A stretch of DNA of 64,000 bases from Myxococcota bacterium (lineage in GTDB: Bacteria > Myxococcota_A > UBA796 > GCA-2862545), in contig JBCCQY010000007.1 in the NCBI GenBank assembly GCA_039208735.1, forward strand, positions 32,001-96,000, given 5' to 3'. The notes under the pieces are model-generated. The model did no database searches. It was given only the letters and a program-made list of their open reading frames with translations, and was not told where the DNA came from. Below are positions 1 through 64,000 of the stretch, piece after piece (positions within the stretch are counted from its first letter, which is position 1; the number at the start of each line of letters is the position of its first letter). The translations under genes and the position numbers were made by a program.

Positions 1-1
1 G

Positions 2-535
2 CGGTACTACAACCCGCTGGCAAGGCGGGTTCGTGGCCTCGCAATTCCGACGATTGCCGCGGTGAATGGCGTGGCAGCCGGGGCTGGCGCCAACCTTGCG
101 CTGTGCTGCGACATCGTGGTGGCGGCACGGTCGGCCAAGTTCGTGCAGCCCTTCAACCGTCTGGGTGTCGTGCCCGACACGGGCGGCACCTTCACCCTGC
201 CTCGCCGAGTGGGCCAAGCCCGAGCCCGGGCCCTCATGCTCCTCGGAACGCCACTGCCCGCCGAACAGGCGCGGGATTGGGGCATGATCTGGGACGTCGT
301 CGACGATGCGGCGCTGGCGGCCCACGCCCGCGAACTCGCCACTTCGCTGGCCCAGCTTCCGACGGCAGGACTCGCCCTCATCAAGCGCGCCCTCGACGCC
401 TCGCCGGATCAGACGTTCGACCAACAACTCGACCTGGAGCGGGACCTCCAGCGCGAAGCCGGCCAAACGGACGACTTTCGGGAGGGCGTGGCGGCGTTTC
501 TCGAGAAGCGAAAGCCCCAGTTCCGCGGACGCTAG
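2..535 (+). CDS. paaG: Enoyl-CoA hydratase/isomerase, PaaG-like (5' truncated by window edge)
   Basis: Frame open from base 2: RYYNPLARRVRGLAIPTIAAVNGVAAGAGANLALCCDIV...GVVPDTGGT...DFREGVAAFLEKRKPQF, typical crotonase/PaaG motifs. Confidence 0.8.
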   Translation, partial: RYYNPLARRVRGLAIPTIAAVNGVAAGAGANLALCCDIVVAARSAKFVQPFNRLGVVPDTGGTFTLPRRVGQARARALMLLGTPLPAEQARDWGMIWDVVDDAALAAHARELATSLAQLPTAGLALIKRALDASPDQTFDQQLDLERDLQREAGQTDDFREGVAAFLEKRKPQFRGR

Positions 536-538
536 GCG

Positions 539-2296
539 TCAGCGGGGGTGCCCCATCATCGAAAACGACGCCCAGACCGCGGGCGAAGCGCCCTGCTGCC
601 GCAGATCGTCCGCCGCCCGACGAAGCGCCTCGGCGGGAGGCACCGCCTCGAGATGCGACAAGAACGACAGCATGAGGGCTTGGGTGCCTTCGTCGTCCAC
701 GTTCCAGAGGCTCATCACTACGCGAGGCACTCCAGACTTGTAGAACGACCTCGCGAGTCCGATGGTACCGGCGTCGACGTCTTGTCCCAGACCGGTCTGG
801 CAAGCCGACAGCACCGCCAATCGCGCCTTTCGTAGGTCCGCGGTGAGCACCTCGACCGCGGTCCACGGTCCCTGATTCAGCGCGATGAAGCTATCCCACA
901 GAGGGGCCTTTCGATCCGCCACCCCGTGGGTCGCAAGGTAGATCAAATCAGCGTTCTGGACCCCCGTGAGCACCCGGTCTCGCGTGGCCGCCTCCCCGAC
1001 CCACGCCTGCCCCCGAACGCGCGAAGCCACCGCCCGAGCCTCGGCTGCGGCCCCCGGCAAGGCGGGGAAGTCCCAGTCGGGAAAGTCACGGCTCGATAAA
1101 GTGGGATCTCCCACGATCAGCGGTGACGAAAACTCGGCCGACCACGCAGGTGGTGCGTCGGCCAATGCGACCAAATCGGGCGCGACGGTGACCGAATGGG
1201 AGGCCACGAACGGCTGCCCATCCACCTCAAGGGCGAACCACGGCAGTCGCCCGAGCGACCGCGTCGGCACGATCACGAGACTGTCCACGACCCCCAGCCG
1301 TTCCTGAACCACGCGGGGCAACACGGCGCTCGCCACCGCAGCGGACGATGCGGGAGGCACCTCGGGGGGCGCTCGAAGCAGGCCTCGCGGCGCCGGAGAC
1401 CGACTTACGGCATTGCCTCCCGCAAGGGCCACCACCATTCCGTCGGTGAGGGGATCGATCTCGCTCGGAGACAGCTCAAGCCGGGTGGCCACCGCCGGTC
1501 GGCCGGCCTCGTACCACGCGGCCATCAGGGCCCCTTCGACCTCGGCGTACACGAGGAGACCTGCCTCGGGGGGCAGCGCGAAAGCCTCGCGAGGCGGAGC
1601 GCCACCTTCGCCGGGAGCATGCACGCGTCCCAGCACCATTTCCGCCGGCAATGGCTGGCCATGGGCGTGAAGCAGGCGAGCCAGCGTGAGACGCTGCCGG
1701 TTTTCGTTGTTGAGCAACGTCGTGAGGGCCTTGGCCTGGACGTTGTCGGGGCTCTCCCACGCGATGGTTCGAGCCGCCTGGTACATCACCGTATCTTCGA
1801 GGATCTGCGGTTCTCGGGTGCCCACAACGCGCATCAGGATGTCACCCGGTTTGCCCGCCGCAACACACATGGACAGCGTCTTGCCAGGCGCAACGTGGTC
1901 GACCAGGTCCTCGATGAACAGGCCATCTTCACGGTACTCGATGAGGTGAGGAATGAACGGCTCATCGCTCACATTCTCAATGGTGAGTTCGAACTGGGTT
2001 CCCGTGGGACTCTCGACCACGCTTTGGGGGGTTCCTTGGCCCTTGCAACCGTGCGCTTCAGCCGAGGCCGCCCGAAGCTTCACGGCGAACACCTGGGCTT
2101 CGTACACCTCGGCCCGAGACCGGATCTGCTGGCCTTTGGCGTTGATGAGTTCGAGCCCCACCTGCCCAGCCAGCCGCAGCGGATCCGGCGCTTCGTAGGC
2201 CGCAGGCGCGGTCGGGGCCGGCGAAGCGACAGGGGACCGCCCGCAGCCGAGCAAGGCCCCCACCGCGGCCATCCCGATGGCGTAGAACCGAGTCAT
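539..2296 (-). CDS. CHAT-domain (caspase-like, clan CD) protease, probable lipoprotein
   Basis: LIYLATHG and LAVLSACQTG catalytic His/Cys motifs, VMSLWNVDD, WASF; lipobox-like MTRFYAIGMAAVGALLGC; ATG overlaps stop of upstream peptidase (ATGA). Confidence 0.85.
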   Translation of the reverse strand: MTRFYAIGMAAVGALLGCGRSPVASPAPTAPAAYEAPDPLRLAGQVGLELINAKGQQIRSRAEVYEAQVFAVKLRAASAEAHGCKGQGTPQSVVESPTGTQFELTIENVSDEPFIPHLIEYREDGLFIEDLVDHVAPGKTLSMCVAAGKPGDILMRVVGTREPQILEDTVMYQAARTIAWESPDNVQAKALTTLLNNENRQRLTLARLLHAHGQPLPAEMVLGRVHAPGEGGAPPREAFALPPEAGLLVYAEVEGALMAAWYEAGRPAVATRLELSPSEIDPLTDGMVVALAGGNAVSRSPAPRGLLRAPPEVPPASSAAVASAVLPRVVQERLGVVDSLVIVPTRSLGRLPWFALEVDGQPFVASHSVTVAPDLVALADAPPAWSAEFSSPLIVGDPTLSSRDFPDWDFPALPGAAAEARAVASRVRGQAWVGEAATRDRVLTGVQNADLIYLATHGVADRKAPLWDSFIALNQGPWTAVEVLTADLRKARLAVLSACQTGLGQDVDAGTIGLARSFYKSGVPRVVMSLWNVDDEGTQALMLSFLSHLEAVPPAEALRRAADDLRQQGASPAVWASFSMMGHPR

Positions 2297-4710
2297 CGGG
2301 AGGCGCTGGCTTGGTCCGACGAACCCTTCACATGCTCGTCGAACCACCGTAGCTGCTCCCACAACACGTGCTCGATGCTCTCGCGGGCTCGGTAGCCGTG
2401 GTCTTCGAAGGGCAACAACACGAGCCGTGCCGTGCCACCGGAGCCCCGGACCGCCTCGAAGAACACCTCGGACTGAAAGGTCAGGGTGCCGGGGTTGGAA
2501 TCGGCCCCGCCGTGAATGACGAGTACGGGCTCATCGACCTGGTCGGCGAAGAACGTTGGCGAAACCTGGATGTAGGTGTCGCGTGCCTCGAATAGCGTGC
2601 GTCGCTCGGACTGAAAGCCGAAGGGCTGCGTGGTCTTGTTGTACGAACCGCTCCGGGCGATGCCCGCCTTGAACAAGTCGGTGTGGGCGAGCAGGTTCGC
2701 CACCATCAGCCCCCCGTGGCTGTGGCCCACCACTCCGATCCGCTCAGGGTCGGCCACCCCGATTTCAATCGCTTTCGCCACCGCCGCCTCGGCGTCGGCG
2801 ACCAATTGATCGACAAAGGTGTCATAGACGGTTTCGGGGTCCCCCACCATCGGCATCGCCGTGCGGTGCAACACCGCGTAGCCCTGGAGCAAGAAGAACA
2901 TGTGAGATGCACCACCCATGCGCTCGAACCGATTGCTCGAGCCCCTCACCTGACCCGCCGTGCTCGGGTCCGAGTACTCGAGCGGGTAGGCGTACACCAC
3001 GGTCGGCAGTTTCTCGCCTTCTTGGTAGCCCGGCGGGAGGTACAGCTGGAAGGACAACGGAACGCCATCCTCCCGCTCGTACTTGACGATTCGCTTCTGG
3101 ATCTGGCGGAGCTGCGGGGTCGGGTCCGTAAACCGGGTGACTGGCGTCCGCTCCTGCGCCCAGCTCGCCTCACCCGCCTCCGCCTCGATGCGCTCCGTCA
3201 GGGTAGCAAGGTGGTAATTCGGAACTTCGGTCGGAGATTCAGAGCGAATGATGAACCGATCTTCACCGCCGGCAAACGCGGTGAACGTCTCAAACCGTTC
3301 CGCGTCGGCCCGAAACAGTCGTTCAACCTTCCCTGTCTTCATGTCACGCAGATCGAGGAAGGGACGGTCTCCCTGGGCGGTCGCCCCCGCACCACTGAAG
3401 TAGACCGCATTGCCCTTCTGGCGCAGCACCCACTGTCCGTTGTCGAGCGGACGATAGCGAGGCCGACCCGGCGACTGGTACCGGTCCTTTTCGTTGAGGT
3501 CGAACCAGGCTCGCGCCTTGCCGGTGTCGACGTTGAGAAGGTGCGTGTAGCGCCAACGTCGCATGCGTTCGCGTTCCGTGATCATCAAGGTCGACCCGTC
3601 TTCGGTCCATCCACCGCTCGAGATGATGCGATGCTTGGCCTTCCAGACCTGACGCGGGTTGCGCTTGAACGGAGCCTCGAGGCGCATCAGCCGGTCACGG
3701 TAGCGCGCTTCGGCCATGGGATCGCCGCCGTCGAGCGCCTCGACCCAGTACAGCGTGTGAGGCGCCGTCGCTCGCCAGGACACGGCGCGTGGCCCTTCGG
3801 CCACCCCTTGGATGGGCACCTCGTCCGCCACCGGAAGCGACGCCACGGTCGCAATTCGCTTGCCCCGCTTGTTCCAGACCTCGATCTCACTCGCAAACCG
3901 CCACCACGGCACCGCATGCGACCACGGGCCGACCAAACGCTCCACCAGCACGTACTTGCCATCCGGAGAGGGCTCAGCGGTGGCAAACACCGCCGGATCG
4001 CCAAGCGCCGTCCGTTTGTCCTTGCGGGGATCGAGGACGATCAGCTGCGAGGTTGCGTAGTAGTCGAACAGCGCATCATCGTGCGCGGTGACCAACAGGT
4101 TGCGCGATTCGTAGGTCGACCGGGCAGTGTCGCCACGACCTTCGAGCACTTCGGGACCGGCCGGGATCGGGGGAGGCGCAGGTTCGGCGCCGCGCTCCGG
4201 CACGGAAAGAATGAGCAGCCGCTCTTGGTCCGGCATCCACGACACGGCCCCGCCCATCGTGGGGTTGAGCACGAGATCCGGAATTTCTTTCAGGGTTCCT
4301 GTGACATCGCCCACCCACAACCTCACGTGGTCGGCGTGTTCGACGGTCAGCGCAAACTGCGTCCCATCAACGGTCCAGGCGACGGAATGCACCTCCGCCC
4401 CGTCCGGCAGATCCAGCGCTTGCTCAGCGCCGGTGTTCACCTCGACGAGGCGAGGGGAGGTAGCCCCCTGACGTCCGTGACGAAGGCCCAACCCCGGTTT
4501 GACACGAATCCCCGCAAGTTCGTGCCACCCTGCAGCGTACTCCGACAACGGTGGGTAGGTCACCGGATCGGCGAGAAGGAGATGATCGCCAGGGGGGGAA
4601 CTCCACACCCACGGCAGCGACGGGGCGTGCAGCACATCGAGGACCTCCTGCGGAGGCGACTGCCATTCCGTGGCGACCGCGGAGGTGGACAACAGCAACG
4701 ACAACAACAC
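2293..4710 (-). CDS. S9 family prolyl oligopeptidase/acylaminoacyl peptidase with signal peptide
   Basis: GHSHGG nucleophile motif, IHGGADSN, PFEDHGY; N-terminal beta-propeller region; hydrophobic signal peptide. Confidence 0.9.
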   Translation of the reverse strand: MLLSLLLSTSAVATEWQSPPQEVLDVLHAPSLPWVWSSPPGDHLLLADPVTYPPLSEYAAGWHELAGIRVKPGLGLRHGRQGATSPRLVEVNTGAEQALDLPDGAEVHSVAWTVDGTQFALTVEHADHVRLWVGDVTGTLKEIPDLVLNPTMGGAVSWMPDQERLLILSVPERGAEPAPPPIPAGPEVLEGRGDTARSTYESRNLLVTAHDDALFDYYATSQLIVLDPRKDKRTALGDPAVFATAEPSPDGKYVLVERLVGPWSHAVPWWRFASEIEVWNKRGKRIATVASLPVADEVPIQGVAEGPRAVSWRATAPHTLYWVEALDGGDPMAEARYRDRLMRLEAPFKRNPRQVWKAKHRIISSGGWTEDGSTLMITERERMRRWRYTHLLNVDTGKARAWFDLNEKDRYQSPGRPRYRPLDNGQWVLRQKGNAVYFSGAGATAQGDRPFLDLRDMKTGKVERLFRADAERFETFTAFAGGEDRFIIRSESPTEVPNYHLATLTERIEAEAGEASWAQERTPVTRFTDPTPQLRQIQKRIVKYEREDGVPLSFQLYLPPGYQEGEKLPTVVYAYPLEYSDPSTAGQVRGSSNRFERMGGASHMFFLLQGYAVLHRTAMPMVGDPETVYDTFVDQLVADAEAAVAKAIEIGVADPERIGVVGHSHGGLMVANLLAHTDLFKAGIARSGSYNKTTQPFGFQSERRTLFEARDTYIQVSPTFFADQVDEPVLVIHGGADSNPGTLTFQSEVFFEAVRGSGGTARLVLLPFEDHGYRARESIEHVLWEQLRWFDEHVKGSSDQASASR

Positions 4711-4836
4711 GAGCGCTCCCTCGAAACGGACTCGATTGTCTAACGAACGAAATGCATGTAGGGAACCGCAGGCTCAAGACCCCTGCGCCAGATACCACGC
4801 CGCGAGATGGATAAAGGTGCAAACGGAGCAACGGAG

Positions 4837-7560
4837 ATGGCGACGGACTCCATCTGGACGGTGATCGACGGTGAGGTCGACCTGAACCGGGGCGTTGTGG
4901 TGCGCCAGGGCGACGTGCACACCTTGACTACCCGCGAGCTTCAACTCCTCCGCTATCTCGTCACGAATGAGGGCGAAGCTGTGCATCGGGACGCTCTGCT
5001 ACGGGACGTCTGGGGATACCAGGGACGAATTCCCTCCACCCGGGCCCCCGACTTTGCGGTCCGCCGGCTGCGCAGCAAGATCGAACCCGACCCCTCGAAC
5101 CCTCAGCTCCTGCTTACCGTGCGGAACCATGGGTATCGGCTGGTTCGCCCCGCGACTACGGACCCGACCAGCCTCCCCATCAAGCCACAGCCACCTCAAT
5201 CAAGTCTGCCCCACCAGCATGATTCCTTCGTGGGTCGCCGTGAGTTGCTGGAGCAATTGCAGAACAGCCTTGCGCACACCACGGTCGTGACGCTGCTTGG
5301 TCCGGGAGGCTCGGGCAAGACCCGCATGGCCGTCCAATACGCCACCCTGCAAGCCGAAGAAGTCTGCTTTTGCGAGCTGTCCGGCATCGAGGATGTGGGC
5401 GGCCTGATGGCTTGTGTGGCGCATGTGCTCGGCGTGAGCACCCCAGACCCGGACCGAGATTCCTTGGGCCAAGTGCTTGAGGGAAGAGGCAAGGTCCTCG
5501 TCATCTTGGATGGCGCAGAAGGGCTGGCTTCAACGCTGAACGAACGGGTGGCCCACTGGCGCAGTCAAGCTCCCCAGGCTCGTTTCCTGCTCACGAGTCG
5601 GGTTCGGTTCCGGATGCCAGGGGAATTGGCACTGTTCGTGGGCCCGCTTGCGCCCGAAGAAGGGGCGGCCTTGTTCCGCGAGCGTGCGCGAACCGCAGGT
5701 GCTCCGCCGATCGGACCTGCCCATGAGCGCGCCCTGTCGGAACTCGTCTACCTCCTCGATGGGCTACCCCTTGCCATCGAACTCGCGGCCGCCCGAAGCC
5801 CCGTTCTGTCGCTCGAGGGGCTCGTGGCCAAGATGAGCGAACGCTTCAAGCTGCTCACCGAACGACGCGGCACGGGCTCCCACGCCACACTGCGAGCGGT
5901 CCTCGAAGCGTCCTGGTCGCGAACCGATGCCGAGTGCCGAGAGGCCCTGGCCCAGCTTTCCGTCTTTCCCGGTAGCTTTACCCTCGAAGCTGCCGAGGCG
6001 GTGGTCCGCGTCGAAAACGCCTGGACGATGGATCTGTTGGAACGCCTTGTTGATCAGAGCTTGGTGCGACTGCAGGACCGGGGACGTTTTCGCATGTTGC
6101 ACTCGGTTCGCGAGTTTGCTGCGGAGCACCTCGACGACCCCATCGCAGCGGAAGTCCGACACGGCCGCTACTACGCCGGCCTCGACGCCGAGCCCAACGC
6201 CATCGAAACCACCCAACCGGTGCTCGGCATCCGTCGCTTGGCGATGACCAACGAGCGTGAGAACCTCGTAACGGCCTGCCGAAGAGCCGTCGCCCGAGGC
6301 GATGGCGAGGTCGCACCCCAGGTCTTGAGCTGGCTCACCCATGTCGTGTCCATGCAGGGTGGGCGAGCCTTGCTTCGGGAGTTGACAGATCTGGTGGCCA
6401 CGGTGCCTGGCCTCACCCCCATCGGACAAGCCGCCATCGAAGGAGCCCGGGGCCTGCTGAAGGAGCTCAGCGCCCCCACCGAGACGATTCAACATTGGCG
6501 CGCGGAGCGGGACCTCAGCCTCGCCGGCGGACATGCCTACCGCGCCACAGGAGCGCTGGTGAGGTTGGCCCACAAGGTTCGCTGGCTGCAGGGCCACGAC
6601 GAGGCACGAGCCCTCTACAACCAGGCCATTGCCGAGGCTCAGGCCGTAGGCGCAGCTGAACTCGAAGCGCGGGCCCTCCACGGGTTGGGCCAGATTGCGC
6701 TTACGGAGTGGAAGCTGTCCGAGGCCAAAGAGTGGATGCAGCGCGCCATCGCGAGAAGCCGGGAAGGCCACCATCCGGCCTACGAAAGCCGCATTCAGTC
6801 CACGTTGGCCAAGCTGTCCGCAGCCCTTGGCGACCCGGAGCGCGCCGAACGGCTGCTACTCCGCGCCTTAGAGACCGCGGACCGGTACGGCGAAAGTGTT
6901 CATGCCGCGAGACTCGAGTGCGACATCGGCATGATGCGCCATATGCAGGGCGCGTTCGATGCTGCGACCGAGGCACTCGACCGGTCCCTGGAATCGGCTC
7001 GACGCCTGGGCTGCAGCCCCACCACCATCGCCACCGTCATCATCCGAAAGGCGTTTGGAGCCCTACTCCAAGGGAAGGACAACGAGGCCCGTGACCTTGC
7101 CGAACAGGGGCTCCAACGCATCGCCGGCTTCGCCCCTTCGTACCAGCAGGGATTAGGCCACTACATCGTCGCCATGGTGAGTCACCGTCGCGGAGAGGAG
7201 TCCCTCGCGGCGCAGGCGTGGCAACGGGGCATTGAGATCTGTGAAGCGGTCAACGAACCCTTGATTGCAGGCCATCATCGGTTGGCACGAGCCAGCCACC
7301 ATGCCTCACAGGGTCGCTTTGGGGCGGCTCACGCCGACCTCGACGCGGTCAAACAGACCCCTGCGAAATTCGATGATGGCTTTTTGTGGTCGCGTTGGTT
7401 GGCCGTGAAGGCCGAGGTCACCTGGTTGGAGGGCAACCACGACGCGGCCCATGAGTGGTTGGCCCAAGCCGAAGCAAAGCGGTGGCCCATGCGCTTCGAC
7501 GCCACGTCCGAGATCGAACGCGTGCGACGGATCCTTGCAGGGACCGCAACGACCCCATAG
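4837..7560 (+). CDS. OmpR-type winged helix + NB-ARC-like (STAND) ATPase + TPR regulator
   Basis: LTTRELQLLRYL...VRRLRSKIEPDPSNPQLLLTVRNHGY (wHTH); FVGR, GPGGSGKT Walker A, LDGLPLAIELAA; TPR-like helical C-terminus. Confidence 0.88.
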   Translation: MATDSIWTVIDGEVDLNRGVVVRQGDVHTLTTRELQLLRYLVTNEGEAVHRDALLRDVWGYQGRIPSTRAPDFAVRRLRSKIEPDPSNPQLLLTVRNHGYRLVRPATTDPTSLPIKPQPPQSSLPHQHDSFVGRRELLEQLQNSLAHTTVVTLLGPGGSGKTRMAVQYATLQAEEVCFCELSGIEDVGGLMACVAHVLGVSTPDPDRDSLGQVLEGRGKVLVILDGAEGLASTLNERVAHWRSQAPQARFLLTSRVRFRMPGELALFVGPLAPEEGAALFRERARTAGAPPIGPAHERALSELVYLLDGLPLAIELAAARSPVLSLEGLVAKMSERFKLLTERRGTGSHATLRAVLEASWSRTDAECREALAQLSVFPGSFTLEAAEAVVRVENAWTMDLLERLVDQSLVRLQDRGRFRMLHSVREFAAEHLDDPIAAEVRHGRYYAGLDAEPNAIETTQPVLGIRRLAMTNERENLVTACRRAVARGDGEVAPQVLSWLTHVVSMQGGRALLRELTDLVATVPGLTPIGQAAIEGARGLLKELSAPTETIQHWRAERDLSLAGGHAYRATGALVRLAHKVRWLQGHDEARALYNQAIAEAQAVGAAELEARALHGLGQIALTEWKLSEAKEWMQRAIARSREGHHPAYESRIQSTLAKLSAALGDPERAERLLLRALETADRYGESVHAARLECDIGMMRHMQGAFDAATEALDRSLESARRLGCSPTTIATVIIRKAFGALLQGKDNEARDLAEQGLQRIAGFAPSYQQGLGHYIVAMVSHRRGEESLAAQAWQRGIEICEAVNEPLIAGHHRLARASHHASQGRFGAAHADLDAVKQTPAKFDDGFLWSRWLAVKAEVTWLEGNHDAAHEWLAQAEAKRWPMRFDATSEIERVRRILAGTATTP

Positions 7561-7581
7561 GCCCTCCCCTGGAGGAAAGCG

Positions 7582-8637
7582 GTGGATGCTCCACAGCTAA
7601 CGACCCTTCGGGACTATGTGGGCCGAGGGTTGCTGTCCGCCCATGAGCAAGACGGGCTCGTCATCTTCAACTACACGCCTCGAACCATCTACGAACGGGC
7701 TTGGGATGTGGTCACGCTCCAAGCGCGGGGCCTCGTATTGGACGGCTCGACGGGAACGGTGCACGCTCGGCCGTGGCCCAAGTTTTTCAACCACAACGAA
7801 CCGGATGGTCACGTTCCGGACGGTGAGCCCAACGAAGTCACGATGAAGCTCGATGGGTCGTTGGGGATTGGGTACGTCGATGCGACGGGAACCCCTCGAT
7901 TCGCCACCCGCGGCCGATTCGATTCCCCTCAGGCTCAGACCGCAGAAGCGCTTTGGGCACGCGACCACTCCGGCCGTCGTTGGCCCGAGGCCGTCACTCC
8001 ACTTGTCGAAATCATCGACCCTTCGACCAAGGTCATCGTGCAATACGAATGGTCCGGACTCGTGCTCCTTGGCGTACGAGACCACAATGGGGACGATTGG
8101 CTACGGTCCGACGTGGAGACGCTTGCCAAAGACCTGGCCATGCGGGTGGTCGAAAGCGCACCGCTCGATCGTGCGGCCCTGACGGCCGCCGCCCAGGAAT
8201 TGGACCATCGCACGGAGGGATTTGTTGCGCGCTGGGGGTCCCCCAAGGCCGCCCACCGCGTGAAGTACAAATCCGCCGCCTACTTGGCGCTCGCGCGCGT
8301 GCTTTCGGGCATCACCGAGCGGTTCGTCGGAGATTGCTGGATCGCGAGGGTTCAGTTGCCCCCGGACGTTCCTGAAGAAACCCGGCAATGGTTCGATGAT
8401 GTGGTGGCCGACTTCGAAACCGAAGCCCAACGCTTGGCCGCAGAAATCGAAGCGCTGCACAACGCGCTGCGCATGGATCATCCGGGGCGGAAAGCGTTTG
8501 CCATCGCGGCTCGCGCTTATCCCTCCCGCATGGGTCTCCTCATGGCGCGGTACTCGGATCGTCCCCTGGACGTGCGGACGTTCGTCTATCGCGAACGCTT
8601 CGGCAACCACCCTAGGCCGGTTCCCTTGAAGGCGTGA
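7582..8637 (+). CDS. T4 Rnl1 (RnlA)-like RNA ligase
   Basis: IFNYT...ARGLVLD...ARPWPKFFN, motif I TMKLDGSLG (adenylated Lys), FATRGRFDS, EGFV, RVKYKS. Confidence 0.85.
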   Translation: MDAPQLTTLRDYVGRGLLSAHEQDGLVIFNYTPRTIYERAWDVVTLQARGLVLDGSTGTVHARPWPKFFNHNEPDGHVPDGEPNEVTMKLDGSLGIGYVDATGTPRFATRGRFDSPQAQTAEALWARDHSGRRWPEAVTPLVEIIDPSTKVIVQYEWSGLVLLGVRDHNGDDWLRSDVETLAKDLAMRVVESAPLDRAALTAAAQELDHRTEGFVARWGSPKAAHRVKYKSAAYLALARVLSGITERFVGDCWIARVQLPPDVPEETRQWFDDVVADFETEAQRLAAEIEALHNALRMDHPGRKAFAIAARAYPSRMGLLMARYSDRPLDVRTFVYRERFGNHPRPVPLKA

Positions 8638-8681
8638 ATTTTCGTCCATCCCCATCGCTTCGCTTGCGATAACGTCATGCC

Positions 8682-10622
8682 ATGTGGGGCCGCCGCGTCA
8701 TTCCTTGGCTGCTCAGTCCCGTCGGGCTGACGTTGGCTGCGGCTTCTTGGTCCGCCACACGGCTGGTGGGCGAGGTCAATCAGGTACGTAGTGAACTTGG
8801 CCAACGTGTCCGATGGCTCATCGACATTCAAACGGTGCTCGAGTCTGCAAGTTCCGAACCTCCGGACATCACCGAGCTGGAGGACGCGACTACGCGACTC
8901 CTGGCCACCCGAGAGGCATTCGAAACGGCGATTGCGGATGGAGAAGAGACGCAGGAGGCCGTTTCTACCCTGATGTTGGGTCTCGATGAGCGCCCCTTAC
9001 CCGCCATCATCGAGCCAGCCAGCCACACCCTCGTTCGCGCGCTTCGGGCCCAGACAGCTTCGATTTCGTCCCAACTGGACGGCTATTGGGATCACCTCGG
9101 TCAACTCGTCGCATGGTCTGTGACCCTTTCGGTTGCCATCATGGGCCTTTGCGTTTGGATCTTGGTGAGCCGTGCTCGCGAGGAGCGGCTGTCTGAGAAG
9201 CTTCGTCGGTTGACCGCCCAGCAGCTCGCCGCACGCTCCCAAGCCAACCTCGAGCAGATCATGGCCACCATGCCGGTGGGCGTCGCGATTCAGGCCGAAG
9301 GCGTGATGGTGTATGCCAACTCGCGGCTGGCGCACCTCTTGCACGCGGGAAGCCCAGACGCCCTGGTGGGTCGTCCGTTGCAGGTTGACGCCTCCATCGA
9401 TGTTTCGGAGCCCGTCGACATTCGGTGGGACGGTGCGCCGGCTACGCTCGTGGTGGTCCGCGACCTCTCGGAGTGGAACGCCCTGCAAGCCCAGTTGCGC
9501 CTTGCCGATCGCATGGCCTCGGTCGGCACGATGGCTTCCGGCGTCGCCCATGAAATCAACAACCCGTTGACCTACGTGGTGCTTCATCTCGACGAATTGA
9601 CCCGCATCGTGTCCGGCAATCCCGAGGCCGGAAACCTGCTCCAGCCGGTTCGGCAGGGAATCGACCGTGTTCGGCAGGTCGTTCGGGATCTCTCGACGCT
9701 CGCGCGGAGCAGCACCGAGACCGAGGCCACGACCCATGACCTCATGGGGCTGCTCCATTCCACAGCCCGAATGGCTACTTACCCTCAACGGCACTCCGTT
9801 GAAATCGACGTTCGGGGGAGTCCGGTGCCCCCCGTCAATGGGAACGAGGCTCGCCTGGGACAAGTGTTCTTGAACCTGATGGTGAATGCGGTGCAGGCCA
9901 TCTCAGCGCATGCCCCCGAAGGACGAGGACGCGTTGAGGTGCGCGTCTCCAAGGCGTCCGACGACGTGGTCTTGGTGGAGGTGTCTGACAACGGACCGGG
10001 CATCTCTTCTGCCGACCTGGAGCATCTGTTCGATCCCTTCTTCACGACCAAGCCGGTAGGGGAAGGCACCGGTCTGGGGCTGTTCATCTGCCATCGCATT
10101 GTCAAGGAGACCGGCGGGCGCATCGAAGTGGTGTCTCCGCCGGGCCGGGGGGCCACCTTCCGCGTTGAGCTGCCGGTGGCTGACCGTGAGGCGGCGGTTG
10201 CGGATCGGCCCCCGAGCTACTCGCTTCCTCCCGAGCGCAACCTCGTCGTGCTGGTTCTCGACGACGAACCCCTGGTGGGTCGAGCCCTCGCACGGCTGCT
10301 GTACCAGCATGAAGTCGTGGTGGCGCAGTCGGTCCGAGAAGCCCGCGATGCGATCGCCAATAGGCCCGTTGACGTCGTGCTTTGCGACCTTCACCTGCCC
10401 GACGAGCCAGGCCGCAACTTCTATGCGCACCTCGAGACCACCGACCCCGAACTCGCATCGCGCGTGTTGTTCATGACCGGAGGACCCCTCACTCGGGCCG
10501 ACGAAGCGCTCCTCGAAGAAACGAACCAGCCCACCCTCGAAAAGCCTGTGGAACCAGGGCTTCTCGAGGCGGCTATCGAGCAGATGGCGCGGTCAAGCTT
10601 TGAAGGTGAACAACGGCCGTAG
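8682..10622 (+). CDS. Membrane hybrid sensor histidine kinase/response regulator
   Basis: Two TM segments, H-box AHEINNPL, QVFLNLMVNA, DNGPG, FFTTKPVGEGTGLGL, C-terminal receiver (VLDDEP, LCDLHLP, EKP). Confidence 0.92.
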   Translation: MWGRRVIPWLLSPVGLTLAAASWSATRLVGEVNQVRSELGQRVRWLIDIQTVLESASSEPPDITELEDATTRLLATREAFETAIADGEETQEAVSTLMLGLDERPLPAIIEPASHTLVRALRAQTASISSQLDGYWDHLGQLVAWSVTLSVAIMGLCVWILVSRAREERLSEKLRRLTAQQLAARSQANLEQIMATMPVGVAIQAEGVMVYANSRLAHLLHAGSPDALVGRPLQVDASIDVSEPVDIRWDGAPATLVVVRDLSEWNALQAQLRLADRMASVGTMASGVAHEINNPLTYVVLHLDELTRIVSGNPEAGNLLQPVRQGIDRVRQVVRDLSTLARSSTETEATTHDLMGLLHSTARMATYPQRHSVEIDVRGSPVPPVNGNEARLGQVFLNLMVNAVQAISAHAPEGRGRVEVRVSKASDDVVLVEVSDNGPGISSADLEHLFDPFFTTKPVGEGTGLGLFICHRIVKETGGRIEVVSPPGRGATFRVELPVADREAAVADRPPSYSLPPERNLVVLVLDDEPLVGRALARLLYQHEVVVAQSVREARDAIANRPVDVVLCDLHLPDEPGRNFYAHLETTDPELASRVLFMTGGPLTRADEALLEETNQPTLEKPVEPGLLEAAIEQMARSSFEGEQRP

Positions 10623-10653
10623 CCGAGCGACGATGTGGAAGGGCTCACCTGCC

Positions 10654-11451
10654 CTACAGCGCCGGCACCTCGAACGCCTTTGGATCGGCCGAATCAAAAG
10701 TAAACGACTTGACTTTCACGACATGGAGGTTGTCTTCGAGCGTGTCGGCAGGCTTGGGGGCGACGAACATCGTCATCGGAACCCAGGCTCCATCGATGTC
10801 GACGTAATCCTGGTAGTTCATCGTGCCCGAAACAAAGCGAGCAACCTCACGCACCGTGTAGAACGTCTTGGCCAGCCGTCCGGTCTTGGGGTCGATGTAG
10901 GCCACGTACTGGTCGAAGCGACTCGTAGGTTCAAGGCCTTCCCACGTCACAAAGACGCGGTCGTAGGTCACCCCATCGATCGTTTCGGGCCCCGCGTCGA
11001 CGGCGATGGGGGCTTCGAGGAGTCGATAGGGAATCTCGGTGAAGTAGTGCATCGTGGGCAGCATGAACTCGGTGCCACCGTGGGAGCCTACGGAGGTCTT
11101 CCCATCCTTGACCTGCCAACTCTGGCCGTTCGTAATGCCCCAGACGAGGCCTTCCTCTTCGCCAAGGAAGGTCGCACGCGAGTCGAAGCTATGAAGCCGC
11201 TGCTCCAGCCGGACGTGGGCGTTTGGCGTAGGCCAAGGGTTTGCGACCTTCGCCATGAGCCCTTGCCAAACGTCTTCCAACTCGACGGTGACGGACGTGC
11301 GCTCGTTCCAGGCGGCGACGCCCCCGTGCGCTGCGGCCACGGACTCGAGCATCGCGCGGCCTCGTTCGGCAGCGGCCGTCTCGTCGGTCAGGCTGCGAAT
11401 GGAATCGGGACGAATGTCCGCCAGGCAGGCGGTCAGCGACAATAGCAACAT
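10654..11451 (-). CDS. Hypothetical lipoprotein
   Basis: Lipobox MLLLSLTAC, GC3-rich coding pattern, 9 bp behind tetR. Confidence 0.7.
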   Translation of the reverse strand: MLLLSLTACLADIRPDSIRSLTDETAAAERGRAMLESVAAAHGGVAAWNERTSVTVELEDVWQGLMAKVANPWPTPNAHVRLEQRLHSFDSRATFLGEEEGLVWGITNGQSWQVKDGKTSVGSHGGTEFMLPTMHYFTEIPYRLLEAPIAVDAGPETIDGVTYDRVFVTWEGLEPTSRFDQYVAYIDPKTGRLAKTFYTVREVARFVSGTMNYQDYVDIDGAWVPMTMFVAPKPADTLEDNLHVVKVKSFTFDSADPKAFEVPAL

Positions 11452-11460
11452 CAGGACGTC

Positions 11461-12054
11461 CTAGGTTCGATCTTGGCGAAGCAGGGCCACGATGGCCCGA
11501 GTTGAAGCGGCGAGACTGACGGGATCGGCCCCCGCTCGGATTTGCGTGACGAGGCCTCGGGTGAACACGGTCAACATGGCGGCCAGCTCATCGACCGACG
11601 CCTCCGGGCCGAGTTGCCCGGCTCGCTGGGCACCTCGTAGAACATTGGCGTACGCCGCCTCCATTCGTTCCTGGTGGGCGACAACCCGTTTGTGAACAGC
11701 CTCGTCGAGACGGGCGCGTTCACTGCCGCTGTGAGCGATCAAGCATCCAAAGGCCATCGGGGCGTCCTTTGCACTCGAGCCCAGTCCCGTGAACGTGCGC
11801 ATCAACGTGTCGAGATCGGCCCCCTCCGCCTCAAGCGGCCCAAGGACAAAGTCCACCACCCGCTCGAGGTAGCGGTCCAGCACCGCGAGAAACAGCCCCT
11901 CTTTGTCGCCAAACGCCGCGTAGAGGCTCGATCGACTCAGCCCGGTCGCGTCCAGCAAATCCGCAAGCGACGTCCCCGTGTAGCCTCGCTCCCAGAAGGT
12001 CACGACAGCGGCGTCTAACACCTGGTCCACATCAAAGGTTCGAGGCCGTCCCAT
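11461..12054 (-). CDS. TetR/AcrR family transcriptional regulator
   Basis: MGRPRTFD...FWERGYTGTSLADLLDATGLSRSSLYAAFGDKEGLF. Confidence 0.93.
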   Translation of the reverse strand: MGRPRTFDVDQVLDAAVVTFWERGYTGTSLADLLDATGLSRSSLYAAFGDKEGLFLAVLDRYLERVVDFVLGPLEAEGADLDTLMRTFTGLGSSAKDAPMAFGCLIAHSGSERARLDEAVHKRVVAHQERMEAAYANVLRGAQRAGQLGPEASVDELAAMLTVFTRGLVTQIRAGADPVSLAASTRAIVALLRQDRT

Positions 12055-12068
12055 CGTTTCCTCGTTCT

Positions 12069-12082
12069 GGAACGATCGGTCC
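12069..12082. promoter_or_regulatory. Probable TetR autoregulatory operator
   Basis: Near-perfect palindrome GGAACGATCGGTCC ~15 bp upstream of the tetR start. Confidence 0.6.
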
Positions 12083-12167
12083 GTAACCTGAGCGGACCCC
12101 CTGTCACGTTCGAATTGCTGCCAGGAGGTTGGACCTAAGGTCGAGCGAGGCGGCGCCTGAACGAACC

Positions 12168-14639
12168 TTAGGCTTCGTCACCCAACCCTGGGCGTGTCGC
12201 TGCGGTGGGACGACTCACGAGTGTCTGGGCCTGGGAGACCCAAGCGTCCCGTTCGATGCGCCCTCGATAATCCATGAGTTTCGCATCCACCGCCGACACT
12301 TGAGCGTCCGTCCACTCCGCGATCTGCCAGTAGTAGTACACGCCAAGGTCATGAAGGATGTCGCGCAGTGGGTTGTCGATACCGTCGAGCAGCGTAAGGT
12401 CGTCGGGTGTACCAAACGCAGCCTCGGTCAGCAGATTGTTCTTCGGACTCCGACGCATGGGGTCGATGGGGTCGAAGCGAGGGCTGGTCCGTGACTCGGT
12501 GCGGCTTCCCGTGCGCACCGACCGCTTGGTCTTGGTTTGCGTCACGACCGCGGACTTGCCCGCCGACCGCAACTGGTGATGCACCGCCGCCAAGCCGTAC
12601 TCGATGGCGGTGAGGCGGTTTTCGATCGAGGCAAGATCGAGCCGGCCTTCGATGGCCACGACTTCGTCGAGCACCGCCGTGAGGTCGGGCTCGGGCACGT
12701 CGATGGCCAGCACGGACTCCCGAATGTCCTCCACCCGCTCCTCGAGCGTTTCGAGCTTCGTCGAAAGCGGGTCCAAGTCCACCCGGGCAGGGCGCAGGGC
12801 CGCGATTGCCCCTTCGAGGCCCACGAACCGAGCGTGCAAGCCATCCATGTCGCCGGTCGAACCGAGCCGACTCGACAAGGCCTCGAGCCGCGTGTCCAAC
12901 GTCGCTTCGATCGGGGTGAAGTCGGGCTGGGCGGACTTGAGGTCGTCGATGCGCGCATCCACCGCGTCGAGACGAGCGACGAGGGGCGAGAGGTCGACGG
13001 TCGGTTCGGGCAGGGTCGCGAACGTGCTCTCGATCTGGGCCAACCGTTCGTACAACGGGGCCAGATCAACGTTGGGCGCAGACAACGCGCCGAGATGTTC
13101 CTCGAGCCGCACCAGATGGTCGGAGACCGCAGTAAGTTCGACCCGTTCCCCCGGTTGGGTGGTGAGTCCTTCTTCGATGTGTGTCAGACGCTCCTGAATG
13201 GGCCCAAGGTCCACGACGGCATCGGGCTGGGAGAGAAGCGCCTCTTCGATTTGGCCAAGCTTGGCCTTCAATGGCTCAACATCGACGGGGGCTAACCCCG
13301 CCAGCCGTTCGTCGATCTTCTGCAGATGCGCATGGACCGACTCGAGATCGACCTCTTGGGGACTGGCCACTCGCTCCTCAACCTGCCGCAGGTGGGCGTG
13401 CAAAGGCTCGAGATCAAGGTTTGGTGTGGGAACCGCCACAAACCGCTCTTCCACCTGCCGCAGGTGGGCGTGCAAAGGCTCGAAGTCCACCCCTGAACCA
13501 CCCAGTCGCGACTCCAGGCTCGCGATTTGCTCGCGCAGGGGCGTGAGATCCACGGAAGGCTGCGTGGTGAGGTACTCCTCGAGCCGCGTGAGGTGCTCCT
13601 GTACGGGTGCAAGATCGACGTTGGAGGCCGGCGTCGCTTCGAGAAGCTGTTCAAGCTTCTGCAGATGCGCGTGGACGGGCTGAAGGTCGGGGGGAGTCGG
13701 CGTCGCAAGCTGCGCTTCGATCTTCGCCAATTGCTCCCGAACGGGCCCAAGATCAACATTCGGCTGGGTCGCCAGGTGCTGGTCGATCTGATTGAGCTGA
13801 GCGTGCACCGGTTCCAGATCGAACGAGGGCACAGGCAACGCCTCGATCCGCTCCTCGAGCTTGTGCAGGTGGGCGTGCACGGGCTCGAAGTCTACCCCCG
13901 TCGCGCCAAGCCTTGACTCAAGGGTGGCAAGCTGCTCCCGAACCGGCCCGAGATCGACACTCGGTTGAGCCAGCAAGTAGTCCTCAATCTGCTTGAGGTG
14001 TTCGTTCACCCCAGTGAGATCCACCGCGGGCAGCGCATCCAGACGCGACTCCAGCTTTTGCAGATGCTGGTGAACCGGCCCCAAATCCGTCGACTTGAAC
14101 GCAGCGACCGTCGACGCCACCGCGGCCACCCCGGATGTGACCTGGTCGAGGTCCATCGCGCCAAGACGCGTTTCGATGGCCCTCAACTGTGCATGCACAG
14201 GCTCGAAGTCTGGGCCCGACTGACCCGCCACCCGCTTGTCCAACGCATCGACCTTGCTCGACAGCGCAGACTGAACCGACACCAAATCCGACTTGGTGAA
14301 GTCCATCGCCACGGGCTCGATCTGCCGGATTTCCGCCGTCAACGCTTCGCTCACGTTGGTCAACTGCTGTTGCACCGGAGCCAAGTCGGTGGCCTTCAGC
14401 CCGTCAAACCGCTTGGCAAGACCCGCGATCTGAACGGTCAAATCACGCCGCAAGGCTTCGAGGTCGTCGGTGGTGACCGACGGCCCCTTGGCGATCATGG
14501 CCTGTTCGTGCTGCAACAGCTGGGCGTAGGTCTCGGTCACATCCTCGTACCGATGACTCATCCAGTAGTAGGAGAACGCTGCCCCGAACAAGACGGCGAG
14601 CAGCAGCAGAAACACAATCTGCACGGATAGAAGCATCAT
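12168..14639 (-). CDS. Membrane-anchored helical-repeat protein with C-terminal helix-hairpin-helix (COG3743/NuoE-extension-like) domain
   Basis: N-terminal TM; ~25 repeats like VDLxPVHxHLxxLEERL; C-terminal PDDLTLLDGI...LGVYYYWQIAEWT...GRIERDAWVSQA. Confidence 0.85.
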   Translation of the reverse strand: MMLLSVQIVFLLLLAVLFGAAFSYYWMSHRYEDVTETYAQLLQHEQAMIAKGPSVTTDDLEALRRDLTVQIAGLAKRFDGLKATDLAPVQQQLTNVSEALTAEIRQIEPVAMDFTKSDLVSVQSALSSKVDALDKRVAGQSGPDFEPVHAQLRAIETRLGAMDLDQVTSGVAAVASTVAAFKSTDLGPVHQHLQKLESRLDALPAVDLTGVNEHLKQIEDYLLAQPSVDLGPVREQLATLESRLGATGVDFEPVHAHLHKLEERIEALPVPSFDLEPVHAQLNQIDQHLATQPNVDLGPVREQLAKIEAQLATPTPPDLQPVHAHLQKLEQLLEATPASNVDLAPVQEHLTRLEEYLTTQPSVDLTPLREQIASLESRLGGSGVDFEPLHAHLRQVEERFVAVPTPNLDLEPLHAHLRQVEERVASPQEVDLESVHAHLQKIDERLAGLAPVDVEPLKAKLGQIEEALLSQPDAVVDLGPIQERLTHIEEGLTTQPGERVELTAVSDHLVRLEEHLGALSAPNVDLAPLYERLAQIESTFATLPEPTVDLSPLVARLDAVDARIDDLKSAQPDFTPIEATLDTRLEALSSRLGSTGDMDGLHARFVGLEGAIAALRPARVDLDPLSTKLETLEERVEDIRESVLAIDVPEPDLTAVLDEVVAIEGRLDLASIENRLTAIEYGLAAVHHQLRSAGKSAVVTQTKTKRSVRTGSRTESRTSPRFDPIDPMRRSPKNNLLTEAAFGTPDDLTLLDGIDNPLRDILHDLGVYYYWQIAEWTDAQVSAVDAKLMDYRGRIERDAWVSQAQTLVSRPTAATRPGLGDEA
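12640..14390 (-). repeat. Intragenic tandem 22-24 aa repeat array
   Basis: Repeated protein unit; 31-bp identical DNA copies at 13381-13411 and 13453-13483, 72 nt apart. Confidence 0.8.
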
Positions 14640-14663
14640 CGCGAGCTCACAAGAGGTTGGGGG

Positions 14664-15812
14664 TCAGTCCGAGGCACGGACGACGCGGATCTCGATCCGC
14701 CGGTTTCGGGAGCGGCCCAGCTTCGTGGCATTGTCGTCCACTGGACGCCTTGAGCCGTAGCCCCGCGCCACCAGCCGGCGCGAAGATAGGCCTCGTTCGA
14801 TCAACGACCGTCGGACCGAGGCCGCACGACGCTGGCTTAAATCTTCGTTGAACGCCGGGTCACCCGTGTTGTCGGTATGGCCTTCGATTCGTAGCGTACC
14901 GGGACAATCGCGGGCGGCGGCGGCGACCTCGTCGAGCACCGGTGCACTCGCCGCGTCGATGGCATCGCTTTCCGAGGCAAACCGAATCGTCGATCGGCCC
15001 AACACGTCCGCCATCGCCTGTTCGCAAGAGGCAACCGCCTCGTTTGCAAGAACCTGAACCGTCCCCACCCGACCGTATGGAAGGGGCGCCGAAGCCGCCG
15101 TGCGCAAGTCTTCCGCCCGGCTCTCCGGCAGCTCGCAAAGCAGCGAGTAGCGATCGCACGAAAACTCGGCGACCCCCATGTCGCACGCAGAGACGTTGGC
15201 CAAACCACGCTTGGCGACGTCCACAAAGCCGTCGGGAACGGGCTGGTCCACCACCACGAGATGGCTGTCCACCGAGGTGATCGATCCCGGCTGGACGAGC
15301 GTTCGCGCCGCGGTCTCGATGGCCTGTCGCGATGCGGCATCGGGCACTTCGCCTTCGAGCCTCAGCACGCCTTCCTCGACGCGAAACGTCCATTCGAGTG
15401 CAGGCGACGGGGCCGCGGCCGCGGGTGCCTCTGCCGCCGTGAAGTCCCCTCGCACCCGGGTGGGCGCCACCACCGGCCCCGCCCACGTCGCGGCCCGCGC
15501 CGCCCGGACCGCGGCCAGGGCTTGCGAGGCGGCTTCGTCACTGGGAGGAGTGCCCTTCACCACGACATGTTGCCCGGAAACTTCGACGGTCGCCCATGAA
15601 GCCTTCACGTCATGCAACGCATCCTTTGCCGCGCGTTCCGTCTTGTCTTGGATCCAAGTGATCGCAAAGGGACCAAGCCCAAACAAGAACACCAAGCCCA
15701 AGGCCGCAAGAAGCATCCAACCCCATGGGAACCAGGGCATCGGCGCCGACACGCGACGCCAGCGGCGCACGGTGGACGCGTTCTTCGATTCGGCGCGGGT
15801 ACGGGTCGCCAT
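14664..15812 (-). CDS. OmpA-family peptidoglycan-binding protein with BON-like domains
   Basis: IRFASESDAI, IEGHTDNTG, NEDLSQRRAASV, RNRRIE; N-terminal TM; GGAGG RBS before ATG at 15812. Confidence 0.9.
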   Translation of the reverse strand: MATRTRAESKNASTVRRWRRVSAPMPWFPWGWMLLAALGLVFLFGLGPFAITWIQDKTERAAKDALHDVKASWATVEVSGQHVVVKGTPPSDEAASQALAAVRAARAATWAGPVVAPTRVRGDFTAAEAPAAAAPSPALEWTFRVEEGVLRLEGEVPDAASRQAIETAARTLVQPGSITSVDSHLVVVDQPVPDGFVDVAKRGLANVSACDMGVAEFSCDRYSLLCELPESRAEDLRTAASAPLPYGRVGTVQVLANEAVASCEQAMADVLGRSTIRFASESDAIDAASAPVLDEVAAAARDCPGTLRIEGHTDNTGDPAFNEDLSQRRAASVRRSLIERGLSSRRLVARGYGSRRPVDDNATKLGRSRNRRIEIRVVRASD

Positions 15813-15928
15813 GGCACCCCTCCGGAGGACGAAACCTCGCATGTCCCGATGGGGAGCACACGTAACACCTACGGTGCAAAGTCTGGTGATCTACGCGACA
15901 AGCCAATTTCCACCCTTTCGAACAAAAG

Positions 15929-15985
15929 GCAACCATTAGGTTGCGCATTGGAGCATGGGGCCATTAAAGGCAACCTGGAGGTTGC
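15929..15985. promoter_or_regulatory. Tandem ArsR-type operators GCAACC-N4-GGTTGC
   Basis: Two palindromes, 15929-15944 (GCAACCATTAGGTTGC) and 15970-15985 (GCAACCTGGAGGTTGC), immediately upstream of the arsR-like gene. Confidence 0.7.
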
Positions 15986-15987
15986 GT

Positions 15988-16338
15988 TTGATCCGGCGCC
16001 CCGACCCGGAACTCTTCAGCGCGTTGGCTGACCCTACCCGTCTCGACCTCGTCGAACGCCTGCTCAGCGTCCCCAGTCTGTCGACCACCCAGCTCACCAA
16101 GGGTACCGGGCTCACCCGACAAGCCATCCACAAGCACCTCACCGTGCTCGAGGGAGTGGGGTTGGTGGCGCAAGAGCGCGTAGGACGAAGACGGCTATGG
16201 TCGCTCGATGCGCGGCCCCTGGGGTTGGTGCGGGATTGGAGCAACCGTCTTCGTGCAGTTTGGGCTGCGCGATTCGACCAACTCGAACGTCTGCTTGCCG
16301 AGGGAGGGCCCGATGACCCCCGATCCGTTGACCCTTGA
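15988..16338 (+). CDS. ArsR/SmtB family transcriptional regulator
   Basis: LFSALADPTRLDLVERL...TRQAIHKHLTVLEGVGLV; start uncertain (TTG after GGAGG). Confidence 0.88.
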   Translation: MIRRPDPELFSALADPTRLDLVERLLSVPSLSTTQLTKGTGLTRQAIHKHLTVLEGVGLVAQERVGRRRLWSLDARPLGLVRDWSNRLRAVWAARFDQLERLLAEGGPDDPRSVDP

Positions 16339-17275
16339 GATTCGCGCCGAGGGGGACCGCCAGATTGTCCTCGAACGGCGATTCGAGGCCGGTCCGTCCA
16401 AAGTCTACGCAGCCTTCACGGACCCAAAGAAGATCCGGCGCTGGCTTAGCACCCCCGAATGGCCCATGCGCACGTGCATGAATGAAGCTCGCGAGGAAGG
16501 GGCGATCCGGTACGAGTGGTTCAATGCCGAGGCGCCCGAAAAGACCATGGGCATGACGGGTCGCTACCTGCGCGTGGACCCTCCTCGCTTCGTCGAACCC
16601 CGCGAGGTGTTCGACGAAGATTGGACAGGCGGGGAGGTTCAAGTGCGCACCGAATTCCTCGAAGACGGAACAGGAACGCTCCTTCGCATGACGATGCGCT
16701 ATTCGACGCAAGAAGCCCGCGACGCGGTGCTCAAGACCGGAATGGCCCGCGGCATGGACCTCAATTTCTACGGCCTCGATGAGGTGTTGTCGGGCCGGGA
16801 TCGGTTGATGACCCCCGATCCCGAACGTGATCTCGTCCTGCAACGGATCTTGGATGCGTCGCCATCGCGGGTGTGGGCCGCGTGGACGCAGCCCGAGCTG
16901 ATCGCCCAGTGGTTTGCGCCCGCTCCGTGGTCCGTGGCTCGCGCCACCGTCGAGCCATTCGCCGGCGGCGCATTTAGCGTGGTGATGCAAAGCCCCGAGG
17001 GCGAAGCGATGGCCGGGGAGCCCGGCTGCGTGCTGATGGCACTGCCCAATCGTCTGTTTGCTTGGACCGATGGCCTGGGGCCCGGTTTTCAACCCAAGTC
17101 CGACAGCTTCTTCACGGCCTTTGTTCGGCTGCGACCTCATCACCGTGGCACTCGGTACCAGATCCTGGTTCGGCATGCCGACGCTGATGGTCGAGCCCGG
17201 CATGAGGCGATGGGTTTTCATCAGGGGTGGGGCAAAGCCGCAGACCAGCTTGCCACTCTGCTTGGCGAACGTTGA
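16313..17275 (+). CDS. Tandem SRPBCC/AHA1-like (START-fold) domain protein
   Basis: Two AHSA1-type domains (IVLERRFEA...VYAAFTDP; LVLQRILDASPSRVWAAWTQPE...HEAMGFHQGW); usual partner of ArsR. Confidence 0.88.
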   Translation: MTPDPLTLEIRAEGDRQIVLERRFEAGPSKVYAAFTDPKKIRRWLSTPEWPMRTCMNEAREEGAIRYEWFNAEAPEKTMGMTGRYLRVDPPRFVEPREVFDEDWTGGEVQVRTEFLEDGTGTLLRMTMRYSTQEARDAVLKTGMARGMDLNFYGLDEVLSGRDRLMTPDPERDLVLQRILDASPSRVWAAWTQPELIAQWFAPAPWSVARATVEPFAGGAFSVVMQSPEGEAMAGEPGCVLMALPNRLFAWTDGLGPGFQPKSDSFFTAFVRLRPHHRGTRYQILVRHADADGRARHEAMGFHQGWGKAADQLATLLGER

Positions 17276-17840
17276 GCGATCGCCAGCTTCCTTTCTCAAG
17301 ACGTTCACATTGAGGGATTGGCCTTTGAGGGCGGGAATGGCATCTTGCTGGTGCATGCAGCCCAACCCGCACCGAGTGGTGCGCTCCAAACCTATGGCCA
17401 AACCCTTCATACCCGAGAACTTGGGCTCGTCCTCCTGACCCTCTCCGAGCCCGACTGCGCCACGTTGCTCGCGAGCACCGGACAACAAATCCATGTGATC
17501 GGAGAGCAGAATCCGCACGGCGCGGATTCTCCTGGTCTAAGAGCGCAGCGCGCCCAAACCGTTTTCAAGCGGCTGGGAAGTCTTGGTCTGGACCTCAACA
17601 TTCACGACGGAAGCGTCAGCGATAGCGCAGTTGTAAGGCTCTGTATTGCCCCACCTTGAATCGGTGACATCCTTCTGGCAACGACAACCTCAGAATTCGG
17701 CATCATAGGGTCAGCCTGGTGCTGCGCGGTATCGTCGAATTTCCCTCTGCCTGCCAGCTTCTACCTACGACCGATACCGCGTGGCACCGACTTCTCTCCT
17801 CCCTCCATCCCGAGACTCGACAGCTCAATCAAAGACGCTA

Positions 17841-17864
17841 TGACCATATAAACGAAAATGGTCA
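17841..17864. promoter_or_regulatory. Probable TetR operator TGACCAT-N10-ATGGTCA
   Basis: Perfect 7-bp inverted repeat overlapping the tetR start region. Confidence 0.6.
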
Positions 17865-18466
17865 CAATGCCGAAAGCGTTCAACGATGAAGAGAGAGTGC
17901 AGGTGAGACGTCGGCTTGCAGCGGCGGCGGCCGAACGCGTAGCCCAGGTCGGCTACCGGCGAACCACGATTGGCGAACTCGCGCGCACGGCGGGCATCTC
18001 AAAGGGTGCCTTCTACACCTTCTACGACAGCAAGGAAGCGCTGTTCATCGAGATCTTGAGAGACACCGAGACCGCCCTTCGGGCCGAGATGCAGGCCGCC
18101 GCGGACCGCGAGGGGGCTCCGCGCGAAATCCTGGCCGGTGTCTTCGAAGCCCTCCGCGCGGCGGTGGCGGACCACCCCTTGCTTCGCGTCCTGGCCCAGC
18201 CCGAAGAATCGGCCGCGCTGTTTCGTCACCTGCCTCCGGAGTTCCTCGAAGAGGCCCAAGCCGACGACGATCGGTGGTTCGCCGAGCTGTTTTCGGGGCT
18301 GGCCGCTCGCAAGATCGTCGATCCAGCGATGGTGCCGGTGCTCGTGGCGTTGCCGCGATTTTGGTTTGCTCTCGCCACGGGCCGTTCCTGGCTTGGCGAC
18401 GACTTTGGTCCCACGACGCGCCTCGTCGTGGACGCGCTTGCCCATCACCTTGGAGGTGACTCATGA
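17858..18466 (+). CDS. TetR family regulator
   Basis: GYRRTTIGELARTAGISKGAFYTFYDSKEALF; true start may be 17867. Confidence 0.92.
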   Translation: MVTMPKAFNDEERVQVRRRLAAAAAERVAQVGYRRTTIGELARTAGISKGAFYTFYDSKEALFIEILRDTETALRAEMQAAADREGAPREILAGVFEALRAAVADHPLLRVLAQPEESAALFRHLPPEFLEEAQADDDRWFAELFSGLAARKIVDPAMVPVLVALPRFWFALATGRSWLGDDFGPTTRLVVDALAHHLGGDS

Positions 18467-19305
18467 TCGAGGTGCGCGACTTGTGGTTTCGCTACCCCGG
18501 CGCCCCGCAAGACACCCTACGTGGACTTGGGTTTGCCGTGGGGCCCGGCGAGGTCTTTGGGCTTCTGGGGCCGTCCGGCACCGGAAAGAGCACCGTCGTT
18601 GGCGTGCTGACCGGGGCGCTGCATGGCTACCGAGGGACGGTTCGCATCCTCGGGGACGATGGCGCCGCAGACCGCGCCCGCCGATCGCGAATTGGCGTGG
18701 GATTCGAGGTACCAAGTCTCTATTCTCGACTCACCGCTCGAGAGAACCTCGACTTGTTTGCCGCGTTGCACGGCGTTCCTTTGCTCGACGTCGACGCGCG
18801 GCTCGCCCCCCTCGGTCTCGAAGACCATGCAGACCAACGGGTCGAAGCCTTCTCAAAGGGCATGAAGAGCCGACTCGACCTCTGCCGAGCCCTGCTTTCC
18901 GATCCCGATCTGTTGTTCGTCGACGAGCCCACGGCGGCACTCGACCCCGGCCACGCGAGAGTCGTTCGGGATCTCCGTCGCGCCTTCGCCGATCGTGGAG
19001 GCGCGGTCCTCCTCACCACCCATGACATGCAGGTCGCCGAAGCCATCTGCGATCGGGTGGGATTGCTCATTGATGGACGGTTTGCCGCCACGGGCCCGCC
19101 ACGCGCGCTGCGGGCCCGTTCGGAGCCGCCGACAATCCGCGTCGAAGCATCATCCGGCGCCATCCGTGAGGTCCCGCTCCTCGCGCTCGCCGACGATGAG
19201 GCGCTTCGCCAAGCGATTCGAGAGGGCCACGTCCGCTCTCTGCACACGTGCGAACCCACGCTCGAGGACGTTTTCGTCGAGCTAACCGGCCGAACGCTCA
19301 CATGA
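18463..19305 (+). CDS. ABC exporter ATP-binding protein
   Basis: GPSGTGKS Walker A, FSKGMK signature, LLFVDEPT Walker B, TTH. Confidence 0.93.
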   Translation: MIEVRDLWFRYPGAPQDTLRGLGFAVGPGEVFGLLGPSGTGKSTVVGVLTGALHGYRGTVRILGDDGAADRARRSRIGVGFEVPSLYSRLTARENLDLFAALHGVPLLDVDARLAPLGLEDHADQRVEAFSKGMKSRLDLCRALLSDPDLLFVDEPTAALDPGHARVVRDLRRAFADRGGAVLLTTHDMQVAEAICDRVGLLIDGRFAATGPPRALRARSEPPTIRVEASSGAIREVPLLALADDEALRQAIREGHVRSLHTCEPTLEDVFVELTGRTLT

Positions 19306-19988
19306 CGGCCCTGTTGTGGACCGAGCTTCGCCTGCTGACCCGCGGGGGCTTCTGGCTCGCCTATGCGGTGGTCGGCGCAGGTTACCTCGCCATCCTCCAT
19401 GCATTGCCCGCTTCCCTGGCCAAGGGGCTGCTGCCGGTGCTCGTGTTTTCGGATCCGGCGGTACTCGGGTTGTTCGTTGTTGGGTCGATGGTGCTTCTCG
19501 AGCGTCGTGAGGGCGCGCTGCAGGCCCTCGCCCATACGCCCACACCAGCCGCAACGTGGATCGGAGCCAAGGTCCTGGCGATCACGGGGTTGGCCAGCAT
19601 CGTGGCTGGAGTGGTCGCCGCAGGAAGCGGCCAACTGGTGCGACCCGATCTGCTCGTGCTGGCCGTCGTGCCCACCTCGATCCTGACGGTCTTGGTAGGC
19701 ATCGCCATCGTCAGCCGAACCAGTACCTTCAACCGGTTCATCGCTTGGGTCTCCCTCATCACCACTCCCCTGGCCCTGCCCGCCGTGGAACTCCTGCTGA
19801 ACGCCGAGTGGACGTGGATCCGATGGCTTCCCACCGGAGGAACCGCGGAACTGCTCCGAGGGGCCTTCGGCGCAAGCCTCTCGCCGGGGGTGGTCCTCCG
19901 CGACGTTGTCGGGCTCGTTGTGGCCTGCGTCGGGGCCGCATTCTGGGCGGACGCATGGACCCGTCGGTACCTTTGGAGGCGTGCATGA
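19302..19988 (+). CDS. ABC-2 type permease (fluoroquinolone-exporter-like)
   Basis: Six hydrophobic segments, FSDPAVLGLFVVGSMVLLERREG; ATGA overlap with ATPase. Confidence 0.82.
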   Translation: MTALLWTELRLLTRGGFWLAYAVVGAGYLAILHALPASLAKGLLPVLVFSDPAVLGLFVVGSMVLLERREGALQALAHTPTPAATWIGAKVLAITGLASIVAGVVAAGSGQLVRPDLLVLAVVPTSILTVLVGIAIVSRTSTFNRFIAWVSLITTPLALPAVELLLNAEWTWIRWLPTGGTAELLRGAFGASLSPGVVLRDVVGLVVACVGAAFWADAWTRRYLWRRA

Positions 19989-20677
19989 GCCCGTGGTTGG
20001 CCCTCGCACGGGCAGACCGTGTGAACGTCCTTCGCGACCCGATGTTGCTCGGCGCGAGCCTGGCCCCGTTGCCGTTGGGCGGCTTGGTCCGGTTCGGAGG
20101 ACCATGGCTGCACGAGGCCGCACCCGCAGTTGTCGATCCCACCGTCCTGGAGGCCATCGTAGGCAGCGCCTTGCTCGTGCTTCCGGCCCTTCTCGCAGGC
20201 ACCGTTCAGGGCTACCTCCTCCTCGAAGAACGCGATGAGCACGTCGAGGCCGCCATTCGCATGACCCCGCTTGGGACCGTAGGGCTCTGGCGATGGCGGC
20301 TGAGCACCAGCTTCGCCATGGGCCTCATCGGGGGGGGCGTGGCGTGGGGGATCGCAGGGCTGGCGATTCCGGCCACGTGGGGGCTCGGGCTCCTCGTCGG
20401 AGCCAGTCACGCTCCCCTCATCGCACTCATCCTCGCCACCTATGCGCGCGACAAAGTGCAGGGCCTGGCCCTCTCGAAGGTGACGTCGTTGGCCGCCGTG
20501 GCCCAGGTCGCCCTGTTGTTCCCCGAACCGTGGGCCTGGCTTGGCGCACCGTTTCCCGCATGGTGGTTGGCGCGTGGGCTCCGGCCCGACGCCGGTGCGA
20601 TGGTGGTAGCGGCCACGATCGTGGGCGCCTTTGCGTTTCACGGAGCTTACTTCAGTCGCTCGACCGCTCGCTCCTGA
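19985..20677 (+). CDS. ABC-2 type permease
   Basis: Hydrophobic, LLLEERDE...MTPLG, DKVQGLA; ATGA overlap. Confidence 0.8.
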   Translation: MSPWLALARADRVNVLRDPMLLGASLAPLPLGGLVRFGGPWLHEAAPAVVDPTVLEAIVGSALLVLPALLAGTVQGYLLLEERDEHVEAAIRMTPLGTVGLWRWRLSTSFAMGLIGGGVAWGIAGLAIPATWGLGLLVGASHAPLIALILATYARDKVQGLALSKVTSLAAVAQVALLFPEPWAWLGAPFPAWWLARGLRPDAGAMVVAATIVGAFAFHGAYFSRSTARS

Positions 20678-20722
20678 CCCCGAGGGCCCATACCCTTCCC
20701 GTCTGGACACGGGGGTGCACAG

Positions 20723-23700
20723 ATGTGGGGGTGGGTCATCTTGAGCGTGGGGTGCCGGCCATCCGTTCCCCCGAATCCCGTACTTCCCGATGCCGCCTCC
20801 GTCCGTTCCGCCAAGCTCGTGCCGCAGCTTGGCCACCGCTCGAGAGTCACGCAGCTGCTGACATCCGGTCCGTACGTCATCACGACCGATCCCGAACCCG
20901 AAGTCTTGGTGTGGCATCTCGACGACGCGGTCTTGTTGCATCGCCTGCGGCTGCACACCGACACCGTCCGCGACCTGGCCCTGTCGCCCGACGGGCGGCT
21001 GCTCGCCACCGCGAGTGACGATGGGCAAGTCGGCGTCTGGAACCTCGACGATGGGACCATGCTCCAGGTGTTCGAGCACGAGAAGGCCGTCGAGACCGTG
21101 ATCTTCGGTGCGAGAGGCAAAACCGTGATCACGGGCGCGCACGATGGGGTGGCCCGCATCTTCGATGTCGCCCAAGGCCAGCTGGTTCGCGAGCTGCCAC
21201 ATCCGGGCTGGGTCTTCGTCGATCGATTGAACGATGGGCGGTTGGTTACATCCTCCATTAGCGAGGTCCGAATCTGGGCTTCCGACTTCAGCCGGACCGA
21301 CCTTCGCCTCGCGCCATCCGACACATTTCAATCCGCCACGGTTTCGGCAGACGGTTCTCGCATCGCCATTCAGCGGAAGTCGCAGGTGACGGTCCACGAC
21401 GCCTCCGGCCGGGTTCGCGGCACCCTCGACCACAACGCCGAGGTGACCCACCTCGCGTTCGGACCTGGCCGGCGCCTCCTCACCACAAGTCTCGACGGCA
21501 CGGCTCAGGTGTGGAACACCAACACGCTCAACCCCATCACGACCTACCGCGGCCACGAAGAAGAGGTCGATCGAGCTTATTTTTCCTCGGACGGGACGCG
21601 GGTCGCGTCGGTGGGGGGGGATTACCGGGCGCACATCTGGGACGCCGAAACGGGCGAAACCCAGGCCGTGTTCGGGGGCATCGACAATTCCCTTGGCGTT
21701 CCCTTGATCGTCCATCAGGTGACCCTGCGAGAGGCCGATGACACCTTGATCACAGGCCATGCCGACGGACAGCTCTGGGCGTGGGATCTTAGGACCCGCG
21801 AGCCGGTAGGGCGGCTGCGATCTCGCGTTGACTTGGCCATGAGCGTCGATGCGTCCCCTGACGGTCGGTACCTGGTCGCGGCCCATGGGCCCAAGGCCAC
21901 CCTGTTCGACCTGCGCTTTGGGCGGGAGCATGCGGTACTGGAGGGGCACCAATCCAACATCCAACAGGTGCGCTTTGCGCCAGATGGCGCCACCGTGTTC
22001 ACCGCGGCCTCGGACAGCGGCGCGGTGGCTTGGGATGCGGCCACCGGAGAAGCCCGTGCGGCCTTTGTCGGAGAGCACCAAGCGGGGCTTCGCGACTTGG
22101 CGGTGGCGCCCGATGGTGCCTCGATTGTCACCGCGGGTGAAGATGGCTTGGCCGTGTGGTGGGACGTCGCCACACAGAAGGCCAAACGTCGCCTTGAAGG
22201 CCATACGGGTGACATTTGGGCTGTCGCCATGGCACCGGATGGCCGACGGCTCGTCACCGGCGGAGAGCACGCGGAAGTCCGGCTGTGGAATTTGGACGAA
22301 ACGCAGCCTCCGCGCCTCGTGACGGTGCCCCATCGCACGAGCCGTCCGCCCACCGTGCTTACCGCCACATTCACCCCGGACGGCGCGGAAGTGCTGATTG
22401 GAACCATCTACCGAGAGATCCTACGCCTTGACGCAAACACAGGTGACATCCTCCAAACCGTGAAGCGAGAGGGTCCCGTTTCCACGCTGAGATTCACCTC
22501 CGATGGCCGGGATCTCATTGCCGGGAACTTTAACGGCGTGACCCAGCGCCTCGATCCCAAGACCCTCACCCCTCGGGAGTCGTTTGCGCGCCTCGATAGC
22601 TTCGTGCTCGATGCCCTCGCGTGGCCAGACGCTCCGTGGGTCGTCAGTGCGGGCATGGATGGCACGGTGCGGTTCTTCGAACGGGGCGCTTCAGAGGCGC
22701 AGGCGACGCTCTTGCTGGCCGGCGGCGGATTTGCCGTCATCGATCGCGACGGGCGATTCGATGCTGAGGAAGCCGAGCAGAACGCCTTGTGGGTGATCGA
22801 TGGGATGGGCTACGCCCTCGGTCAGCTGCGCGATGAGTTCTACGATCCAGGCTTGCTTGCCAAAGTCCTTCGCCAAACCGTCACACCACGGCGTACGGTG
22901 CCTGAACTTCGCGCCATCGCTCCCCCCGCCAAGGTCACCGTCGAAGGTCCTCGACCAGACGGTCGGGTGCGACTGACCGCGGAGGACCGAGGTGGCGGCG
23001 TGGGGGAGGTGTTTGCCACGCTGAACGACACCGATGTCTCCTCGGTGGTCCAAACGACCTGTGGCCAGTTCGATGTCCCCTGTGAGGTCGACCTATCCGA
23101 ACTCCCCACGTGGGCCGCCGGCCTCGAAAACACGTTTCGTGTGCAAATGAGCAACCTGGCTGGCTCCGTCCAATCCCGGGGCCTCCTCATCACCACCAAG
23201 GCCGCGGGCCGACCTCCCCGGGACCCGCCTGATCTCTGGGTATTGGCCGTTGGATCCAGCGACTACACCGGCACCCAACTCGACTTGGCCTACCCTGCCC
23301 TCGATGGGCATCAGATCGCATCGGCGCTCCGTTTGGCAGGACTTAGCGGGTTTGGGACAGAGCGAACTCATATTCGCGTACTCACTACGGACACGACACT
23401 GCCGCTCTTCCACGACACCCCAAGCCGGGACTCGCTCGACGAGGCATTCGCCTGGCTCCAACAGGCCGACGTACTCGATACCGTGGTTGTGTTCTTCGCG
23501 GGGCATGGCGTCGCCTGGTCCGATGAGCAGTCCGACGACTACTTCTTCCTTCTCCCCAGTGCCGCTTCGCTCGAAGACGTCCGAGACCCCAACCTTCGGC
23601 AACTTCGGACGTGGTCGGGAGACGACCTCGCCGTCGCCTTGAGTCGCGTGCCGGCACGAAAGCGCGTCGTCATCCTCGATACCTGTGCCGCCGGTAAACT

Positions 23701-24379
23701 CGATCAGTCGCTCACCGTGGAACGGATGTTGTCTTCAGACGCACTTCGCGCCCACGCACGGGCGCGTCATCGGACCGGGGCGTGGGTGCTCGCGGGCGCC
23801 GCCGCCGATCAGATCAGCTACGAAGCGTCGAGGTTTGGCCAAGGTCTCCTCACCTACAGCCTTCTCGAAGCGATGAAGGGCCCAGCCCTCGACGAGGGCG
23901 ATCAGCTCTGGGTCAGCCGTTGGTTTGCCAGAGCCGAAGCCCAAGTCCCGCGGTACGCCAAGGCGATTGGTGGCGTGCAACGTCCGGTGCTTCGGCGGGG
24001 GGCCGGCGACTTTCCGCTCGGCGAACTCCCGCCAAAGGACCGATCACGCATCGTCCTGGCCGCGGTGCAGCCCGTCGTCGTACGCACCGTTGTGGTGGGG
24101 CCCGGAGGACGACCGGATCGACGGGGCATCGCAACGGCGGTGGACCGAGTACTCCGTCGTCTGGCTCCTACCCACAACTTTGTGTGGTGGGACGTCGATG
24201 ACGCGCCGGACGCCACGAGGCTGAGTGGTCAATACAAGGAGGCGCGCGACGGTCTGACCTTCGAGGGGTTTGTGAGCCGTGGGGATCGCGAACAGGCCGT
24301 TGCCTTGGGCGCACCCGATCTCGACGTGTTGGCCCAGCGTCTCGCCGAACAGGTCCACGCCTTTCTTCAAGCCGAGTAG
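20723..24379 (+). CDS. WD40-repeat + caspase-like (peptidase C14) protein, probable lipoprotein
   Basis: Many GH...WD repeats; FFAGHG and ILDTCAAG catalytic dyad; GLLTYSLLEAM; MWGWVILSVGC lipobox-like. Confidence 0.9.
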   Translation: MWGWVILSVGCRPSVPPNPVLPDAASVRSAKLVPQLGHRSRVTQLLTSGPYVITTDPEPEVLVWHLDDAVLLHRLRLHTDTVRDLALSPDGRLLATASDDGQVGVWNLDDGTMLQVFEHEKAVETVIFGARGKTVITGAHDGVARIFDVAQGQLVRELPHPGWVFVDRLNDGRLVTSSISEVRIWASDFSRTDLRLAPSDTFQSATVSADGSRIAIQRKSQVTVHDASGRVRGTLDHNAEVTHLAFGPGRRLLTTSLDGTAQVWNTNTLNPITTYRGHEEEVDRAYFSSDGTRVASVGGDYRAHIWDAETGETQAVFGGIDNSLGVPLIVHQVTLREADDTLITGHADGQLWAWDLRTREPVGRLRSRVDLAMSVDASPDGRYLVAAHGPKATLFDLRFGREHAVLEGHQSNIQQVRFAPDGATVFTAASDSGAVAWDAATGEARAAFVGEHQAGLRDLAVAPDGASIVTAGEDGLAVWWDVATQKAKRRLEGHTGDIWAVAMAPDGRRLVTGGEHAEVRLWNLDETQPPRLVTVPHRTSRPPTVLTATFTPDGAEVLIGTIYREILRLDANTGDILQTVKREGPVSTLRFTSDGRDLIAGNFNGVTQRLDPKTLTPRESFARLDSFVLDALAWPDAPWVVSAGMDGTVRFFERGASEAQATLLLAGGGFAVIDRDGRFDAEEAEQNALWVIDGMGYALGQLRDEFYDPGLLAKVLRQTVTPRRTVPELRAIAPPAKVTVEGPRPDGRVRLTAEDRGGGVGEVFATLNDTDVSSVVQTTCGQFDVPCEVDLSELPTWAAGLENTFRVQMSNLAGSVQSRGLLITTKAAGRPPRDPPDLWVLAVGSSDYTGTQLDLAYPALDGHQIASALRLAGLSGFGTERTHIRVLTTDTTLPLFHDTPSRDSLDEAFAWLQQADVLDTVVVFFAGHGVAWSDEQSDDYFFLLPSAASLEDVRDPNLRQLRTWSGDDLAVALSRVPARKRVVILDTCAAGKLDQSLTVERMLSSDALRAHARARHRTGAWVLAGAAADQISYEASRFGQGLLTYSLLEAMKGPALDEGDQLWVSRWFARAEAQVPRYAKAIGGVQRPVLRRGAGDFPLGELPPKDRSRIVLAAVQPVVVRTVVVGPGGRPDRRGIATAVDRVLRRLAPTHNFVWWDVDDAPDATRLSGQYKEARDGLTFEGFVSRGDREQAVALGAPDLDVLAQRLAEQVHAFLQAE

Positions 24380-25147
24380 TCAGGCCTCGTCAACCGGTTC
24401 GGGACGGCCCACGACGAAGAAGGCGTAGCCAACCGCTTCGGGGTGGGCCCAAAAGGCATCGATCTCTGCTTGGGCTTCGTCGAGCACCGCCACCAGGGCC
24501 TCGTCGGCTCCAGGTCGAAGGTCGTGAATCCTCGACTGTAGGGGATCGTAGTACGGCCGCCACGCGGTTTCGGGGTCCAGCACGAACAGGTCATGCAGCA
24601 CGAGACCGGCTTGAGCCACCTGCTTGCGGCGCACCTCGATTGGCTGCAAGTCAGGGTAATCCGCCCATACCGCCGCGACTTGTGTCGGCAGGGGGTCGAC
24701 CAGCTTTACCGGTTCCGTCAAGGCGATGGCTCCGCCGTTCGTGAGCAGGGTCGGCCATTCGAGCATGGCCCGCTCAAAGCCGAAGAGGTAAGCCGATCCT
24801 TCTGCCCAGATCAGGTCGGCCGGATCGGTCACTGGCGGATCGCGTAGATCGCCTCGAACGGTCGAGATGCGGTCACGAAATCCTTCCGCTGCCGCTCGTG
24901 CGTCCAGCACATCAAGGAAGGGTTGGTGGAGGTCGACTGCGGTGATGCGGGCGCTTGGCAGGAGGCGGGCCAGATCCAGCGTCGGGGTGCCGGGTCCGCA
25001 GCCAAGGTCGAGGACGCGGGGTCGGTAGGGCAGGGCGGGAATCGAGAACAGTGCGCGGGCGGTACTCTCGGAGTCGCCCGGCCCCTCGCGGAGCAGGCCT
25101 CGATGAAGCCGGAAAAAGGGGTTTTCGTTCGGTTCCCGTTCGGTCAT
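24380..25147 (-). CDS. Class I SAM-dependent methyltransferase
   Basis: REGPGD, VLDLGCGPG, AVDLH, DLIWAEG. Confidence 0.9.
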   Translation of the reverse strand: MTEREPNENPFFRLHRGLLREGPGDSESTARALFSIPALPYRPRVLDLGCGPGTPTLDLARLLPSARITAVDLHQPFLDVLDARAAAEGFRDRISTVRGDLRDPPVTDPADLIWAEGSAYLFGFERAMLEWPTLLTNGGAIALTEPVKLVDPLPTQVAAVWADYPDLQPIEVRRKQVAQAGLVLHDLFVLDPETAWRPYYDPLQSRIHDLRPGADEALVAVLDEAQAEIDAFWAHPEAVGYAFFVVGRPEPVDEA

Positions 25148-25416
25148 GGTCGCCTTGTAACGTCGATCTACACGTCTTCTGCGCCTGTCACCTGACCGTT
25201 GCCCACCAAGCCCGAGCGTTCCCGCCGAAGCGACAAAACCAGCCGGCCATTTCGCTCCCCCCTCCCCCCAAGCGAAGCGCCAGCGGTCCGCCGGAGCGCA
25301 GCGACGCCGGACGAGCTGACGGCGTCGAGCGGAGCGAGAGGAGGAGGCCGAGCTGAGCGCGGAGCGCTTAGGGGTAATGTTGCGGATGCCACCTCGCCCC
25401 CGCTAATCTGACCGGC

Positions 25417-25896
25417 ATGTCACGGCTCGCGCGCGGGAGAGGGCCGGTCTGGAGAGGGTTGGTGGCAGACACCGATAGTGATGGTCGGCGACCTGTCGAG
25501 ACGCCGCAAGGAACGGCCTATCTCGAGATTGGCGCCGATGGCAGCGTACATATTCAAGGCCCCCCAGAGGCGGTTCGATACATCAACGACCACCTTCAGC
25601 GGGCCATCGCCCAAGCTCGGGGTGACCGACGCCCGCGCAGACGCGTGTTGACCGGTCGGGTCATCAAGAACAAGATGACCAAGACCGTCGTGGTGCAGGT
25701 CACCCGTCGGGTTCGACATCGGCGCTACGGCAAGTACGTCGAACGACGTAAGACCTACATGGCCCACGACGAACACGAGGAATGCAAGGTCGACGACGTC
25801 GTCGTGATCCAAGAGTGCCGGCCTCTGTCGCGGCACAAACGGCACCGTGTCGTGTCGATCTACTCGCAGGAGCGCGGGATGGCAGGGCGTCCTTGA
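25417..25896 (+). CDS. rpsQ: Ribosomal protein uS17 paralog with N-terminal extension
   Basis: LTGRVIKNKMTKTVVVQVTRRVRHRRYGKYVERRKTYMAHDE...DVVVIQECRPLSRHKR; start may be GTG 25462 after GGAGAG. Confidence 0.85.
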   Translation: MSRLARGRGPVWRGLVADTDSDGRRPVETPQGTAYLEIGADGSVHIQGPPEAVRYINDHLQRAIAQARGDRRPRRRVLTGRVIKNKMTKTVVVQVTRRVRHRRYGKYVERRKTYMAHDEHEECKVDDVVVIQECRPLSRHKRHRVVSIYSQERGMAGRP

Positions 25897-25957
25897 CCGC
25901 AAACGCGCTGGCTTAACGAGTCGCCGCGCTGGCTCACAGCTGCGAAGGAGGCACTTG

Positions 25958-28900
25958 ATGATGTGGCTTGGCATGGTGACGGTCGCGACGTGCCTTGCCC
26001 AAGACCTCCCCGTGCAGCGGGCGCGCATTGTGGTCGATGTCGATCAGGCCATCGCAACGGTGACCCAAACGCACACGTTCACCAACGACCGCAGCGCCTT
26101 CATCGAAGGCACCTACGTGTTTCCCCTGCCTGAAGACGCCTCCGTAGACGGCATGGTGATGCACATCGCAGACCGCACGATCGAAGGGCGCGTCGAAGAG
26201 CGTGACACAGCCTGGCTTGCCTATCGAAATGCGGTCGCCCAAGGCCGCATTGCGACGTTGACCCAAGAATCTCGGCCTAACGTGTTTTTACAACGGGTCG
26301 GCAACATTCCCCCCGGCGCCAGCATCGATGTCACCCTGACTTTGGTGCAACCCGTCGACCAACGCAATGGCTACGCAGAGCTGGTGCTCCCGGTGGTCGT
26401 TGCCCCGCGCTTCATCCCGGCATCCGACCGACCCAACATCGAACCGGGGCCGCGGTTAGGCGACACCCCCGTCGAGACCCAGGTCTCCGTTTCGCTGACC
26501 AGCGCCACCCCGATCATCGACCTGCATTCGCCTAGCCACGCCGGGCTCACCTCCCTGGAGGCTTCCGCCACCCCTGGAGTTCCCCATCAAGCACGCTTTG
26601 AGTTGAACACGCCCGGGCAGCGAGATGTCGTTCTGCGCTGGTCAATGAGACGGCAGACTCCTACAGCCCACGTCCTTCTCCAACGGGGACCCAACGACGC
26701 CGAACATGCGCTCCTCATCGTCGATCCACCGGCGGACGTATCCCCAGCGGATCGGGTGGCCCGCGAATTGGTGTGGGTCATCGACCAATCCTGTTCGATG
26801 CGCGGCGCGCCCCTCACCTTGACCCAGCGCGCCATGCAGCAGCTCGTGGACGACCTCGATGAGCGCGACAGCGTCTGGCTCTTGCCATCCACCGCGTGGC
26901 TCGAGGGCGAGAGCGAACCGCAGGCAGTGACGCCTTGGCGTCAAACCCTGGTCCGAGGCCGCATCGCCAGCCTCGAGGCCACCGGTCCCACGCCCTTGTT
27001 TGAAGGGCTTACCCTCGCGCTCGAGCATCCCCTCGACCCACGACGAGAGCGCGCGATCATCGTGGTCAGTGACGGCCTTGTGGCGGACGACTGGTCCGTC
27101 CTACAACAGGTGGCGGATCAGCTGGGCCCCAGCCGACTGTTCAGCATTGGCGCCGGACCCTCGCCCAATCGTTTTCTGCTGGAAGAACTCGCTCGTATCG
27201 GCGGTGGAACATCGACATTCTTGCGTCAGGGTGAAGACCCTGAGGCCACGGTGGCCCGGTTCCTGCGCACGATTCAAGCGCCTGTGCTCACCGATGTGGG
27301 GGTGGACTGGGGCGACTGGGTGGTCGACGAAGTGACGCCAGACCGCTGGCCCGCGGTGTACGCGAACCAGCCCCTGCAGCTCACCGCCATCGTGCGAAAG
27401 CGAGGCACCACACCCATCACGATTCGGGGCCGTACCGTGGACGGGCCATGGAAGACCGAGGTCACCCCAACCGTGCTCGATGCAGGCCGTAGCATCCCTT
27501 CAACCTGGGCCCGGCAGCGCATCCGCGAACTCGATCGGGACCAACTGTGGCGCGACGTTCCCGGCGCCGTCAAGCGCATCATCGACCTGTCGCTGACCTA
27601 CCAGGTGTCGAGCCGCTACACCGCATTTGTGGCGATCGACGACCGCCCGGTCCGGGACCCCACCGACGCAATCTTTCGCGCCGAGCAACGGGCGGCACCT
27701 CCTGCAGACGCCACCTTCTTTGCCCCAGTGGTCGAAGCCAGCACCGCGTCACTCGAGTCCGCCTCCAGGGTTGTGGCGGCGTTCACAAGCCGCCGTACCA
27801 TCCCGGCCGGGCGATCCTACCAAACCGCTGTTTCCACCATTTACTTCCCCCTCTACCGCCGAGCATCGTTCGTCGGTCATCAATCGATCCTCTGGCCGTT
27901 CGACCCCGCCCTGGTGCAGCGGTACGGAGCGACCAACAATCGCTTCATCGAGCTTCGCCACGAAGAAGGCCTCGCAACCCGGACCGACCTGGGCGTTCGC
28001 GAGACCATGGGCGCCGCGCGAGGGCCCGTGGTGAGGGATGCCGTATGGGCCGAAGGACGGGCTCGGCGCATCGAGACCAACGCGGGAGATCGAAGCTACC
28101 TAGGGCATCGTCTCGTGATAGGCGCCTCCGCGCAGCCCAATTCAAGCCATCAGCTGATGGCTCGAGGATTGGTGGATCGCAGCACCATCAACGATGCGTT
28201 TGGGCGCTCCGACCAGGCCGAGCTGGCGCTGTCCGGCCAGTGGAAGGCGTTTCCCTCGCCCAACTTCGCGGTTGAGCTTCAAACGGAAGGGCGACGGGTA
28301 GGGATTGGCGACGATCGATTCGACCGTTTGGTGGCCCAAGTCATGCTACGCCAGGTCATTTCGAAACACCGTTGGTGGGCCGAACTGCTCGCCGACCGCG
28401 TGCGGTGGCAGCGCCCGGATGGGTTCCGAACCCGGGGCCTTCCTCAGATCGCAGCGACCAACCGCATCTTCTTCCGCGGCGCGTATCGCTACCGCTTCGA
28501 TGAGCATTGGCTCATCCGCGCGTGGCTCGAGACGCACGGGTTCTTAGGCCGAGTATGGCCCACCCCGGCCCTCTGGATCGAATGGGAGCCGTCGGATTGG
28601 CTGACGGTGACCGGAGCCGCGGGTCGCCATCTCACGCACGTGGGCCAAGCAGGGTTTCTCAATGGTCAACCCGCCATTCTCAACGAAGCTCTGGCATCGG
28701 TGGAACTTCGCGTAAACTACGCCTTGGAGGCCAACTTCCAAGCCAGTGTCCGGTCCCGTCAAAACGTTCCGCAGGTTGACGGCTCCTCCGTAGACCGCGA
28801 TGTGGCACGGCTCGCCTTCGCGGGCCGGGCCGAACTCCACCCTCTGGAACTCGAAGTCACCGCGACCCAGCAATGGTTGCTGACCGATGTCCCCGGACCG

Positions 28901-29281
28901 GTCTACAGCGATGGCACGTTGGCCGGCTTTGCCCATCGACTCGAGGGGCACATCGCGTGGACGTCCAACCGCCGCAACCCCCTGACGACCGAATTTCTCG
29001 CGGGAGTCTTCGCTCAGCCCCTTGGAAACGTGCTTCCCGATCCCACCCTCCGTAACGGACCCAACATTCCGCGGTGGAGGCTTGGCAACCGTTGGACGTG
29101 GACCCGAACCAGCCACCAGGCCATCCCCTTCGAGATCTCGGTCGAAGCATCATGGACCGAGCTGCTCGGACCCGCCTCTCTCGACGATGTGCTTCGGTCC
29201 GGCCTGCAAGGTCCCCAGGTTGCGCTACCCGCGTTCACCGGTCTGCGCCTTGGGGGAACCGTGGCACTGAAATTCGAGTGA
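25958..29281 (+). CDS. VIT + vWA domain protein with long C-terminal beta-rich (barrel-like) region
   Basis: VIT (EGTYVFPLPEDASVDGM...NIPPG), vWA MIDAS IDQSCS...VSDG, YQVSSRYTAFVAID; AGGAGG RBS. Confidence 0.85.
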   Translation: MMWLGMVTVATCLAQDLPVQRARIVVDVDQAIATVTQTHTFTNDRSAFIEGTYVFPLPEDASVDGMVMHIADRTIEGRVEERDTAWLAYRNAVAQGRIATLTQESRPNVFLQRVGNIPPGASIDVTLTLVQPVDQRNGYAELVLPVVVAPRFIPASDRPNIEPGPRLGDTPVETQVSVSLTSATPIIDLHSPSHAGLTSLEASATPGVPHQARFELNTPGQRDVVLRWSMRRQTPTAHVLLQRGPNDAEHALLIVDPPADVSPADRVARELVWVIDQSCSMRGAPLTLTQRAMQQLVDDLDERDSVWLLPSTAWLEGESEPQAVTPWRQTLVRGRIASLEATGPTPLFEGLTLALEHPLDPRRERAIIVVSDGLVADDWSVLQQVADQLGPSRLFSIGAGPSPNRFLLEELARIGGGTSTFLRQGEDPEATVARFLRTIQAPVLTDVGVDWGDWVVDEVTPDRWPAVYANQPLQLTAIVRKRGTTPITIRGRTVDGPWKTEVTPTVLDAGRSIPSTWARQRIRELDRDQLWRDVPGAVKRIIDLSLTYQVSSRYTAFVAIDDRPVRDPTDAIFRAEQRAAPPADATFFAPVVEASTASLESASRVVAAFTSRRTIPAGRSYQTAVSTIYFPLYRRASFVGHQSILWPFDPALVQRYGATNNRFIELRHEEGLATRTDLGVRETMGAARGPVVRDAVWAEGRARRIETNAGDRSYLGHRLVIGASAQPNSSHQLMARGLVDRSTINDAFGRSDQAELALSGQWKAFPSPNFAVELQTEGRRVGIGDDRFDRLVAQVMLRQVISKHRWWAELLADRVRWQRPDGFRTRGLPQIAATNRIFFRGAYRYRFDEHWLIRAWLETHGFLGRVWPTPALWIEWEPSDWLTVTGAAGRHLTHVGQAGFLNGQPAILNEALASVELRVNYALEANFQASVRSRQNVPQVDGSSVDRDVARLAFAGRAELHPLELEVTATQQWLLTDVPGPVYSDGTLAGFAHRLEGHIAWTSNRRNPLTTEFLAGVFAQPLGNVLPDPTLRNGPNIPRWRLGNRWTWTRTSHQAIPFEISVEASWTELLGPASLDDVLRSGLQGPQVALPAFTGLRLGGTVALKFE

Positions 29282-29380
29282 GGCCTGGAGGCAGAATGCT
29301 CGTGCCACTCGGGTCGTGCGCCCTCCCAAGTCGGCGTGGACCAGCGTGGCCCGTCGAACCGCGGTGCCCGACGACGATCG

Positions 29381-30355
29381 CTACATGGACGGAAGGTCGA
29401 CGGCCCAGATCCCGAATGTGTCGAGGAAGGAAGCGGACAGGTACGTTTGCTGACCCGCGCGCACGGCGATGGAATCGATGTTGATGGTGTCCTGGTCACC
29501 AAATCCGAGCAACGGTTCGGCTTCCCAACGCGCGGCCACCGTGCCATCTGTCGCCACGCGCCACAGATCGCCGCCCGGGCTTTCCGCAACGAGAAACCCA
29601 TCCTCAATCGCCACGATGTCGGAGACCGCCGCCATCTCTTGATCGTCGATCGTGCCGAGTCCGATCGAGGTGAGTTCGGCGCCGGTGGTCACGTCGATCA
29701 GCACGGCCGGTGGCAGGGCGTTGGACGGATCGTGATGATCGACCGCAAGGTTGGCCCCTGCAGCCACCGGGGCCGTGCTGATCGCACTGGCCAGCTTCAA
29801 CGACGTCGGCGCCTTGGCGCAGTCCCCAACCCCAATGTCGACCCACGTGAGGGTGTCCGCGCCCACGGGCACGATGTAAGCGCGGTCCCCGGCCCCGGAG
29901 ACGGCAACGCCTTGACCCGAGGGTCCTTCACAGGAAAACTCCACGGCACCCGCCGTCGACAACCGAACGATCTCAGAGAAGAAGACGAGCAAGGTGGGAC
30001 GCCCGGCATCGTCAAGGTCGAAGTCGGTGATCGCATCGAAACCGGTGTCCTGCCAAACGCGAGTGCCCTGCAGCGAACAGCCTGCGGCCTCTCCATCCGC
30101 CTCGTAGCGGAAGAGTTCCCCTCCGACCTGCACCCAGAGCACCCCATCGGGCCCAATTCGGATCTCATCCGCCGCGTCGGTCAATGCAGGGGTCAACACG
30201 CAGGGCGTGCCGACGATCTGCGGAAGGATGGGCGCCATGCCGGTATCAGAGGTGTCCGGGGAAGGCATCGTCGTCGAGGGGACTGGGGCAACCCGATCAC
30301 ATCCAATGGCGAAAGCCCAGATCAGAACAGCAGCAAGCGAGGAGCGAAGGCTCAC
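29381..30355 (-). CDS. Hypothetical lipoprotein, beta-propeller-like
   Basis: Lipobox WAFAIGC, Thr/Asp linker, repeated short beta-strand pattern. Confidence 0.7.
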   Translation of the reverse strand: MSLRSSLAAVLIWAFAIGCDRVAPVPSTTMPSPDTSDTGMAPILPQIVGTPCVLTPALTDAADEIRIGPDGVLWVQVGGELFRYEADGEAAGCSLQGTRVWQDTGFDAITDFDLDDAGRPTLLVFFSEIVRLSTAGAVEFSCEGPSGQGVAVSGAGDRAYIVPVGADTLTWVDIGVGDCAKAPTSLKLASAISTAPVAAGANLAVDHHDPSNALPPAVLIDVTTGAELTSIGLGTIDDQEMAAVSDIVAIEDGFLVAESPGGDLWRVATDGTVAARWEAEPLLGFGDQDTINIDSIAVRAGQQTYLSASFLDTFGIWAVDLPSM

Positions 30356-30509
30356 GTGATCTCCACGGGAAGGGCGGCCCAAGCCTATCTCGCTCCGAAG
30401 ACTTCACACGGCTGTGAACTCGAAACGAGGCGAAAGGAGTTTCATCAGCTACGGAATTAGTGTAACCTGACTCCAAATACCCAAAGCCAAGTCTTGGAGG
30501 CGCGTTTCC

Positions 30510-31199
30510 GTGCCACAACCACCGAATCCGAAGGCCCCCCACAACCCACGGAACCGGCTTTCCCTCAATGATCTGCGCGCGGCGGCAAGGCTCGTCAACG
30601 CAGCTTTGGTGGGAATCGTAGGATTCTCTGGTTCGTGGGCGCACAACGCACGCAAGGACGCGAAGCAGGTTGCAAGAAATGCCCTCACCGGACTCTTTCG
30701 TCGGCAAAGCAACGCCGGACAGCCCCCTGCCGACCTCTGGTGCGTGAGCGGGGCCACCAATTTTGGGGTACCTGCCCTCGCCTATGAAGTTTCAACCGAA
30801 CTCCACATTCCCCGGATCGGACTCACGGCAAGGGAAGCCCTCCGCTACAAACTTGCGGAACTCGATGTCCTCACGCTGGTCGGGCGGCGGTTTGGCGATG
30901 AATCACGCGCCTTCGTCGACCTTTGCGATGTGTTTTGGATGATCGGCGGAGGGTCGCAGTCCGAGGCCGAGATGCGGCTTGCGGCGAAACGTGGCAAGCC
31001 CATCGTCGTGGTGCAGGGCTTAGGGGGTCGGGCGGACCACATGACGCTGACGGAGCTTCCTACCGCACAGTTCCTCGATTGCGATACCCTCGAGGTCAGG
31101 TCGCCGGATCGTGATCGAAAAACCTATCTTCGGGTCGCAGGGCAAGCTGCACGAGCCCTCCCTCACACCGCACCAGCCACGTCGGGACCCGTTTGTTGA
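30510..31199 (+). CDS. SLOG-superfamily (SMF/DprA/LOG-like) nucleotide-binding protein
   Basis: VGIVGFSG, VSGATNFGVPALAY, FWMIGGGSQSEAE, GKPIVVVQGLGGRA. Confidence 0.65.
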   Translation: MPQPPNPKAPHNPRNRLSLNDLRAAARLVNAALVGIVGFSGSWAHNARKDAKQVARNALTGLFRRQSNAGQPPADLWCVSGATNFGVPALAYEVSTELHIPRIGLTAREALRYKLAELDVLTLVGRRFGDESRAFVDLCDVFWMIGGGSQSEAEMRLAAKRGKPIVVVQGLGGRADHMTLTELPTAQFLDCDTLEVRSPDRDRKTYLRVAGQAARALPHTAPATSGPVC

Positions 31200-32052
31200 C
31201 GAGTTCGGCATACAACCTGGTGCGTTTTTGGGGCCACAGCGAATCCAGTCTCCCTTGCTGGTTTGGTAGGTTCCAAACGCGTTCGGCCAACGCCATCCAA
31301 ATCACGGGTCGGCCCGTTCCTGCGGTGAGGCGCCCCAGCTGCCGAAGGATGTCATGCGACCGCTGATACAGACGCACCGGACTACGCCCCTCGATTCGGA
31401 TTTCGGTCTCGTCGTGGTGGCAGTGGACCTCGATGGGAGGCACCTCGGTGCGGGTCCCCGACATGCTCGCAGCCACTCGCGACCGGAGCATCAGGGTGAC
31501 GTTGCGTCCATCCAGGACCACGGGCTCGCCAGGCTCCAGCTCCACGACGGGTCCCCCGGGTTCGCGCGCGTACCAAACGCCTTCCGCACCCCAGACGGCC
31601 GGCCAATCCGCCAGGTCTCCCGGCTGCAGTTCCCCATCCGCATCCAAATGCCACGCCAGGTGGTCCATCGGATGCTCCGGACCCTCATCGACCTTCAGCG
31701 TCGGCACCAGATCGGGAAGGCACAACTCGACCACGCGCAGCGCCACCCCAGGCGCAAACTCAATCCGCATGCCGCGGATTAGCTTGACGTCATCGCGTCG
31801 GGTTCCATCGACCCACACCCGACCTCGGTAGGCCAACAACCAAAGCGCCCCCCCTCGCAAGCCAACCCCCGCGTGGGCCACCGAAATCGCGGGGTCCCTT
31901 AGCTGAAGGTCGGCGTACGGACCTCGTCCTACGACCGCCCCCAAACCCAGGGGCTGAATCTCACCGTCCGGCCCCTCGAAGGTCACACCGATGGACGGCG
32001 GGCCCCCTTCCCCAGCGCCCGACGCCGTAGCTGACGGAATCGCACCTTCCAC
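31096..32052 (-). CDS. FHA-domain protein with probable C-terminal winged-helix-like region
   Basis: VVGRGPYADLQLRDPAISVAHA (FHA GR...SxxH). Confidence 0.7.
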   Translation of the reverse strand: MEGAIPSATASGAGEGGPPSIGVTFEGPDGEIQPLGLGAVVGRGPYADLQLRDPAISVAHAGVGLRGGALWLLAYRGRVWVDGTRRDDVKLIRGMRIEFAPGVALRVVELCLPDLVPTLKVDEGPEHPMDHLAWHLDADGELQPGDLADWPAVWGAEGVWYAREPGGPVVELEPGEPVVLDGRNVTLMLRSRVAASMSGTRTEVPPIEVHCHHDETEIRIEGRSPVRLYQRSHDILRQLGRLTAGTGRPVIWMALAERVWNLPNQQGRLDSLWPQKRTRLYAELVNKRVPTWLVRCEGGLVQLALRPEDRFFDHDPAT

Positions 32053-32158
32053 ATCCCCTCCAAGGCCCCGGATGCACCCCGGAGCCGCGTTCTTCTGACT
32101 TCACTGGGAGCAAGCTTCCAGCTGACTTTTCAAGCGCCAATGGCGCAGGAGAACGCGC

Positions 32159-32593
32159 ATGCTCAAGTCTCATCACTTTGCCGCAGCCACCGCCGCCGCT
32201 GCCACGATGCTCGCGCCGCTCACCGCGCACGCCCTTGTCATCATTTGGAACCCGGGTAAGCTCGAAGTCACGGTCGATGGCGCCTCGGAAGCAAGCATCG
32301 AAATCGATTCGTTGACCTACGTTCCTTGTGACGGCGCCGCGGTCACCGAAGAAGACTTCTCTGGGGACCTCGTCGCCGGCCTGCTGCTGGACCCGCCCAG
32401 CCCCGAGATCTGCTCGATGACGCTTACGCCGAGCGACGACGTGGTCATCAGCGGCACCAACGGGAATGGCCCCTTCGAAATCACCGTGTCCGCTTCGGAG
32501 TTTTCTTTCGATGGCGAAGACCTCCCGAAGTCGCTGCCGTTCAACATCACGTTCGGGACGGTACCCGGCCCCGTGATGCTGAACGTCGAGTAA
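32159..32593 (+). CDS. Small secreted hypothetical protein
   Basis: Signal peptide ending AHA, acidic beta-rich body with Cys pair; AGGAG RBS. Confidence 0.7.
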   Translation: MLKSHHFAAATAAAATMLAPLTAHALVIIWNPGKLEVTVDGASEASIEIDSLTYVPCDGAAVTEEDFSGDLVAGLLLDPPSPEICSMTLTPSDDVVISGTNGNGPFEITVSASEFSFDGEDLPKSLPFNITFGTVPGPVMLNVE

Positions 32594-32594
32594 G

Positions 32595-33443
32595 TCACGG
32601 CGCCTCATCTTCGATGGTGCGGGGGTCTACCGCGTTGTCGGAGTAGAGGCTGATCGGAAAAAGCGCCAGGTTCAGATGAAAGACCCGGTTCGGGACTTCC
32701 TTCGCCGCCGAATACAACGTCGGTGCAAGGATTTCCTGCAACCGGGACATGAGTTTCAGGTAGTCGTCTTCCGACAGCGCCAGGCTACCCGCCACATACA
32801 GACGGTCCGTTGGGGGAACTGTCTCGAGTGCGCGTTGGGCCATCGCCAACGTCTCGCGGTGGTACTCGGCCGCTCGGTTCGAGTCGTGGCCAGCGTCTAC
32901 CTGACGTGCGGTGCCCAAATCGGGCGCGCCTTCGACCAACCGGTAGTGCTCATCGAGCAACCCGTGCGCCACCAACTCGTCCATCGCGGCCTGCGCCTGC
33001 GCGTCGGTGAGGCGAGGACGCAGCGTCGCCGCCACCCAGCCCACCTCGGGCACATACTCTTCGCAGCGGGCGAGTTCGAGAATCGCGCCGAGATGCCAGT
33101 CACACAGACGGTTCTGTAGGGCATCAGCCGTGTTCTCCACGGGCTCCGGCTTTTCAAGTCCACTCAACAGATCCTTCGCCCGGTCCCGAATCAGACTCGA
33201 GTTGCCGACTTCCCGCTCCACGAGCGTGAGAAACTCGACCCGCTGGCGGTCGGTCAGCTCAAGCCGCGTGGCGATTTGCTCGGCCAGCGCAGGCTGGAGG
33301 TTTCGACGTCCGTTGAGGATCTGGCTCAACCATGCCGGAGACCGACCCACGGACCTGGCAAATTCGAACTGCTTGAGGTCCCGGTCGCGCATCAAACCCT
33401 GAAGGTAGTCCCGATAGCTGGCTCGCCGACTCGCCGTGTTCAT
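32595..33443 (-). CDS. TIGR02147/DUF4423 family HTH protein
   Basis: YRDYL, SPAWLSQILNGRRNL, WHLGAILEL, VFHLNLALFP; alternative start 33488. Confidence 0.85.
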   Translation of the reverse strand: MNTASRRASYRDYLQGLMRDRDLKQFEFARSVGRSPAWLSQILNGRRNLQPALAEQIATRLELTDRQRVEFLTLVEREVGNSSLIRDRAKDLLSGLEKPEPVENTADALQNRLCDWHLGAILELARCEEYVPEVGWVAATLRPRLTDAQAQAAMDELVAHGLLDEHYRLVEGAPDLGTARQVDAGHDSNRAAEYHRETLAMAQRALETVPPTDRLYVAGSLALSEDDYLKLMSRLQEILAPTLYSAAKEVPNRVFHLNLALFPISLYSDNAVDPRTIEDEAP

Positions 33444-33484
33444 CAGCCCTCCCGGTGCAAGGAAGGAACCTGAATACGCGAGAT

Positions 33485-36169
33485 TCACAACTCCGTGAAT
33501 TCACGATACGTGAATGAATCGGGACCCAGCGGGTACACCCCCCGGAATCCGAGAAAGCCGTACCGCTCGAAGGTCCGCTCTCGGGGGCGACTCGTACTCC
33601 GTGCATTGCGGCCCCCGTACTGCCAAGTTCCGCCACGGACAATCGCCATCTCTCCTTCGGAAACGGCCTCGGGAGGCAGCGCACGGCCGTGCTTGACCAC
33701 CCCACCTGCGTCGAAGCACCAGTCGCGAACGTTTCCCCCCAAGCCCCGCACCCCATAGGGACTGATGTCGGTCTCGACGTACCGAGGGTCGTCGACGGGC
33801 ACCGCACCGCGACGGCCGCGGTGACTCGAGAACATGCAGCACCAAGCCGAATCGATGTGTTGGCCCCACGGATGGATGCGTCCATCCACGCCTCGGGCCG
33901 CCTTCTCCCATTCGAAGTCTCCGGGCAACCGCCACGGCTTGCCATCCTGGCGTTCGCGCCATCGAAGGTAGGCCATCGCAGACGACCAGTCGATGTTGGT
34001 TACCGGCCGGCGTGCCAAGGCTGGATCAGGGAGGGCGTAGCGACCGTCTCGAAGAACGAAGAGCGCGTCTCCCACGGCTTGACCAGCTTCGGTGCGCCGC
34101 CGCGGAACGTAGGCCTCGGCCTCCTCGGGCGAACAATCCTGAAGGAACGCAGCGTAGGCTCGGTTCGTGACGGGATCCCGCTGCATGACAAACCCTGAGA
34201 CCCACACGCGGGCTGCGGGATGGTTGTTGTAGGCCTCGTCTTCGTCGCCTCCCGAATGAAACCAGCCCTCCGGAACGTAGATTTCGTCGTCGGCCAATGC
34301 ATCGGCGGGCGGCAACCACACGGGCGGGGTGCGAGCGTCCCAGTGTCCCAACCGAGGGACTTCGACCGGATACCGAACCGTGGCGCGCCCCGGCGCTCGA
34401 ATCACGAGGTGGTAGCTCCCCGTGGGCAGGACGTAGTTCTCGATGGGCTCAGAGCCGAAGTCACCCCGGTGCTCGAGCTGTAGGCGACGGTGCCGCTCCA
34501 CGTACGCATAGAGTTGCACGCTCGCGCCGGGCGGGGTGGTCACAAGCGAAAGACGACCATTGCCTTGCAGGTAGGCATCCGCCCGTTTGCGCACCTTGTG
34601 CGTCGGGGGGAGGGCCTGCATATGAAGGCGCATGCCGCTTTCGGCCCGGACGCCATCTGCCGAATCGCGATGCTTCTCCGCCCGCTCGTGCCGAGCCATG
34701 TAGCGTTCGACGAGGGCCTCATGGGCTTCCTCAAGCATGGGAACGAGCTGCAGGGCGGCGTAGAACTCGCGCTGGGCCGCAACGGTCTCTTCGATGGCTT
34801 GTTGCTCGGCCTCCTCCGCGCGCCGTTCAAGCTCCCAGGCAGGCCAACGCGCCTCCTCGGGTTGCCACCCCTCGATTTGGGCGAGAATCCGTTCGCTGGA
34901 TTCGCGAAACTCCCTGGCCAAGGCATTCGACGCTTCGATCTGCGGCTGGCGCTCGGTGGCTTGGCTCACGAGGCTCAACGCCTGTTCTCGAAGCCGCACC
35001 CCCTCGAGCCACTCCTGCATCGCATTGGTGAGGGCGTCTGCGGATTCAAAGCGCTCACCAGGCTCTCGGGCCATGGCACGATGGCAGATGCTCTTGAGGG
35101 CGAGCGGCACGCCATTGCGGTCCGACCCGCTGGGAGAGGTTCCTGGGTCGCTCGTCATGGTGAACGTGGCGCTCGAGTTGCGGGGGCCCGGATCCAGCCG
35201 TGGTGGGCCGTGCTTCACCTGTTCAACGATGCTTCGCCAATCGGGACCTGAATACGGCAGGCGGTTCGACAAAATCAGGTAGAGCAGAACCCCCAACGTG
35301 TACACATCGCTGCGCTCATCGACCTTGTCGTGCTCCATCCGCGCCTGTTCGGGCGCAAGGTAGGGAGGACTCCCGATGATTCCCGCGGTTCGATGACTCC
35401 GTCCGTCATCCCCAAGACCCGTCGGCCAATGGCGAAGGTCGCCCTCTGTCGGGTCCGTCTCATGCCGCCGCCATCGAGCCACCCCCCAATCCAGCACGTA
35501 AGGTTGTTCGTGGCTGCCCAAACGGATGTTGCTCGCACTCAAGTCGCGGTGAACGACCCCTTGTTTGTGCGCGATCGCAACGGCGCGACACACGCCAAGG
35601 TACCCCCGCAACACCCTTTGAATCGCGGGCCACCCCCGAGTACCAGGCCCCCATTGCCCAGGTTGGACATGAACATGGGCTGCCTTCACCATGTGGTCGA
35701 AATCATGCCCTTCGATCAGCGGCATCGTAAACCAAGGTCGACCATCCGTCAGTCGGCCTTGGTCGAACACCGTAGGAATGTTCGGATGATCGAGCGCAGC
35801 GAGAATGCGCCACTCGAGCTTAAAGCGAGAGATGAGGCGTGGCTTGTCGATGTGTTTGCGCAACAGCACCTTCATCGCCACATGCCGGTCGAAGACGGCA
35901 TCGCGCACACGCCACACCTCACCCATGCCCCCTTCGCCGATCTGGTCGACATAGTGGTAGCGTTCGGCGATCGACGTGACGTCGACGTAAAGGGCAACGA
36001 GTTCGTCGCAGAGTCGCGCATCGAGCTTAGACTTTCTCAGGTAGCTCTGGATAGGGCGTTCGGGATCGCCTCGAATCGAATCGAAGAGAACCTGGATCGA
36101 CTTTGTGTAAGCCGGGTTCAGCCCTTGTTGTTCAACGAAGGACTCAATCCCCGGATGAACCTTGGCCAT
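33485..36169 (-). CDS. Ser/Thr protein kinase fused to FGE-sulfatase (SUMF1) domain
   Basis: IGEGGMGEVW, VAMK, HRDLSASN, DWG, YLAPE, DVYTLG; C-terminal PVTN, WRLPGDFEWEKAARG, SPYGVRGLGGNVRDW, GFR. Confidence 0.92.
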   Translation of the reverse strand: MAKVHPGIESFVEQQGLNPAYTKSIQVLFDSIRGDPERPIQSYLRKSKLDARLCDELVALYVDVTSIAERYHYVDQIGEGGMGEVWRVRDAVFDRHVAMKVLLRKHIDKPRLISRFKLEWRILAALDHPNIPTVFDQGRLTDGRPWFTMPLIEGHDFDHMVKAAHVHVQPGQWGPGTRGWPAIQRVLRGYLGVCRAVAIAHKQGVVHRDLSASNIRLGSHEQPYVLDWGVARWRRHETDPTEGDLRHWPTGLGDDGRSHRTAGIIGSPPYLAPEQARMEHDKVDERSDVYTLGVLLYLILSNRLPYSGPDWRSIVEQVKHGPPRLDPGPRNSSATFTMTSDPGTSPSGSDRNGVPLALKSICHRAMAREPGERFESADALTNAMQEWLEGVRLREQALSLVSQATERQPQIEASNALAREFRESSERILAQIEGWQPEEARWPAWELERRAEEAEQQAIEETVAAQREFYAALQLVPMLEEAHEALVERYMARHERAEKHRDSADGVRAESGMRLHMQALPPTHKVRKRADAYLQGNGRLSLVTTPPGASVQLYAYVERHRRLQLEHRGDFGSEPIENYVLPTGSYHLVIRAPGRATVRYPVEVPRLGHWDARTPPVWLPPADALADDEIYVPEGWFHSGGDEDEAYNNHPAARVWVSGFVMQRDPVTNRAYAAFLQDCSPEEAEAYVPRRRTEAGQAVGDALFVLRDGRYALPDPALARRPVTNIDWSSAMAYLRWRERQDGKPWRLPGDFEWEKAARGVDGRIHPWGQHIDSAWCCMFSSHRGRRGAVPVDDPRYVETDISPYGVRGLGGNVRDWCFDAGGVVKHGRALPPEAVSEGEMAIVRGGTWQYGGRNARSTSRPRERTFERYGFLGFRGVYPLGPDSFTYREFTEL

Positions 36170-36181
36170 GGCTCCCCCCGC

Positions 36182-36868
36182 TCAGAGCTTGCCTGAGCGT
36201 GCCAACGCCACCAACTGAGCGATGATGATCGACGAAACCTCGGCTGCGTCTGTGGCATCAAACAAGCGCTGGCGACGAGCTGCGGGCAGACCGGTGTGGT
36301 CGTCCAACGTGCCACTGACAAGCTTAGGGACCAACTGGGCGCGACAGTATCCATCAAGCATGCCCGTCACGAACACGGGGGCTCGAGGGTTTGTGTCGCG
36401 GAAGATCTCCCATTCTTCCTCGAGCCCCGGAACCCCCCCGCCAACGTTACCGTGGGTGAGCCCCCCCATAAAGACGGCGGCCCGACTGCTCTTAGACATG
36501 GCTTGACGCATTTCACGCAAATCGTCGGCGAGGCCCGCAGGATCACTCGGCGCTGCCCCTTTTCCATACAGTTGCCGGTTCACGAAGACCGAGGTGTCGT
36601 GCGCTTCGTTGGGGGGCTTTTTATCAAAGCCCTTGGCGAGAACCAGATGCACCGCGCCGCGATCCAATCGGCCGCCATCGACCAAACGGTGCACCAATGG
36701 GGTCACCGTCGGGTGCCCGCCAAAGATGACTTCACCGCCAAGCCGCCCGACCTCAACGAACAGCCTTGAGACCAACGATTGAAGTTCCTGTGCTCGCGAG
36801 GTGCGATTCAGCTCTTGCGGCAAGGCTGCGGAAAATTGAATCCGAATGCCATCCAGCGACTTGGTCAC
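36182..36868 (-). CDS. SLOG domain protein (cluster-3-like, TIR-associated)
   Basis: IQFSAALP, VIFGGHPTVTPLV, LREMRQAM, AAVFMGG...PGLEEEWEIF. Confidence 0.75.
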   Translation of the reverse strand: MTKSLDGIRIQFSAALPQELNRTSRAQELQSLVSRLFVEVGRLGGEVIFGGHPTVTPLVHRLVDGGRLDRGAVHLVLAKGFDKKPPNEAHDTSVFVNRQLYGKGAAPSDPAGLADDLREMRQAMSKSSRAAVFMGGLTHGNVGGGVPGLEEEWEIFRDTNPRAPVFVTGMLDGYCRAQLVPKLVSGTLDDHTGLPAARRQRLFDATDAAEVSSIIIAQLVALARSGKL

Positions 36869-38013
36869 GCCTGCTCCAGTAGCGTTCGCAATTGTTCTTC
36901 AAGCTGCGATATCGAACAAAAGCGCATTTCATGCTTGGCCGCCGCCCATGCCGCGGCCTCTCGTTCTTGCAACGTGGTGGTGTGTTCCTCAGTGCAAATC
37001 AAAAGCGGGGATCCGGCTGCCTCATCGACCCTTTGCCGAACCTGATCCGCGTTGTACATCAGCTGGAATGAAGGGATGGCCGCATTCCAAACCAACTGGA
37101 TGCGTCGCTGGTCTGCATCCACCAGACCGCTCCGTTCTCCTTCCACCCTCTCGTATTCGAAGGTCATGTCGCCCGACAGATGGCGCAACATCCGGTCGAT
37201 CCGACGGTCGAAGACATCCCGGCGCCCCAACCCCGCATTGACAAAGGAACGTACGCGGGTGTCCAAGCTCCGATCGCCCAGCATCCAATTCCAGTCCCGA
37301 GCCTGGGTTTCCAACCGCGCATTGGACTTTACACTGTGTGGAATCCAACCGTCCTTGCCGATCTGAAGGACCCGTACCGGAGCATGATTGGCCTGGGCAG
37401 CCGCGACTTCTCGCTGCACGAACTCCGACCCGACGAGCCCTGGCGTGCTGAGCAGCAGCAGGAAGTCCGTTTCGCGAATCGCTCGCATGAGGGCGGTGTA
37501 CCAAGGCTCGCCCCCGACCAGATCCGTACGGTCCCGATAGACCTGGAATCCACCAGCTTCGAGCCACCCTTGGACGCGATTTGCGTAGGCCTCCCCATCG
37601 TCTGCATTGTACGAAAGGAACAGACGCCGATGATGCCGGTGAGCCTTCAATCCCAGCTGAATCTGTACGGCTTCTTCAATGGCCTCAGGACTCGTCAAGC
37701 GAAGCATTTGCAGGGCATCGAAATCCGTCCAATCGCCTTCCAGATTGTAGTAGTCGTCGGGCTCCCCTTCGATGACGGGAATGATCGGAACGACCTTGAA
37801 GAGGGATCGAAATCGACGAGCCAGAGCCTGATCCTGCACCGATCCCTGCGTCATCACCAAGACGACCACCACATCGTGGAACGCTTTCAGCTCGGCTTCA
37901 CCATCGTCGAGAACGACCTCAATCGGCGTTTTTCGAAGCCGTCGAGCCAGGTCGCTCCGCAACGCTTCGCCACGAGCATGTTCAGCATTCGAAGCGAGAA
38001 TTCTGCATTCCAT
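36865..38013 (-). CDS. TIR-domain protein
   Basis: LFLSYNADDG...FQVYRD...GEPW...IRETDFLLLLSTP...SEFVQREV; stop overlaps SLOG start. Confidence 0.85.
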   Translation of the reverse strand: MECRILASNAEHARGEALRSDLARRLRKTPIEVVLDDGEAELKAFHDVVVVLVMTQGSVQDQALARRFRSLFKVVPIIPVIEGEPDDYYNLEGDWTDFDALQMLRLTSPEAIEEAVQIQLGLKAHRHHRRLFLSYNADDGEAYANRVQGWLEAGGFQVYRDRTDLVGGEPWYTALMRAIRETDFLLLLSTPGLVGSEFVQREVAAAQANHAPVRVLQIGKDGWIPHSVKSNARLETQARDWNWMLGDRSLDTRVRSFVNAGLGRRDVFDRRIDRMLRHLSGDMTFEYERVEGERSGLVDADQRRIQLVWNAAIPSFQLMYNADQVRQRVDEAAGSPLLICTEEHTTTLQEREAAAWAAAKHEMRFCSISQLEEQLRTLLEQA

Positions 38014-38210
38014 TCGTTCCCAACCCCAACGTTAATGGACTATGGTACGGCTCACCTTACAGCAATGGTTCAACTGGATGGAGTTCACGATTGGTGAAGA
38101 TCGAGGGGAGACCTCTTTGAATCCAATCGGCCGTGCTTCTGACAGAACCTCGACCGACCCTGACACACGAACCAGTCTCTCTAGGTCATGGTGGTCCCCA
38201 AGGAGGCGAC

Positions 38211-39365
38211 ATGGTGTGGCAAAGCGTGGCGATCATGGTCTTGGGCGCCTGCACAGGCGACTCGCCCGAGACAACCGAGACGGCAGCTCCCGAACCGACC
38301 GGGACAACTCCCCCGATGACCGCCGACACGAGTCCAACGGGAGACACCGGTCCGAAGTCGACCACGGATACCGGCCCAACCCTCCCAAGGGTCCTCCCGC
38401 GCGACAGTTTGGTGGTCCCCGACAAGGTTGGCGTGACCTTTCTCGGCCTCGATGGTTCGCTGCTCGAGTCGTTCACCTGGTCCGACCTGGTTGGCCCCTG
38501 CGCAACCTGCGGCGGAGAAGGCGGAAGTCCTGATGGGGATGGGCTGCTCCTGTCCTTCACAACCGGCGATGGCCCCGGGAATGTCGGCGCGGTGGCTCGC
38601 GTCAATGGCAAGGGTCAACTGGATTTTCGCGTCAACGGGTTCGCATTTCCGCATGATGTCATTCGCGACCCGGCCGACAACCACTTGGCGGTGGTCGCGA
38701 CCTTTACGAACGACGTACGGTGGATTGCCGGAGATGGCAGCTCGGGCACCGTGCTGCGAAGCATCGGCTCGTCCGACCCGGAGTTTCCAAACACGCCAAA
38801 CGGCGCCGAACTCCTAGAATACAATGGTCGAAACTTTATTCTCTTGTCCCATCGCCCCAACGCAAACGGACGCATCACCCTGTGGGACATCACCGACCCG
38901 AAGGATCCCGTCTTCGTTTGGCGCTTCCCGGAGACCGGGCGGATCGCGGTGCCTCACGGTCCCATTCTCCGTCAGCGAGGCGCAGATTGGTGGCTGCTTT
39001 GGGCCCACACCAACGGGGGACCCTCGGGCCGAGGAAGCGTAGGCTTGGCCGTGACGACCGACCCGACGCTGCGACCGACCTACGTGGCGGACCTCGATCC
39101 AGAGCCCGATATTGCCCCGTTCACGTTCCTTCGCGGCGTGGAGTTGCTCGACGATGGACGGATGTACGTCACCGACAGCGGAAGTGCCGGCGGCAACGGA
39201 GACGGCCGGATCTTCCTTGCCACATTCCCAACCCTAGCCCCGAGCGGCAACGGCGAGGTGGGTTCCATCGGCGATCAGCGTTTCGAAACCTTGGGCCCAG
39301 CCCCGTTGATCTATGACGACGTCACGTCACCCTTCGAAGCCTGGTACTGGCCTCCCGTCAATTGA
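38211..39365 (+). CDS. Hypothetical lipoprotein, beta-propeller-like
   Basis: Lipobox VLGAC, T/P/D linker; AGGAGG RBS. Confidence 0.75.
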   Translation: MVWQSVAIMVLGACTGDSPETTETAAPEPTGTTPPMTADTSPTGDTGPKSTTDTGPTLPRVLPRDSLVVPDKVGVTFLGLDGSLLESFTWSDLVGPCATCGGEGGSPDGDGLLLSFTTGDGPGNVGAVARVNGKGQLDFRVNGFAFPHDVIRDPADNHLAVVATFTNDVRWIAGDGSSGTVLRSIGSSDPEFPNTPNGAELLEYNGRNFILLSHRPNANGRITLWDITDPKDPVFVWRFPETGRIAVPHGPILRQRGADWWLLWAHTNGGPSGRGSVGLAVTTDPTLRPTYVADLDPEPDIAPFTFLRGVELLDDGRMYVTDSGSAGGNGDGRIFLATFPTLAPSGNGEVGSIGDQRFETLGPAPLIYDDVTSPFEAWYWPPVN

Positions 39366-39392
39366 CGATGCGGCTCGTGGTATCCAAGGGCC

Positions 39393-40154
39393 ATGTCGAA
39401 TTTAAACAACAAAGTCGTGTTGATCACGGGTGCGGCCTCTGGAATTGGCCAAGCCACCGCAGTGATGATGGTTCAACGAGGCGCCCGGGTCGTGATGACG
39501 GACCGAAATGAGCCGGGCGTTGAGGCAGCGGCGGCCGAACTCGGCGAAGCGGCACTGGCGATGGCGCTAGACGTGACGGACGAGGCCCGGTGGCCCGAAG
39601 TGGTCAGCGCGGCCGAGGCACACTTCGGAGGCGTGCATGCGCTGGTCAACAACGCAGGCGGAGGCATCCTCAAAGACATCGAGGACACCACCCTCGACGA
39701 GTGGCGCATGGTCCATGCGGTGAACGCCGACAGTGTGTTTCTCGGCACTCGGGCTGTCCTCCCCGCCCTGCGAAGGGCTGGCGGAGGGTCGATCGTCAAC
39801 GTATCGTCGGTGGCCGGCATTGTGGGCGACGGTCAGCTCGCTGCGTACTGTTCCGCCAAGGGTGCGGCGCGAATGTTCAGCAAGGCGGCTGCGATGTACT
39901 GCGCCCAACGCGGCGAGCCCATCCGAGTGAATTCCGTACACCCGAGCTTCATCGACACGCCGCTCGTCCAGGCCATGATCAAGCACTCGCCGGATCCGGA
40001 CCGCATGCGGCTGCGCCTCGAACGGGCGGCCCCGGTCAATCGCATGGGTCGCGTTGAAGAAGTCGCCGAAGTCATCTGCTTTCTCGCCTCGGACGCCGCA
40101 TCCTATGTGACGGGGGCCGAGTGGACGGTCGATGGCGGACTGACCGCGCGCTGA
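39393..40154 (+). CDS. Short-chain dehydrogenase/reductase
   Basis: TGAASGIG, NNAG, YCSAKG, VNSVHP, VDGG. Confidence 0.93.
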   Translation: MSNLNNKVVLITGAASGIGQATAVMMVQRGARVVMTDRNEPGVEAAAAELGEAALAMALDVTDEARWPEVVSAAEAHFGGVHALVNNAGGGILKDIEDTTLDEWRMVHAVNADSVFLGTRAVLPALRRAGGGSIVNVSSVAGIVGDGQLAAYCSAKGAARMFSKAAAMYCAQRGEPIRVNSVHPSFIDTPLVQAMIKHSPDPDRMRLRLERAAPVNRMGRVEEVAEVICFLASDAASYVTGAEWTVDGGLTAR

Positions 40155-40158
40155 CCGA

Positions 40159-41487
40159 TCAAGGACGATTCGTTGCGAGGTTGCGCGCCCCTCCTTCGGA
40201 CAGCTCGGCCCAGAACGCCCACGAATCCCCATCGTCTTCGGTGCGCGACACCACTTGCTCCCACACCCCAAACAACGCTCCGTTGTGTGCCACGATGGCA
40301 TCGAGCGGCTTTTCGGGAATGGGGAACCACGACAGGCCATCGGTGGAACGCCAACCGTCGAGGTCGCCCACGGCGACGTAGGCGGTGCCGCTCCAGGCGA
40401 CCGATTGCAGCTTGCCTCCACCTTCGTCCACGAACGTCCACACCAGTCCGTCGGTGCTTCGCCACCGCTCGCCCCCTTCGCCCACCGCCACGAAGCCGGG
40501 CGGCCCCCAGGTCAGGCCGAAGAACTCTGGCGCACCTGGAATCGTGCCGAACGTCCATCTCTCGCCATCCGAAGAGACCCCGACCTCTTCATCGCTCAAG
40601 ACCACGATGGTGTCTGGGGAGGCGGTCATGACTCGCCACACCACCCCTTCCTGGGCACGAACCGTCCACGCTAGCCCATCGTCGGACGACAGCAAATCCC
40701 CACCGAAGCTCGCCGCAACAAACCGTCCATCGAATGCCGTCACGGTCGAGAGCACGGGCTCAGTATCGGTGAGTTCCCAGGTCAGCCCTTGATCGACCGA
40801 GGTTCCCGATCGACCGGACGCATCACCGCCCACCACCACCCAACGGCCGTTGGCGTAGGCTGCCGCGCCAAAGAACCCGGCTGCCTCGGTCTGGAGGTAG
40901 GTCGGCGCCGGAGGCGTGGTCACGCTGGCTCGCAGTCCCGGATCCCCCACCACGAGCAATACGGGAGGCTCAGGATTGTCGGGCGCACGGTCCGCACCCC
41001 GGCCTGCAGCGCCTTGGGCCCGTTCGAGCAGGTCGAGTTGCCCGTCTGCCTCGATCTCTCGGTAGACCCCCGAACGTCGAGCAAGCCCTTCCACGTCGCC
41101 CGGCTCGCCAAGCTCGATGATCCAGCGTTCCCGAGCGAACACCACCCCGCGAATGTCGATCGTAGCGGTTGCTTCGTCGATCTCCGTGAGCGTCTCCCCA
41201 GCCGCCCGAAGGTTTTGCAATCCCACGTCCAGGGTGCACCATTGTCCGTCAGGAATGCGGAAGGCTGCGCCCTCGAGCAGGTCTTCCTCCACAATCACCG
41301 AGCCCGCTTCGCCCTCGCAGCTCGTAAAGGTCGCGGAAACCCTGCGGGCGGTCGCAACCTCCCAGACGCTCCCTTCCGTATCTGGGGGGGCAATCCGCAC
41401 CGACGCCGTGCCGGGATTTCCGACCGCGGTACCCCCTCCTTCGCGCCACAGCCCACAACCCACGAGCAACAGCAATCCGAGCATCAC
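40159..41487 (-). CDS. Lipoprotein with BNR/Asp-box beta-propeller
   Basis: LLVGC lipobox; repeated SxDGxxW Asp-box motifs. Confidence 0.8.
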   Translation of the reverse strand: MMLGLLLLVGCGLWREGGGTAVGNPGTASVRIAPPDTEGSVWEVATARRVSATFTSCEGEAGSVIVEEDLLEGAAFRIPDGQWCTLDVGLQNLRAAGETLTEIDEATATIDIRGVVFARERWIIELGEPGDVEGLARRSGVYREIEADGQLDLLERAQGAAGRGADRAPDNPEPPVLLVVGDPGLRASVTTPPAPTYLQTEAAGFFGAAAYANGRWVVVGGDASGRSGTSVDQGLTWELTDTEPVLSTVTAFDGRFVAASFGGDLLSSDDGLAWTVRAQEGVVWRVMTASPDTIVVLSDEEVGVSSDGERWTFGTIPGAPEFFGLTWGPPGFVAVGEGGERWRSTDGLVWTFVDEGGGKLQSVAWSGTAYVAVGDLDGWRSTDGLSWFPIPEKPLDAIVAHNGALFGVWEQVVSRTEDDGDSWAFWAELSEGGARNLATNRP

Positions 41488-42338
41488 GTGCCTCCCTCGT
41501 CCTCACCCGGCGTGGACAACGGAAAGAAGTTTAGGTTGAACTGGAAGACCTGGCCCGCGGGGGGCTCTGCGTTCGCACAGAGTTCGAGGATGCGCTCTTG
41601 GAAGGCATTGAACTCGTCTTTCAAGGTCGGCACAAGCGACGGTGGTGCACTGACGGTGACCGCGAGGAAGTGTCGTTCCTGGGGTTGCACATCGGACAAG
41701 GCCTGCTTGGCGCGCTCCAGCATGCCCTGATGGTAGTTGTAGGCGGCAAGGCCCGCGAGTTCGTGGGGCGTGACGACGCTGCCCCCGCCGTGGCTCACCC
41801 GTCCATCGTCATGGCGCACCAATAACTCAAGTTCGAACAGTAGATCCAGGGCTTGGCGCGCCTGGCGGGCGGTGATGCGAGGCCGGATCTGTCTTGCTAC
41901 CCATGCGGGATCGTCGCGAAACGAATCGCGATTGGCCAGTTCCCGAATCGCAGGGTGAATCCAGTTCGACAGGTAGCGAACGCTATCGCCTTCGATGCGA
42001 CGAGCCTCACGGAATCGTCGACTGGCCATGATGTCGACCCACACCGCGTTCTTTTCGGTGGGTGTCTCGGCCTGATCGAGCTGCACAAGCAGCCGAAAGA
42101 ACCGGGCTTCGGTGGAACCTAGCGAAAGCGCCTTCTGAAATCCCTCGATTCCCGCCTGGGTCAGGTTGCGACGCCCCGCGATCACATCCGAGAGCAGCGA
42201 CGGCGAGCGCTGGCCGGTTCGCGCCACGAAGGCCCGATGGCTGAATTTTGGATTCGCTACCTTCTTAGCATCGAACCACTCGGACAAGTACGCCCGGTAG
42301 TCCAGAAACGCGAACACGCTGGGAAGATCGTCGGCCAC
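41484..42338 (-). CDS. TIGR02147/DUF4423 family HTH protein
   Basis: SVFAFLDYRAYL, FSHRAF, VIAGRRNLT, WIHPAIREL, VFQFNLNFFPLS. Confidence 0.9.
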   Translation of the reverse strand: MADDLPSVFAFLDYRAYLSEWFDAKKVANPKFSHRAFVARTGQRSPSLLSDVIAGRRNLTQAGIEGFQKALSLGSTEARFFRLLVQLDQAETPTEKNAVWVDIMASRRFREARRIEGDSVRYLSNWIHPAIRELANRDSFRDDPAWVARQIRPRITARQARQALDLLFELELLVRHDDGRVSHGGGSVVTPHELAGLAAYNYHQGMLERAKQALSDVQPQERHFLAVTVSAPPSLVPTLKDEFNAFQERILELCANAEPPAGQVFQFNLNFFPLSTPGEDEGGT

Positions 42339-42511
42339 GTCCCCTCATAGTAGCTCTCGCCACGGATTCCCAGTGCAGTCTGACTACCCAATCAAGCCTG
42401 CAAAAATCGAAGCTTTCATCCCATTTAGGGTGTCCCGTACTGAAGGCCAGTACGCAATGTCTCAGTACACCTACCGCTGCCGTCCTACGGGCCAAGACAT
42501 CAGGAGGGCGC

Positions 42512-44179
42512 ATGCCAGGACCCCGATGGCTCGTTGGAGTCGTGATGCTTGTTGCGTGCGGAGGTGGACCCAACAAGGATTCCGTCTTCGAATGCGACGT
42601 CTCCACTGCACCCAGTCCCACTCCGATGCGGCGGTTGTCCCACGACCAGTATCGGCAGACGGTGCACCACGCGATCGAACGGCTTGGCGGCTCCGTGCTC
42701 CGGGAGCGTGTGGGAGAGCGTGTGGACGCGCTCATCGACCGCATTCCCGACGACTTCGCGGACGAGACGTTGTCGCGCGAGGATCAGGTCATTTCACAGA
42801 CCCATGCTGAACAATGGTACCTCGTGGCCGAGACGGTTGCCGATGGGGTTCGCACGCTAGACCCACTGCCTTGCGACGACCCGCTTTGTGTTCCGGAGTT
42901 CATCGAGACGCAAGGGTCGCGATTGCTGCGGCATCCGTTGAATGACGAGGAACGAACGTTTTTCGGGTCGATTTACGATGCGGTGCCCGACCATGCCGAC
43001 GGCATTCGCGACCTGGTGCTGGTGTGGCTGAGTCACCCGATGTTCGTGATGCAGGTCGAACATGGAGCGAGCGAAGACGGTTCCGACACCACCGCCCTCA
43101 CGGGACCCGAACTCGCCAGTCGCTTGTCGTACCACGCGTGGAATGCACCACCCGACGATGCGCTTTGGACGAAGGCCCTCGACGGTTCCCTGCTGGACGA
43201 AGCGGTCTACGTGGCAGAGGTCGAACGACTCTTCGATGACGGGCGGAGCCGGGGACCTCGGGAGCGCTTCTTCCGCGATTGGCTGCAACTCGACACGGTG
43301 CCGCGACTCGATCTACAGGTGGGTCAACCTCGGTTTGACGCCTTTCGTGGTGATGTGACGCCGACCGCAGAACTCTCCGAACTCGTTCGAGACGACACGC
43401 TGAACCTCCTCGAATGGCACATCCGCAACCGGAGCCCCCTGGACGACGTGTTCACGGCGGCGGTCCACACCGTCACCGAACCCGAGGTCGGCGCTCTATA
43501 CGGCACCAACCAGCTGTGGGACGGGCACTCGGACCCCGAAACCCTCACCACCGGACACGGTGGCCTGCTGACCCGACCCGCATTCCACGTCGCGGGCACC
43601 GCCAGCACCCGACCCATTCGCAAAGGGGTCCTCATTCGTCGCCGCATCCTGTGTGACTCGCTCGGCGACCCTCCCGCCGACCTCGGACCCGAACCCGAGA
43701 TCGATCCCGCGGCGACCCAGCGCCAACGCACCGAACAGCTCACCGAGATCGAAGGCTCGATCTGCGCAGGCTGCCACACCTTCGTCAATCCCTTGGGCTA
43801 CGCGACCGAGCGCTTTGATGGGCTGGGTCGCGCGCGCACCCAAGAAACGGTGTGGGGACTTGAAGGGGAGCGGCTTGCCACCTCGCCCGTCGACGATGAA
43901 GGCATGCTTCGCATCGAAGCCACTGACGAGACGGTCACCGCGGGCCACGAAGCGCTCGCCGAAGCCCTTGCGGACTCGGCCAAGACGGACGCGTGCTTGG
44001 CGCGGTTCTGGTTCCGCCACACCTGGGGCCGCCACGAAGACGAAGCCGTGGACGGCTGTGTGCTGCAGGGTGTGGAGCAGCGCCTCCAGCAAGGCGAAAG
44101 CCTCGACGAAGCCCTGCGCGCCATCGCACTTGACCCCACCTTCCGCCAGCGTCGTTTCGACGAAGGAGAGACCCCATGA
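42512..44179 (+). CDS. DUF1592/DUF1588-family protein (lipoprotein, CxxCH)
   Basis: MRRLSHDQY, ELASRLSY..WNAPPD, TRPIRKG, CAGCH..VNPLGY..ERFDGLG. Confidence 0.88.
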   Translation: MPGPRWLVGVVMLVACGGGPNKDSVFECDVSTAPSPTPMRRLSHDQYRQTVHHAIERLGGSVLRERVGERVDALIDRIPDDFADETLSREDQVISQTHAEQWYLVAETVADGVRTLDPLPCDDPLCVPEFIETQGSRLLRHPLNDEERTFFGSIYDAVPDHADGIRDLVLVWLSHPMFVMQVEHGASEDGSDTTALTGPELASRLSYHAWNAPPDDALWTKALDGSLLDEAVYVAEVERLFDDGRSRGPRERFFRDWLQLDTVPRLDLQVGQPRFDAFRGDVTPTAELSELVRDDTLNLLEWHIRNRSPLDDVFTAAVHTVTEPEVGALYGTNQLWDGHSDPETLTTGHGGLLTRPAFHVAGTASTRPIRKGVLIRRRILCDSLGDPPADLGPEPEIDPAATQRQRTEQLTEIEGSICAGCHTFVNPLGYATERFDGLGRARTQETVWGLEGERLATSPVDDEGMLRIEATDETVTAGHEALAEALADSAKTDACLARFWFRHTWGRHEDEAVDGCVLQGVEQRLQQGESLDEALRAIALDPTFRQRRFDEGETP

Positions 44180-45678
44180 ACCGTCGCATGTTCTTGCGCA
44201 CCGCGGGAGGGGCCGCGGTCACCATCCCGGTCCTCGGGTCGCTGCTTCCGGCCCATGCCGCCGAACCCTCCTCGATCCGCTTTGTGGCCATGGCCACGCA
44301 GCACGGAGGCATCTGGGGCGAGCACATGTGGCCCACCGACGCCACGCTGAACGAAACCCAAGACATTGGACACACGATTCGACGCGGTGACCTGTCGTGG
44401 GTCGAGCAGGGGGGTGACGTCGTCCTCTCTCAGGTGCTGACCGCCCGTGGACACCACCTCACGCCATCGGTGCGCGACCAGTTGGCCCTCATCCGCGGGG
44501 TCGACGTGCCCTTCTACATCAGTCATCACACCGGCGGGTACCTCGGGAACTACGGCCGTAACGACACCGAGTTCGAGACCGACAATCCGGTGCCCTACCA
44601 CCCCACGATCGACCAAGTCATGGCGTGGTCAGAGGGCTTTTACGGTTCGCTGCTCGGCGTCACCCAGCGAAGCGTGCACATCGGCCACCCCATGAGCTGG
44701 GGGTATGCGAATCCCGTGGCCCAGGCTGGCGACATCGATCCCATGCCCACGACCTGGCATTCGACCGAACTCTTCGCGTCCCTGTTTGGAACTGGTGACG
44801 CCAGCCAAGGCGAGGACCGACGACTCGTGGTCGACCAGGTGCTGGAAAGCTACCGGCGCCTCCGAGAGGGTGCATTTGGCCCAGGTCGTCGGCTTTCGCA
44901 GGGTGACCGGACTCGGCTAGACGCGCACATGGAACGCTTGTTCGAGGTCGAACGTCGACTCACCGCGCTGGGTTCCTGCGGCGAGGTTCCCCAACCTCCC
45001 CTCGACACCGACGCACATCCGGGCGCCCCGTTTGAGTCCTTCGATCTCGAAGCGGTGGAGGCGTACCACGAGTTGTGGATCGACGTGTTGGCACTTGCAT
45101 TGATCTGCGGGGCGACCCGGATCGCCACCTACAACTGCCTCCACACCTTCGAGCCGTGGGTGGGCGACTGGCATCAAGACATCGCGCATGAGGCCTGGGT
45201 GGACTTGGATGCCGAGCAGCACCTGGTTCGGGGCCATCAGCGCTTCTTCGACCAAGTCTTCTGCGAACTCGCGTCGCGCCTCGACGTGCCCGATTCCGAT
45301 GGCAACACTGTGCTGAACAACAGCCTCTTGGTGTGGATGCACGAAAGCGGCCCTGCCACCCACGACATGATTTCCACCCCGGTCATCACCGCCGGAGGGG
45401 CGAGCGGCGCCTGGCGAACCGGCCAATACGTCGACTACCGGAACCGCGAAAGCCGAGCCCTGGGTCAAGACGAGTACAACCCCATTGTCGTGGCCCAACG
45501 GCCGGGCTTGCTGCACGGTCAGCTGCTCGGCAGTCTGCTTCGCGCCGTCGGCGTGCCCGACCACGCTTGGCAGCGGTCCGAAAACCCCGGCTTTGGACCC
45601 CATCGGAACGACTCTCTCAACGCGTGGCCCCGCTACGTGGAACAGATGGCCAACGACCCGCTGCCGTTCTTCGGTTGA
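44176..45678 (+). CDS. DUF1552-family protein with Tat signal
   Basis: MNRRMFLR, PTIDQ, DRTRLDAH..RLFEVERRL, ICGATRIAT; ATGA overlap, canonical partner of DUF1592. Confidence 0.88.
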   Translation: MNRRMFLRTAGGAAVTIPVLGSLLPAHAAEPSSIRFVAMATQHGGIWGEHMWPTDATLNETQDIGHTIRRGDLSWVEQGGDVVLSQVLTARGHHLTPSVRDQLALIRGVDVPFYISHHTGGYLGNYGRNDTEFETDNPVPYHPTIDQVMAWSEGFYGSLLGVTQRSVHIGHPMSWGYANPVAQAGDIDPMPTTWHSTELFASLFGTGDASQGEDRRLVVDQVLESYRRLREGAFGPGRRLSQGDRTRLDAHMERLFEVERRLTALGSCGEVPQPPLDTDAHPGAPFESFDLEAVEAYHELWIDVLALALICGATRIATYNCLHTFEPWVGDWHQDIAHEAWVDLDAEQHLVRGHQRFFDQVFCELASRLDVPDSDGNTVLNNSLLVWMHESGPATHDMISTPVITAGGASGAWRTGQYVDYRNRESRALGQDEYNPIVVAQRPGLLHGQLLGSLLRAVGVPDHAWQRSENPGFGPHRNDSLNAWPRYVEQMANDPLPFFG

Positions 45679-45690
45679 GCCAGCAGGCGC

Positions 45691-46083
45691 CTACTGCTTG
45701 GAGAGGCGCCGCGTCAGACTCGACTGGAACGCAAGCGTGTCGAGGCCCATCAGGGCCGGCGAAGGAGGCTGGCCCGACACTTCACAGAACAATTCCCGGT
45801 TGGGCGTGACGCCCCGAAGCTCCGCTCGGCACACCAGCTGGGCACAGTCCAGGCCCGCGGTCGACAAGAACGCGGTCATGCTCTGTTGGGCCACCAGCTG
45901 TGGGTCACCGGTGGCTTCAGCGATCTCGGCCCCTTCCGCGCATCCACGACGCGCCGCTTCGCTGCCCATCGCCCAGTAAAAGAACAAGAATCCGGCGTGC
46001 AGGGTTCCAAAGAGGAACATCACGAAAAACGGAATCGTCAATGCGAATTCGACGGCGTTCGCGCCGCGCCGTGTCCGGCTCAT
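45691..46083 (-). CDS. TadE-like pseudopilin
   Basis: RRGANAVEFAL prepilin motif, AARRG. Confidence 0.85.
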   Translation of the reverse strand: MSRTRRGANAVEFALTIPFFVMFLFGTLHAGFLFFYWAMGSEAARRGCAEGAEIAEATGDPQLVAQQSMTAFLSTAGLDCAQLVCRAELRGVTPNRELFCEVSGQPPSPALMGLDTLAFQSSLTRRLSKQ

Positions 46084-46502
46084 GGCTGATCCAGCGTCGC
46101 GAGTGTGGTTTGGTAGGAAATGGCAAATGGCACGGGAAACAGGATTCCGCTGAACCGGGATGACAGGGGAGCCGTGCCCCGAATCGTGACGTGCGACACG
46201 CCTCCGCGGTCCTCGAACCCGATCGCTACAACCACGTCGTCACGCTTCCAACCTGCGCGTTCGGCGGCGTCTTTGACTTCGTTGTCGGCGATGGCCGTCA
46301 CGTTGGTCTCGTACTCACCGGGCTTCAAGGGGTCCCGAAGCGTTACCGACGCACGCCGCGAGCCCTCGGAAACCGCATCGACCAGGGCCGCGTGGGACAT
46401 CAGAACCCACGACACCGTAATGATACCGCCGATGAAGGTCGCGAGCATCGGCACCACAAGGGCGAACTCGACCACCGTTGCGCCTCGTCGCTGGGAACCC
46501 AT
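46080..46502 (-). CDS. TadE-like pseudopilin
   Basis: RRGATVVEFALVVP; TAATG overlap with upstream gene. Confidence 0.85.
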   Translation of the reverse strand: MGSQRRGATVVEFALVVPMLATFIGGIITVSWVLMSHAALVDAVSEGSRRASVTLRDPLKPGEYETNVTAIADNEVKDAAERAGWKRDDVVVAIGFEDRGGVSHVTIRGTAPLSSRFSGILFPVPFAISYQTTLATLDQP

Positions 46503-47449
46503 TAGAGCGGGTCCCCGCACAACGCCCAACCCTCTTTGAGGTGGATGGAGTGCGCCTTGGTGCCGCAAGGCTGCGACAGGTCATGGAACTCGGGGCACTG
46601 ATTCACGTATGCGCAGTAATGCTGCATCTCGAGCGTATTGGTGCTGTTCTGGTCGATGTAGAACGTGCCAAGGTAAACCCGCTCTTTCAGCTTGAAGTGA
46701 CCCTTCACGCCGTTGTCGTAGTCCCGCATTACGTACTGGTCGCCGCAGTTCGCTTCGGAGGGAAGCGGAACCCCGGTGGGGTTCGAATCGTTTCGGACCC
46801 GGAATACCGCCGACTCGTTTTTCTGGCTGCTCCCCGACTCGGCAATTCCCGCCTTATAAAGACGATAGTAGCCGGTAGGGGGCGGATCCTTCATCTCGAG
46901 CGTGACGACCTTATGGAGGTCGTGGGCCAAGCCCACCACCGCTTCGGCGGTCTTGCGCTCGAAGTTGATGTCGGTCGTGCAGATCGCGTCGTCCACGATG
47001 CTCGGGATTTGGTCGCTCATGGCCTGTCCATGAACTTCCAGCGAGTTCTGACCCAAGAAGCTCGCAAAAAACGTATTCGAAGCGTTCTTACCCGTACGCG
47101 AGACCTTCGCCTCCGCCGCCTCGATGAAGGGGCTTGCTAGGAACGCACCGTTGGTGCGGTCGACCCGGCCCCACGAAATCCCATCTAGGTTGAACGGTTT
47201 GTTGTCGAACGACGACAGATGATTGGCCACCACGTTTTTCGCCATCAACTCGGCTTCGCCAACCGACTTGCCCTCGGCATAGGCCACGATCGCTGTGTGA
47301 GCCGCCGCGTAGGCGACCGACTCGGCTTCGCTCGAATGCACCGACATCATACCCATGTCCACGGCGCCTGCTGCCAAGACCACAAGCGGAACCATGCCCA
47401 GGGCAAGGATCATTCCGTACTGACCGCGTTTGCGTTCTGCACTCCGCAT
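46502..47449 (-). CDS. TadG-like protein
   Basis: RKRGQYGMILAL...GAVDMG...AYAAA Tad N-terminal motif; Cys-rich C-terminal domain. Confidence 0.75.
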   Translation of the reverse strand: MRSAERKRGQYGMILALGMVPLVVLAAGAVDMGMMSVHSSEAESVAYAAAHTAIVAYAEGKSVGEAELMAKNVVANHLSSFDNKPFNLDGISWGRVDRTNGAFLASPFIEAAEAKVSRTGKNASNTFFASFLGQNSLEVHGQAMSDQIPSIVDDAICTTDINFERKTAEAVVGLAHDLHKVVTLEMKDPPPTGYYRLYKAGIAESGSSQKNESAVFRVRNDSNPTGVPLPSEANCGDQYVMRDYDNGVKGHFKLKERVYLGTFYIDQNSTNTLEMQHYCAYVNQCPEFHDLSQPCGTKAHSIHLKEGWALCGDPL

Positions 47450-47557
47450 CCCGACCTCCTTCTCCCCGCCGGCGCATTTTGGCAGGACCCTGTTGACAAG
47501 CAACTTACGGTTGTGTTGCAAAGCTGATAAGCCTCTTTCGAACATATCAATTCCACA

Positions 47558-50515
47558 TCAAACGGATGCTACCATACGATTCAAAAGACGGAGTGCGTAA
47601 GGGCCTTGGGCCGCGAGCGGCTGCCAGGGTTCTCCATCGAACCATCTGGCCAATCGCTCACCCGCCCTGCGCTCACACGCGAAAACGGGTCGCGCGGCGG
47701 CCAGAATCCCCGATGCATCGCCTTTTTTCGACTGAAAGCGAGCTAGGCTTAGGAAAAACCGAATGAGACTCTCGCGGCGGGGCCCGAGCAGCTGGGTCGC
47801 TTTGTCAAGGGCATTGCCGTAGCACCGGCAAGCTGCCGCCAGGTTGCCCTGCAAATGCTCGACGTTCCCCAAAAGCATATCCGCAAAGGCTTGACTGCTT
47901 CGAAACTGCAGGTCGCCCCTGGACCAACCGGGGGACAAGGTATGCAACACGGAGTGGGCGATTTCAGCCCCCGAGGTAAGGTTACCGTATTCGATGTCGC
48001 ATATCGCAATTATAAGCTTGCACTCTGCAGCCGACCGTTGTTGCTCAGCCTCAACAAAGTACCGTACTGCCGCACTGGCGTAGGTGCGTGCTTGGTCGTG
48101 GTCGGGCACGTGTAAGAAGTACTCTGCGTGCTCACGGTGACATTGGGCCATGCCCGTGACGTGCCCGTCGGCGACCGCCAATGCAGCCGAAAGGTCCGCG
48201 TAGGCCTCGTACAGACGCCCCTCACGCATCAGGACTTTACCCCGTGCGTTCCGAGACATCCCTTCCATCGCAACCAGCCCTAACCGGCGTGAGAGCGTCA
48301 ACGCGTCTTCGAACGCCAACTTTGCCTGACGCACCTCGCCCATCCGTAGGAAGAGCGCCCCGCGGTTGAGGTGTCCTAAAATCACCGGGCCCGGCTCACC
48401 GGTGCGCTTCGCGGCCACCATGCCGCGATCGAGGTGTTTCGCGGCTGCATCGGCCTGGCAGGTCCAGCGGTGCCATTGCCCGAGCGACAGGTGGGTGTTC
48501 GCGATCAACTTGTCGTTGCCCTCGTCCTCTGCCAGGGCAAGGCTCTTGTGTAAGAGGTCCAGAGCAGCCTCACCATGCTCAAGGTGCAGCAGGTGAATCC
48601 CGAGCGCCGCCATCAGCGCCGAGTGCAACGGACCTTGCCCCGCCGCAAGCGTCGCGCGCATCGGCTCAAGGGCCGGCGCTCCGGGCTCGGCCGTCATCAA
48701 GGGGGCCGCATCGAGGATGAGGGCCTCGGCAGCCCCAAAATCGGTTTGAAGGGAATGTTCATGCGCTTCTAGGACGTTAGTGAGTTCCGCCAAGAACGAG
48801 GATAGAACCTAACTCATCCTTGATGTTTGGGCCTGCGTTCGCCACTCCCGCACGCGCTGGCGATAGGCCTTTAGGTGTCGGGCTCGCAGCACATCGTCAT
48901 CCTCGAGACGCTCGGCGGCAAAGAAGCGCACGGTGTCGAGCAAGGTGAAAACGGCCTGGCCGTACCGATCGAGGCGCGTGTTCAGCAATGACTTGCTGAC
49001 GAGCGATGAAAGCTGTACGAGCGAGTCGTCGACGGTCAACACCTCACTTGCAATGCGCGCACTGAACGGTCCTCGGAACACCGTGCACTGGGAGAGGGTG
49101 GTTCGTTCCTCATTGGTGAGCATGGACCAAGACCAGTCCACCATTCCTCTTAGGGTCGACGCCCGAGGAGTTGCGGGCCGAGGCCCCAACAGGTCCAACC
49201 GTTCGGGGAGAAGCCGCAGGAGTTCGTCGAGGCCAAGGGTCCGAACCTTGGGCACCGCCAGCTCAAGGGCCAAGGGAATGCCCTCGAGAGCCTCGACGAG
49301 TTGATCGAGGCCTTCGAGGTCCTCCAGAGCTTTCTGGGACCATCCTGCTTGACTCATCCGCTCAATGAGAAGTCGCACCCCATCGTCCGTACTCAATGGA
49401 CCGACGACAATTCGCTGTTCGCCTCGGCCAAGGGTGGCCTCACGGGACGTCGCCAACACCCGCAGCTCTCCTGCTGCGGCAAGCCAGCGTTCGACGTGAC
49501 GCGCCACGGGCCCCGCGATCCGTTCGATCGTATCGAGCACCAGCCAACCCGGCCCAACCCGGCGGAGGGCTCGGGCGATCTGGACCGTTTGGGCCTCCGG
49601 GCTCATGGCCGGTTCCGCTCGAACCCCGAGCGCCTGGCGAACGCCGCGCAACAACCCTTCGGCATCCTTGAGGTTCGCAGCATCGACCCACCATACGGGC
49701 GGCCCCCGACGCTCCGTGAGCTGCCGAACGAACTCAAGCGCGAGACGCGTCTTCCCCATTCCCCCCATGCCCGTCAACGTGACCCAGCGCCCGCCCTTAA
49801 ACCTCTTCTCAAGAGCGCTTTGTTCAACAGAACGCCCCACGAACGCGTCGAGCGCCAACGGCGCGGGGGCGGCTTCGGGCTCGAACCGGACCCCCGCCCC
49901 GCGCACCGTCAGAAGATGGCGCGGATTCATGGGATCGGACTCAATCTTCGCGCGGAGGCGATGCAGAGTGGTGTGGAGGGTGCTCGTGCGTACGCCCGCT
50001 GCGTAGCCCCAGACGTCCTGCAGCAGCCGTTCCCGCGTCACTACGCGGCCTCGCCGGTCATCGAGGTACCGCAGGATGGCCACCTCCATGGGAGTCAGCG
50101 TCACCCGCCCCTCCGGTCCCAAGACGCAACCCACATCAAAGTCGATCGACCGATCGTGGAGGCGAATGTTCCGATCGTGAAGGGCCTCGGGGGGAGCGAA
50201 TCCACGCTCGCCAGGCAGGCCGTCGAAGCGAATCCCGAGCCCTCGCACGGTCTTGAGGTGATCCGGCGCTTTGGGATCTCGCTCCACTTTCATCCGCAGC
50301 CGACGCAGCGTGAAATCCACCATGCGTCGTCCCGGAGCAGCCGTCCCCCAAACTGCTTGCTGGAGCTGGGGCCGCGGAACCGTCTGTCCTTCATGCTGGA
50401 CGAGGTACCGTAAAAGCGATAGTTCGAGCGGAGTCAATTCCACATCGCCATCGGAGCGGACCACCCGCCCGCTCGCCAGGTCGACCGTACAGTCAGCGAA
50501 CTGCCTTGGTGTCAT
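47558..50515 (-). pseudogene. Tandem wHTH + NB-ARC-like ATPase + TPR regulator interrupted by a single in-frame TAG (48809-48811)
   Basis: Two wHTH domains, GMGGMGKT, EGIPLALELA; reads RMS*VLSSFLAELTNVLEA in one frame into a 411-codon TPR ORF; paralog of 4837-7560. Confidence 0.75.
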
Positions 50516-50631
50516 CGGCACCCCAGGATCCGGATTCCGTCGGGGGTAACCGTCTTCGGGAGACTTGAAAACCATTCGGCGCCTTGTCGCGACCTTAATG
50601 CAACAGGTCCCGTCGGGCGCTTTTCACGTGG

Positions 50632-50655
50632 CGTAAGGAAGCTCGACTCCTTACG
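50632..50655. promoter_or_regulatory. Inverted repeat CGTAAGGA-N8-TCCTTACG in divergent intergenic region
   Basis: Perfect 8-bp arms at 50632-50639 and 50648-50655. Confidence 0.45.
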
Positions 50656-50662
50656 TCGTGTA

Positions 50663-50741
50663 TGGGTGTGGGACTCGTGGCGGGACTTCCGAACTCGTCT
50701 TCTAAGCGAAACATCGCAGTCGCGCACTTCCTCCCCACCCA
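50663..50741 (+). ncRNA. Candidate Y-RNA-like/tRNA-mimic structured RNA
   Basis: Outer 10-bp stem with one bulged U (50663-73/50732-41), inner stem (50677-87/50718-27), apical hairpin TCGT-CTTCTAA-GCGA; directly upstream of Ro60-like gene. Confidence 0.5.
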
Positions 50742-50809
50742 CTCTCCTGCCCCGGCGAGCCTTGGCCCCCGCAGGAGCGTGACACCACCAAATCCATCTG
50801 GGGGGCGTC

Positions 50810-52216
50810 GTGCTCGACGAAGGGGTGCTGGAGCGAGAAGACGTGGCGTTGTTCATCAACGCAGCGACGACGTGCACCGGCCAATCCGAGTTTTACGGAG
50901 ATGCCCGCGAGCAACGTGTCTCGCTAGGTTTCCTGCACGATTACGTTTTCGGTAACTACCGACGTCTGTACGCATTGTGCCTGGCCGCAGGCATCAACCA
51001 CTTCAACCGCGCAGCGATCGTGCACCGCCTCCTGGCTGCGGGAGCCCCTTCGGACCCCGTCCGCCGGGTGGAAGAAGCCGCGTTGATCGCGGGAGCCCTT
51101 CGGCAGTTGCCCCCGCAGCGCGTCTACCGGCTGTTTACGACGCTGCGCCACCACCGCGTCAACAATCGACGGAGCCGGGCCACCATTCACACCTGGCTGG
51201 CCCAACGGCCCGACCTAACGTTCGATGCAGTGAAGTACCGGGGTCCCCTTCGTTCGGCCCTACGTCATGCCCATCTGCCGCTCGACGTGGAACTCCGCGA
51301 GTTTCTATTCGAGGGGCCGAACCACCGACCGCAGTGGTCCGCTCCGCTGCTCGATGCCTTTCGCCGAGCCCGCTACGATCAGCGAGCCATCTACGAGCTG
51401 CCTTACACCGTGGCCGAAGGCCTCGCGGCCACCAAGGGCATTCCCCGGGAGCGCTTTCTCAAGACCATCGAGCCTCGGCTAACGGCCGCGGAACGGGTTC
51501 GTCTCAACCGCTTGGCAGATGACGGAGGCTGGGCCACCCTCGATCTAGAACGCGTCCCCTTGGACCGCCTTTGCGTGTTGGTGCTTGCCCAACCCGTCGG
51601 GGAACGGTCGGAGGCGTTCCGGGCGGCGCTGAACCACCAGGCCAAACGCGTCTGGCGCGGTCAGGCGTCGCCGGCCCAGCACATTCACGTGGTGCTCGAC
51701 AACAGCTTTTCCTCACGATCCGGGGCCCAAAAGCGGAACCAAGCGTTGGCCGTCACGCTGGGATGCACCAAAGTGCTCGAAGCGGGGGCAAAGAGCTACC
51801 GCCGGTGGTGGACGAGCGGGGCGACCGATGACCTGCGCGTCACGCCTCGCGGCCAGACCGACCTGGCGACCCCGTTGCTCGCCGCATTGGAGGGAAAGCC
51901 CGATCTCGTGGTCGTGGTTTCGGATGGCTTCGACAACGATCCTCCAGGGGCGGCAGGCGAGGTTGTCCGGCTCTTCCGCACCCACATCGACCCCAAGCGA
52001 CACACCACCATCGTCCACGTAAATCCCGTGTTCGATGCCCAGCGCTTCATGCCAAGACCCCTAGGTCCAGGTGTGCCTATGGTCGGAATTCGGGATCCGG
52101 CCAACCTGCCGCTCAAGCTCGGCTTCGCATCCTTCGTGCACGGGTCGTCTCGCATCGAAGCCCTTGAAGCCTGGCTCCTCAAGCGCGCCGAACCCTGGCT
52201 GCGGGAGGTCCCATGA
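50810..52216 (+). CDS. Divergent Ro60/TROVE-like protein (helical N-terminus + vWA)
   Basis: AVKYRGPLRSALRHAH resembles Ro60/Rsr KYR...LLRLxH; complete vWA MIDAS VLDNSFS...TDLA...VVSDG. Confidence 0.7.
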   Translation: MLDEGVLEREDVALFINAATTCTGQSEFYGDAREQRVSLGFLHDYVFGNYRRLYALCLAAGINHFNRAAIVHRLLAAGAPSDPVRRVEEAALIAGALRQLPPQRVYRLFTTLRHHRVNNRRSRATIHTWLAQRPDLTFDAVKYRGPLRSALRHAHLPLDVELREFLFEGPNHRPQWSAPLLDAFRRARYDQRAIYELPYTVAEGLAATKGIPRERFLKTIEPRLTAAERVRLNRLADDGGWATLDLERVPLDRLCVLVLAQPVGERSEAFRAALNHQAKRVWRGQASPAQHIHVVLDNSFSSRSGAQKRNQALAVTLGCTKVLEAGAKSYRRWWTSGATDDLRVTPRGQTDLATPLLAALEGKPDLVVVVSDGFDNDPPGAAGEVVRLFRTHIDPKRHTTIVHVNPVFDAQRFMPRPLGPGVPMVGIRDPANLPLKLGFASFVHGSSRIEALEAWLLKRAEPWLREVP

Positions 52217-53343
52217 TCTTGGAAGCCCGAGGCCTCGACCTGCGACCGCCACAGGTTTGGGGCACCATTCGGCTCGTTCCCATCGTGAGGGACGTTCCGC
52301 TCGTGGACCTTCGGCTCGCCGTCCGACCCTATGAGGGCGCCATCGCGGTCACCGAAGTGTCGAAGCGACATCGGTACATCAGCTACGTGCCCCATGGCAT
52401 CGTGATGCGATGGAATGAGCGAGGCGAAGCCGCGGTGCCCGTTGAAACGCGCATCGGCGCTCGCGAGCTACGGCAGGAAGGCCCCGTGGTCTGGCTCAAA
52501 CGCATGGTCCGCCGCGAAGCGCGCGACCAACTGAGACTGTTGCCCTTGCACACGGCCATGGAAGGCTTCTTGGCCTTGCATTTCGGCGGACCCCAGGTGG
52601 CTCACCGGTACTACTCCAAGCGCGTTCTGTCGGACGGCTTCGATCCTCGAGTCGAAGGCTCGGTTCGCGGCGAAGCGCTCCCGGGTCTCGATGAAGCATT
52701 GCGAACCTTCGAAGTCCATGACGGGCAGTGTGGCATGTTGATTTTCGTGGGCGACCACCTGGCTTCGGCCATGCTCGTCGCCCATCCAGACGACTACCTC
52801 GCCCTGCACGAGGCCCTCCTGCAGGACTGCTATGGCACGATCGTGGCCCGCTTCGGATGGGGGGCTCGCCGGCAACCCCTGCCCGGCGTGACCCTCGAAG
52901 GAACGAGCTTTGAAGCGATCGGCACCTCCCTCCAGCGTGCGCGGGACACCTGGGCCTGGTACGCCCGCGAGATGTCGACCGGCCTTTTGGGGCGGTCGAT
53001 CCAGGCCACCACCCTACGTCAGGTAGGCAACTACTCGTTGGTTCGATTCTCGACGGGCTTCGATGTGGAGCGCGTGACACAGGACGGCGAGCACCTTGGT
53101 GAAGCCTTGGTTGCCGCGGACGGCACCCTTGCGTATCTCAAGACCTACCGTCTCGATCGGGGACAGAGCCGACGGGGACGGATGTTGTCGCGGCTCGCAG
53201 AGCACGATTGGGACATCCGAGCCCTGGCCAATGCGGACGGGCACGGCAAGATCGGCCGTGTCGTGGGCGATTTGGTGGCCGCAGGCCTCGACTGGGTGGT
53301 TCGAGACGAGATCCGACGTCAAGGCGGGTCGGAAGGCGTGTGA
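52213..53343 (+). CDS. ARPP-2-like domain protein
   Basis: PPQVWGTIRLVPIVRD..DLRL, YISYVPHG, LRLLPLHTAMEGFLALHFGGP, ALRTFEVHDGQCG, YLKTYRL; family name from memory; ATGA overlap. Confidence 0.6.
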   Translation: MILEARGLDLRPPQVWGTIRLVPIVRDVPLVDLRLAVRPYEGAIAVTEVSKRHRYISYVPHGIVMRWNERGEAAVPVETRIGARELRQEGPVVWLKRMVRREARDQLRLLPLHTAMEGFLALHFGGPQVAHRYYSKRVLSDGFDPRVEGSVRGEALPGLDEALRTFEVHDGQCGMLIFVGDHLASAMLVAHPDDYLALHEALLQDCYGTIVARFGWGARRQPLPGVTLEGTSFEAIGTSLQRARDTWAWYAREMSTGLLGRSIQATTLRQVGNYSLVRFSTGFDVERVTQDGEHLGEALVAADGTLAYLKTYRLDRGQSRRGRMLSRLAEHDWDIRALANADGHGKIGRVVGDLVAAGLDWVVRDEIRRQGGSEGV

Positions 53344-54188
53344 GGGTCGCTGAGGGCGGTATCGACCATCCAGCTCATCAAGGCTCGAACCCGAGGATTC
53401 CTACGGAGGTCAGGATGGGTGAGCACCCACATGGACTGGGGGAACGTTCGTGGCTCGCTCACCCGTACCAAGTCGGGCCATCGCTCTGCGATGAGACAGG
53501 GCAGGTACGCCACCACCTCCCCCCGTCGTGCCGCCTCAAGCTGTAGAATGTGAGCGTTCGCCCGTAAGATCACGGGTGCACTAGGGGCCAGCTGACGCCG
53601 CGCTTGGTCCATCACCGACGCTGTCTCGAACTCCGAAGTCCAACAGACCCAGGGCAACCCTTCGAGCCCCTGTTGCGCGACGGAAGCCGACGCGTAGGCC
53701 GCCATGGCCAGGTACCCGACCCGCCGACCCACAAGGTGTTCGGCGGCCTGGCGCGTCAGCCGTACCGCAACGTCGGCTTCGCGGCGGTGGAGGCTGCGCA
53801 GCGAGTCAGCGGCGACCACCTCGAGCGATAGCCTCGGATAGGCTCTCCCAAACGCCGCCAATCGATCGACCCAGGCTGTCGCGATGAGTTCGGGCAACGT
53901 CAACACCACCCGTCCCACCAGGTCGAGGTGCCCACCTGCGACCCGCCGTTCCAGTTCGAGCAGCGCGCGTTCCATGGCCTCGGCGGTCTCGCGATGGGCC
54001 TCCCCGGCGGGAGTTAGCTCCACGCCGCCTCGCAATCGCCCAAACAAGGCGGTGCCCCTCACCTCGGCAAACTTGCGGAGCCGCCGCGTCACCGTCGTCT
54101 GGCTGACCCCCAACGCCTCGGCCGCGCCCGTCAGCGTTCCCGCCCGGCTCACGGCCAACAACACGCGATAGTCGTCCCAGTCGTGCAT
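53319..54188 (-). CDS. LysR family regulator
   Basis: DWDDYRVLLAVSRAGTLTGAAEALGVSQTTVTRRL, READVAVR, WVLTHPDLRRNPRV. Confidence 0.92.
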   Translation of the reverse strand: MHDWDDYRVLLAVSRAGTLTGAAEALGVSQTTVTRRLRKFAEVRGTALFGRLRGGVELTPAGEAHRETAEAMERALLELERRVAGGHLDLVGRVVLTLPELIATAWVDRLAAFGRAYPRLSLEVVAADSLRSLHRREADVAVRLTRQAAEHLVGRRVGYLAMAAYASASVAQQGLEGLPWVCWTSEFETASVMDQARRQLAPSAPVILRANAHILQLEAARRGEVVAYLPCLIAERWPDLVRVSEPRTFPQSMWVLTHPDLRRNPRVRALMSWMVDTALSDPHTPSDPP

Positions 54189-54302
54189 TCGACCAACCTG
54201 CATTTCTGTGAGTTTAACTCTATTCGATAGAGCTGGGCCCTGCAGCTGCGCAAGTCTATGGAATGGTCATCCTCCCCTTGGTTGAATGAACCTGGAGAAC
54301 CC

Positions 54303-54863
54303 ATGCCGCTGCTCATCCTGGCCCTGCTCTCGCCGGCCCACGCCGATGCTGAACCGAAGGTGCATCACATCGACGTCAGCCGCGAACTTGATCATCCGGC
54401 GGGCGACGTGTGGAACGCGATCGCCAAAGACTACGGCAACATCGCGAACATTCACCCGTTGATCGTCCAAAGCGACTACCTGAAAGGGTCCATCGAAGGC
54501 GATCTCGGCGTACAGCGGAGCTGCTGGTTCGACGAGAAGGGCAAACGCACGTTGGTCGAGGAGATCGCGGGCTGGTACCCCAACGACTTCACGTTTGAAA
54601 ACCGGGTGGTGGACGCAACGCGCTTCCCCGTGGACCCCGACCACACGATGGCCGTGTACCGTGTCGTGCCGCTCGGCCCGCAGCGTTCCCGCATCGAAGT
54701 TGGATTCGACTTCCGTACGAAGCCCGCGTTGCTCGGGGCGATGGCGAAGGGGCGCTTCCGGAACTTGCTCGAAGACCACTTGCTCGCGATCGACCATCAC
54801 TTGAGGACGGGCGAGTCCGTCAACCGCGACAACTTCAAGCAGGTTGCGAAGCGATACCGCTAA
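54303..54863 (+). CDS. Secreted SRPBCC/polyketide-cyclase-like protein
   Basis: Signal peptide (AHA), DVWNAIAKDYGNIANIHP, RSCWF, HHLRTGE. Confidence 0.8.
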   Translation: MPLLILALLSPAHADAEPKVHHIDVSRELDHPAGDVWNAIAKDYGNIANIHPLIVQSDYLKGSIEGDLGVQRSCWFDEKGKRTLVEEIAGWYPNDFTFENRVVDATRFPVDPDHTMAVYRVVPLGPQRSRIEVGFDFRTKPALLGAMAKGRFRNLLEDHLLAIDHHLRTGESVNRDNFKQVAKRYR

Positions 54864-54876
54864 CGACGTCGACGTC
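54790..54876 (+). repeat. Left copy of 87-bp direct repeat
   Basis: Matches 61669-61755 with 5 mismatches. Confidence 0.9.
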
Positions 54877-54989
54877 ACGTGGGCCGAGATGGACGTGCAT
54901 CGGTGAGACCGGAACGCCACCCGACGCCATCGACCACCTGCAGGGGCAGGTGATCTCAGTCGGGGTCGCTACATCGACCCATTCGTGGC

Positions 54990-55538
54990 CTACGACTTGG
55001 TGGAGGTGGCGGGGAGCGTGCTCGTTTCCCCATCATCGTCTCTCAACCACTGCCGGAAGCGCTCGGCTTCGCCGGCATCCACCCCTAACGCCTCGGCCGC
55101 TTCGTACCACGCCAATGCGCTAACCAAGTCTAATTCAATGCCACTTCCTGACGCATAGCAGTTCGCTACTTGCATGACCGCATCGGCTTCGCCCCTGATC
55201 GCGGCACGCAGGTACCAATAGAAGGCCTTGTGGCAGTCTGAGGGGACACCGCGTGCCAGCTCAAAGCTCACGCCAAGGTCGTACATGGCCTCTGTGACCC
55301 CCGCCTGAGCAGCGGCATGAAGCAAGGACAGCGCCCGCTCGTCCGAACATGGATAGCCGTACTCTCCGGCCAAGTACCAGGTGGCAATCGCATACATCGC
55401 CCTGGGATCGCCTGATGTCACGGCAAGTTCCATCCGCGAGCTGACGTCGCCGTCGTCGGCATTGGACGCCGCCAGCTGGATCGCCTCCGCATACGGAGAG
55501 GCCTCGCCTTTCGTCGGATGCAAATCTACCTTGTACAC
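54990..55538 (-). CDS. Sel1-repeat protein
   Basis: GDPRAMYAIATWY, GVTEAMYDLG...KAFYWYLRAA..GEADAV...ALAWYEAA; start uncertain. Confidence 0.8.
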   Translation of the reverse strand: MYKVDLHPTKGEASPYAEAIQLAASNADDGDVSSRMELAVTSGDPRAMYAIATWYLAGEYGYPCSDERALSLLHAAAQAGVTEAMYDLGVSFELARGVPSDCHKAFYWYLRAAIRGEADAVMQVANCYASGSGIELDLVSALAWYEAAEALGVDAGEAERFRQWLRDDDGETSTLPATSTKS

Positions 55539-55732
55539 AACTGCTCCAGACGTTGGTGCTTTCAACGTTACTCGGGCTCCGGCTCCGGGTTCGGAGTCTT
55601 CGTGGAGGGACGCTTCTTCCGGTGGCCCGCCGCCTCCGGTTACGGGCTGGGTAACCGTTGACTCTGGGCGTGTTGGGCACGTCCGACGTCCTGGGCACCA
55701 GGCGCAGTCGGCTTGGCCGAGCACCCAGACCG

Positions 55733-56317
55733 ATGGAGGCTTGCATAGCGCTGCCAGAACCATCGCCAGCCGTCACGTTGGAGGACTTCCTCGAACTCGA
55801 GCGAGCCACTGGACTCCGGCACGAGTGGATCAAAGGCATGGCCTCCGCCATGGCCGGGGGAAGCGCGGAGCACTCCAGAATCAAGACGAACCTGCTGCTG
55901 GCCATCGGACGACAACTCGAGGGTTCCGACTGTCACGTCGCGGACAGCGACCAGCGCATTCGGGTCGAGTTGACAGGAGCAACGCTGTACGCCGACGTCG
56001 CCGTGATCTGTGGCCCCTATGCCTACGCATCCGACGACCTACAGGCGGTGACAAACCCGAAGATCGCAGTGGAGGTCCTGTCCTCGACCACCGAGGACTA
56101 CGATCGAGGCACCAAATTCCAGCACTATCGCAGGGTTCCTGGGCTCCTAGAATACGTATTGATCAGCCAGGACGAGCGCCGCATTGAGGTGCGCAGGCGC
56201 GCCGAGGACAAGTGGGTGCTCGAAGAGCACACCTCGGGTGCGCTCGAACTGCTCGAAGGGATCACTGTACCATTCGACACGATCTATGATTTCCGGCATC
56301 TGCGTCCCGAAGGGTGA
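55733..56317 (+). CDS. Uma2 (DUF820) family endonuclease-like protein
   Basis: RHEW..G...AMAGGSAEHSRI, YADVAVIC, VEVLSSTTEDYDRGTKF..YRR...LEYVLISQ. Confidence 0.9.
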   Translation: MEACIALPEPSPAVTLEDFLELERATGLRHEWIKGMASAMAGGSAEHSRIKTNLLLAIGRQLEGSDCHVADSDQRIRVELTGATLYADVAVICGPYAYASDDLQAVTNPKIAVEVLSSTTEDYDRGTKFQHYRRVPGLLEYVLISQDERRIEVRRRAEDKWVLEEHTSGALELLEGITVPFDTIYDFRHLRPEG

Positions 56318-56339
56318 TCTCAAGGCGGGCATCAAGGGC

Positions 56340-56520
56340 CCGACGCCTCGTCTGGGAGACCAGGTCTCTGCACTGGTGCGACCTCGATATCCAGCGCCAC
56401 CTGCTCACCATCGAGCCGGGGATCACCAAGAAGAAGTGTGGGCACCTGATCCCTCTGAGCCTCATCTCGTGGAACAGCTCTCTGGCTGGCCGAGGGCCAC
56501 CGTCTGGTTGATCCCGTCGC
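56340..56520 (+). pseudogene. Tyrosine recombinase fragment
   Basis: ETRSLHWCDLDIQRHLLTIEPGITKKKCGHLIPLS then frameshift into PHLVEQLSGWP. Confidence 0.6.
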
Positions 56521-56577
56521 CGGCCAAGGGGTCGGACCCGGCAGCCGCGGCCGCGAGAGGTAGCCCCCCGGACTTCA

Positions 56578-56873
56578 TCACGAACGACCAACCTCAAACG
56601 CATGCTCAAACTCGCCCGTCGCTAGGAGGTCTTCGACTACCTCATGGATGACCGACGGTGAGAGGGTTTGCACGATGATCGGGTGGGTCGACCAGAAGTA
56701 AAGGCCCGAAGCGCACTCTCCAGTCTTTGACCAGCGAAGCATCAGCTGGCGAATGGACGACAACGTGAAAACGTGGCGGCGAAACATCGACCGTCGGAGA
56801 ATTCGACCTCGACGTCAACGTTGTCCTCCAAAGGGTCGACGATGTCGTGCAGGACGCGCACCTTCCATTCCAC
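56578..56873 (-). pseudogene. Small immunity-protein-like gene with one frameshift
   Basis: GGAGG-GTG start; DPLEDNVDVEVEFSDGRCFAATF / FTLSSIRQLMLRWSKTGECASGLYFW...EDLLATGEFEHAF; one base missing in run at 56768-56771. Confidence 0.6.
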
Positions 56874-57344
56874 AACCGCCTCCAAGTCCCCCGAGCACTT
56901 CCTTGATCTGATCTTCCCTTCCCGATCGGCTCGTCCCAATATCTTGATTTAGCGTGCCCTTTCGAAATTCCTCGGTCTGCCCGCAAGCCCTATTTGCCAT
57001 CTCCACTGGAGCTCGCCGGCCAAGGGCACACCAACGTGGACAACCTGCAACGTCGTCCACCGCGAGAAAGCCCACATTTAACCATGGTGATGGAGTGTGC
57101 GTCAGTCGGCAGCCGCGCACCTCCCCGAATTTGGATCACAGGATCCGCATCACTCTGCCGACTGACCCAGGCGGGACCATCCACTTCGATTACACTAACG
57201 TTGTTGGGGATGAAGTGAAGTGGTCCCCACTCGCTAGACCAATAGCCTTGAATGCTTGGGTGATCTGAGCTGGGCAGGTAGCAGCGGTAGAATAACGTCA
57301 ATCGAGAGTGATCGGGGATCCAAGGTGCTCGCCCCTCCCCCAGG

Positions 57345-57705
57345 AGGGGTGATTGTCAAGAGGGGAGACTGATAACTTGGGGATGAGCTGTGGATACCCT
57401 GCGGATGAGCTGGGGACAGTCATGCCGCACTTGGGAGAAGGAGATCGTAGAGCTTGGCCGGCGGCTGGTCGCCGAGGGACTGGTGCGGCCGTTCGTGGTT
57501 GTAGAAGCGGAAGTAGGCGCGGAGCCGGTCGCGAGCCTCACCCAGGTCGTCGTAGGCGTGCAGGTAGATCTCCTCGTACTTGACCGATCTCCAGAGCCGC
57601 TCGATGAAGACGTTGTCGAGCCAGCGACCGCGGCCGTCCATGCTGATCGCGATGTCTCGGGACTTCAGGATGCCGGTGAAGTCGGACGAGGTGAACTGCG
57701 AATTC
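57345..57705 (-). mobile_element. IS3-family transposase C-terminal fragment and probable right end
   Basis: SQFTS...ISMDGRGRWLDNVFIERLWRSVKYEE..YNHERPHQSLGDQPP; 5' part missing. Confidence 0.88.
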
Positions 57706-57712
57706 GATCGCC

Positions 57713-58009
57713 TCATTCCTCAACGGCCTGCCGAATCCACACGATCTTCGGCGGACCTCGTAGGAAGGGTCGCAGCCGCTCCATGGACCCCGTCTCCCGC
57801 CGCCAGGCTGTGTAGGCGTGGAAGTGTTCGCGGGTCTCCCACCCGAGCACGGTCCACAGGGCACCATCATCGTCTTGGGGAATCCAGACCGCGGCGTAGG
57901 TACAGCCCGGATACGCGCGTGTCTCTCGAAGGATGTCGTGGGTGATGGCGATAAGCTCCCTGCGTGTCTCGGGCTCCACGGTCATCTGCAGTACGACCCT
58001 CTCAGCCAT
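57713..58009 (-). CDS. Antibiotic-biosynthesis-monooxygenase (ABM) family protein
   Basis: ETRAYPGC...WETREHFHAYTAWRRETG; divergent from lysR. Confidence 0.8.
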   Translation of the reverse strand: MAERVVLQMTVEPETRRELIAITHDILRETRAYPGCTYAAVWIPQDDDGALWTVLGWETREHFHAYTAWRRETGSMERLRPFLRGPPKIVWIRQAVEE

Positions 58010-58187
58010 GGGGTCCCCCATGCTTGTGTGCGGGACCCCGCTCTGTGCGACCATGCCAGGGCACGTGACAGCGTGGGCTCGTGAGAGGTTGCGTGAGCAT
58101 CCAGATTGCAGACCGCGGGTGGGGCCTTTGGCCCGAGGCGTGGTCACGGGGCACTGTCGCGGCGCCTGCCCCCCGGTGGGGTAATCC

Positions 58188-59072
58188 ATGAACCTCGGCG
58201 ACGTTCCCTGGGATGACGTTCGGTTCTTCTTGGCGACTTTGCGCGCCCCCAGCCTGCGCCAGGCCGCTGAGGACCTCGGCGTGTCGCACCCGACCGCCAG
58301 CCGCCGGGTGCGTGCGCTGGAGGAGGGGCTGGGGCTGCAGCTGTTCGAGCGGCGCGCGGACGGACTGCACCCGACGGCGGAGGCGATGGAGCTGGCGGCG
58401 GCGGCGGAGGAGGTCGAGCGTGCAATGTTCGCGCTGCAGCGGGTGGCCAAGTCCGTCGAGCCCGCCATCCGCGGCCCCGTCCACCTCACGATGACACAGC
58501 CGTTGGCCACCGACCTGTTGATGCCCGATCTCCACGCTTTCTCGCTCCGGTACCCGGAGCTCGAGCTGCACCTGCAGATCAACACGGAGTTGTCCAATCT
58601 GGCAGCGCGAGAGGCGGACGTCGCCATTCGGGGCATGGCTGCCGGGCGAAGCCCCGACCCCGACCTCATGGGTCGGCGGGCGGTGTCGACCAGCTGGGCG
58701 GTCTACGGCAGCGGCGCATGCTGGCTGGGTCCCGAGGACCGGCGTGCCATGTTCGAAGGCGCGATCCTTTCGGACGAGGCTGACTTCTTCGACCTCCCTG
58801 TGCGCGGCACCTATCCTGGGATCTCCCTCAAACGCGCCGCCTGCCTCGCGGGGGTCGGCTACGCGCGCCTCCCGTGCTTCTATGGCGACCCGGTGCTCCC
58901 ACGGCGCAGCAGCCCCGTGCAGGGCGGCGACATCTGGGTCCTGGTCACCCCGAACTGCGGCGAAATATGCGGCTGCGCTTGGTCCGAGACTTCCTGGTCG
59001 ATGCGCTGCGGCGTCATCAACCCCGGCTCTTGGGGAAGATCCCGCGTGACGCCGCCGGGCCCGAAGCGGTAA
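58188..59072 (+). CDS. LysR family regulator, C-terminus frameshifted
   Basis: WDDVRFFLA..SLRQAAEDLGVSHPTASRRV, READVAIR; after IWVLV the expected HPELRRNMRLRLVRDFL lies in another frame (shift at ~58946). Confidence 0.85.
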   Translation: MNLGDVPWDDVRFFLATLRAPSLRQAAEDLGVSHPTASRRVRALEEGLGLQLFERRADGLHPTAEAMELAAAAEEVERAMFALQRVAKSVEPAIRGPVHLTMTQPLATDLLMPDLHAFSLRYPELELHLQINTELSNLAAREADVAIRGMAAGRSPDPDLMGRRAVSTSWAVYGSGACWLGPEDRRAMFEGAILSDEADFFDLPVRGTYPGISLKRAACLAGVGYARLPCFYGDPVLPRRSSPVQGGDIWVLVTPNCGEICGCAWSETSWSMRCGVINPGSWGRSRVTPPGPKR

Positions 59073-59085
59073 TGAGGGGCTGCAT

Positions 59086-60075
59086 TCAGCCCCCCATGGC
59101 GGCGGCGTGTTCGATGCGCTGCTCGGTCAGGTCGCACAGCGCGGCCCAGGCGGCCTCGGCCGACTGGCGATCCAGGACGTGTGGATGGCGCATGGGGGCT
59201 AACGGTCCGGTCATCTTGCCCGACGCGGAGGCCCAGAGCTCCCCGCTGCGATCGGTGCCCCACCCGATGGCTTCTACGTAGCGATCGGCGGCGGTGGCGA
59301 CGCTGTGGGCGGCTCCGGTCCAGCGGCCGATTGGACCGCCCATGACGGGCATGACCAGGTTGCGTACCAGCCAGGGCTGGTTGCGCGCTGCGCCTGTGCC
59401 GGGCGTGCTGCACGGAGACACGGCATACACCGCCATCCCATCGGGGAGTCGCTCCGAGAGCGCCTGCGCCCACCACGCGCCGACGAGCTTGACCGTGCTG
59501 TAGTGGGGGGCGGGCTTGTAGGCGTACGGGGCCTCCACCCGGGCGAGGGCGAGGAGGGCGGCGCGGCGGTTGCCGCTGAAGTGTGCGTCGGCCAAGGCCG
59601 TGACGTCGGTCGGGGCCATCATCGATAGCTCCCCGTTGACGGCCTCAGCACTCGCGATGACGATGCGCGCCTGGTCGGCGAGCAGGCGCGAGCGCAGCAG
59701 ACCGACGGTCAGGGCGTGGTGACCGAGCAGGCTGGAGGCGAAGCCGAGCTCGATCCCGGTCTCGCTGAGCTGAGGGGTCGCGCCGCCTGCAACGCCGGCA
59801 TTGAGGATCAGTGCATCCAGCCGTCTCCCGCGCTGCTGAAGCGTGCCGATCGCAGCGTCGACCGTCTCCAGCTTCGCAAGATCCACGGGCAGGACCTCGA
59901 ACGGGTCCCTCGCCACGCGCTCGCGCAGCCGTCGCCTCGCGTCCTCTCCCTTCTGGAGTGTGCGGGCCACAAGAACGACGCGGCCGTAGCCCAGCTCGGC
60001 GAAGCGAGCCGCGGCCTCGAAGCCAAGACCGGAGTTGGCCCCGGTGATCAGGATGGTGCGCGGTTCATCGGACAT
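59086..60075 (-). CDS. SDR family oxidoreductase
   Basis: ILITGANSGLG, LILNAG, HYSTVK. Confidence 0.88.
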   Translation of the reverse strand: MSDEPRTILITGANSGLGFEAAARFAELGYGRVVLVARTLQKGEDARRRLRERVARDPFEVLPVDLAKLETVDAAIGTLQQRGRRLDALILNAGVAGGATPQLSETGIELGFASSLLGHHALTVGLLRSRLLADQARIVIASAEAVNGELSMMAPTDVTALADAHFSGNRRAALLALARVEAPYAYKPAPHYSTVKLVGAWWAQALSERLPDGMAVYAVSPCSTPGTGAARNQPWLVRNLVMPVMGGPIGRWTGAAHSVATAADRYVEAIGWGTDRSGELWASASGKMTGPLAPMRHPHVLDRQSAEAAWAALCDLTEQRIEHAAAMGG

Positions 60076-60294
60076 GACGTGCTCCCTGGTTCGTGACGTC
60101 AATCTGACCGCGTTGGGGTCTTCACGGAAGAACCCATGTTGTGCAGCTGCCGGTTCAAAAATGAACCACTCGATCGAGAGTTCAGGTCCGGTGGGGAGCT
60201 CGCGGAGTCGACCGACCCGGCCTACTCCGTCCAGTCGAAGCTCAGCGCCGCGTGAATGGCCTTGGTCTTCGCGCGGGTCGTGGCCACGGCGGGA

Positions 60295-60510
60295 TTGACC
60301 GGTGGCCGGGACGGGTCCCGAGGCCGAGGCGCATCGAGATGCCCCGGAACGCGCGGAAGCCACCGACCGCGCCCACGTGGGCAGAGATGGACGCGTGCAT
60401 CGCGGTGGTGAGGACACCGCGGATTGCCTGCTTGTTGGCGTTCCTCCGCTTCACCGGTCTGCGAGTCGGCGAAACCATGCTGTTGCGCTGGAACGACCTC
60501 GACCGTCCAT
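60295..60510 (+). pseudogene. Tyrosine recombinase fragment
   Basis: PTAPTWAEMDACI...LAFLRFTGLRVGETMLLRWNDLD (box I TGLR.GE), truncated. Confidence 0.75.
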
Positions 60511-60816
60511 CCTCCAGAGCGCCATTGTCGAGCCGGATCATGGGAAGCAACGACTCGGCCACCTGGGCTGCTCGATGCCTTTCGATCGTCTGCTGCCGGC
60601 CGAGGCGATCGATCGGCCATCGGCGGTCGGCGTGAGCACGAACTCCCACGCACGACGAACAAGCCCCCCAACGCACTCACGGGCCAGGCGAAACGTCGGC
60701 GAGGCTCGACCCCCTCGAAGCGCACGTGCAGGGTGAGGCCAACGCTCGCCTTGACGACGAGATGTTGTAGCGTCTACGGAACCACGCCACGATCTCGAGG
60801 TGGCCGGAGGTGTCCC

Positions 60817-61272
60817 GTGACGTCCCTGTCCCTATTCGTCCGAGCCTTGGTGATCTACGTCGTCGTCGACGTGGCCTACCAGGCAGTGGTGGGACTCCGG
60901 CTGCTGACGACGTTCGTGGCAAAGGCCGGCCTCGAAGATGTCTTCGTGCCGCCGGAAGGTCCAGGGCTACTGATGATGCTCGTTTTCTTCGCCCTACTCG
61001 CGTGGGCCAACGTGCAGCTGGCGATCCGACCCGCGATCGCCGCGGGAAGCGTCGGAGTGGCCATCCGCCACGGCGCCCTGCTCGGCGCAGCCTGCTACGG
61101 CACCCTCGGGCTCACCAACGGCTGGTCCCTGCGCGGATTCAGCCCCGCGTGGACGTTCGCCATCGTGGCGGAGGGCATCTTGTTCTCGGTCATGACCTCG
61201 GGGCTGACCACCTGGTGGGTCTTGCGGAGTGCGCCTATCGATCCCCGCCCCAGCGGAGAGTCCAGCCGATGA
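60817..61272 (+). CDS. DUF2177-like membrane protein
   Basis: GGAGG-GTG start; four TM; GALLGAACYGTLGLTN. Confidence 0.75.
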   Translation: MTSLSLFVRALVIYVVVDVAYQAVVGLRLLTTFVAKAGLEDVFVPPEGPGLLMMLVFFALLAWANVQLAIRPAIAAGSVGVAIRHGALLGAACYGTLGLTNGWSLRGFSPAWTFAIVAEGILFSVMTSGLTTWWVLRSAPIDPRPSGESSR

Positions 61273-61331
61273 CCCCATAGCTCGGCAAGGGCAGCAGCAT
61301 CACGCTGTCAGCGCCATCATCGCTGGCATAC

Positions 61332-61665
61332 CTACTCAGGCGACCACGCTGTCACCCGGTTGCACCCGCGCGGAGCCCACCCGCCACTCTCCTCGACCGG
61401 CGCATCCTCCACCTCGACCCAGCGCTCATCACCTCCATCCGTGGCGGCGGCGGAAACGACGTTCGAACCTACCTCAACGTCTTCGATGGCGATAGACCCG
61501 TTGGTGACGAACACCTCGGTACCGGCGACGAAGCACCCTGTTTTCTTGGCTACCGTTCCCACGCCAAACGCCAAGGGACTTCCAATTTCGGCATTGGTCA
61601 ACCCCAGTTGGAGGAGTGGCTCGGGCTGCAGCCACGTCCCATCGGCCAAATTGGTGAAGCGTTCC
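61332..61665 (-). pseudogene. Rhs-core-end/pre-toxin Hint fragment
   Basis: DGTWLQPEPL (Rhs core terminus-like) followed by CFVAGTEVFVTNGSIAIEDVEVG (Hint N-terminal block); no start, truncated. Confidence 0.7.
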
Positions 61666-61668
61666 CGG

Positions 61669-61755
61669 TCGACCATCAGTTGAGGACGGGCGAGTCCGTC
61701 TACCGCGACACCTTCAAGCAGGTTGCGAAGCGATGCCGCCAACGACGTCGACGTC
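61669..61755 (+). repeat. Right copy of 87-bp direct repeat
   Basis: Matches 54790-54876; contains stop of the LRR gene. Confidence 0.9.
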
Positions 61756-62850
61756 CACTCCTTCGAGCATGCGCAACGGGGCCAGATCCACGAGGTGAGG
61801 GCACCTTCGAATGCCAATTCGACGCAGGGTTTTTGCGCGCACGATGGCCGTAACGTCGACCAATCCAGCGTCCTCAACGTCCAAGACCTCGAGCCGCTCG
61901 AGCCTCTCGATTCCCTCGAGGGTGCGGAGTCCTGGGTGACCCACGATTCGGAGGTGGGTCAGTCGACCACATCCCGCCAGATCGTGCAGCGACATGTCCA
62001 CGTCATCGACGACAAGCCGAGTCAGCGCAGGCAAACCCGCCGCCAGGTGCAGGCCCGCCCCTTTGACGGTGAGGGCGGTAACGTTGGGAAGTCCGTAGAG
62101 CGGGGTCAGATCACGGCCTCGCTTACCGTAGGTGATGGTCAGCTCCCGCAACTGGTCCAACGCCGTCAGCGGCTCGAGGTAGCCCTGAAAGTGGTGAAGG
62201 TTGAGCTTCACCAGCTCAGGGAGCTGCAAGAGCGGCTCGAGCGAGGCGCGGACGCGGGGTCCGAGCTTGAGCCGGGCAAGCGGTACCTCGGCCAACGGCT
62301 CGAGGCTCACCGTGAACGCGTCCAAACCGAGGTCCCGAAGCGGTCCGACCGACGACAAATCACACAGGTCGAGTTGTCCCAACGACGCGCTCAACTTGAG
62401 CCGGCGGAGGTCCAACCCAGCCAAGGCGCGGACCGATGGCGCGGAGCTGACGAAGAGGCCCAAGCTTCCGGTTGCTGGAGGCAGGGGAGGCAACTCGTCG
62501 AGGCGATCGCGCACATGGCCTACGTCGAGAAGTCGAAAGCGGGTCGAGGCGGCTTCGGCGCGTGAACGCGGACCTTCTCGACCGAGTTCCGCCCGCACCC
62601 CGTTCTGCCAGTACAGGTTGACGGAAGAACGTGCTCCGACCGGCCGAGCCCATGCCCCCAAGCGGCGCACCCCACCGGGACCCAACCCAAACTCCCGCAG
62701 GTCGGCACGGCCTGACAATCCTGCCCGCACCACCTCCACCCAGGGGTCCTCGTGCTCCGCTAGCCAGTCGGCGTAGACCCACCAGTCCTCGGGAGTTGGA
62801 TGATCCAGGAGCCGCTGTTCGAGGAACCGTTGCGTCGACCCGACGCGCAT
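61714..62850 (-). CDS. TIGR02996-like N-terminus + leucine-rich repeat protein
   Basis: LLDHPTPEDWWVYADWLAEHEDP; LxxLxL repeats (LEPLLQLPELVKLNL, LEGIERLERLEVLDV). Confidence 0.82.
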   Translation of the reverse strand: MRVGSTQRFLEQRLLDHPTPEDWWVYADWLAEHEDPWVEVVRAGLSGRADLREFGLGPGGVRRLGAWARPVGARSSVNLYWQNGVRAELGREGPRSRAEAASTRFRLLDVGHVRDRLDELPPLPPATGSLGLFVSSAPSVRALAGLDLRRLKLSASLGQLDLCDLSSVGPLRDLGLDAFTVSLEPLAEVPLARLKLGPRVRASLEPLLQLPELVKLNLHHFQGYLEPLTALDQLRELTITYGKRGRDLTPLYGLPNVTALTVKGAGLHLAAGLPALTRLVVDDVDMSLHDLAGCGRLTHLRIVGHPGLRTLEGIERLERLEVLDVEDAGLVDVTAIVRAKTLRRIGIRRCPHLVDLAPLRMLEGVDVDVVGGIASQPA

Positions 62851-62880
62851 GACTCGACCCCTCCCCTCTACATCCCATAG

Positions 62881-63999
62881 CTACGGCGCCGCGTACTCCG
62901 AAAGGCTCATGCCAAGACAAAGGGTGAGCCACCAGATGCCGCCGAACGCAAGACCGGTCACCCCAAGCGCCAACCCTACCGTCGACAACTCGCGTCCTGC
63001 ACCCTTGCGTTCCTGCGCGGCGAGAAGCCCCACCCAACCGAGGCCCACCGCAAACAGCGTCACCAGCAATTGCAGCCCCCCTGCGGCCGGAATGAGGACC
63101 GCGGCGAAGGTGCGAGGAGTGAGAGCCAGCAGGATCGAGACGAACCACCCCGTGACCGCAAGCACACCGGCGAGCAACGCCCAAGGAGCAAACCAATTGC
63201 GAGGCCGCGGACGCGCCAGGGGAAGGGTGACCGATGGGATCCGACGGCGGTGCGCCGTTGGAAAGACCACCGCATCATCAGGAGGGGGCGGCGGTTCGGG
63301 AGTCTCCGGCTCCGCTGGCGCGAGTTCGACCCCCATTCGAAAGGCCCACTTGTGCCACGTGGCCTCGGCCACCCCAAGCCGCGCCGCAACCTCCCCGAGG
63401 ACCGCCTGCGCTTCGGGTCGAATCGGGCCGTCGCTTCCGGCGATGCCGAGCAACGCAAACAGGACCTCCTGCCGGTCCAGCTCGGCAAAGCGGCATCGCA
63501 ACGACGCCGTCGCCATGGCCAGATCAACCGGCTCGCTGGGAAGGAGGAGAAAGCGGGGAATCGCCGGATCGTCGGCCCCCAGGAGCGCCTCGAGCTGAAG
63601 GGCGACCTGTTCGTGCTTGCGCTCATCGAGGGGACCGTCCGCGAGAGCCACGGCCCACGCGAGATCGACAAACGGACGAACGTAGCTCGAGAACACCACG
63701 GGCTCCGCGACGGCCGGAGTGAACGCGAAGGCCGCATTTCCACGCACCACATTTGTGGCATCGCGCATGAGGAGCCGCATGATCGTTCGAGATGGCGGAT
63801 CGACAAGTGCCCCGTACGCAACGAAAAAGACGATGCGGCCTTCGACGATGGGCACCTCGAGGGCGAAGTTCCCGTCCGCATCTCCAAAGGGCGCCGCCGC
63901 CTCGATGGCCGAACCGCCCATGGCTTCCACCGAGACGCGTGCGGTGGTGACCGCCCCAATGTCTTCGGTGAGCTGAACGAGAAACCCGATACCGTCCTT
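62881..63999 (-). CDS. TerB-like domain + C-terminal transmembrane protein (5' end outside window)
   Basis: AVALADGPLDERK, IAGSDGPIRPEAQAVLGEVAARLGV (TerB-like); three TM at C-terminus; frame open to window edge. Confidence 0.65.
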   Translation of the reverse strand, partial: KDGIGFLVQLTEDIGAVTTARVSVEAMGGSAIEAAAPFGDADGNFALEVPIVEGRIVFFVAYGALVDPPSRTIMRLLMRDATNVVRGNAAFAFTPAVAEPVVFSSYVRPFVDLAWAVALADGPLDERKHEQVALQLEALLGADDPAIPRFLLLPSEPVDLAMATASLRCRFAELDRQEVLFALLGIAGSDGPIRPEAQAVLGEVAARLGVAEATWHKWAFRMGVELAPAEPETPEPPPPPDDAVVFPTAHRRRIPSVTLPLARPRPRNWFAPWALLAGVLAVTGWFVSILLALTPRTFAAVLIPAAGGLQLLVTLFAVGLGWVGLLAAQERKGAGRELSTVGLALGVTGLAFGGIWWLTLCLGMSLSEYAAP

Positions 64000-64000
64000 G

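What the first reader, a model, noticed from the sequence alone, without database searches (positions are those of the whole stretch)
33485..38013. TIR - SLOG - Ser/Thr kinase/FGE gene run: candidate nucleotide-signalling defence system with a kinase output
Seen: three co-oriented genes, with TIR and SLOG overlapping by 4 bp and a 12-bp gap before the kinase. The TIR keeps the Glu of SEFVQRE and has extra N- and C-terminal alpha/beta regions. The SLOG is stand-alone, with no fused Sir2 or TM effector. This stretch looks less GC-rich than its flanks. Known: in Thoeris, TIR domains make NAD-derived signals that SLOG domains sense. Inference: a Thoeris-like variant in which a free SLOG receptor signals to a kinase-FGE protein and possibly to the downstream TIGR02147 HTH protein.
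Basis: partly seen in the sequence, partly recalled or inferred. Interest (0 to 1): 0.7.

Follow-up and report, generated by a model that had tools for sequence, protein, structure and literature searches.

The report
Minimal type III Thoeris-like gene pair
Two of the three genes are a stripped-down, divergent relative of the type III Thoeris anti-phage system that likely stops infection by destroying NAD+, while the kinase next to them belongs to a large separate gene family and is probably a bystander.

Summary
The three genes, their spacing and the TIR glutamate are real. The TIR and SLOG are homologues of type III Thoeris ThcB4 and ThcA, below NCBIfam cut-offs, and form a sister clade to the canonical system. 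The pair is a conserved unit: ThcB4-like is upstream of or fused to the SLOG in 97 of 111 relatives. The kinase is not part of it: kinase-FGE occurs in 0 of 135 SLOG clusters, any kinase is the next gene in 1 of 102, and 0 of 29 other kinase-FGE loci have the pair. Low GC is confined to TIR and SLOG. TIGR02147 is also unlinked. New points: this clade mostly lacks helper TIRs (1 of 17 versus 38 of 57), is sometimes fused, and the window copy has changed family-invariant TIR and SLOG residues while staying intact in related strains. Likely mechanism (inferred): the SLOG binds an ADP-ribose-derived signal and switches on the ThcB4 NADase. The scan found type III Thoeris before on other DNA.

The parts
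36865..38013 (-). ThcB4-like protein, 382 aa: cryptic-TIR/receiver-like N-domain (1-123), SARM1-like TIR (128-260, Glu202), C-domain with Can2/VC1899 nuclease-like fold and no conserved catalytic acids (263-382)
   Evidence: NCBIfam ThcB4 66.7 bits, cut-off 220; model and fold search; conservation
37408..37410 (-). Codon of the catalytic Glu202 of the TIR
   Evidence: Glu in 42 of 43 relatives; the column aligns with the WxxxE Glu of SARM1
36182..36868 (-). ThcA-like stand-alone SLOG (LD_cluster3), 228 aa; keeps R121, G148, E152, equivalent to BcThsA R371, G399, E403
   Evidence: (ThcA 49.9 bits, cut-off 110)
33485..36169 (-). Ser/Thr kinase-FGE protein, 894 aa; neighbour, probably not part of the system
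   Evidence: 12 kinase+FGE ORFs in this genome; family in 83 of 154 genomes of the order; sister of the C87 paralogue
32595..33488 (-). TIGR02147 HTH-DUF4423 protein; not part of the system
   Evidence: 17 tblastn hits in the genome; the C34 paralogue faces a homologue of window 32159-32593 in the same layout; 0 of 135 SLOG clusters
31096..32052 (-). FHA-domain protein; likely the kinase's older partner gene
   Evidence: paralogue next to the C87 kinase; an FHA gene directly follows the related kinase in G001
30510..31199 (+). Second SLOG of a different family (LSDAT_prok/LDcluster4); duplicated with FHA and kinase on C87

Best explanation
The TIR and SLOG genes are a two-gene, divergent form of the type III Thoeris core (ThcB4 + ThcA) lying upstream of an unrelated resident kinase-FGE gene, and they likely defend against phage by a predicted switch in which the SLOG binds an ADP-ribose-derived signal and activates the NADase of the ThcB4-like TIR. 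Shown here: homology, three-domain anatomy, conserved pairing and fusion, and no conserved link to the kinase or TIGR02147. Inferred: the cassette was acquired separately; the SLOG pocket binds a cADPR-type molecule; ThcB4 and ThcA act as one unit; NAD+ depletion is the output; with no helper TIR in cis, the signal comes from ThcB4 itself or from another of the genome's TIR proteins. My odds: identity of the pair about 0.9, kinase a bystander about 0.9, this mechanism about 0.5.
For: The best NCBIfam hits are ThcB4 and ThcA. Relatives in the other clade pass both cut-offs (for example L195, L201, L176, L069). TIR and SLOG trees show the same two clades, with the window in clade A (SH-aLRT 96 and 100). 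ThcB4-like is upstream or fused in 97 of 111 clusters with enough flank, and 6 of 135 are fusions; five fusions group with the window TIR. In a 401-genome phylum sample, all 5 genomes with LD_cluster3 have it beside a ThcB4-like gene. The SLOG profile's best PDB hit is the 3'cADPR-binding SLOG of BcThsA (E 4e-4), with R371, G399 and E403 equivalents invariant in 58 of 58 relatives (ligand contacts from passages of bioRxiv 2022.05.07.491051). The TIR is the only recognisable enzyme in the pair: the C-domain has no conserved acid or lysine. Kinase: 0 of 135 clusters have kinase-FGE and 1 of 102 has any kinase next; 0 of 29 other kinase-FGE loci have the pair within 1.5 kb; a second ThcB4+ThcA pair in this genome (C204) has no adjacent kinase; the GC dip stops at the kinase. 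Related strains show no stops or indels in the covered parts and pN/pS 0.22-0.35 for the TIR.
Against: No biochemistry, and the type III mechanism is uncharacterised in print. The window TIR has Ala at R137 and Phe at W198, both invariant in 43 of 43 relatives; the SLOG has Leu at Q77 (Gln in 58 of 58) and Ala at the S290-equivalent, and K388 is not conserved in the family. The WxxxE Trp kept in all relatives is tied to cyclisation, which fits ThcB4 as signal maker rather than effector. The 12-bp gap suggests co-transcription with the kinase. Kinases lie within about 8 kb in 3 of the 6 closest relatives (L061, L062, L064); L062 has a second SLOG 73 bp behind a kinase; L066/L165 has kinase-TPR, FGE, a TIR-less ThcB4 and SLOG in one run. 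The window is not a clear defence island: PADLOC gave only generic hits among the 38 proteins scanned. Strain counts are small, at low depth, and X2 and X4 share most variants.
Confidence: 0.5

Rival explanations
1. ThcB4 is the sensor and signal synthase. The free SLOG is the receptor and is itself toxic or relays to an effector encoded elsewhere.
For: WxxxE Trp in 43 of 43 relatives and aromatic here. Clade A mostly lacks helper TIRs (1 of 17), so something must make the signal. Related SLOGs are fused to patatin (L035, L228), a metallophosphoesterase (L122) and REC-sigma54 (L039, directly behind a ThcB4-like gene).
Against: Many pairs sit alone among unrelated genes with no common third gene. 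The ThcB4-ThcA fusions add no effector domain.
Confidence: 0.17
2. The SLOG is an enzyme or antitoxin that destroys or soaks up the TIR product and sets a threshold; the TIR is the toxin.
For: SLOG-class domains include N-glycosidases, and SLOGs that degrade cADPR have been proposed (passages of PMC9503650). Invariant H52, R121 and E152 could be catalytic; R and E resemble the LOG catalytic pair (recalled, not tested).
Against: The same R and E are ligand contacts in the ThsA sensor pocket. The SLOG is called the effector of type III in print.
Confidence: 0.12
3. The window copy is drifting or inactive, a relic whose catalytic site has decayed.
For: Loss of family-invariant R137, W198 and Q77; long branches; no helper TIR nearby; a second pair on C204 could make it redundant.
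Against: Both frames are intact. Related strains keep them open, with more synonymous change than expected; the TIR core 132-222 has one amino-acid change in X2 and X4. E202, D161, S134, Y135 and SLOG R121/E152 are kept.
Confidence: 0.1
4. One reading: the SLOG passes the TIR signal to the kinase-FGE protein (and TIGR02147), which is the output.
For: 12-bp gap on the same strand, a layout seen for 39 of 6865 genes. Scattered kinases and FGE proteins near clade A (FGE in 5 of 46 clusters versus 0 of 89 in clade B). The kinase and its paralogue also sit near a second SLOG family.
Against: Kinase-FGE 0 of 135, TIGR02147 0 of 135. The nearby kinases are other types: the window kinase ranks only 45th to 106th among their hits in this proteome. 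940 of 3886 genes here have a kinase within 8 kb. The kinase has host-like GC and an in-genome sister without the pair.
Confidence: 0.07

Closest known systems
Type III Thoeris (ThcA/ThsD SLOG plus ThcB TIR proteins; van den Berg et al. 2024 Cell Host Microbe 32:1427; paper not held, known from citing passages and NCBIfam NF058525/NF058526)
   Same: Free LD_cluster3 SLOG directly behind a roughly 380-aa three-domain TIR protein; best NCBIfam hits; same gene order; conserved Glu and SLOG pocket Arg/Glu.
   Different: Below both cut-offs; separate clade in both trees; no helper TIR genes in cis; SLOG longer than the 184-position ThcA model; changed invariant residues in this copy.
Type I Thoeris (ThsB TIR + SIR2-SLOG ThsA)
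   Same: SLOG related to the ThsA 3'cADPR pocket (R371, G399, E403 equivalents).
   Different: No SIR2 domain; the TIR is SARM1/TIR_2-like with two extra domains, not ThsB-like; S290 and K388 equivalents not kept.
SARM1 and other NAD+-depleting TIR effectors (SPARTA, TIR-SAVED, Cat1)
   Same: TIR fold (SARM1 Z 15.4, rmsd 2.3, 123 aligned); family motif FISYRR...D...WxxxE matches SARM1.
   Different: The proposed receptor is a separate SLOG protein; the window copy lacks the RR pair and has Phe for Trp.
Kinase-FGE (FGS) proteins of kinase-rich multicellular-type bacteria
   Same: Kinase, helical linker and C-terminal FGE; 83 of 154 genomes of the order. FGS is described as a C-type-lectin-fold domain at the C-terminus of conflict proteins (passages of PMC7159879).
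   Different: This sub-branch has Ser or Thr in place of the catalytic-loop Lys (HRDLS); only this copy is next to TIR-SLOG.

Membership tests
Type III Thoeris | Stand-alone SLOG of LD_cluster3/ThcA type with no SIR2, Macro or TM effector | tested here: met
   PF18180 49.2 bits over cut-off 25; no other domain, no strongly hydrophobic stretch
Type III Thoeris | ThcA at NCBIfam equivalog cut-off (110 bits) | tested here: not met
   49.9 bits; clade B relatives reach 192-231
Type III Thoeris | ThcB4 at NCBIfam equivalog cut-off (220 bits) | tested here: not met
   66.7 bits; clade B relatives reach 372-420
Type III Thoeris | ThcB4-type multi-domain TIR protein adjacent to the SLOG | tested here: met
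   full-length alignment with cut-off-passing ThcB4 proteins; three domains
Type III Thoeris | Multiple TIR-domain genes in the locus | tested here: not met
   no other TIR match on this contig among 30 TIR_2 and 7 ThsB_TIR matches in the genome; description from bioRxiv 2025.12.03.692087
Type III Thoeris | Anti-phage activity | not testable with these tools
   needs plaque assays
Type I Thoeris | SIR2-SLOG (STALD) effector ThsA | tested here: not met
   no SIR2 or STALD hit on the 228-aa SLOG
Type I Thoeris | 3'cADPR pocket residues S290, R371, K388, G399, E403 | tested here: inconclusive
   R, G, E kept; S290 is Ala and K388 is Thr by a weak profile alignment
Active TIR NADase | Catalytic Glu and surrounding site | tested here: inconclusive
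   E202, D161, S134, Y135 kept; R137 and W198 changed
Can2/Card1-type nuclease (C-domain) | Conserved acidic and Lys catalytic motif | tested here: not met
   fold match VC1899 Z 10.3, rmsd 2.7, 113 aligned, but no acid or Lys column at 55% conservation in 263-382
Proposed TIR-SLOG-kinase system | Conserved co-occurrence of the kinase-FGE with TIR+SLOG | tested here: not met
   0 of 135 clusters; 0 of 29 kinase loci

The most novel reading that the evidence does not exclude
In this lineage an incoming two-gene Thoeris core has been wired to a resident kinase-FGE. TIR site and SLOG pocket have changed together to a new ADP-ribose-derived signal, and the liganded SLOG controls the co-transcribed kinase, giving a phosphorylation output to TIR signalling. 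A milder novelty is more likely (about 0.5): clade A is a self-contained two-gene or single-protein form of type III Thoeris.
Probability: 0.07. Interest if true: 0.75.

Novelty: new variant of a known kind. Interest (0 to 1): 0.33.

Why it matters
How type III Thoeris works is an open question: its signalling is called uncharacterised and it has no obvious effector. A sister clade reduced to ThcB4+ThcA, including natural single-chain fusions and one TIR-less form, narrows the effector to these two proteins and offers the simplest constructs for testing. The fusions (L061, L062, L064, L065, L164) are better test objects than this drifted copy. The kinase output that made the finding exciting is probably a chance neighbour in a genome with about 150 kinases.

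Tried and rejected
Complex prediction of TIR (A3) with SLOG (A4): no verdict, score 0.00; no evidence either way, and SLOG-kinase binding was not modelled. The search for homologous proteins found only the protein itself for the TIR and two relatives for the SLOG. The representative search with A2 gave 436 proteins at E up to 1e-30, mostly 370-420 aa among the 150 listed, without context. No sigma-70 promoter-like site and no informative terminator in 32000-38400. No RNA holder listed. No contig skipping the TIR-SLOG cassette was seen in four runs, and only the possible source run X1 bridges the SLOG-kinase junction, so insertion is inferred, not observed. Viral contigs gave 1 related locus, not examined; plasmids none with the single protein. 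SLOG search of 41 relatives: 1 weak hit besides the own genome. Protein comparison failed. The original type III paper is not held. Literature searches listed nothing whose title or abstract describes a TIR-SLOG-kinase system; 'kinase' has 0 occurrences in the main text of the 2025 Thoeris survey, but its Table S1 was not seen. Rejected: C-domain as active nuclease; TIGR02147 as target; assembly chimera at the junction (one X1 contig spans 35490-38158 without differences).
Full report
Observation. The ORFs, strand, 4-bp overlap and 12-bp gap are as described. Pfam gives TIR_2, SLOG LD_cluster3, kinase plus FGE, and HTH-DUF4423. PADLOC 2023 gives only generic TIR and kinase hits and nothing for the SLOG. 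The genome is 9.4 Mb and 64% GC with 148-162 kinase ORFs depending on threshold; that it is a myxobacterium-like organism is my inference from gene content.

Identity of the pair. NCBIfam's best hits are Thoeris type III ThcB4 (66.7 bits, cut-off 220) and ThcA (49.9, cut-off 110). I collected SLOG relatives from metagenomes (best 80 of at least 411), GTDB genomes (79 loci from the best 80 of 151) and a phylum sample. Quick trees of SLOG (89 rows) and TIR (58 rows, clade B subsampled) give the same split. Clade B holds proteins that pass the NCBIfam cut-offs. Clade A holds the window proteins, on long branches, so their exact place inside it is unsure. After clustering 164 loci into 135 at 90% identity, a ThcB4-like gene is directly upstream or fused in 97 of 111 with enough flank, and 6 of 135 are fusions. 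My ThcB4 profile was built partly from these loci, so the count is not fully independent; NCBIfam confirmed ThcB4 similarity for the subset scanned. Small helper TIR genes lie near 38 of 57 clade B but 1 of 17 clade A loci with both flanks; L061 and L065 also have them but further away or on a short contig. No other TIR match lies on the window's contig.

Anatomy. The 44-sequence model (pLDDT 88) has three domains: an N-domain like a cryptic TIR or receiver (5FOR Z 10.7, rmsd 3.0, 114 aligned), a TIR closest to SARM1 (Z 15.4, rmsd 2.3, 123 aligned), and a C-domain like the nuclease domain of VC1899/Can2 (Z 10.3, rmsd 2.7, 113 aligned) (the C-domain was barely tested in that whole-model search). 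No acid or Lys is conserved in the C-domain. The family TIR motif matches SARM1. The window copy keeps S134, Y135, D161 and E202 but has A137 and F198 where 43 of 43 relatives have Arg and Trp. The SLOG profile's best PDB hit is the BcThsA SLOG (E 4e-4). R121, G148 and E152 align with R371, G399 and E403, which contact 3'cADPR (passages of bioRxiv 2022.05.07.491051). The S290 equivalent is Ala, K388 is not conserved, and the family-invariant Q77 is Leu. Contigs of related strains show no stops or indels in the parts covered: TIR 11 synonymous versus 12 and 7 non-synonymous bases (pN/pS 0.35 and 0.22), SLOG 3 versus 1 and 1 versus 0. These are small, low-depth and largely shared counts.

The kinase is not a conserved part. 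From the SLOG side: kinase-FGE in 0 of 135 clusters, TIGR02147 in 0 of 135, any kinase as next same-strand gene in 1 of 102 (L061, about 500 bp gap, no FGE domain), any kinase in the fetched flank in 6 of 135. From the kinase side: the family is in 83 of 154 genomes of the order; 0 of the 29 other loci fetched (of about 190 matches) have SLOG or ThcB4 within 1.5 kb; of 12 kinase-FGE ORFs in this genome only this one has them within three genes. Its sister is the C87 paralogue (46% identity, SH-aLRT 100), which sits with paralogues of the window's FHA and second SLOG; none of my TIR/ThcA profiles hit the 14 kb fetched there. The related kinase in G001 is followed directly by an FHA gene, while those in G003 and G002 and a second G001 copy gave no hit with my narrow FHA profile. 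TIGR02147 has 17 hits in the genome, and on C34 faces a homologue of window 32159-32593 as here. The GC dip is limited to TIR and SLOG. I infer a mosaic: a resident kinase-FHA module, an interposed TIGR02147 pair and a separately acquired TIR-SLOG cassette.

Against that reading: the 12-bp gap is a layout seen for 39 of 6865 genes; 3 of the 6 closest relatives have kinases within about 8 kb, against a background of 940 of 3886 genes in this genome; L062 has a second SLOG right behind a kinase; L066/L165 has kinase-TPR, FGE, TIR-less ThcB4 and SLOG in one run; FGE proteins are near 5 of 46 clade A and 0 of 89 clade B clusters. These kinases are not orthologues of the window kinase, so they look like shared conflict-island neighbourhoods rather than one system. 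Co-transcription and local co-option remain possible.

Mechanism. The SLOG has a ThsA-like pocket and no effector domain; its near-constant partner carries the only recognisable active site; and the two are fused in several relatives. I therefore favour a SLOG-gated ThcB4 NADase (inferred, 0.5). In clade B the helper TIRs would make the signal; in clade A it would come from ThcB4 itself or from one of the other TIR proteins (30 TIR_2 matches in this genome). Rivals: ThcB4 as synthase with a distant effector (0.17), SLOG as degrading enzyme or antitoxin (0.12), decayed copy (0.10), kinase output (0.07).

What is known. Type III Thoeris is described as several TIR proteins plus a SLOG effector with uncharacterised signalling (bioRxiv 2025.12.03.692087, passages and section 5; supplements not seen). 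Reviews mention its distinct SLOG (PMC13276650, passages) and the phage inhibitor TadIII-1 (PMC13243611 and PMC13513902, one passage each). The original 2024 paper was not available. PMC9503650 and PMC7159879 were seen as passages. Three earlier scan notes report reduced type III loci in other genomes, one with a similar NAD+-destroying two-protein model; these are unchecked AI notes, not support.

Verdict. A real locus; it works like type III Thoeris but fails the family cut-offs and lacks helper TIRs, so it is a new variant of a known kind. The kinase output is unlikely. Interest 0.33.

Noticed in passing
window 30510-32052 and G000:C87:250-4620 (L001): A second SLOG (LSDAT_prok/LDcluster4) plus an FHA gene is duplicated together with the kinase-FGE. 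Homologues were found in 3 of 153 other genomes of the order; one (G488, L119) has a kinase about 560 bp downstream on the same strand, two have none.
   Followed up: partly
G000:C204:7249-9165 (L017): Second ThcB4+ThcA pair in the same genome, clade B side; its SLOG passes the NCBIfam ThcA cut-off (116 versus 110), no helper TIR seen.
   Followed up: partly
L061, L062, L064, L065, L164, L018: Natural single-chain ThcB4-ThcA fusions (about 570-610 aa); good constructs for the type III mechanism.
   Followed up: partly
L066:7273-8636 (same locus as L165): A 232-aa ThcB4-like protein that appears to lack the central TIR, directly before the SLOG, behind kinase-TPR and FGE genes.
   Followed up: partly
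L035:3912-5606, L228:6510-8189, L122:7113-9050, L039:7614-9542: LD_cluster2/3-type SLOG fused to patatin, metallophosphoesterase or REC-sigma54 activator: possible other SLOG-gated effectors.
   Followed up: partly
L056:8638-9054, L157:3492-3896, L162:11149-11586, L053:906-1310: A 134-145 aa hydrophobic protein (no Pfam or NCBIfam hit in the three scanned) next to clade A SLOGs, three of which lack ThcB4; it may be an alternative membrane effector.
   Followed up: partly
window 33485-36169, residues 207-214: The kinase catalytic loop reads HRDLSASN; the usual Lys is Ser or Thr in this sub-branch (window, C87, G001, G003), while most other family members keep it.
   Followed up: partly
window 32159-33488 and G000:C34:68335-69714: TIGR02147 gene facing a small exported-looking protein of unknown family; the same pair recurs on C34. 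A second DUF4423 gene is at window 41484-42338.
   Followed up: partly
window 50810-53343: Two-gene run whose second gene is ARPP-2 (PF22549, E 2e-83); the ARPP name also appears among NAD+/ADPr-linked systems in a figure legend of PMC9503650.
   Followed up: no
window 48809-50575 and 4807-7560: Winged-helix (Trans_reg_C) proteins with NB-ARC or TPR domains.
   Followed up: no
window 25417-25896; 7582-8637; 57420-57716: A ribosomal S17 domain gene away from any ribosomal operon seen in the window; a T4-type RNA ligase gene; an integrase-core fragment.
   Followed up: no

Follow-up and report, generated by a model that had tools for sequence, protein, structure and literature searches.

We found that positions 50663..50741 on the plus strand of the window (the whole stretch of 64,000 nucleotides analysed, from a Myxococcota bacterium) belong to a conserved family of structured RNAs, which is apparently undescribed and is absent from Rfam. 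The RNA lies just upstream of a gene whose modelled product has the fold of Ro60, and its apical hairpin usually carries a loop built like the anticodon loop of a tRNA. We give a probability of about 55% to the reading that this is a Y-type RNA, with a scaffold bound by the Ro-like ring, an apical anticodon-loop mimic as effector module and the product of the next gene, ARPP-2, as partner enzyme.

The candidate Y-type element is composed of a terminal stem (P1), an internal loop, a second stem (P2), the sequence UUCCG(AA) and an apical hairpin, all read from the plus strand. The original prediction had placed the terminal stem at 50663-73/50732-41 with a bulged U50669, an inner helix, which includes mismatches, at 50677-87/50718-27, and a hairpin at the apex; these coordinates were confirmed on the sequence and reproduced by the minimum free energy fold of 50663-50741 (-31.8 kcal/mol, z -2.78, none of 200 shuffles as good). 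The 5' strand of P1 (50663..50673) holds the bulged U50669 within a conserved G-Y-GGGA-CU (G-Y-GG in 125 of 132 distinct copies, the ACU linker in 122), and its 3' strand (50732..50741) consists of UCCC-C and a variable part. The 5' strand of P2 (50677..50686) pairs with approximately 50719-50727, with compensatory changes at 8/8 pairs. It is followed in the internal loop by a conserved UUCCGAA (50687..50693), a candidate Ro-binding motif that contains CGAA (UUCCG in 122/132 copies, CGAA in 76/132), and by the apical hairpin (50695..50709), whose 7-nt loop (50699-50705) presents the triplet UCU at 50701-50703. Folding alone is weak evidence, because the minus strand folds comparably (z -2.80) and the z of the fold is only -0.98 once the flanks are included.

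What folding leaves weak is settled by conservation and covariation, which argue that the fold is real. As the original prediction would have it, the stems upstream of homologous genes covary: in an alignment of 87 distinct homologues, made with MAFFT from sequence only and comprising relatives that are not independent, two-sided (compensatory) changes were found at 20 of the 24 consensus pairs. Overall, 91.5% of the cells pair (96% in P1, 92.5% in P2 and 73-76% in the apical stem), and pairing falls to 36-45% in slid-register controls. The window copy scores 54 bits with the covariance model, being itself in the training set, and is the only copy that a search with this model found in its own genome (92.7% complete). 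A loose helix-descriptor scan was uninformative (59/102 loci on the plus strand and 56/102 on the minus strand) and was set aside.

The family follows the Ro-like gene closely. A regular-expression motif occurs upstream of the gene in 96/108 loci, a count that includes duplicates and two mis-anchored matches, and the covariance model matches 95 of 100 sources, most of which are training data; three of the five misses have no upstream DNA. The RNA lies on the strand of the gene in 123/123 loci, always within the 4 kb of a Ro60 ortholog expected of Y RNAs, with the start codon 6-579 nt away (median 27). The length of 80-130 nt, the long stem pairing the ends and the large internal loop are likewise those of Y RNAs. 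Gene and RNA are confined to the same 4 of 41 relatives. The 121 Streptomyces genomes hold 14 full-length genes, each of which adjoins the RNA, and 13 of these loci were not used for training; one extra match (G355) sits inside an open reading frame and was treated as chance. Among 141 cyanobacterial genomes, the 12 that are positive for the RNA all have the gene (11 are new), and four of five further gene-positive genomes have a divergent RNA copy when filters are off, one fragment-only genome being left out. The RNA was also present in both Nostoc plasmid loci tested. Myxobacteria, streptomycetes and cyanobacteria are hosts of both RNA and gene, and in the genomes searched no copy of the RNA occurred without the gene. 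The gene occurs without the RNA in locus L034, and L013 retains its 3' half only. A solo Ro-like gene is present at L175:2994-4439; both L105 and L175 are devoid of the RNA and of ARPP-2.

Seven loci carry two or three RNA copies in tandem. Such copies (L100:3523-3944; L035:3554-3935; L159; L160) often differ in the loop and in the flank of UUCCG, which suggests two paralogous RNA subtypes in cyanobacteria-like loci.

The element matches no known RNA family. None of the Rfam families reaches its gathering score, and the comparison with the Y and YrlA models gave no match up to E=10. A tRNA/tmRNA search of the window was negative, and membership in Rfam or among tRNAs and tmRNAs was rejected on these grounds. 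The original prediction had argued that the element is not a tRNA, having no TpsiC arm, and this holds: ARAGORN reports none in the window, and the element lacks the acceptor end and the D and T arms of a cloverleaf. Our literature searches, covering main texts and part of the Ro/TROVE literature, returned no description of this RNA, and the six relevant terms looked for were absent from the main text of a cyanobacterial RNA-structure survey.

The apical loop had been predicted to have the canonical anticodon-loop layout, and its composition is indeed far above chance: YU-NNN-R-[AC] fits 47 of 95 copies in an earlier set, against a mean of 1.6 and a maximum of 6 over 200 shuffles, and the strict pattern fits 28/58 after clustering at 80%. 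When the best 7-nt hairpin is picked in each copy, 98 of the 132 distinct copies have a 7-nt loop closed by at least three pairs at the homologous place; these show Y32 in 89, U33 in 86, R37 in 81 and A/C38 in 89, with position 34 flat. The other 34 copies are without such a loop, and loops of 8-9 nt are found in a quarter of copies; the full pattern fits 68/132. Except at 35-36, the position profile mirrors that of the tRNA loops in the genome from which the window comes (55 loops). The window loop is identical to the tRNA-Arg(UCU) loop of its own genome, and in all several copies have the exact loop sequence of a genuine tRNA (Asn, Lys, Tyr or Arg). The proposed mimicry of tRNA-Arg, on the other hand, did not stand, and we reject an Arg-specific role since the UCU triplet is not conserved: it occurs once among the 68 canonical loops, which hold 21 triplets dominated by CUG, AUG and UUG. 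Because triplets vary in this way and positions 32, 33, 37 and 38 are kept, it is the shape of the loop that is conserved and not its identity. The triplets AUG, AUU, UUA and CUA, also present among canonical loops, are to our knowledge not ordinary bacterial anticodons. We predict that the apical loop copies the shape of an anticodon loop rather than a particular tRNA, and that it does not decode.

The gene next to the RNA (50810..52216, plus strand) begins 68 nt downstream on the same strand; the protein is thus "divergent" in sequence and its gene is not divergently transcribed. It encodes a protein of 468 aa (P0001) with at least 856 relatives, which lies below Pfam TROVE detection: we obtained no Pfam (TROVE PF05731, vWA_Ro60), NCBIfam or PDB sequence match, and no sequence link to a solved Ro60. 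The original description of the neighbour as Ro60-like is instead borne out by comparison of its structure model (pLDDT 92), which resembles Ro60 along almost its full length and in which a helical TROVE ring is closed by a vWA domain as in Ro60/Rsr proteins. Among the Foldseek matches listed, all 11 at E<=0.001 are Ro60/TROVE structures (TM 0.49-0.62); VIA aligned 411 residues to 1yvp (Z 18.8, rmsd 4.7), and Atlas gave a TM of ~0.70 to TROVE and vWA_Ro60 clusters. The vWA domain has invariant DxSxS and DG motifs, and the MIDAS residues D297, S299, S301 and D372 are invariant over 60 rows. Based on the predicted model, we conclude that this protein has the Ro60 fold. A canonical TROVE gene was not found in the same genome (92.7% complete).

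The third component of the module, an ARPP-2 protein of 376 aa (52213..53343, plus strand; PF22549, E 1.9e-83), overlaps the stop of the Ro-like gene. ARPP-2 lies downstream of the Ro-like gene in 111/118 loci and is replaced by ARPP-1 in two of the other seven; the Ro-like protein and ARPP-2 are fused in one case (P0197). Prediction of a Ro-like/ARPP-2 complex scored 0.49 against 0.00 for the best control; contacts agree to at least 41%, with a partner pLDDT of 34-42. Of 157 solved complexes just 18 fall in this score range (<=0.60), as do the two mismatched pairs, out of 215, that passed. The model weakly favours a pairing of the two proteins. Extra DNA separates the two genes in a few loci (L179:6445-7184, L046, L071, L097 and L100), and on the Nostoc plasmid this DNA is XisH/XisI.

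A distant clade, ~25% identical to the Ro-like protein, occurs in large phage contigs and on an Alkaliphilus plasmid, together with ARPP-1 where checked. The plasmid locus holds a long variant of the scaffold (L181:3507-3686) with an AT-rich insert of ~110 nt. This RNA is 180 nt long and folds (z -3.96) with 11 bp in the outer stem and 8 bp in the second; it also contains UUCCGA, and it is located upstream of the Ro-like and ARPP-1 genes and downstream of a TerD gene. Of 97 phage loci, 26 satisfy a strict descriptor, giving a total of 32 tRNA-like bodies (D, anticodon and T arms) within two stems. These elements carry a RAC linker and a UWCAG-type motif in place of UUCCG, are often more than 1 kb from the genes or downstream of them, and received 24 different anticodon calls, odd ones in 10/32 against 21/135 among other calls. 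A missing CCA does not distinguish them (7/32 vs 42/135). Their enclosing stem covaries at 8/8 pairs over 34 elements, a selection (27 of the 32 plus seven picked by eye) that is biased to pair. With a threshold set afterwards, the phage model reaches at least 69 bits in 19 of the 33 phage loci that were not used for training, and it scores at most 64 bits in 13/20 ordinary-tRNA control loci. The phage and bacterial models do not cross-match significantly (best match 19.7 bits, E 0.12, in one search and none in the other). A position weight matrix of the 5' motif gave medians of -5.7 vs -7.9 (p 0.027) in what is a weak test, and its best site falls at the element in three bridging cases (L181, L182 and L213). 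L182 carries, downstream of the gene pair, a short form with a small hairpin (5867-5949) and a long form with a full tRNA-like body (6139-6267); a tRNA call with a CUA anticodon lies at 6454-6526. Architecture, gene context and these bridging cases suggest that the phage elements are homologous to the short bacterial RNA.

Searches among viruses were less informative. A regular-expression search gave a tRNA-like body in 2/80 pattern loci. The gene is present in neither of the two, one of which is truncated where its contig stops; none of 20 ordinary-tRNA loci held a Ro-like gene. We rejected the short form in viruses, since eight of nine pattern matches had no model match and the ninth (28.6 bits) lies inside a coding sequence. 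No close relative of the Ro-like protein was found in IMG/VR.

Several features of the loop would also fit a Y-type tether without any anticodon meaning, the apical loop being a U-turn at which ARPP-2 or an exoribonuclease such as PNPase docks. In passages of two earlier reports, Y RNAs are described as tethering Ro60 to effectors (PMC4201824; 10.1101/312249). U35 is enriched (72/98, tRNA position 35 being flat) and A34 and stop-reading triplets occur, so that a generic U-turn is conceivable; the non-anticodon triplets, the 8-9-nt loops and the L182 copy with only a small hairpin point the same way. However, such a tether accounts poorly for a profile that matches tRNA at 32, 33, 37 and 38 with a flat wobble position, for loops identical to those of real tRNAs, and for phage counterparts that hold real anticodon arms. 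We regard this explanation as rather unlikely.

The position of the RNA raises another alternative, a cis-acting 5' leader through which expression of the operon would be regulated, either by its own Ro-like product or by cleavage of the apical loop. TAnnnT is found 20-25 nt upstream of GGGA in 37/55 GC-rich homologues, while two control windows gave 0 and 1. Transcription is accordingly predicted to begin with the first base of P1 (in the window, near 50663-50664). The window's own putative -10 element (50652..50657, plus strand) is non-canonical in its last base and has an 18-nt spacing; a sigma-70 scan gave no match. The RNA is always 5' of the gene, at the predicted start of the transcript, and never alone, as a leader would be; in 18/123 loci the start codon is at most 12 nt from the stem end, so that the ribosome-binding site could be inside P1. 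Against this, the spacing is unconstrained (more than 30 nt in 44/123 loci), no terminator was found in the window, complete RNA copies occur in tandem, and the phage counterparts are often distant from the genes or downstream of them. A leader is, in our view, unlikely. In one ice metatranscriptome, three low-depth contigs cover the RNA, parts of the gene and the upstream DNA alike. Finally, that the conservation reflects an operator or promoter element in the DNA, as the equal folding of both strands might suggest, is highly improbable, since nested helices with G-U pairs on the plus strand and two-sided covariation effectively refute it and the -10 box lies just outside the conserved element.

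Other features of the window surround the module. A 10-bp inverted repeat (50630-50657), a possible operator, separates the RNA from a divergently transcribed regulator gene and overlaps the putative -10 box; it was not seen in the closest homologue (L002). The regulator (48809-50575, minus strand) has two Trans_reg_C domains and a STAND/NB-ARC ATPase, and is followed after 16 nt by a TPR gene (47558-48793, minus strand); the two may represent one split STAND-TPR protein. Further along, judged by their motifs, 55658-56317 (minus strand) is probably a Uma2-type nuclease-like gene and 57420-57716 (minus strand) a fragment of an IS3-type transposase.

Considering all the above results, we prefer the Y-type reading. 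Transcription would start at the first stem, and the Ro-like ring would bind the bulged stem and the UUCCG(AA) loop. The apical loop would then act as effector module, recruiting tRNA-anticodon-directed enzymes to a Ro-ARPP complex in which ARPP-2 is the likely enzyme; candidate recruits are anticodon nucleases of phages or competitors, or enzymes modifying U35 tRNAs. Within this reading, we favour a putative role of the RNA as bait or sensor for anticodon-directed toxins. More tentatively, and with some doubt, one may envisage an undescribed three-part system made of a Ro60-fold ring, an ARPP enzyme and a small RNA that is a non-permuted tRNA mimic. Large phages would use whole tRNA-like bodies with drifting anticodons, mis-called as tRNA genes, and bacteria would have pared the RNA to the anticodon arm as a toxin bait or sensor, coupled to ARPP-dependent processing of RNA ends or ADP-ribose.

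These findings would define a lineage of Ro60 that escapes TROVE profiles and has an RNA family of its own, in hosts that include the tractable Myxococcus xanthus DK1622 (protein ABF85999.1). The orphan ARPP domain gains an RNA-linked context, and the RNA, at 80 nt, offers a minimal model for studying the reason for tRNA mimicry among bacterial Y RNAs. Should the phage elements be its long form, some of the odd-anticodon 'tRNAs' of large phages would be partner RNAs of Ro proteins and not decoding tRNAs.

The known systems closest to ours share some of these features. From the portions considered, Iyer 2021 reports that some jumbo phages have ROT/TROVE proteins whose partners are tRNA-like, and a 2026 preprint on tRNA mimics covers three other families. 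Iyer et al. 2022 (PMC9503650) place ARPP-domain genes in conserved neighbourhoods, as here, and propose that ARPP acts on ribose moieties; in the sections considered, however, the partners are ARG, HIRAN, WYL and a deacetylase, with no mention of Ro/TROVE or RNA. Metazoan Y RNAs share with our RNA a single bulged pyrimidine in the lower stem, an internal loop, an upper stem and a pyrimidine-rich tail, but their bulged-helix motif GGUCCGA occurs in 3/132 copies here, and protein identity is 10-15%. The Ro-like protein has its second-highest structural score (Z 17.5) with the phiRo60 protein of Thermus phage phiLo (PMC12135203), whose Yrl1/Yrl2 RNAs are described in part of that report as stem-bulge-stem RNAs encoded upstream with CGAA in the internal loop. 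That this CGAA matters for Yrl RNA binding, according to the same part, is the reason why we propose UUCCG(AA) as candidate Ro-binding motif. The portion considered describes neither an ARPP partner nor an anticodon loop for phiRo60, and CGAA is far from universal in our family. Tandem copies are a further likeness, to YrlA/YrlB and, within the same limits, to phiLo Yrl1/Yrl2. With YrlA our RNA shares the 80-130 nt length, the same-strand position beside a Ro60-fold gene, the end-pairing stem and a tRNA-like effector module. In the excerpts considered, Chen et al. 2014 (PMC4201824) define YrlA by D and T arms together with GNCGAA, and Wang et al. 2018 (10.1101/312249) describe it as permuted, without an anticodon loop. 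GNCGAA, which lies near the 5' end of YrlA (GNCGAAN0-1G), is found in 1/132 copies of our RNA and GTTCRA in 3/132; our RNA has no D or T arms, so that it does not belong to YrlA; CGAA alone (76/132) is sited after P2, as part of the UUCCG(AA) that follows the second stem, and only the anticodon-like hairpin is kept. In contrast to the circularly permuted YrlA, the phage counterparts have their acceptor side connected to the scaffold, which leaves the anticodon loop intact. We conclude that the RNA probably resembles a Y RNA in its working and is not YrlA, and that its usual anticodon-like loop sets it apart from the described bacterial Y RNA, which is without such a loop.
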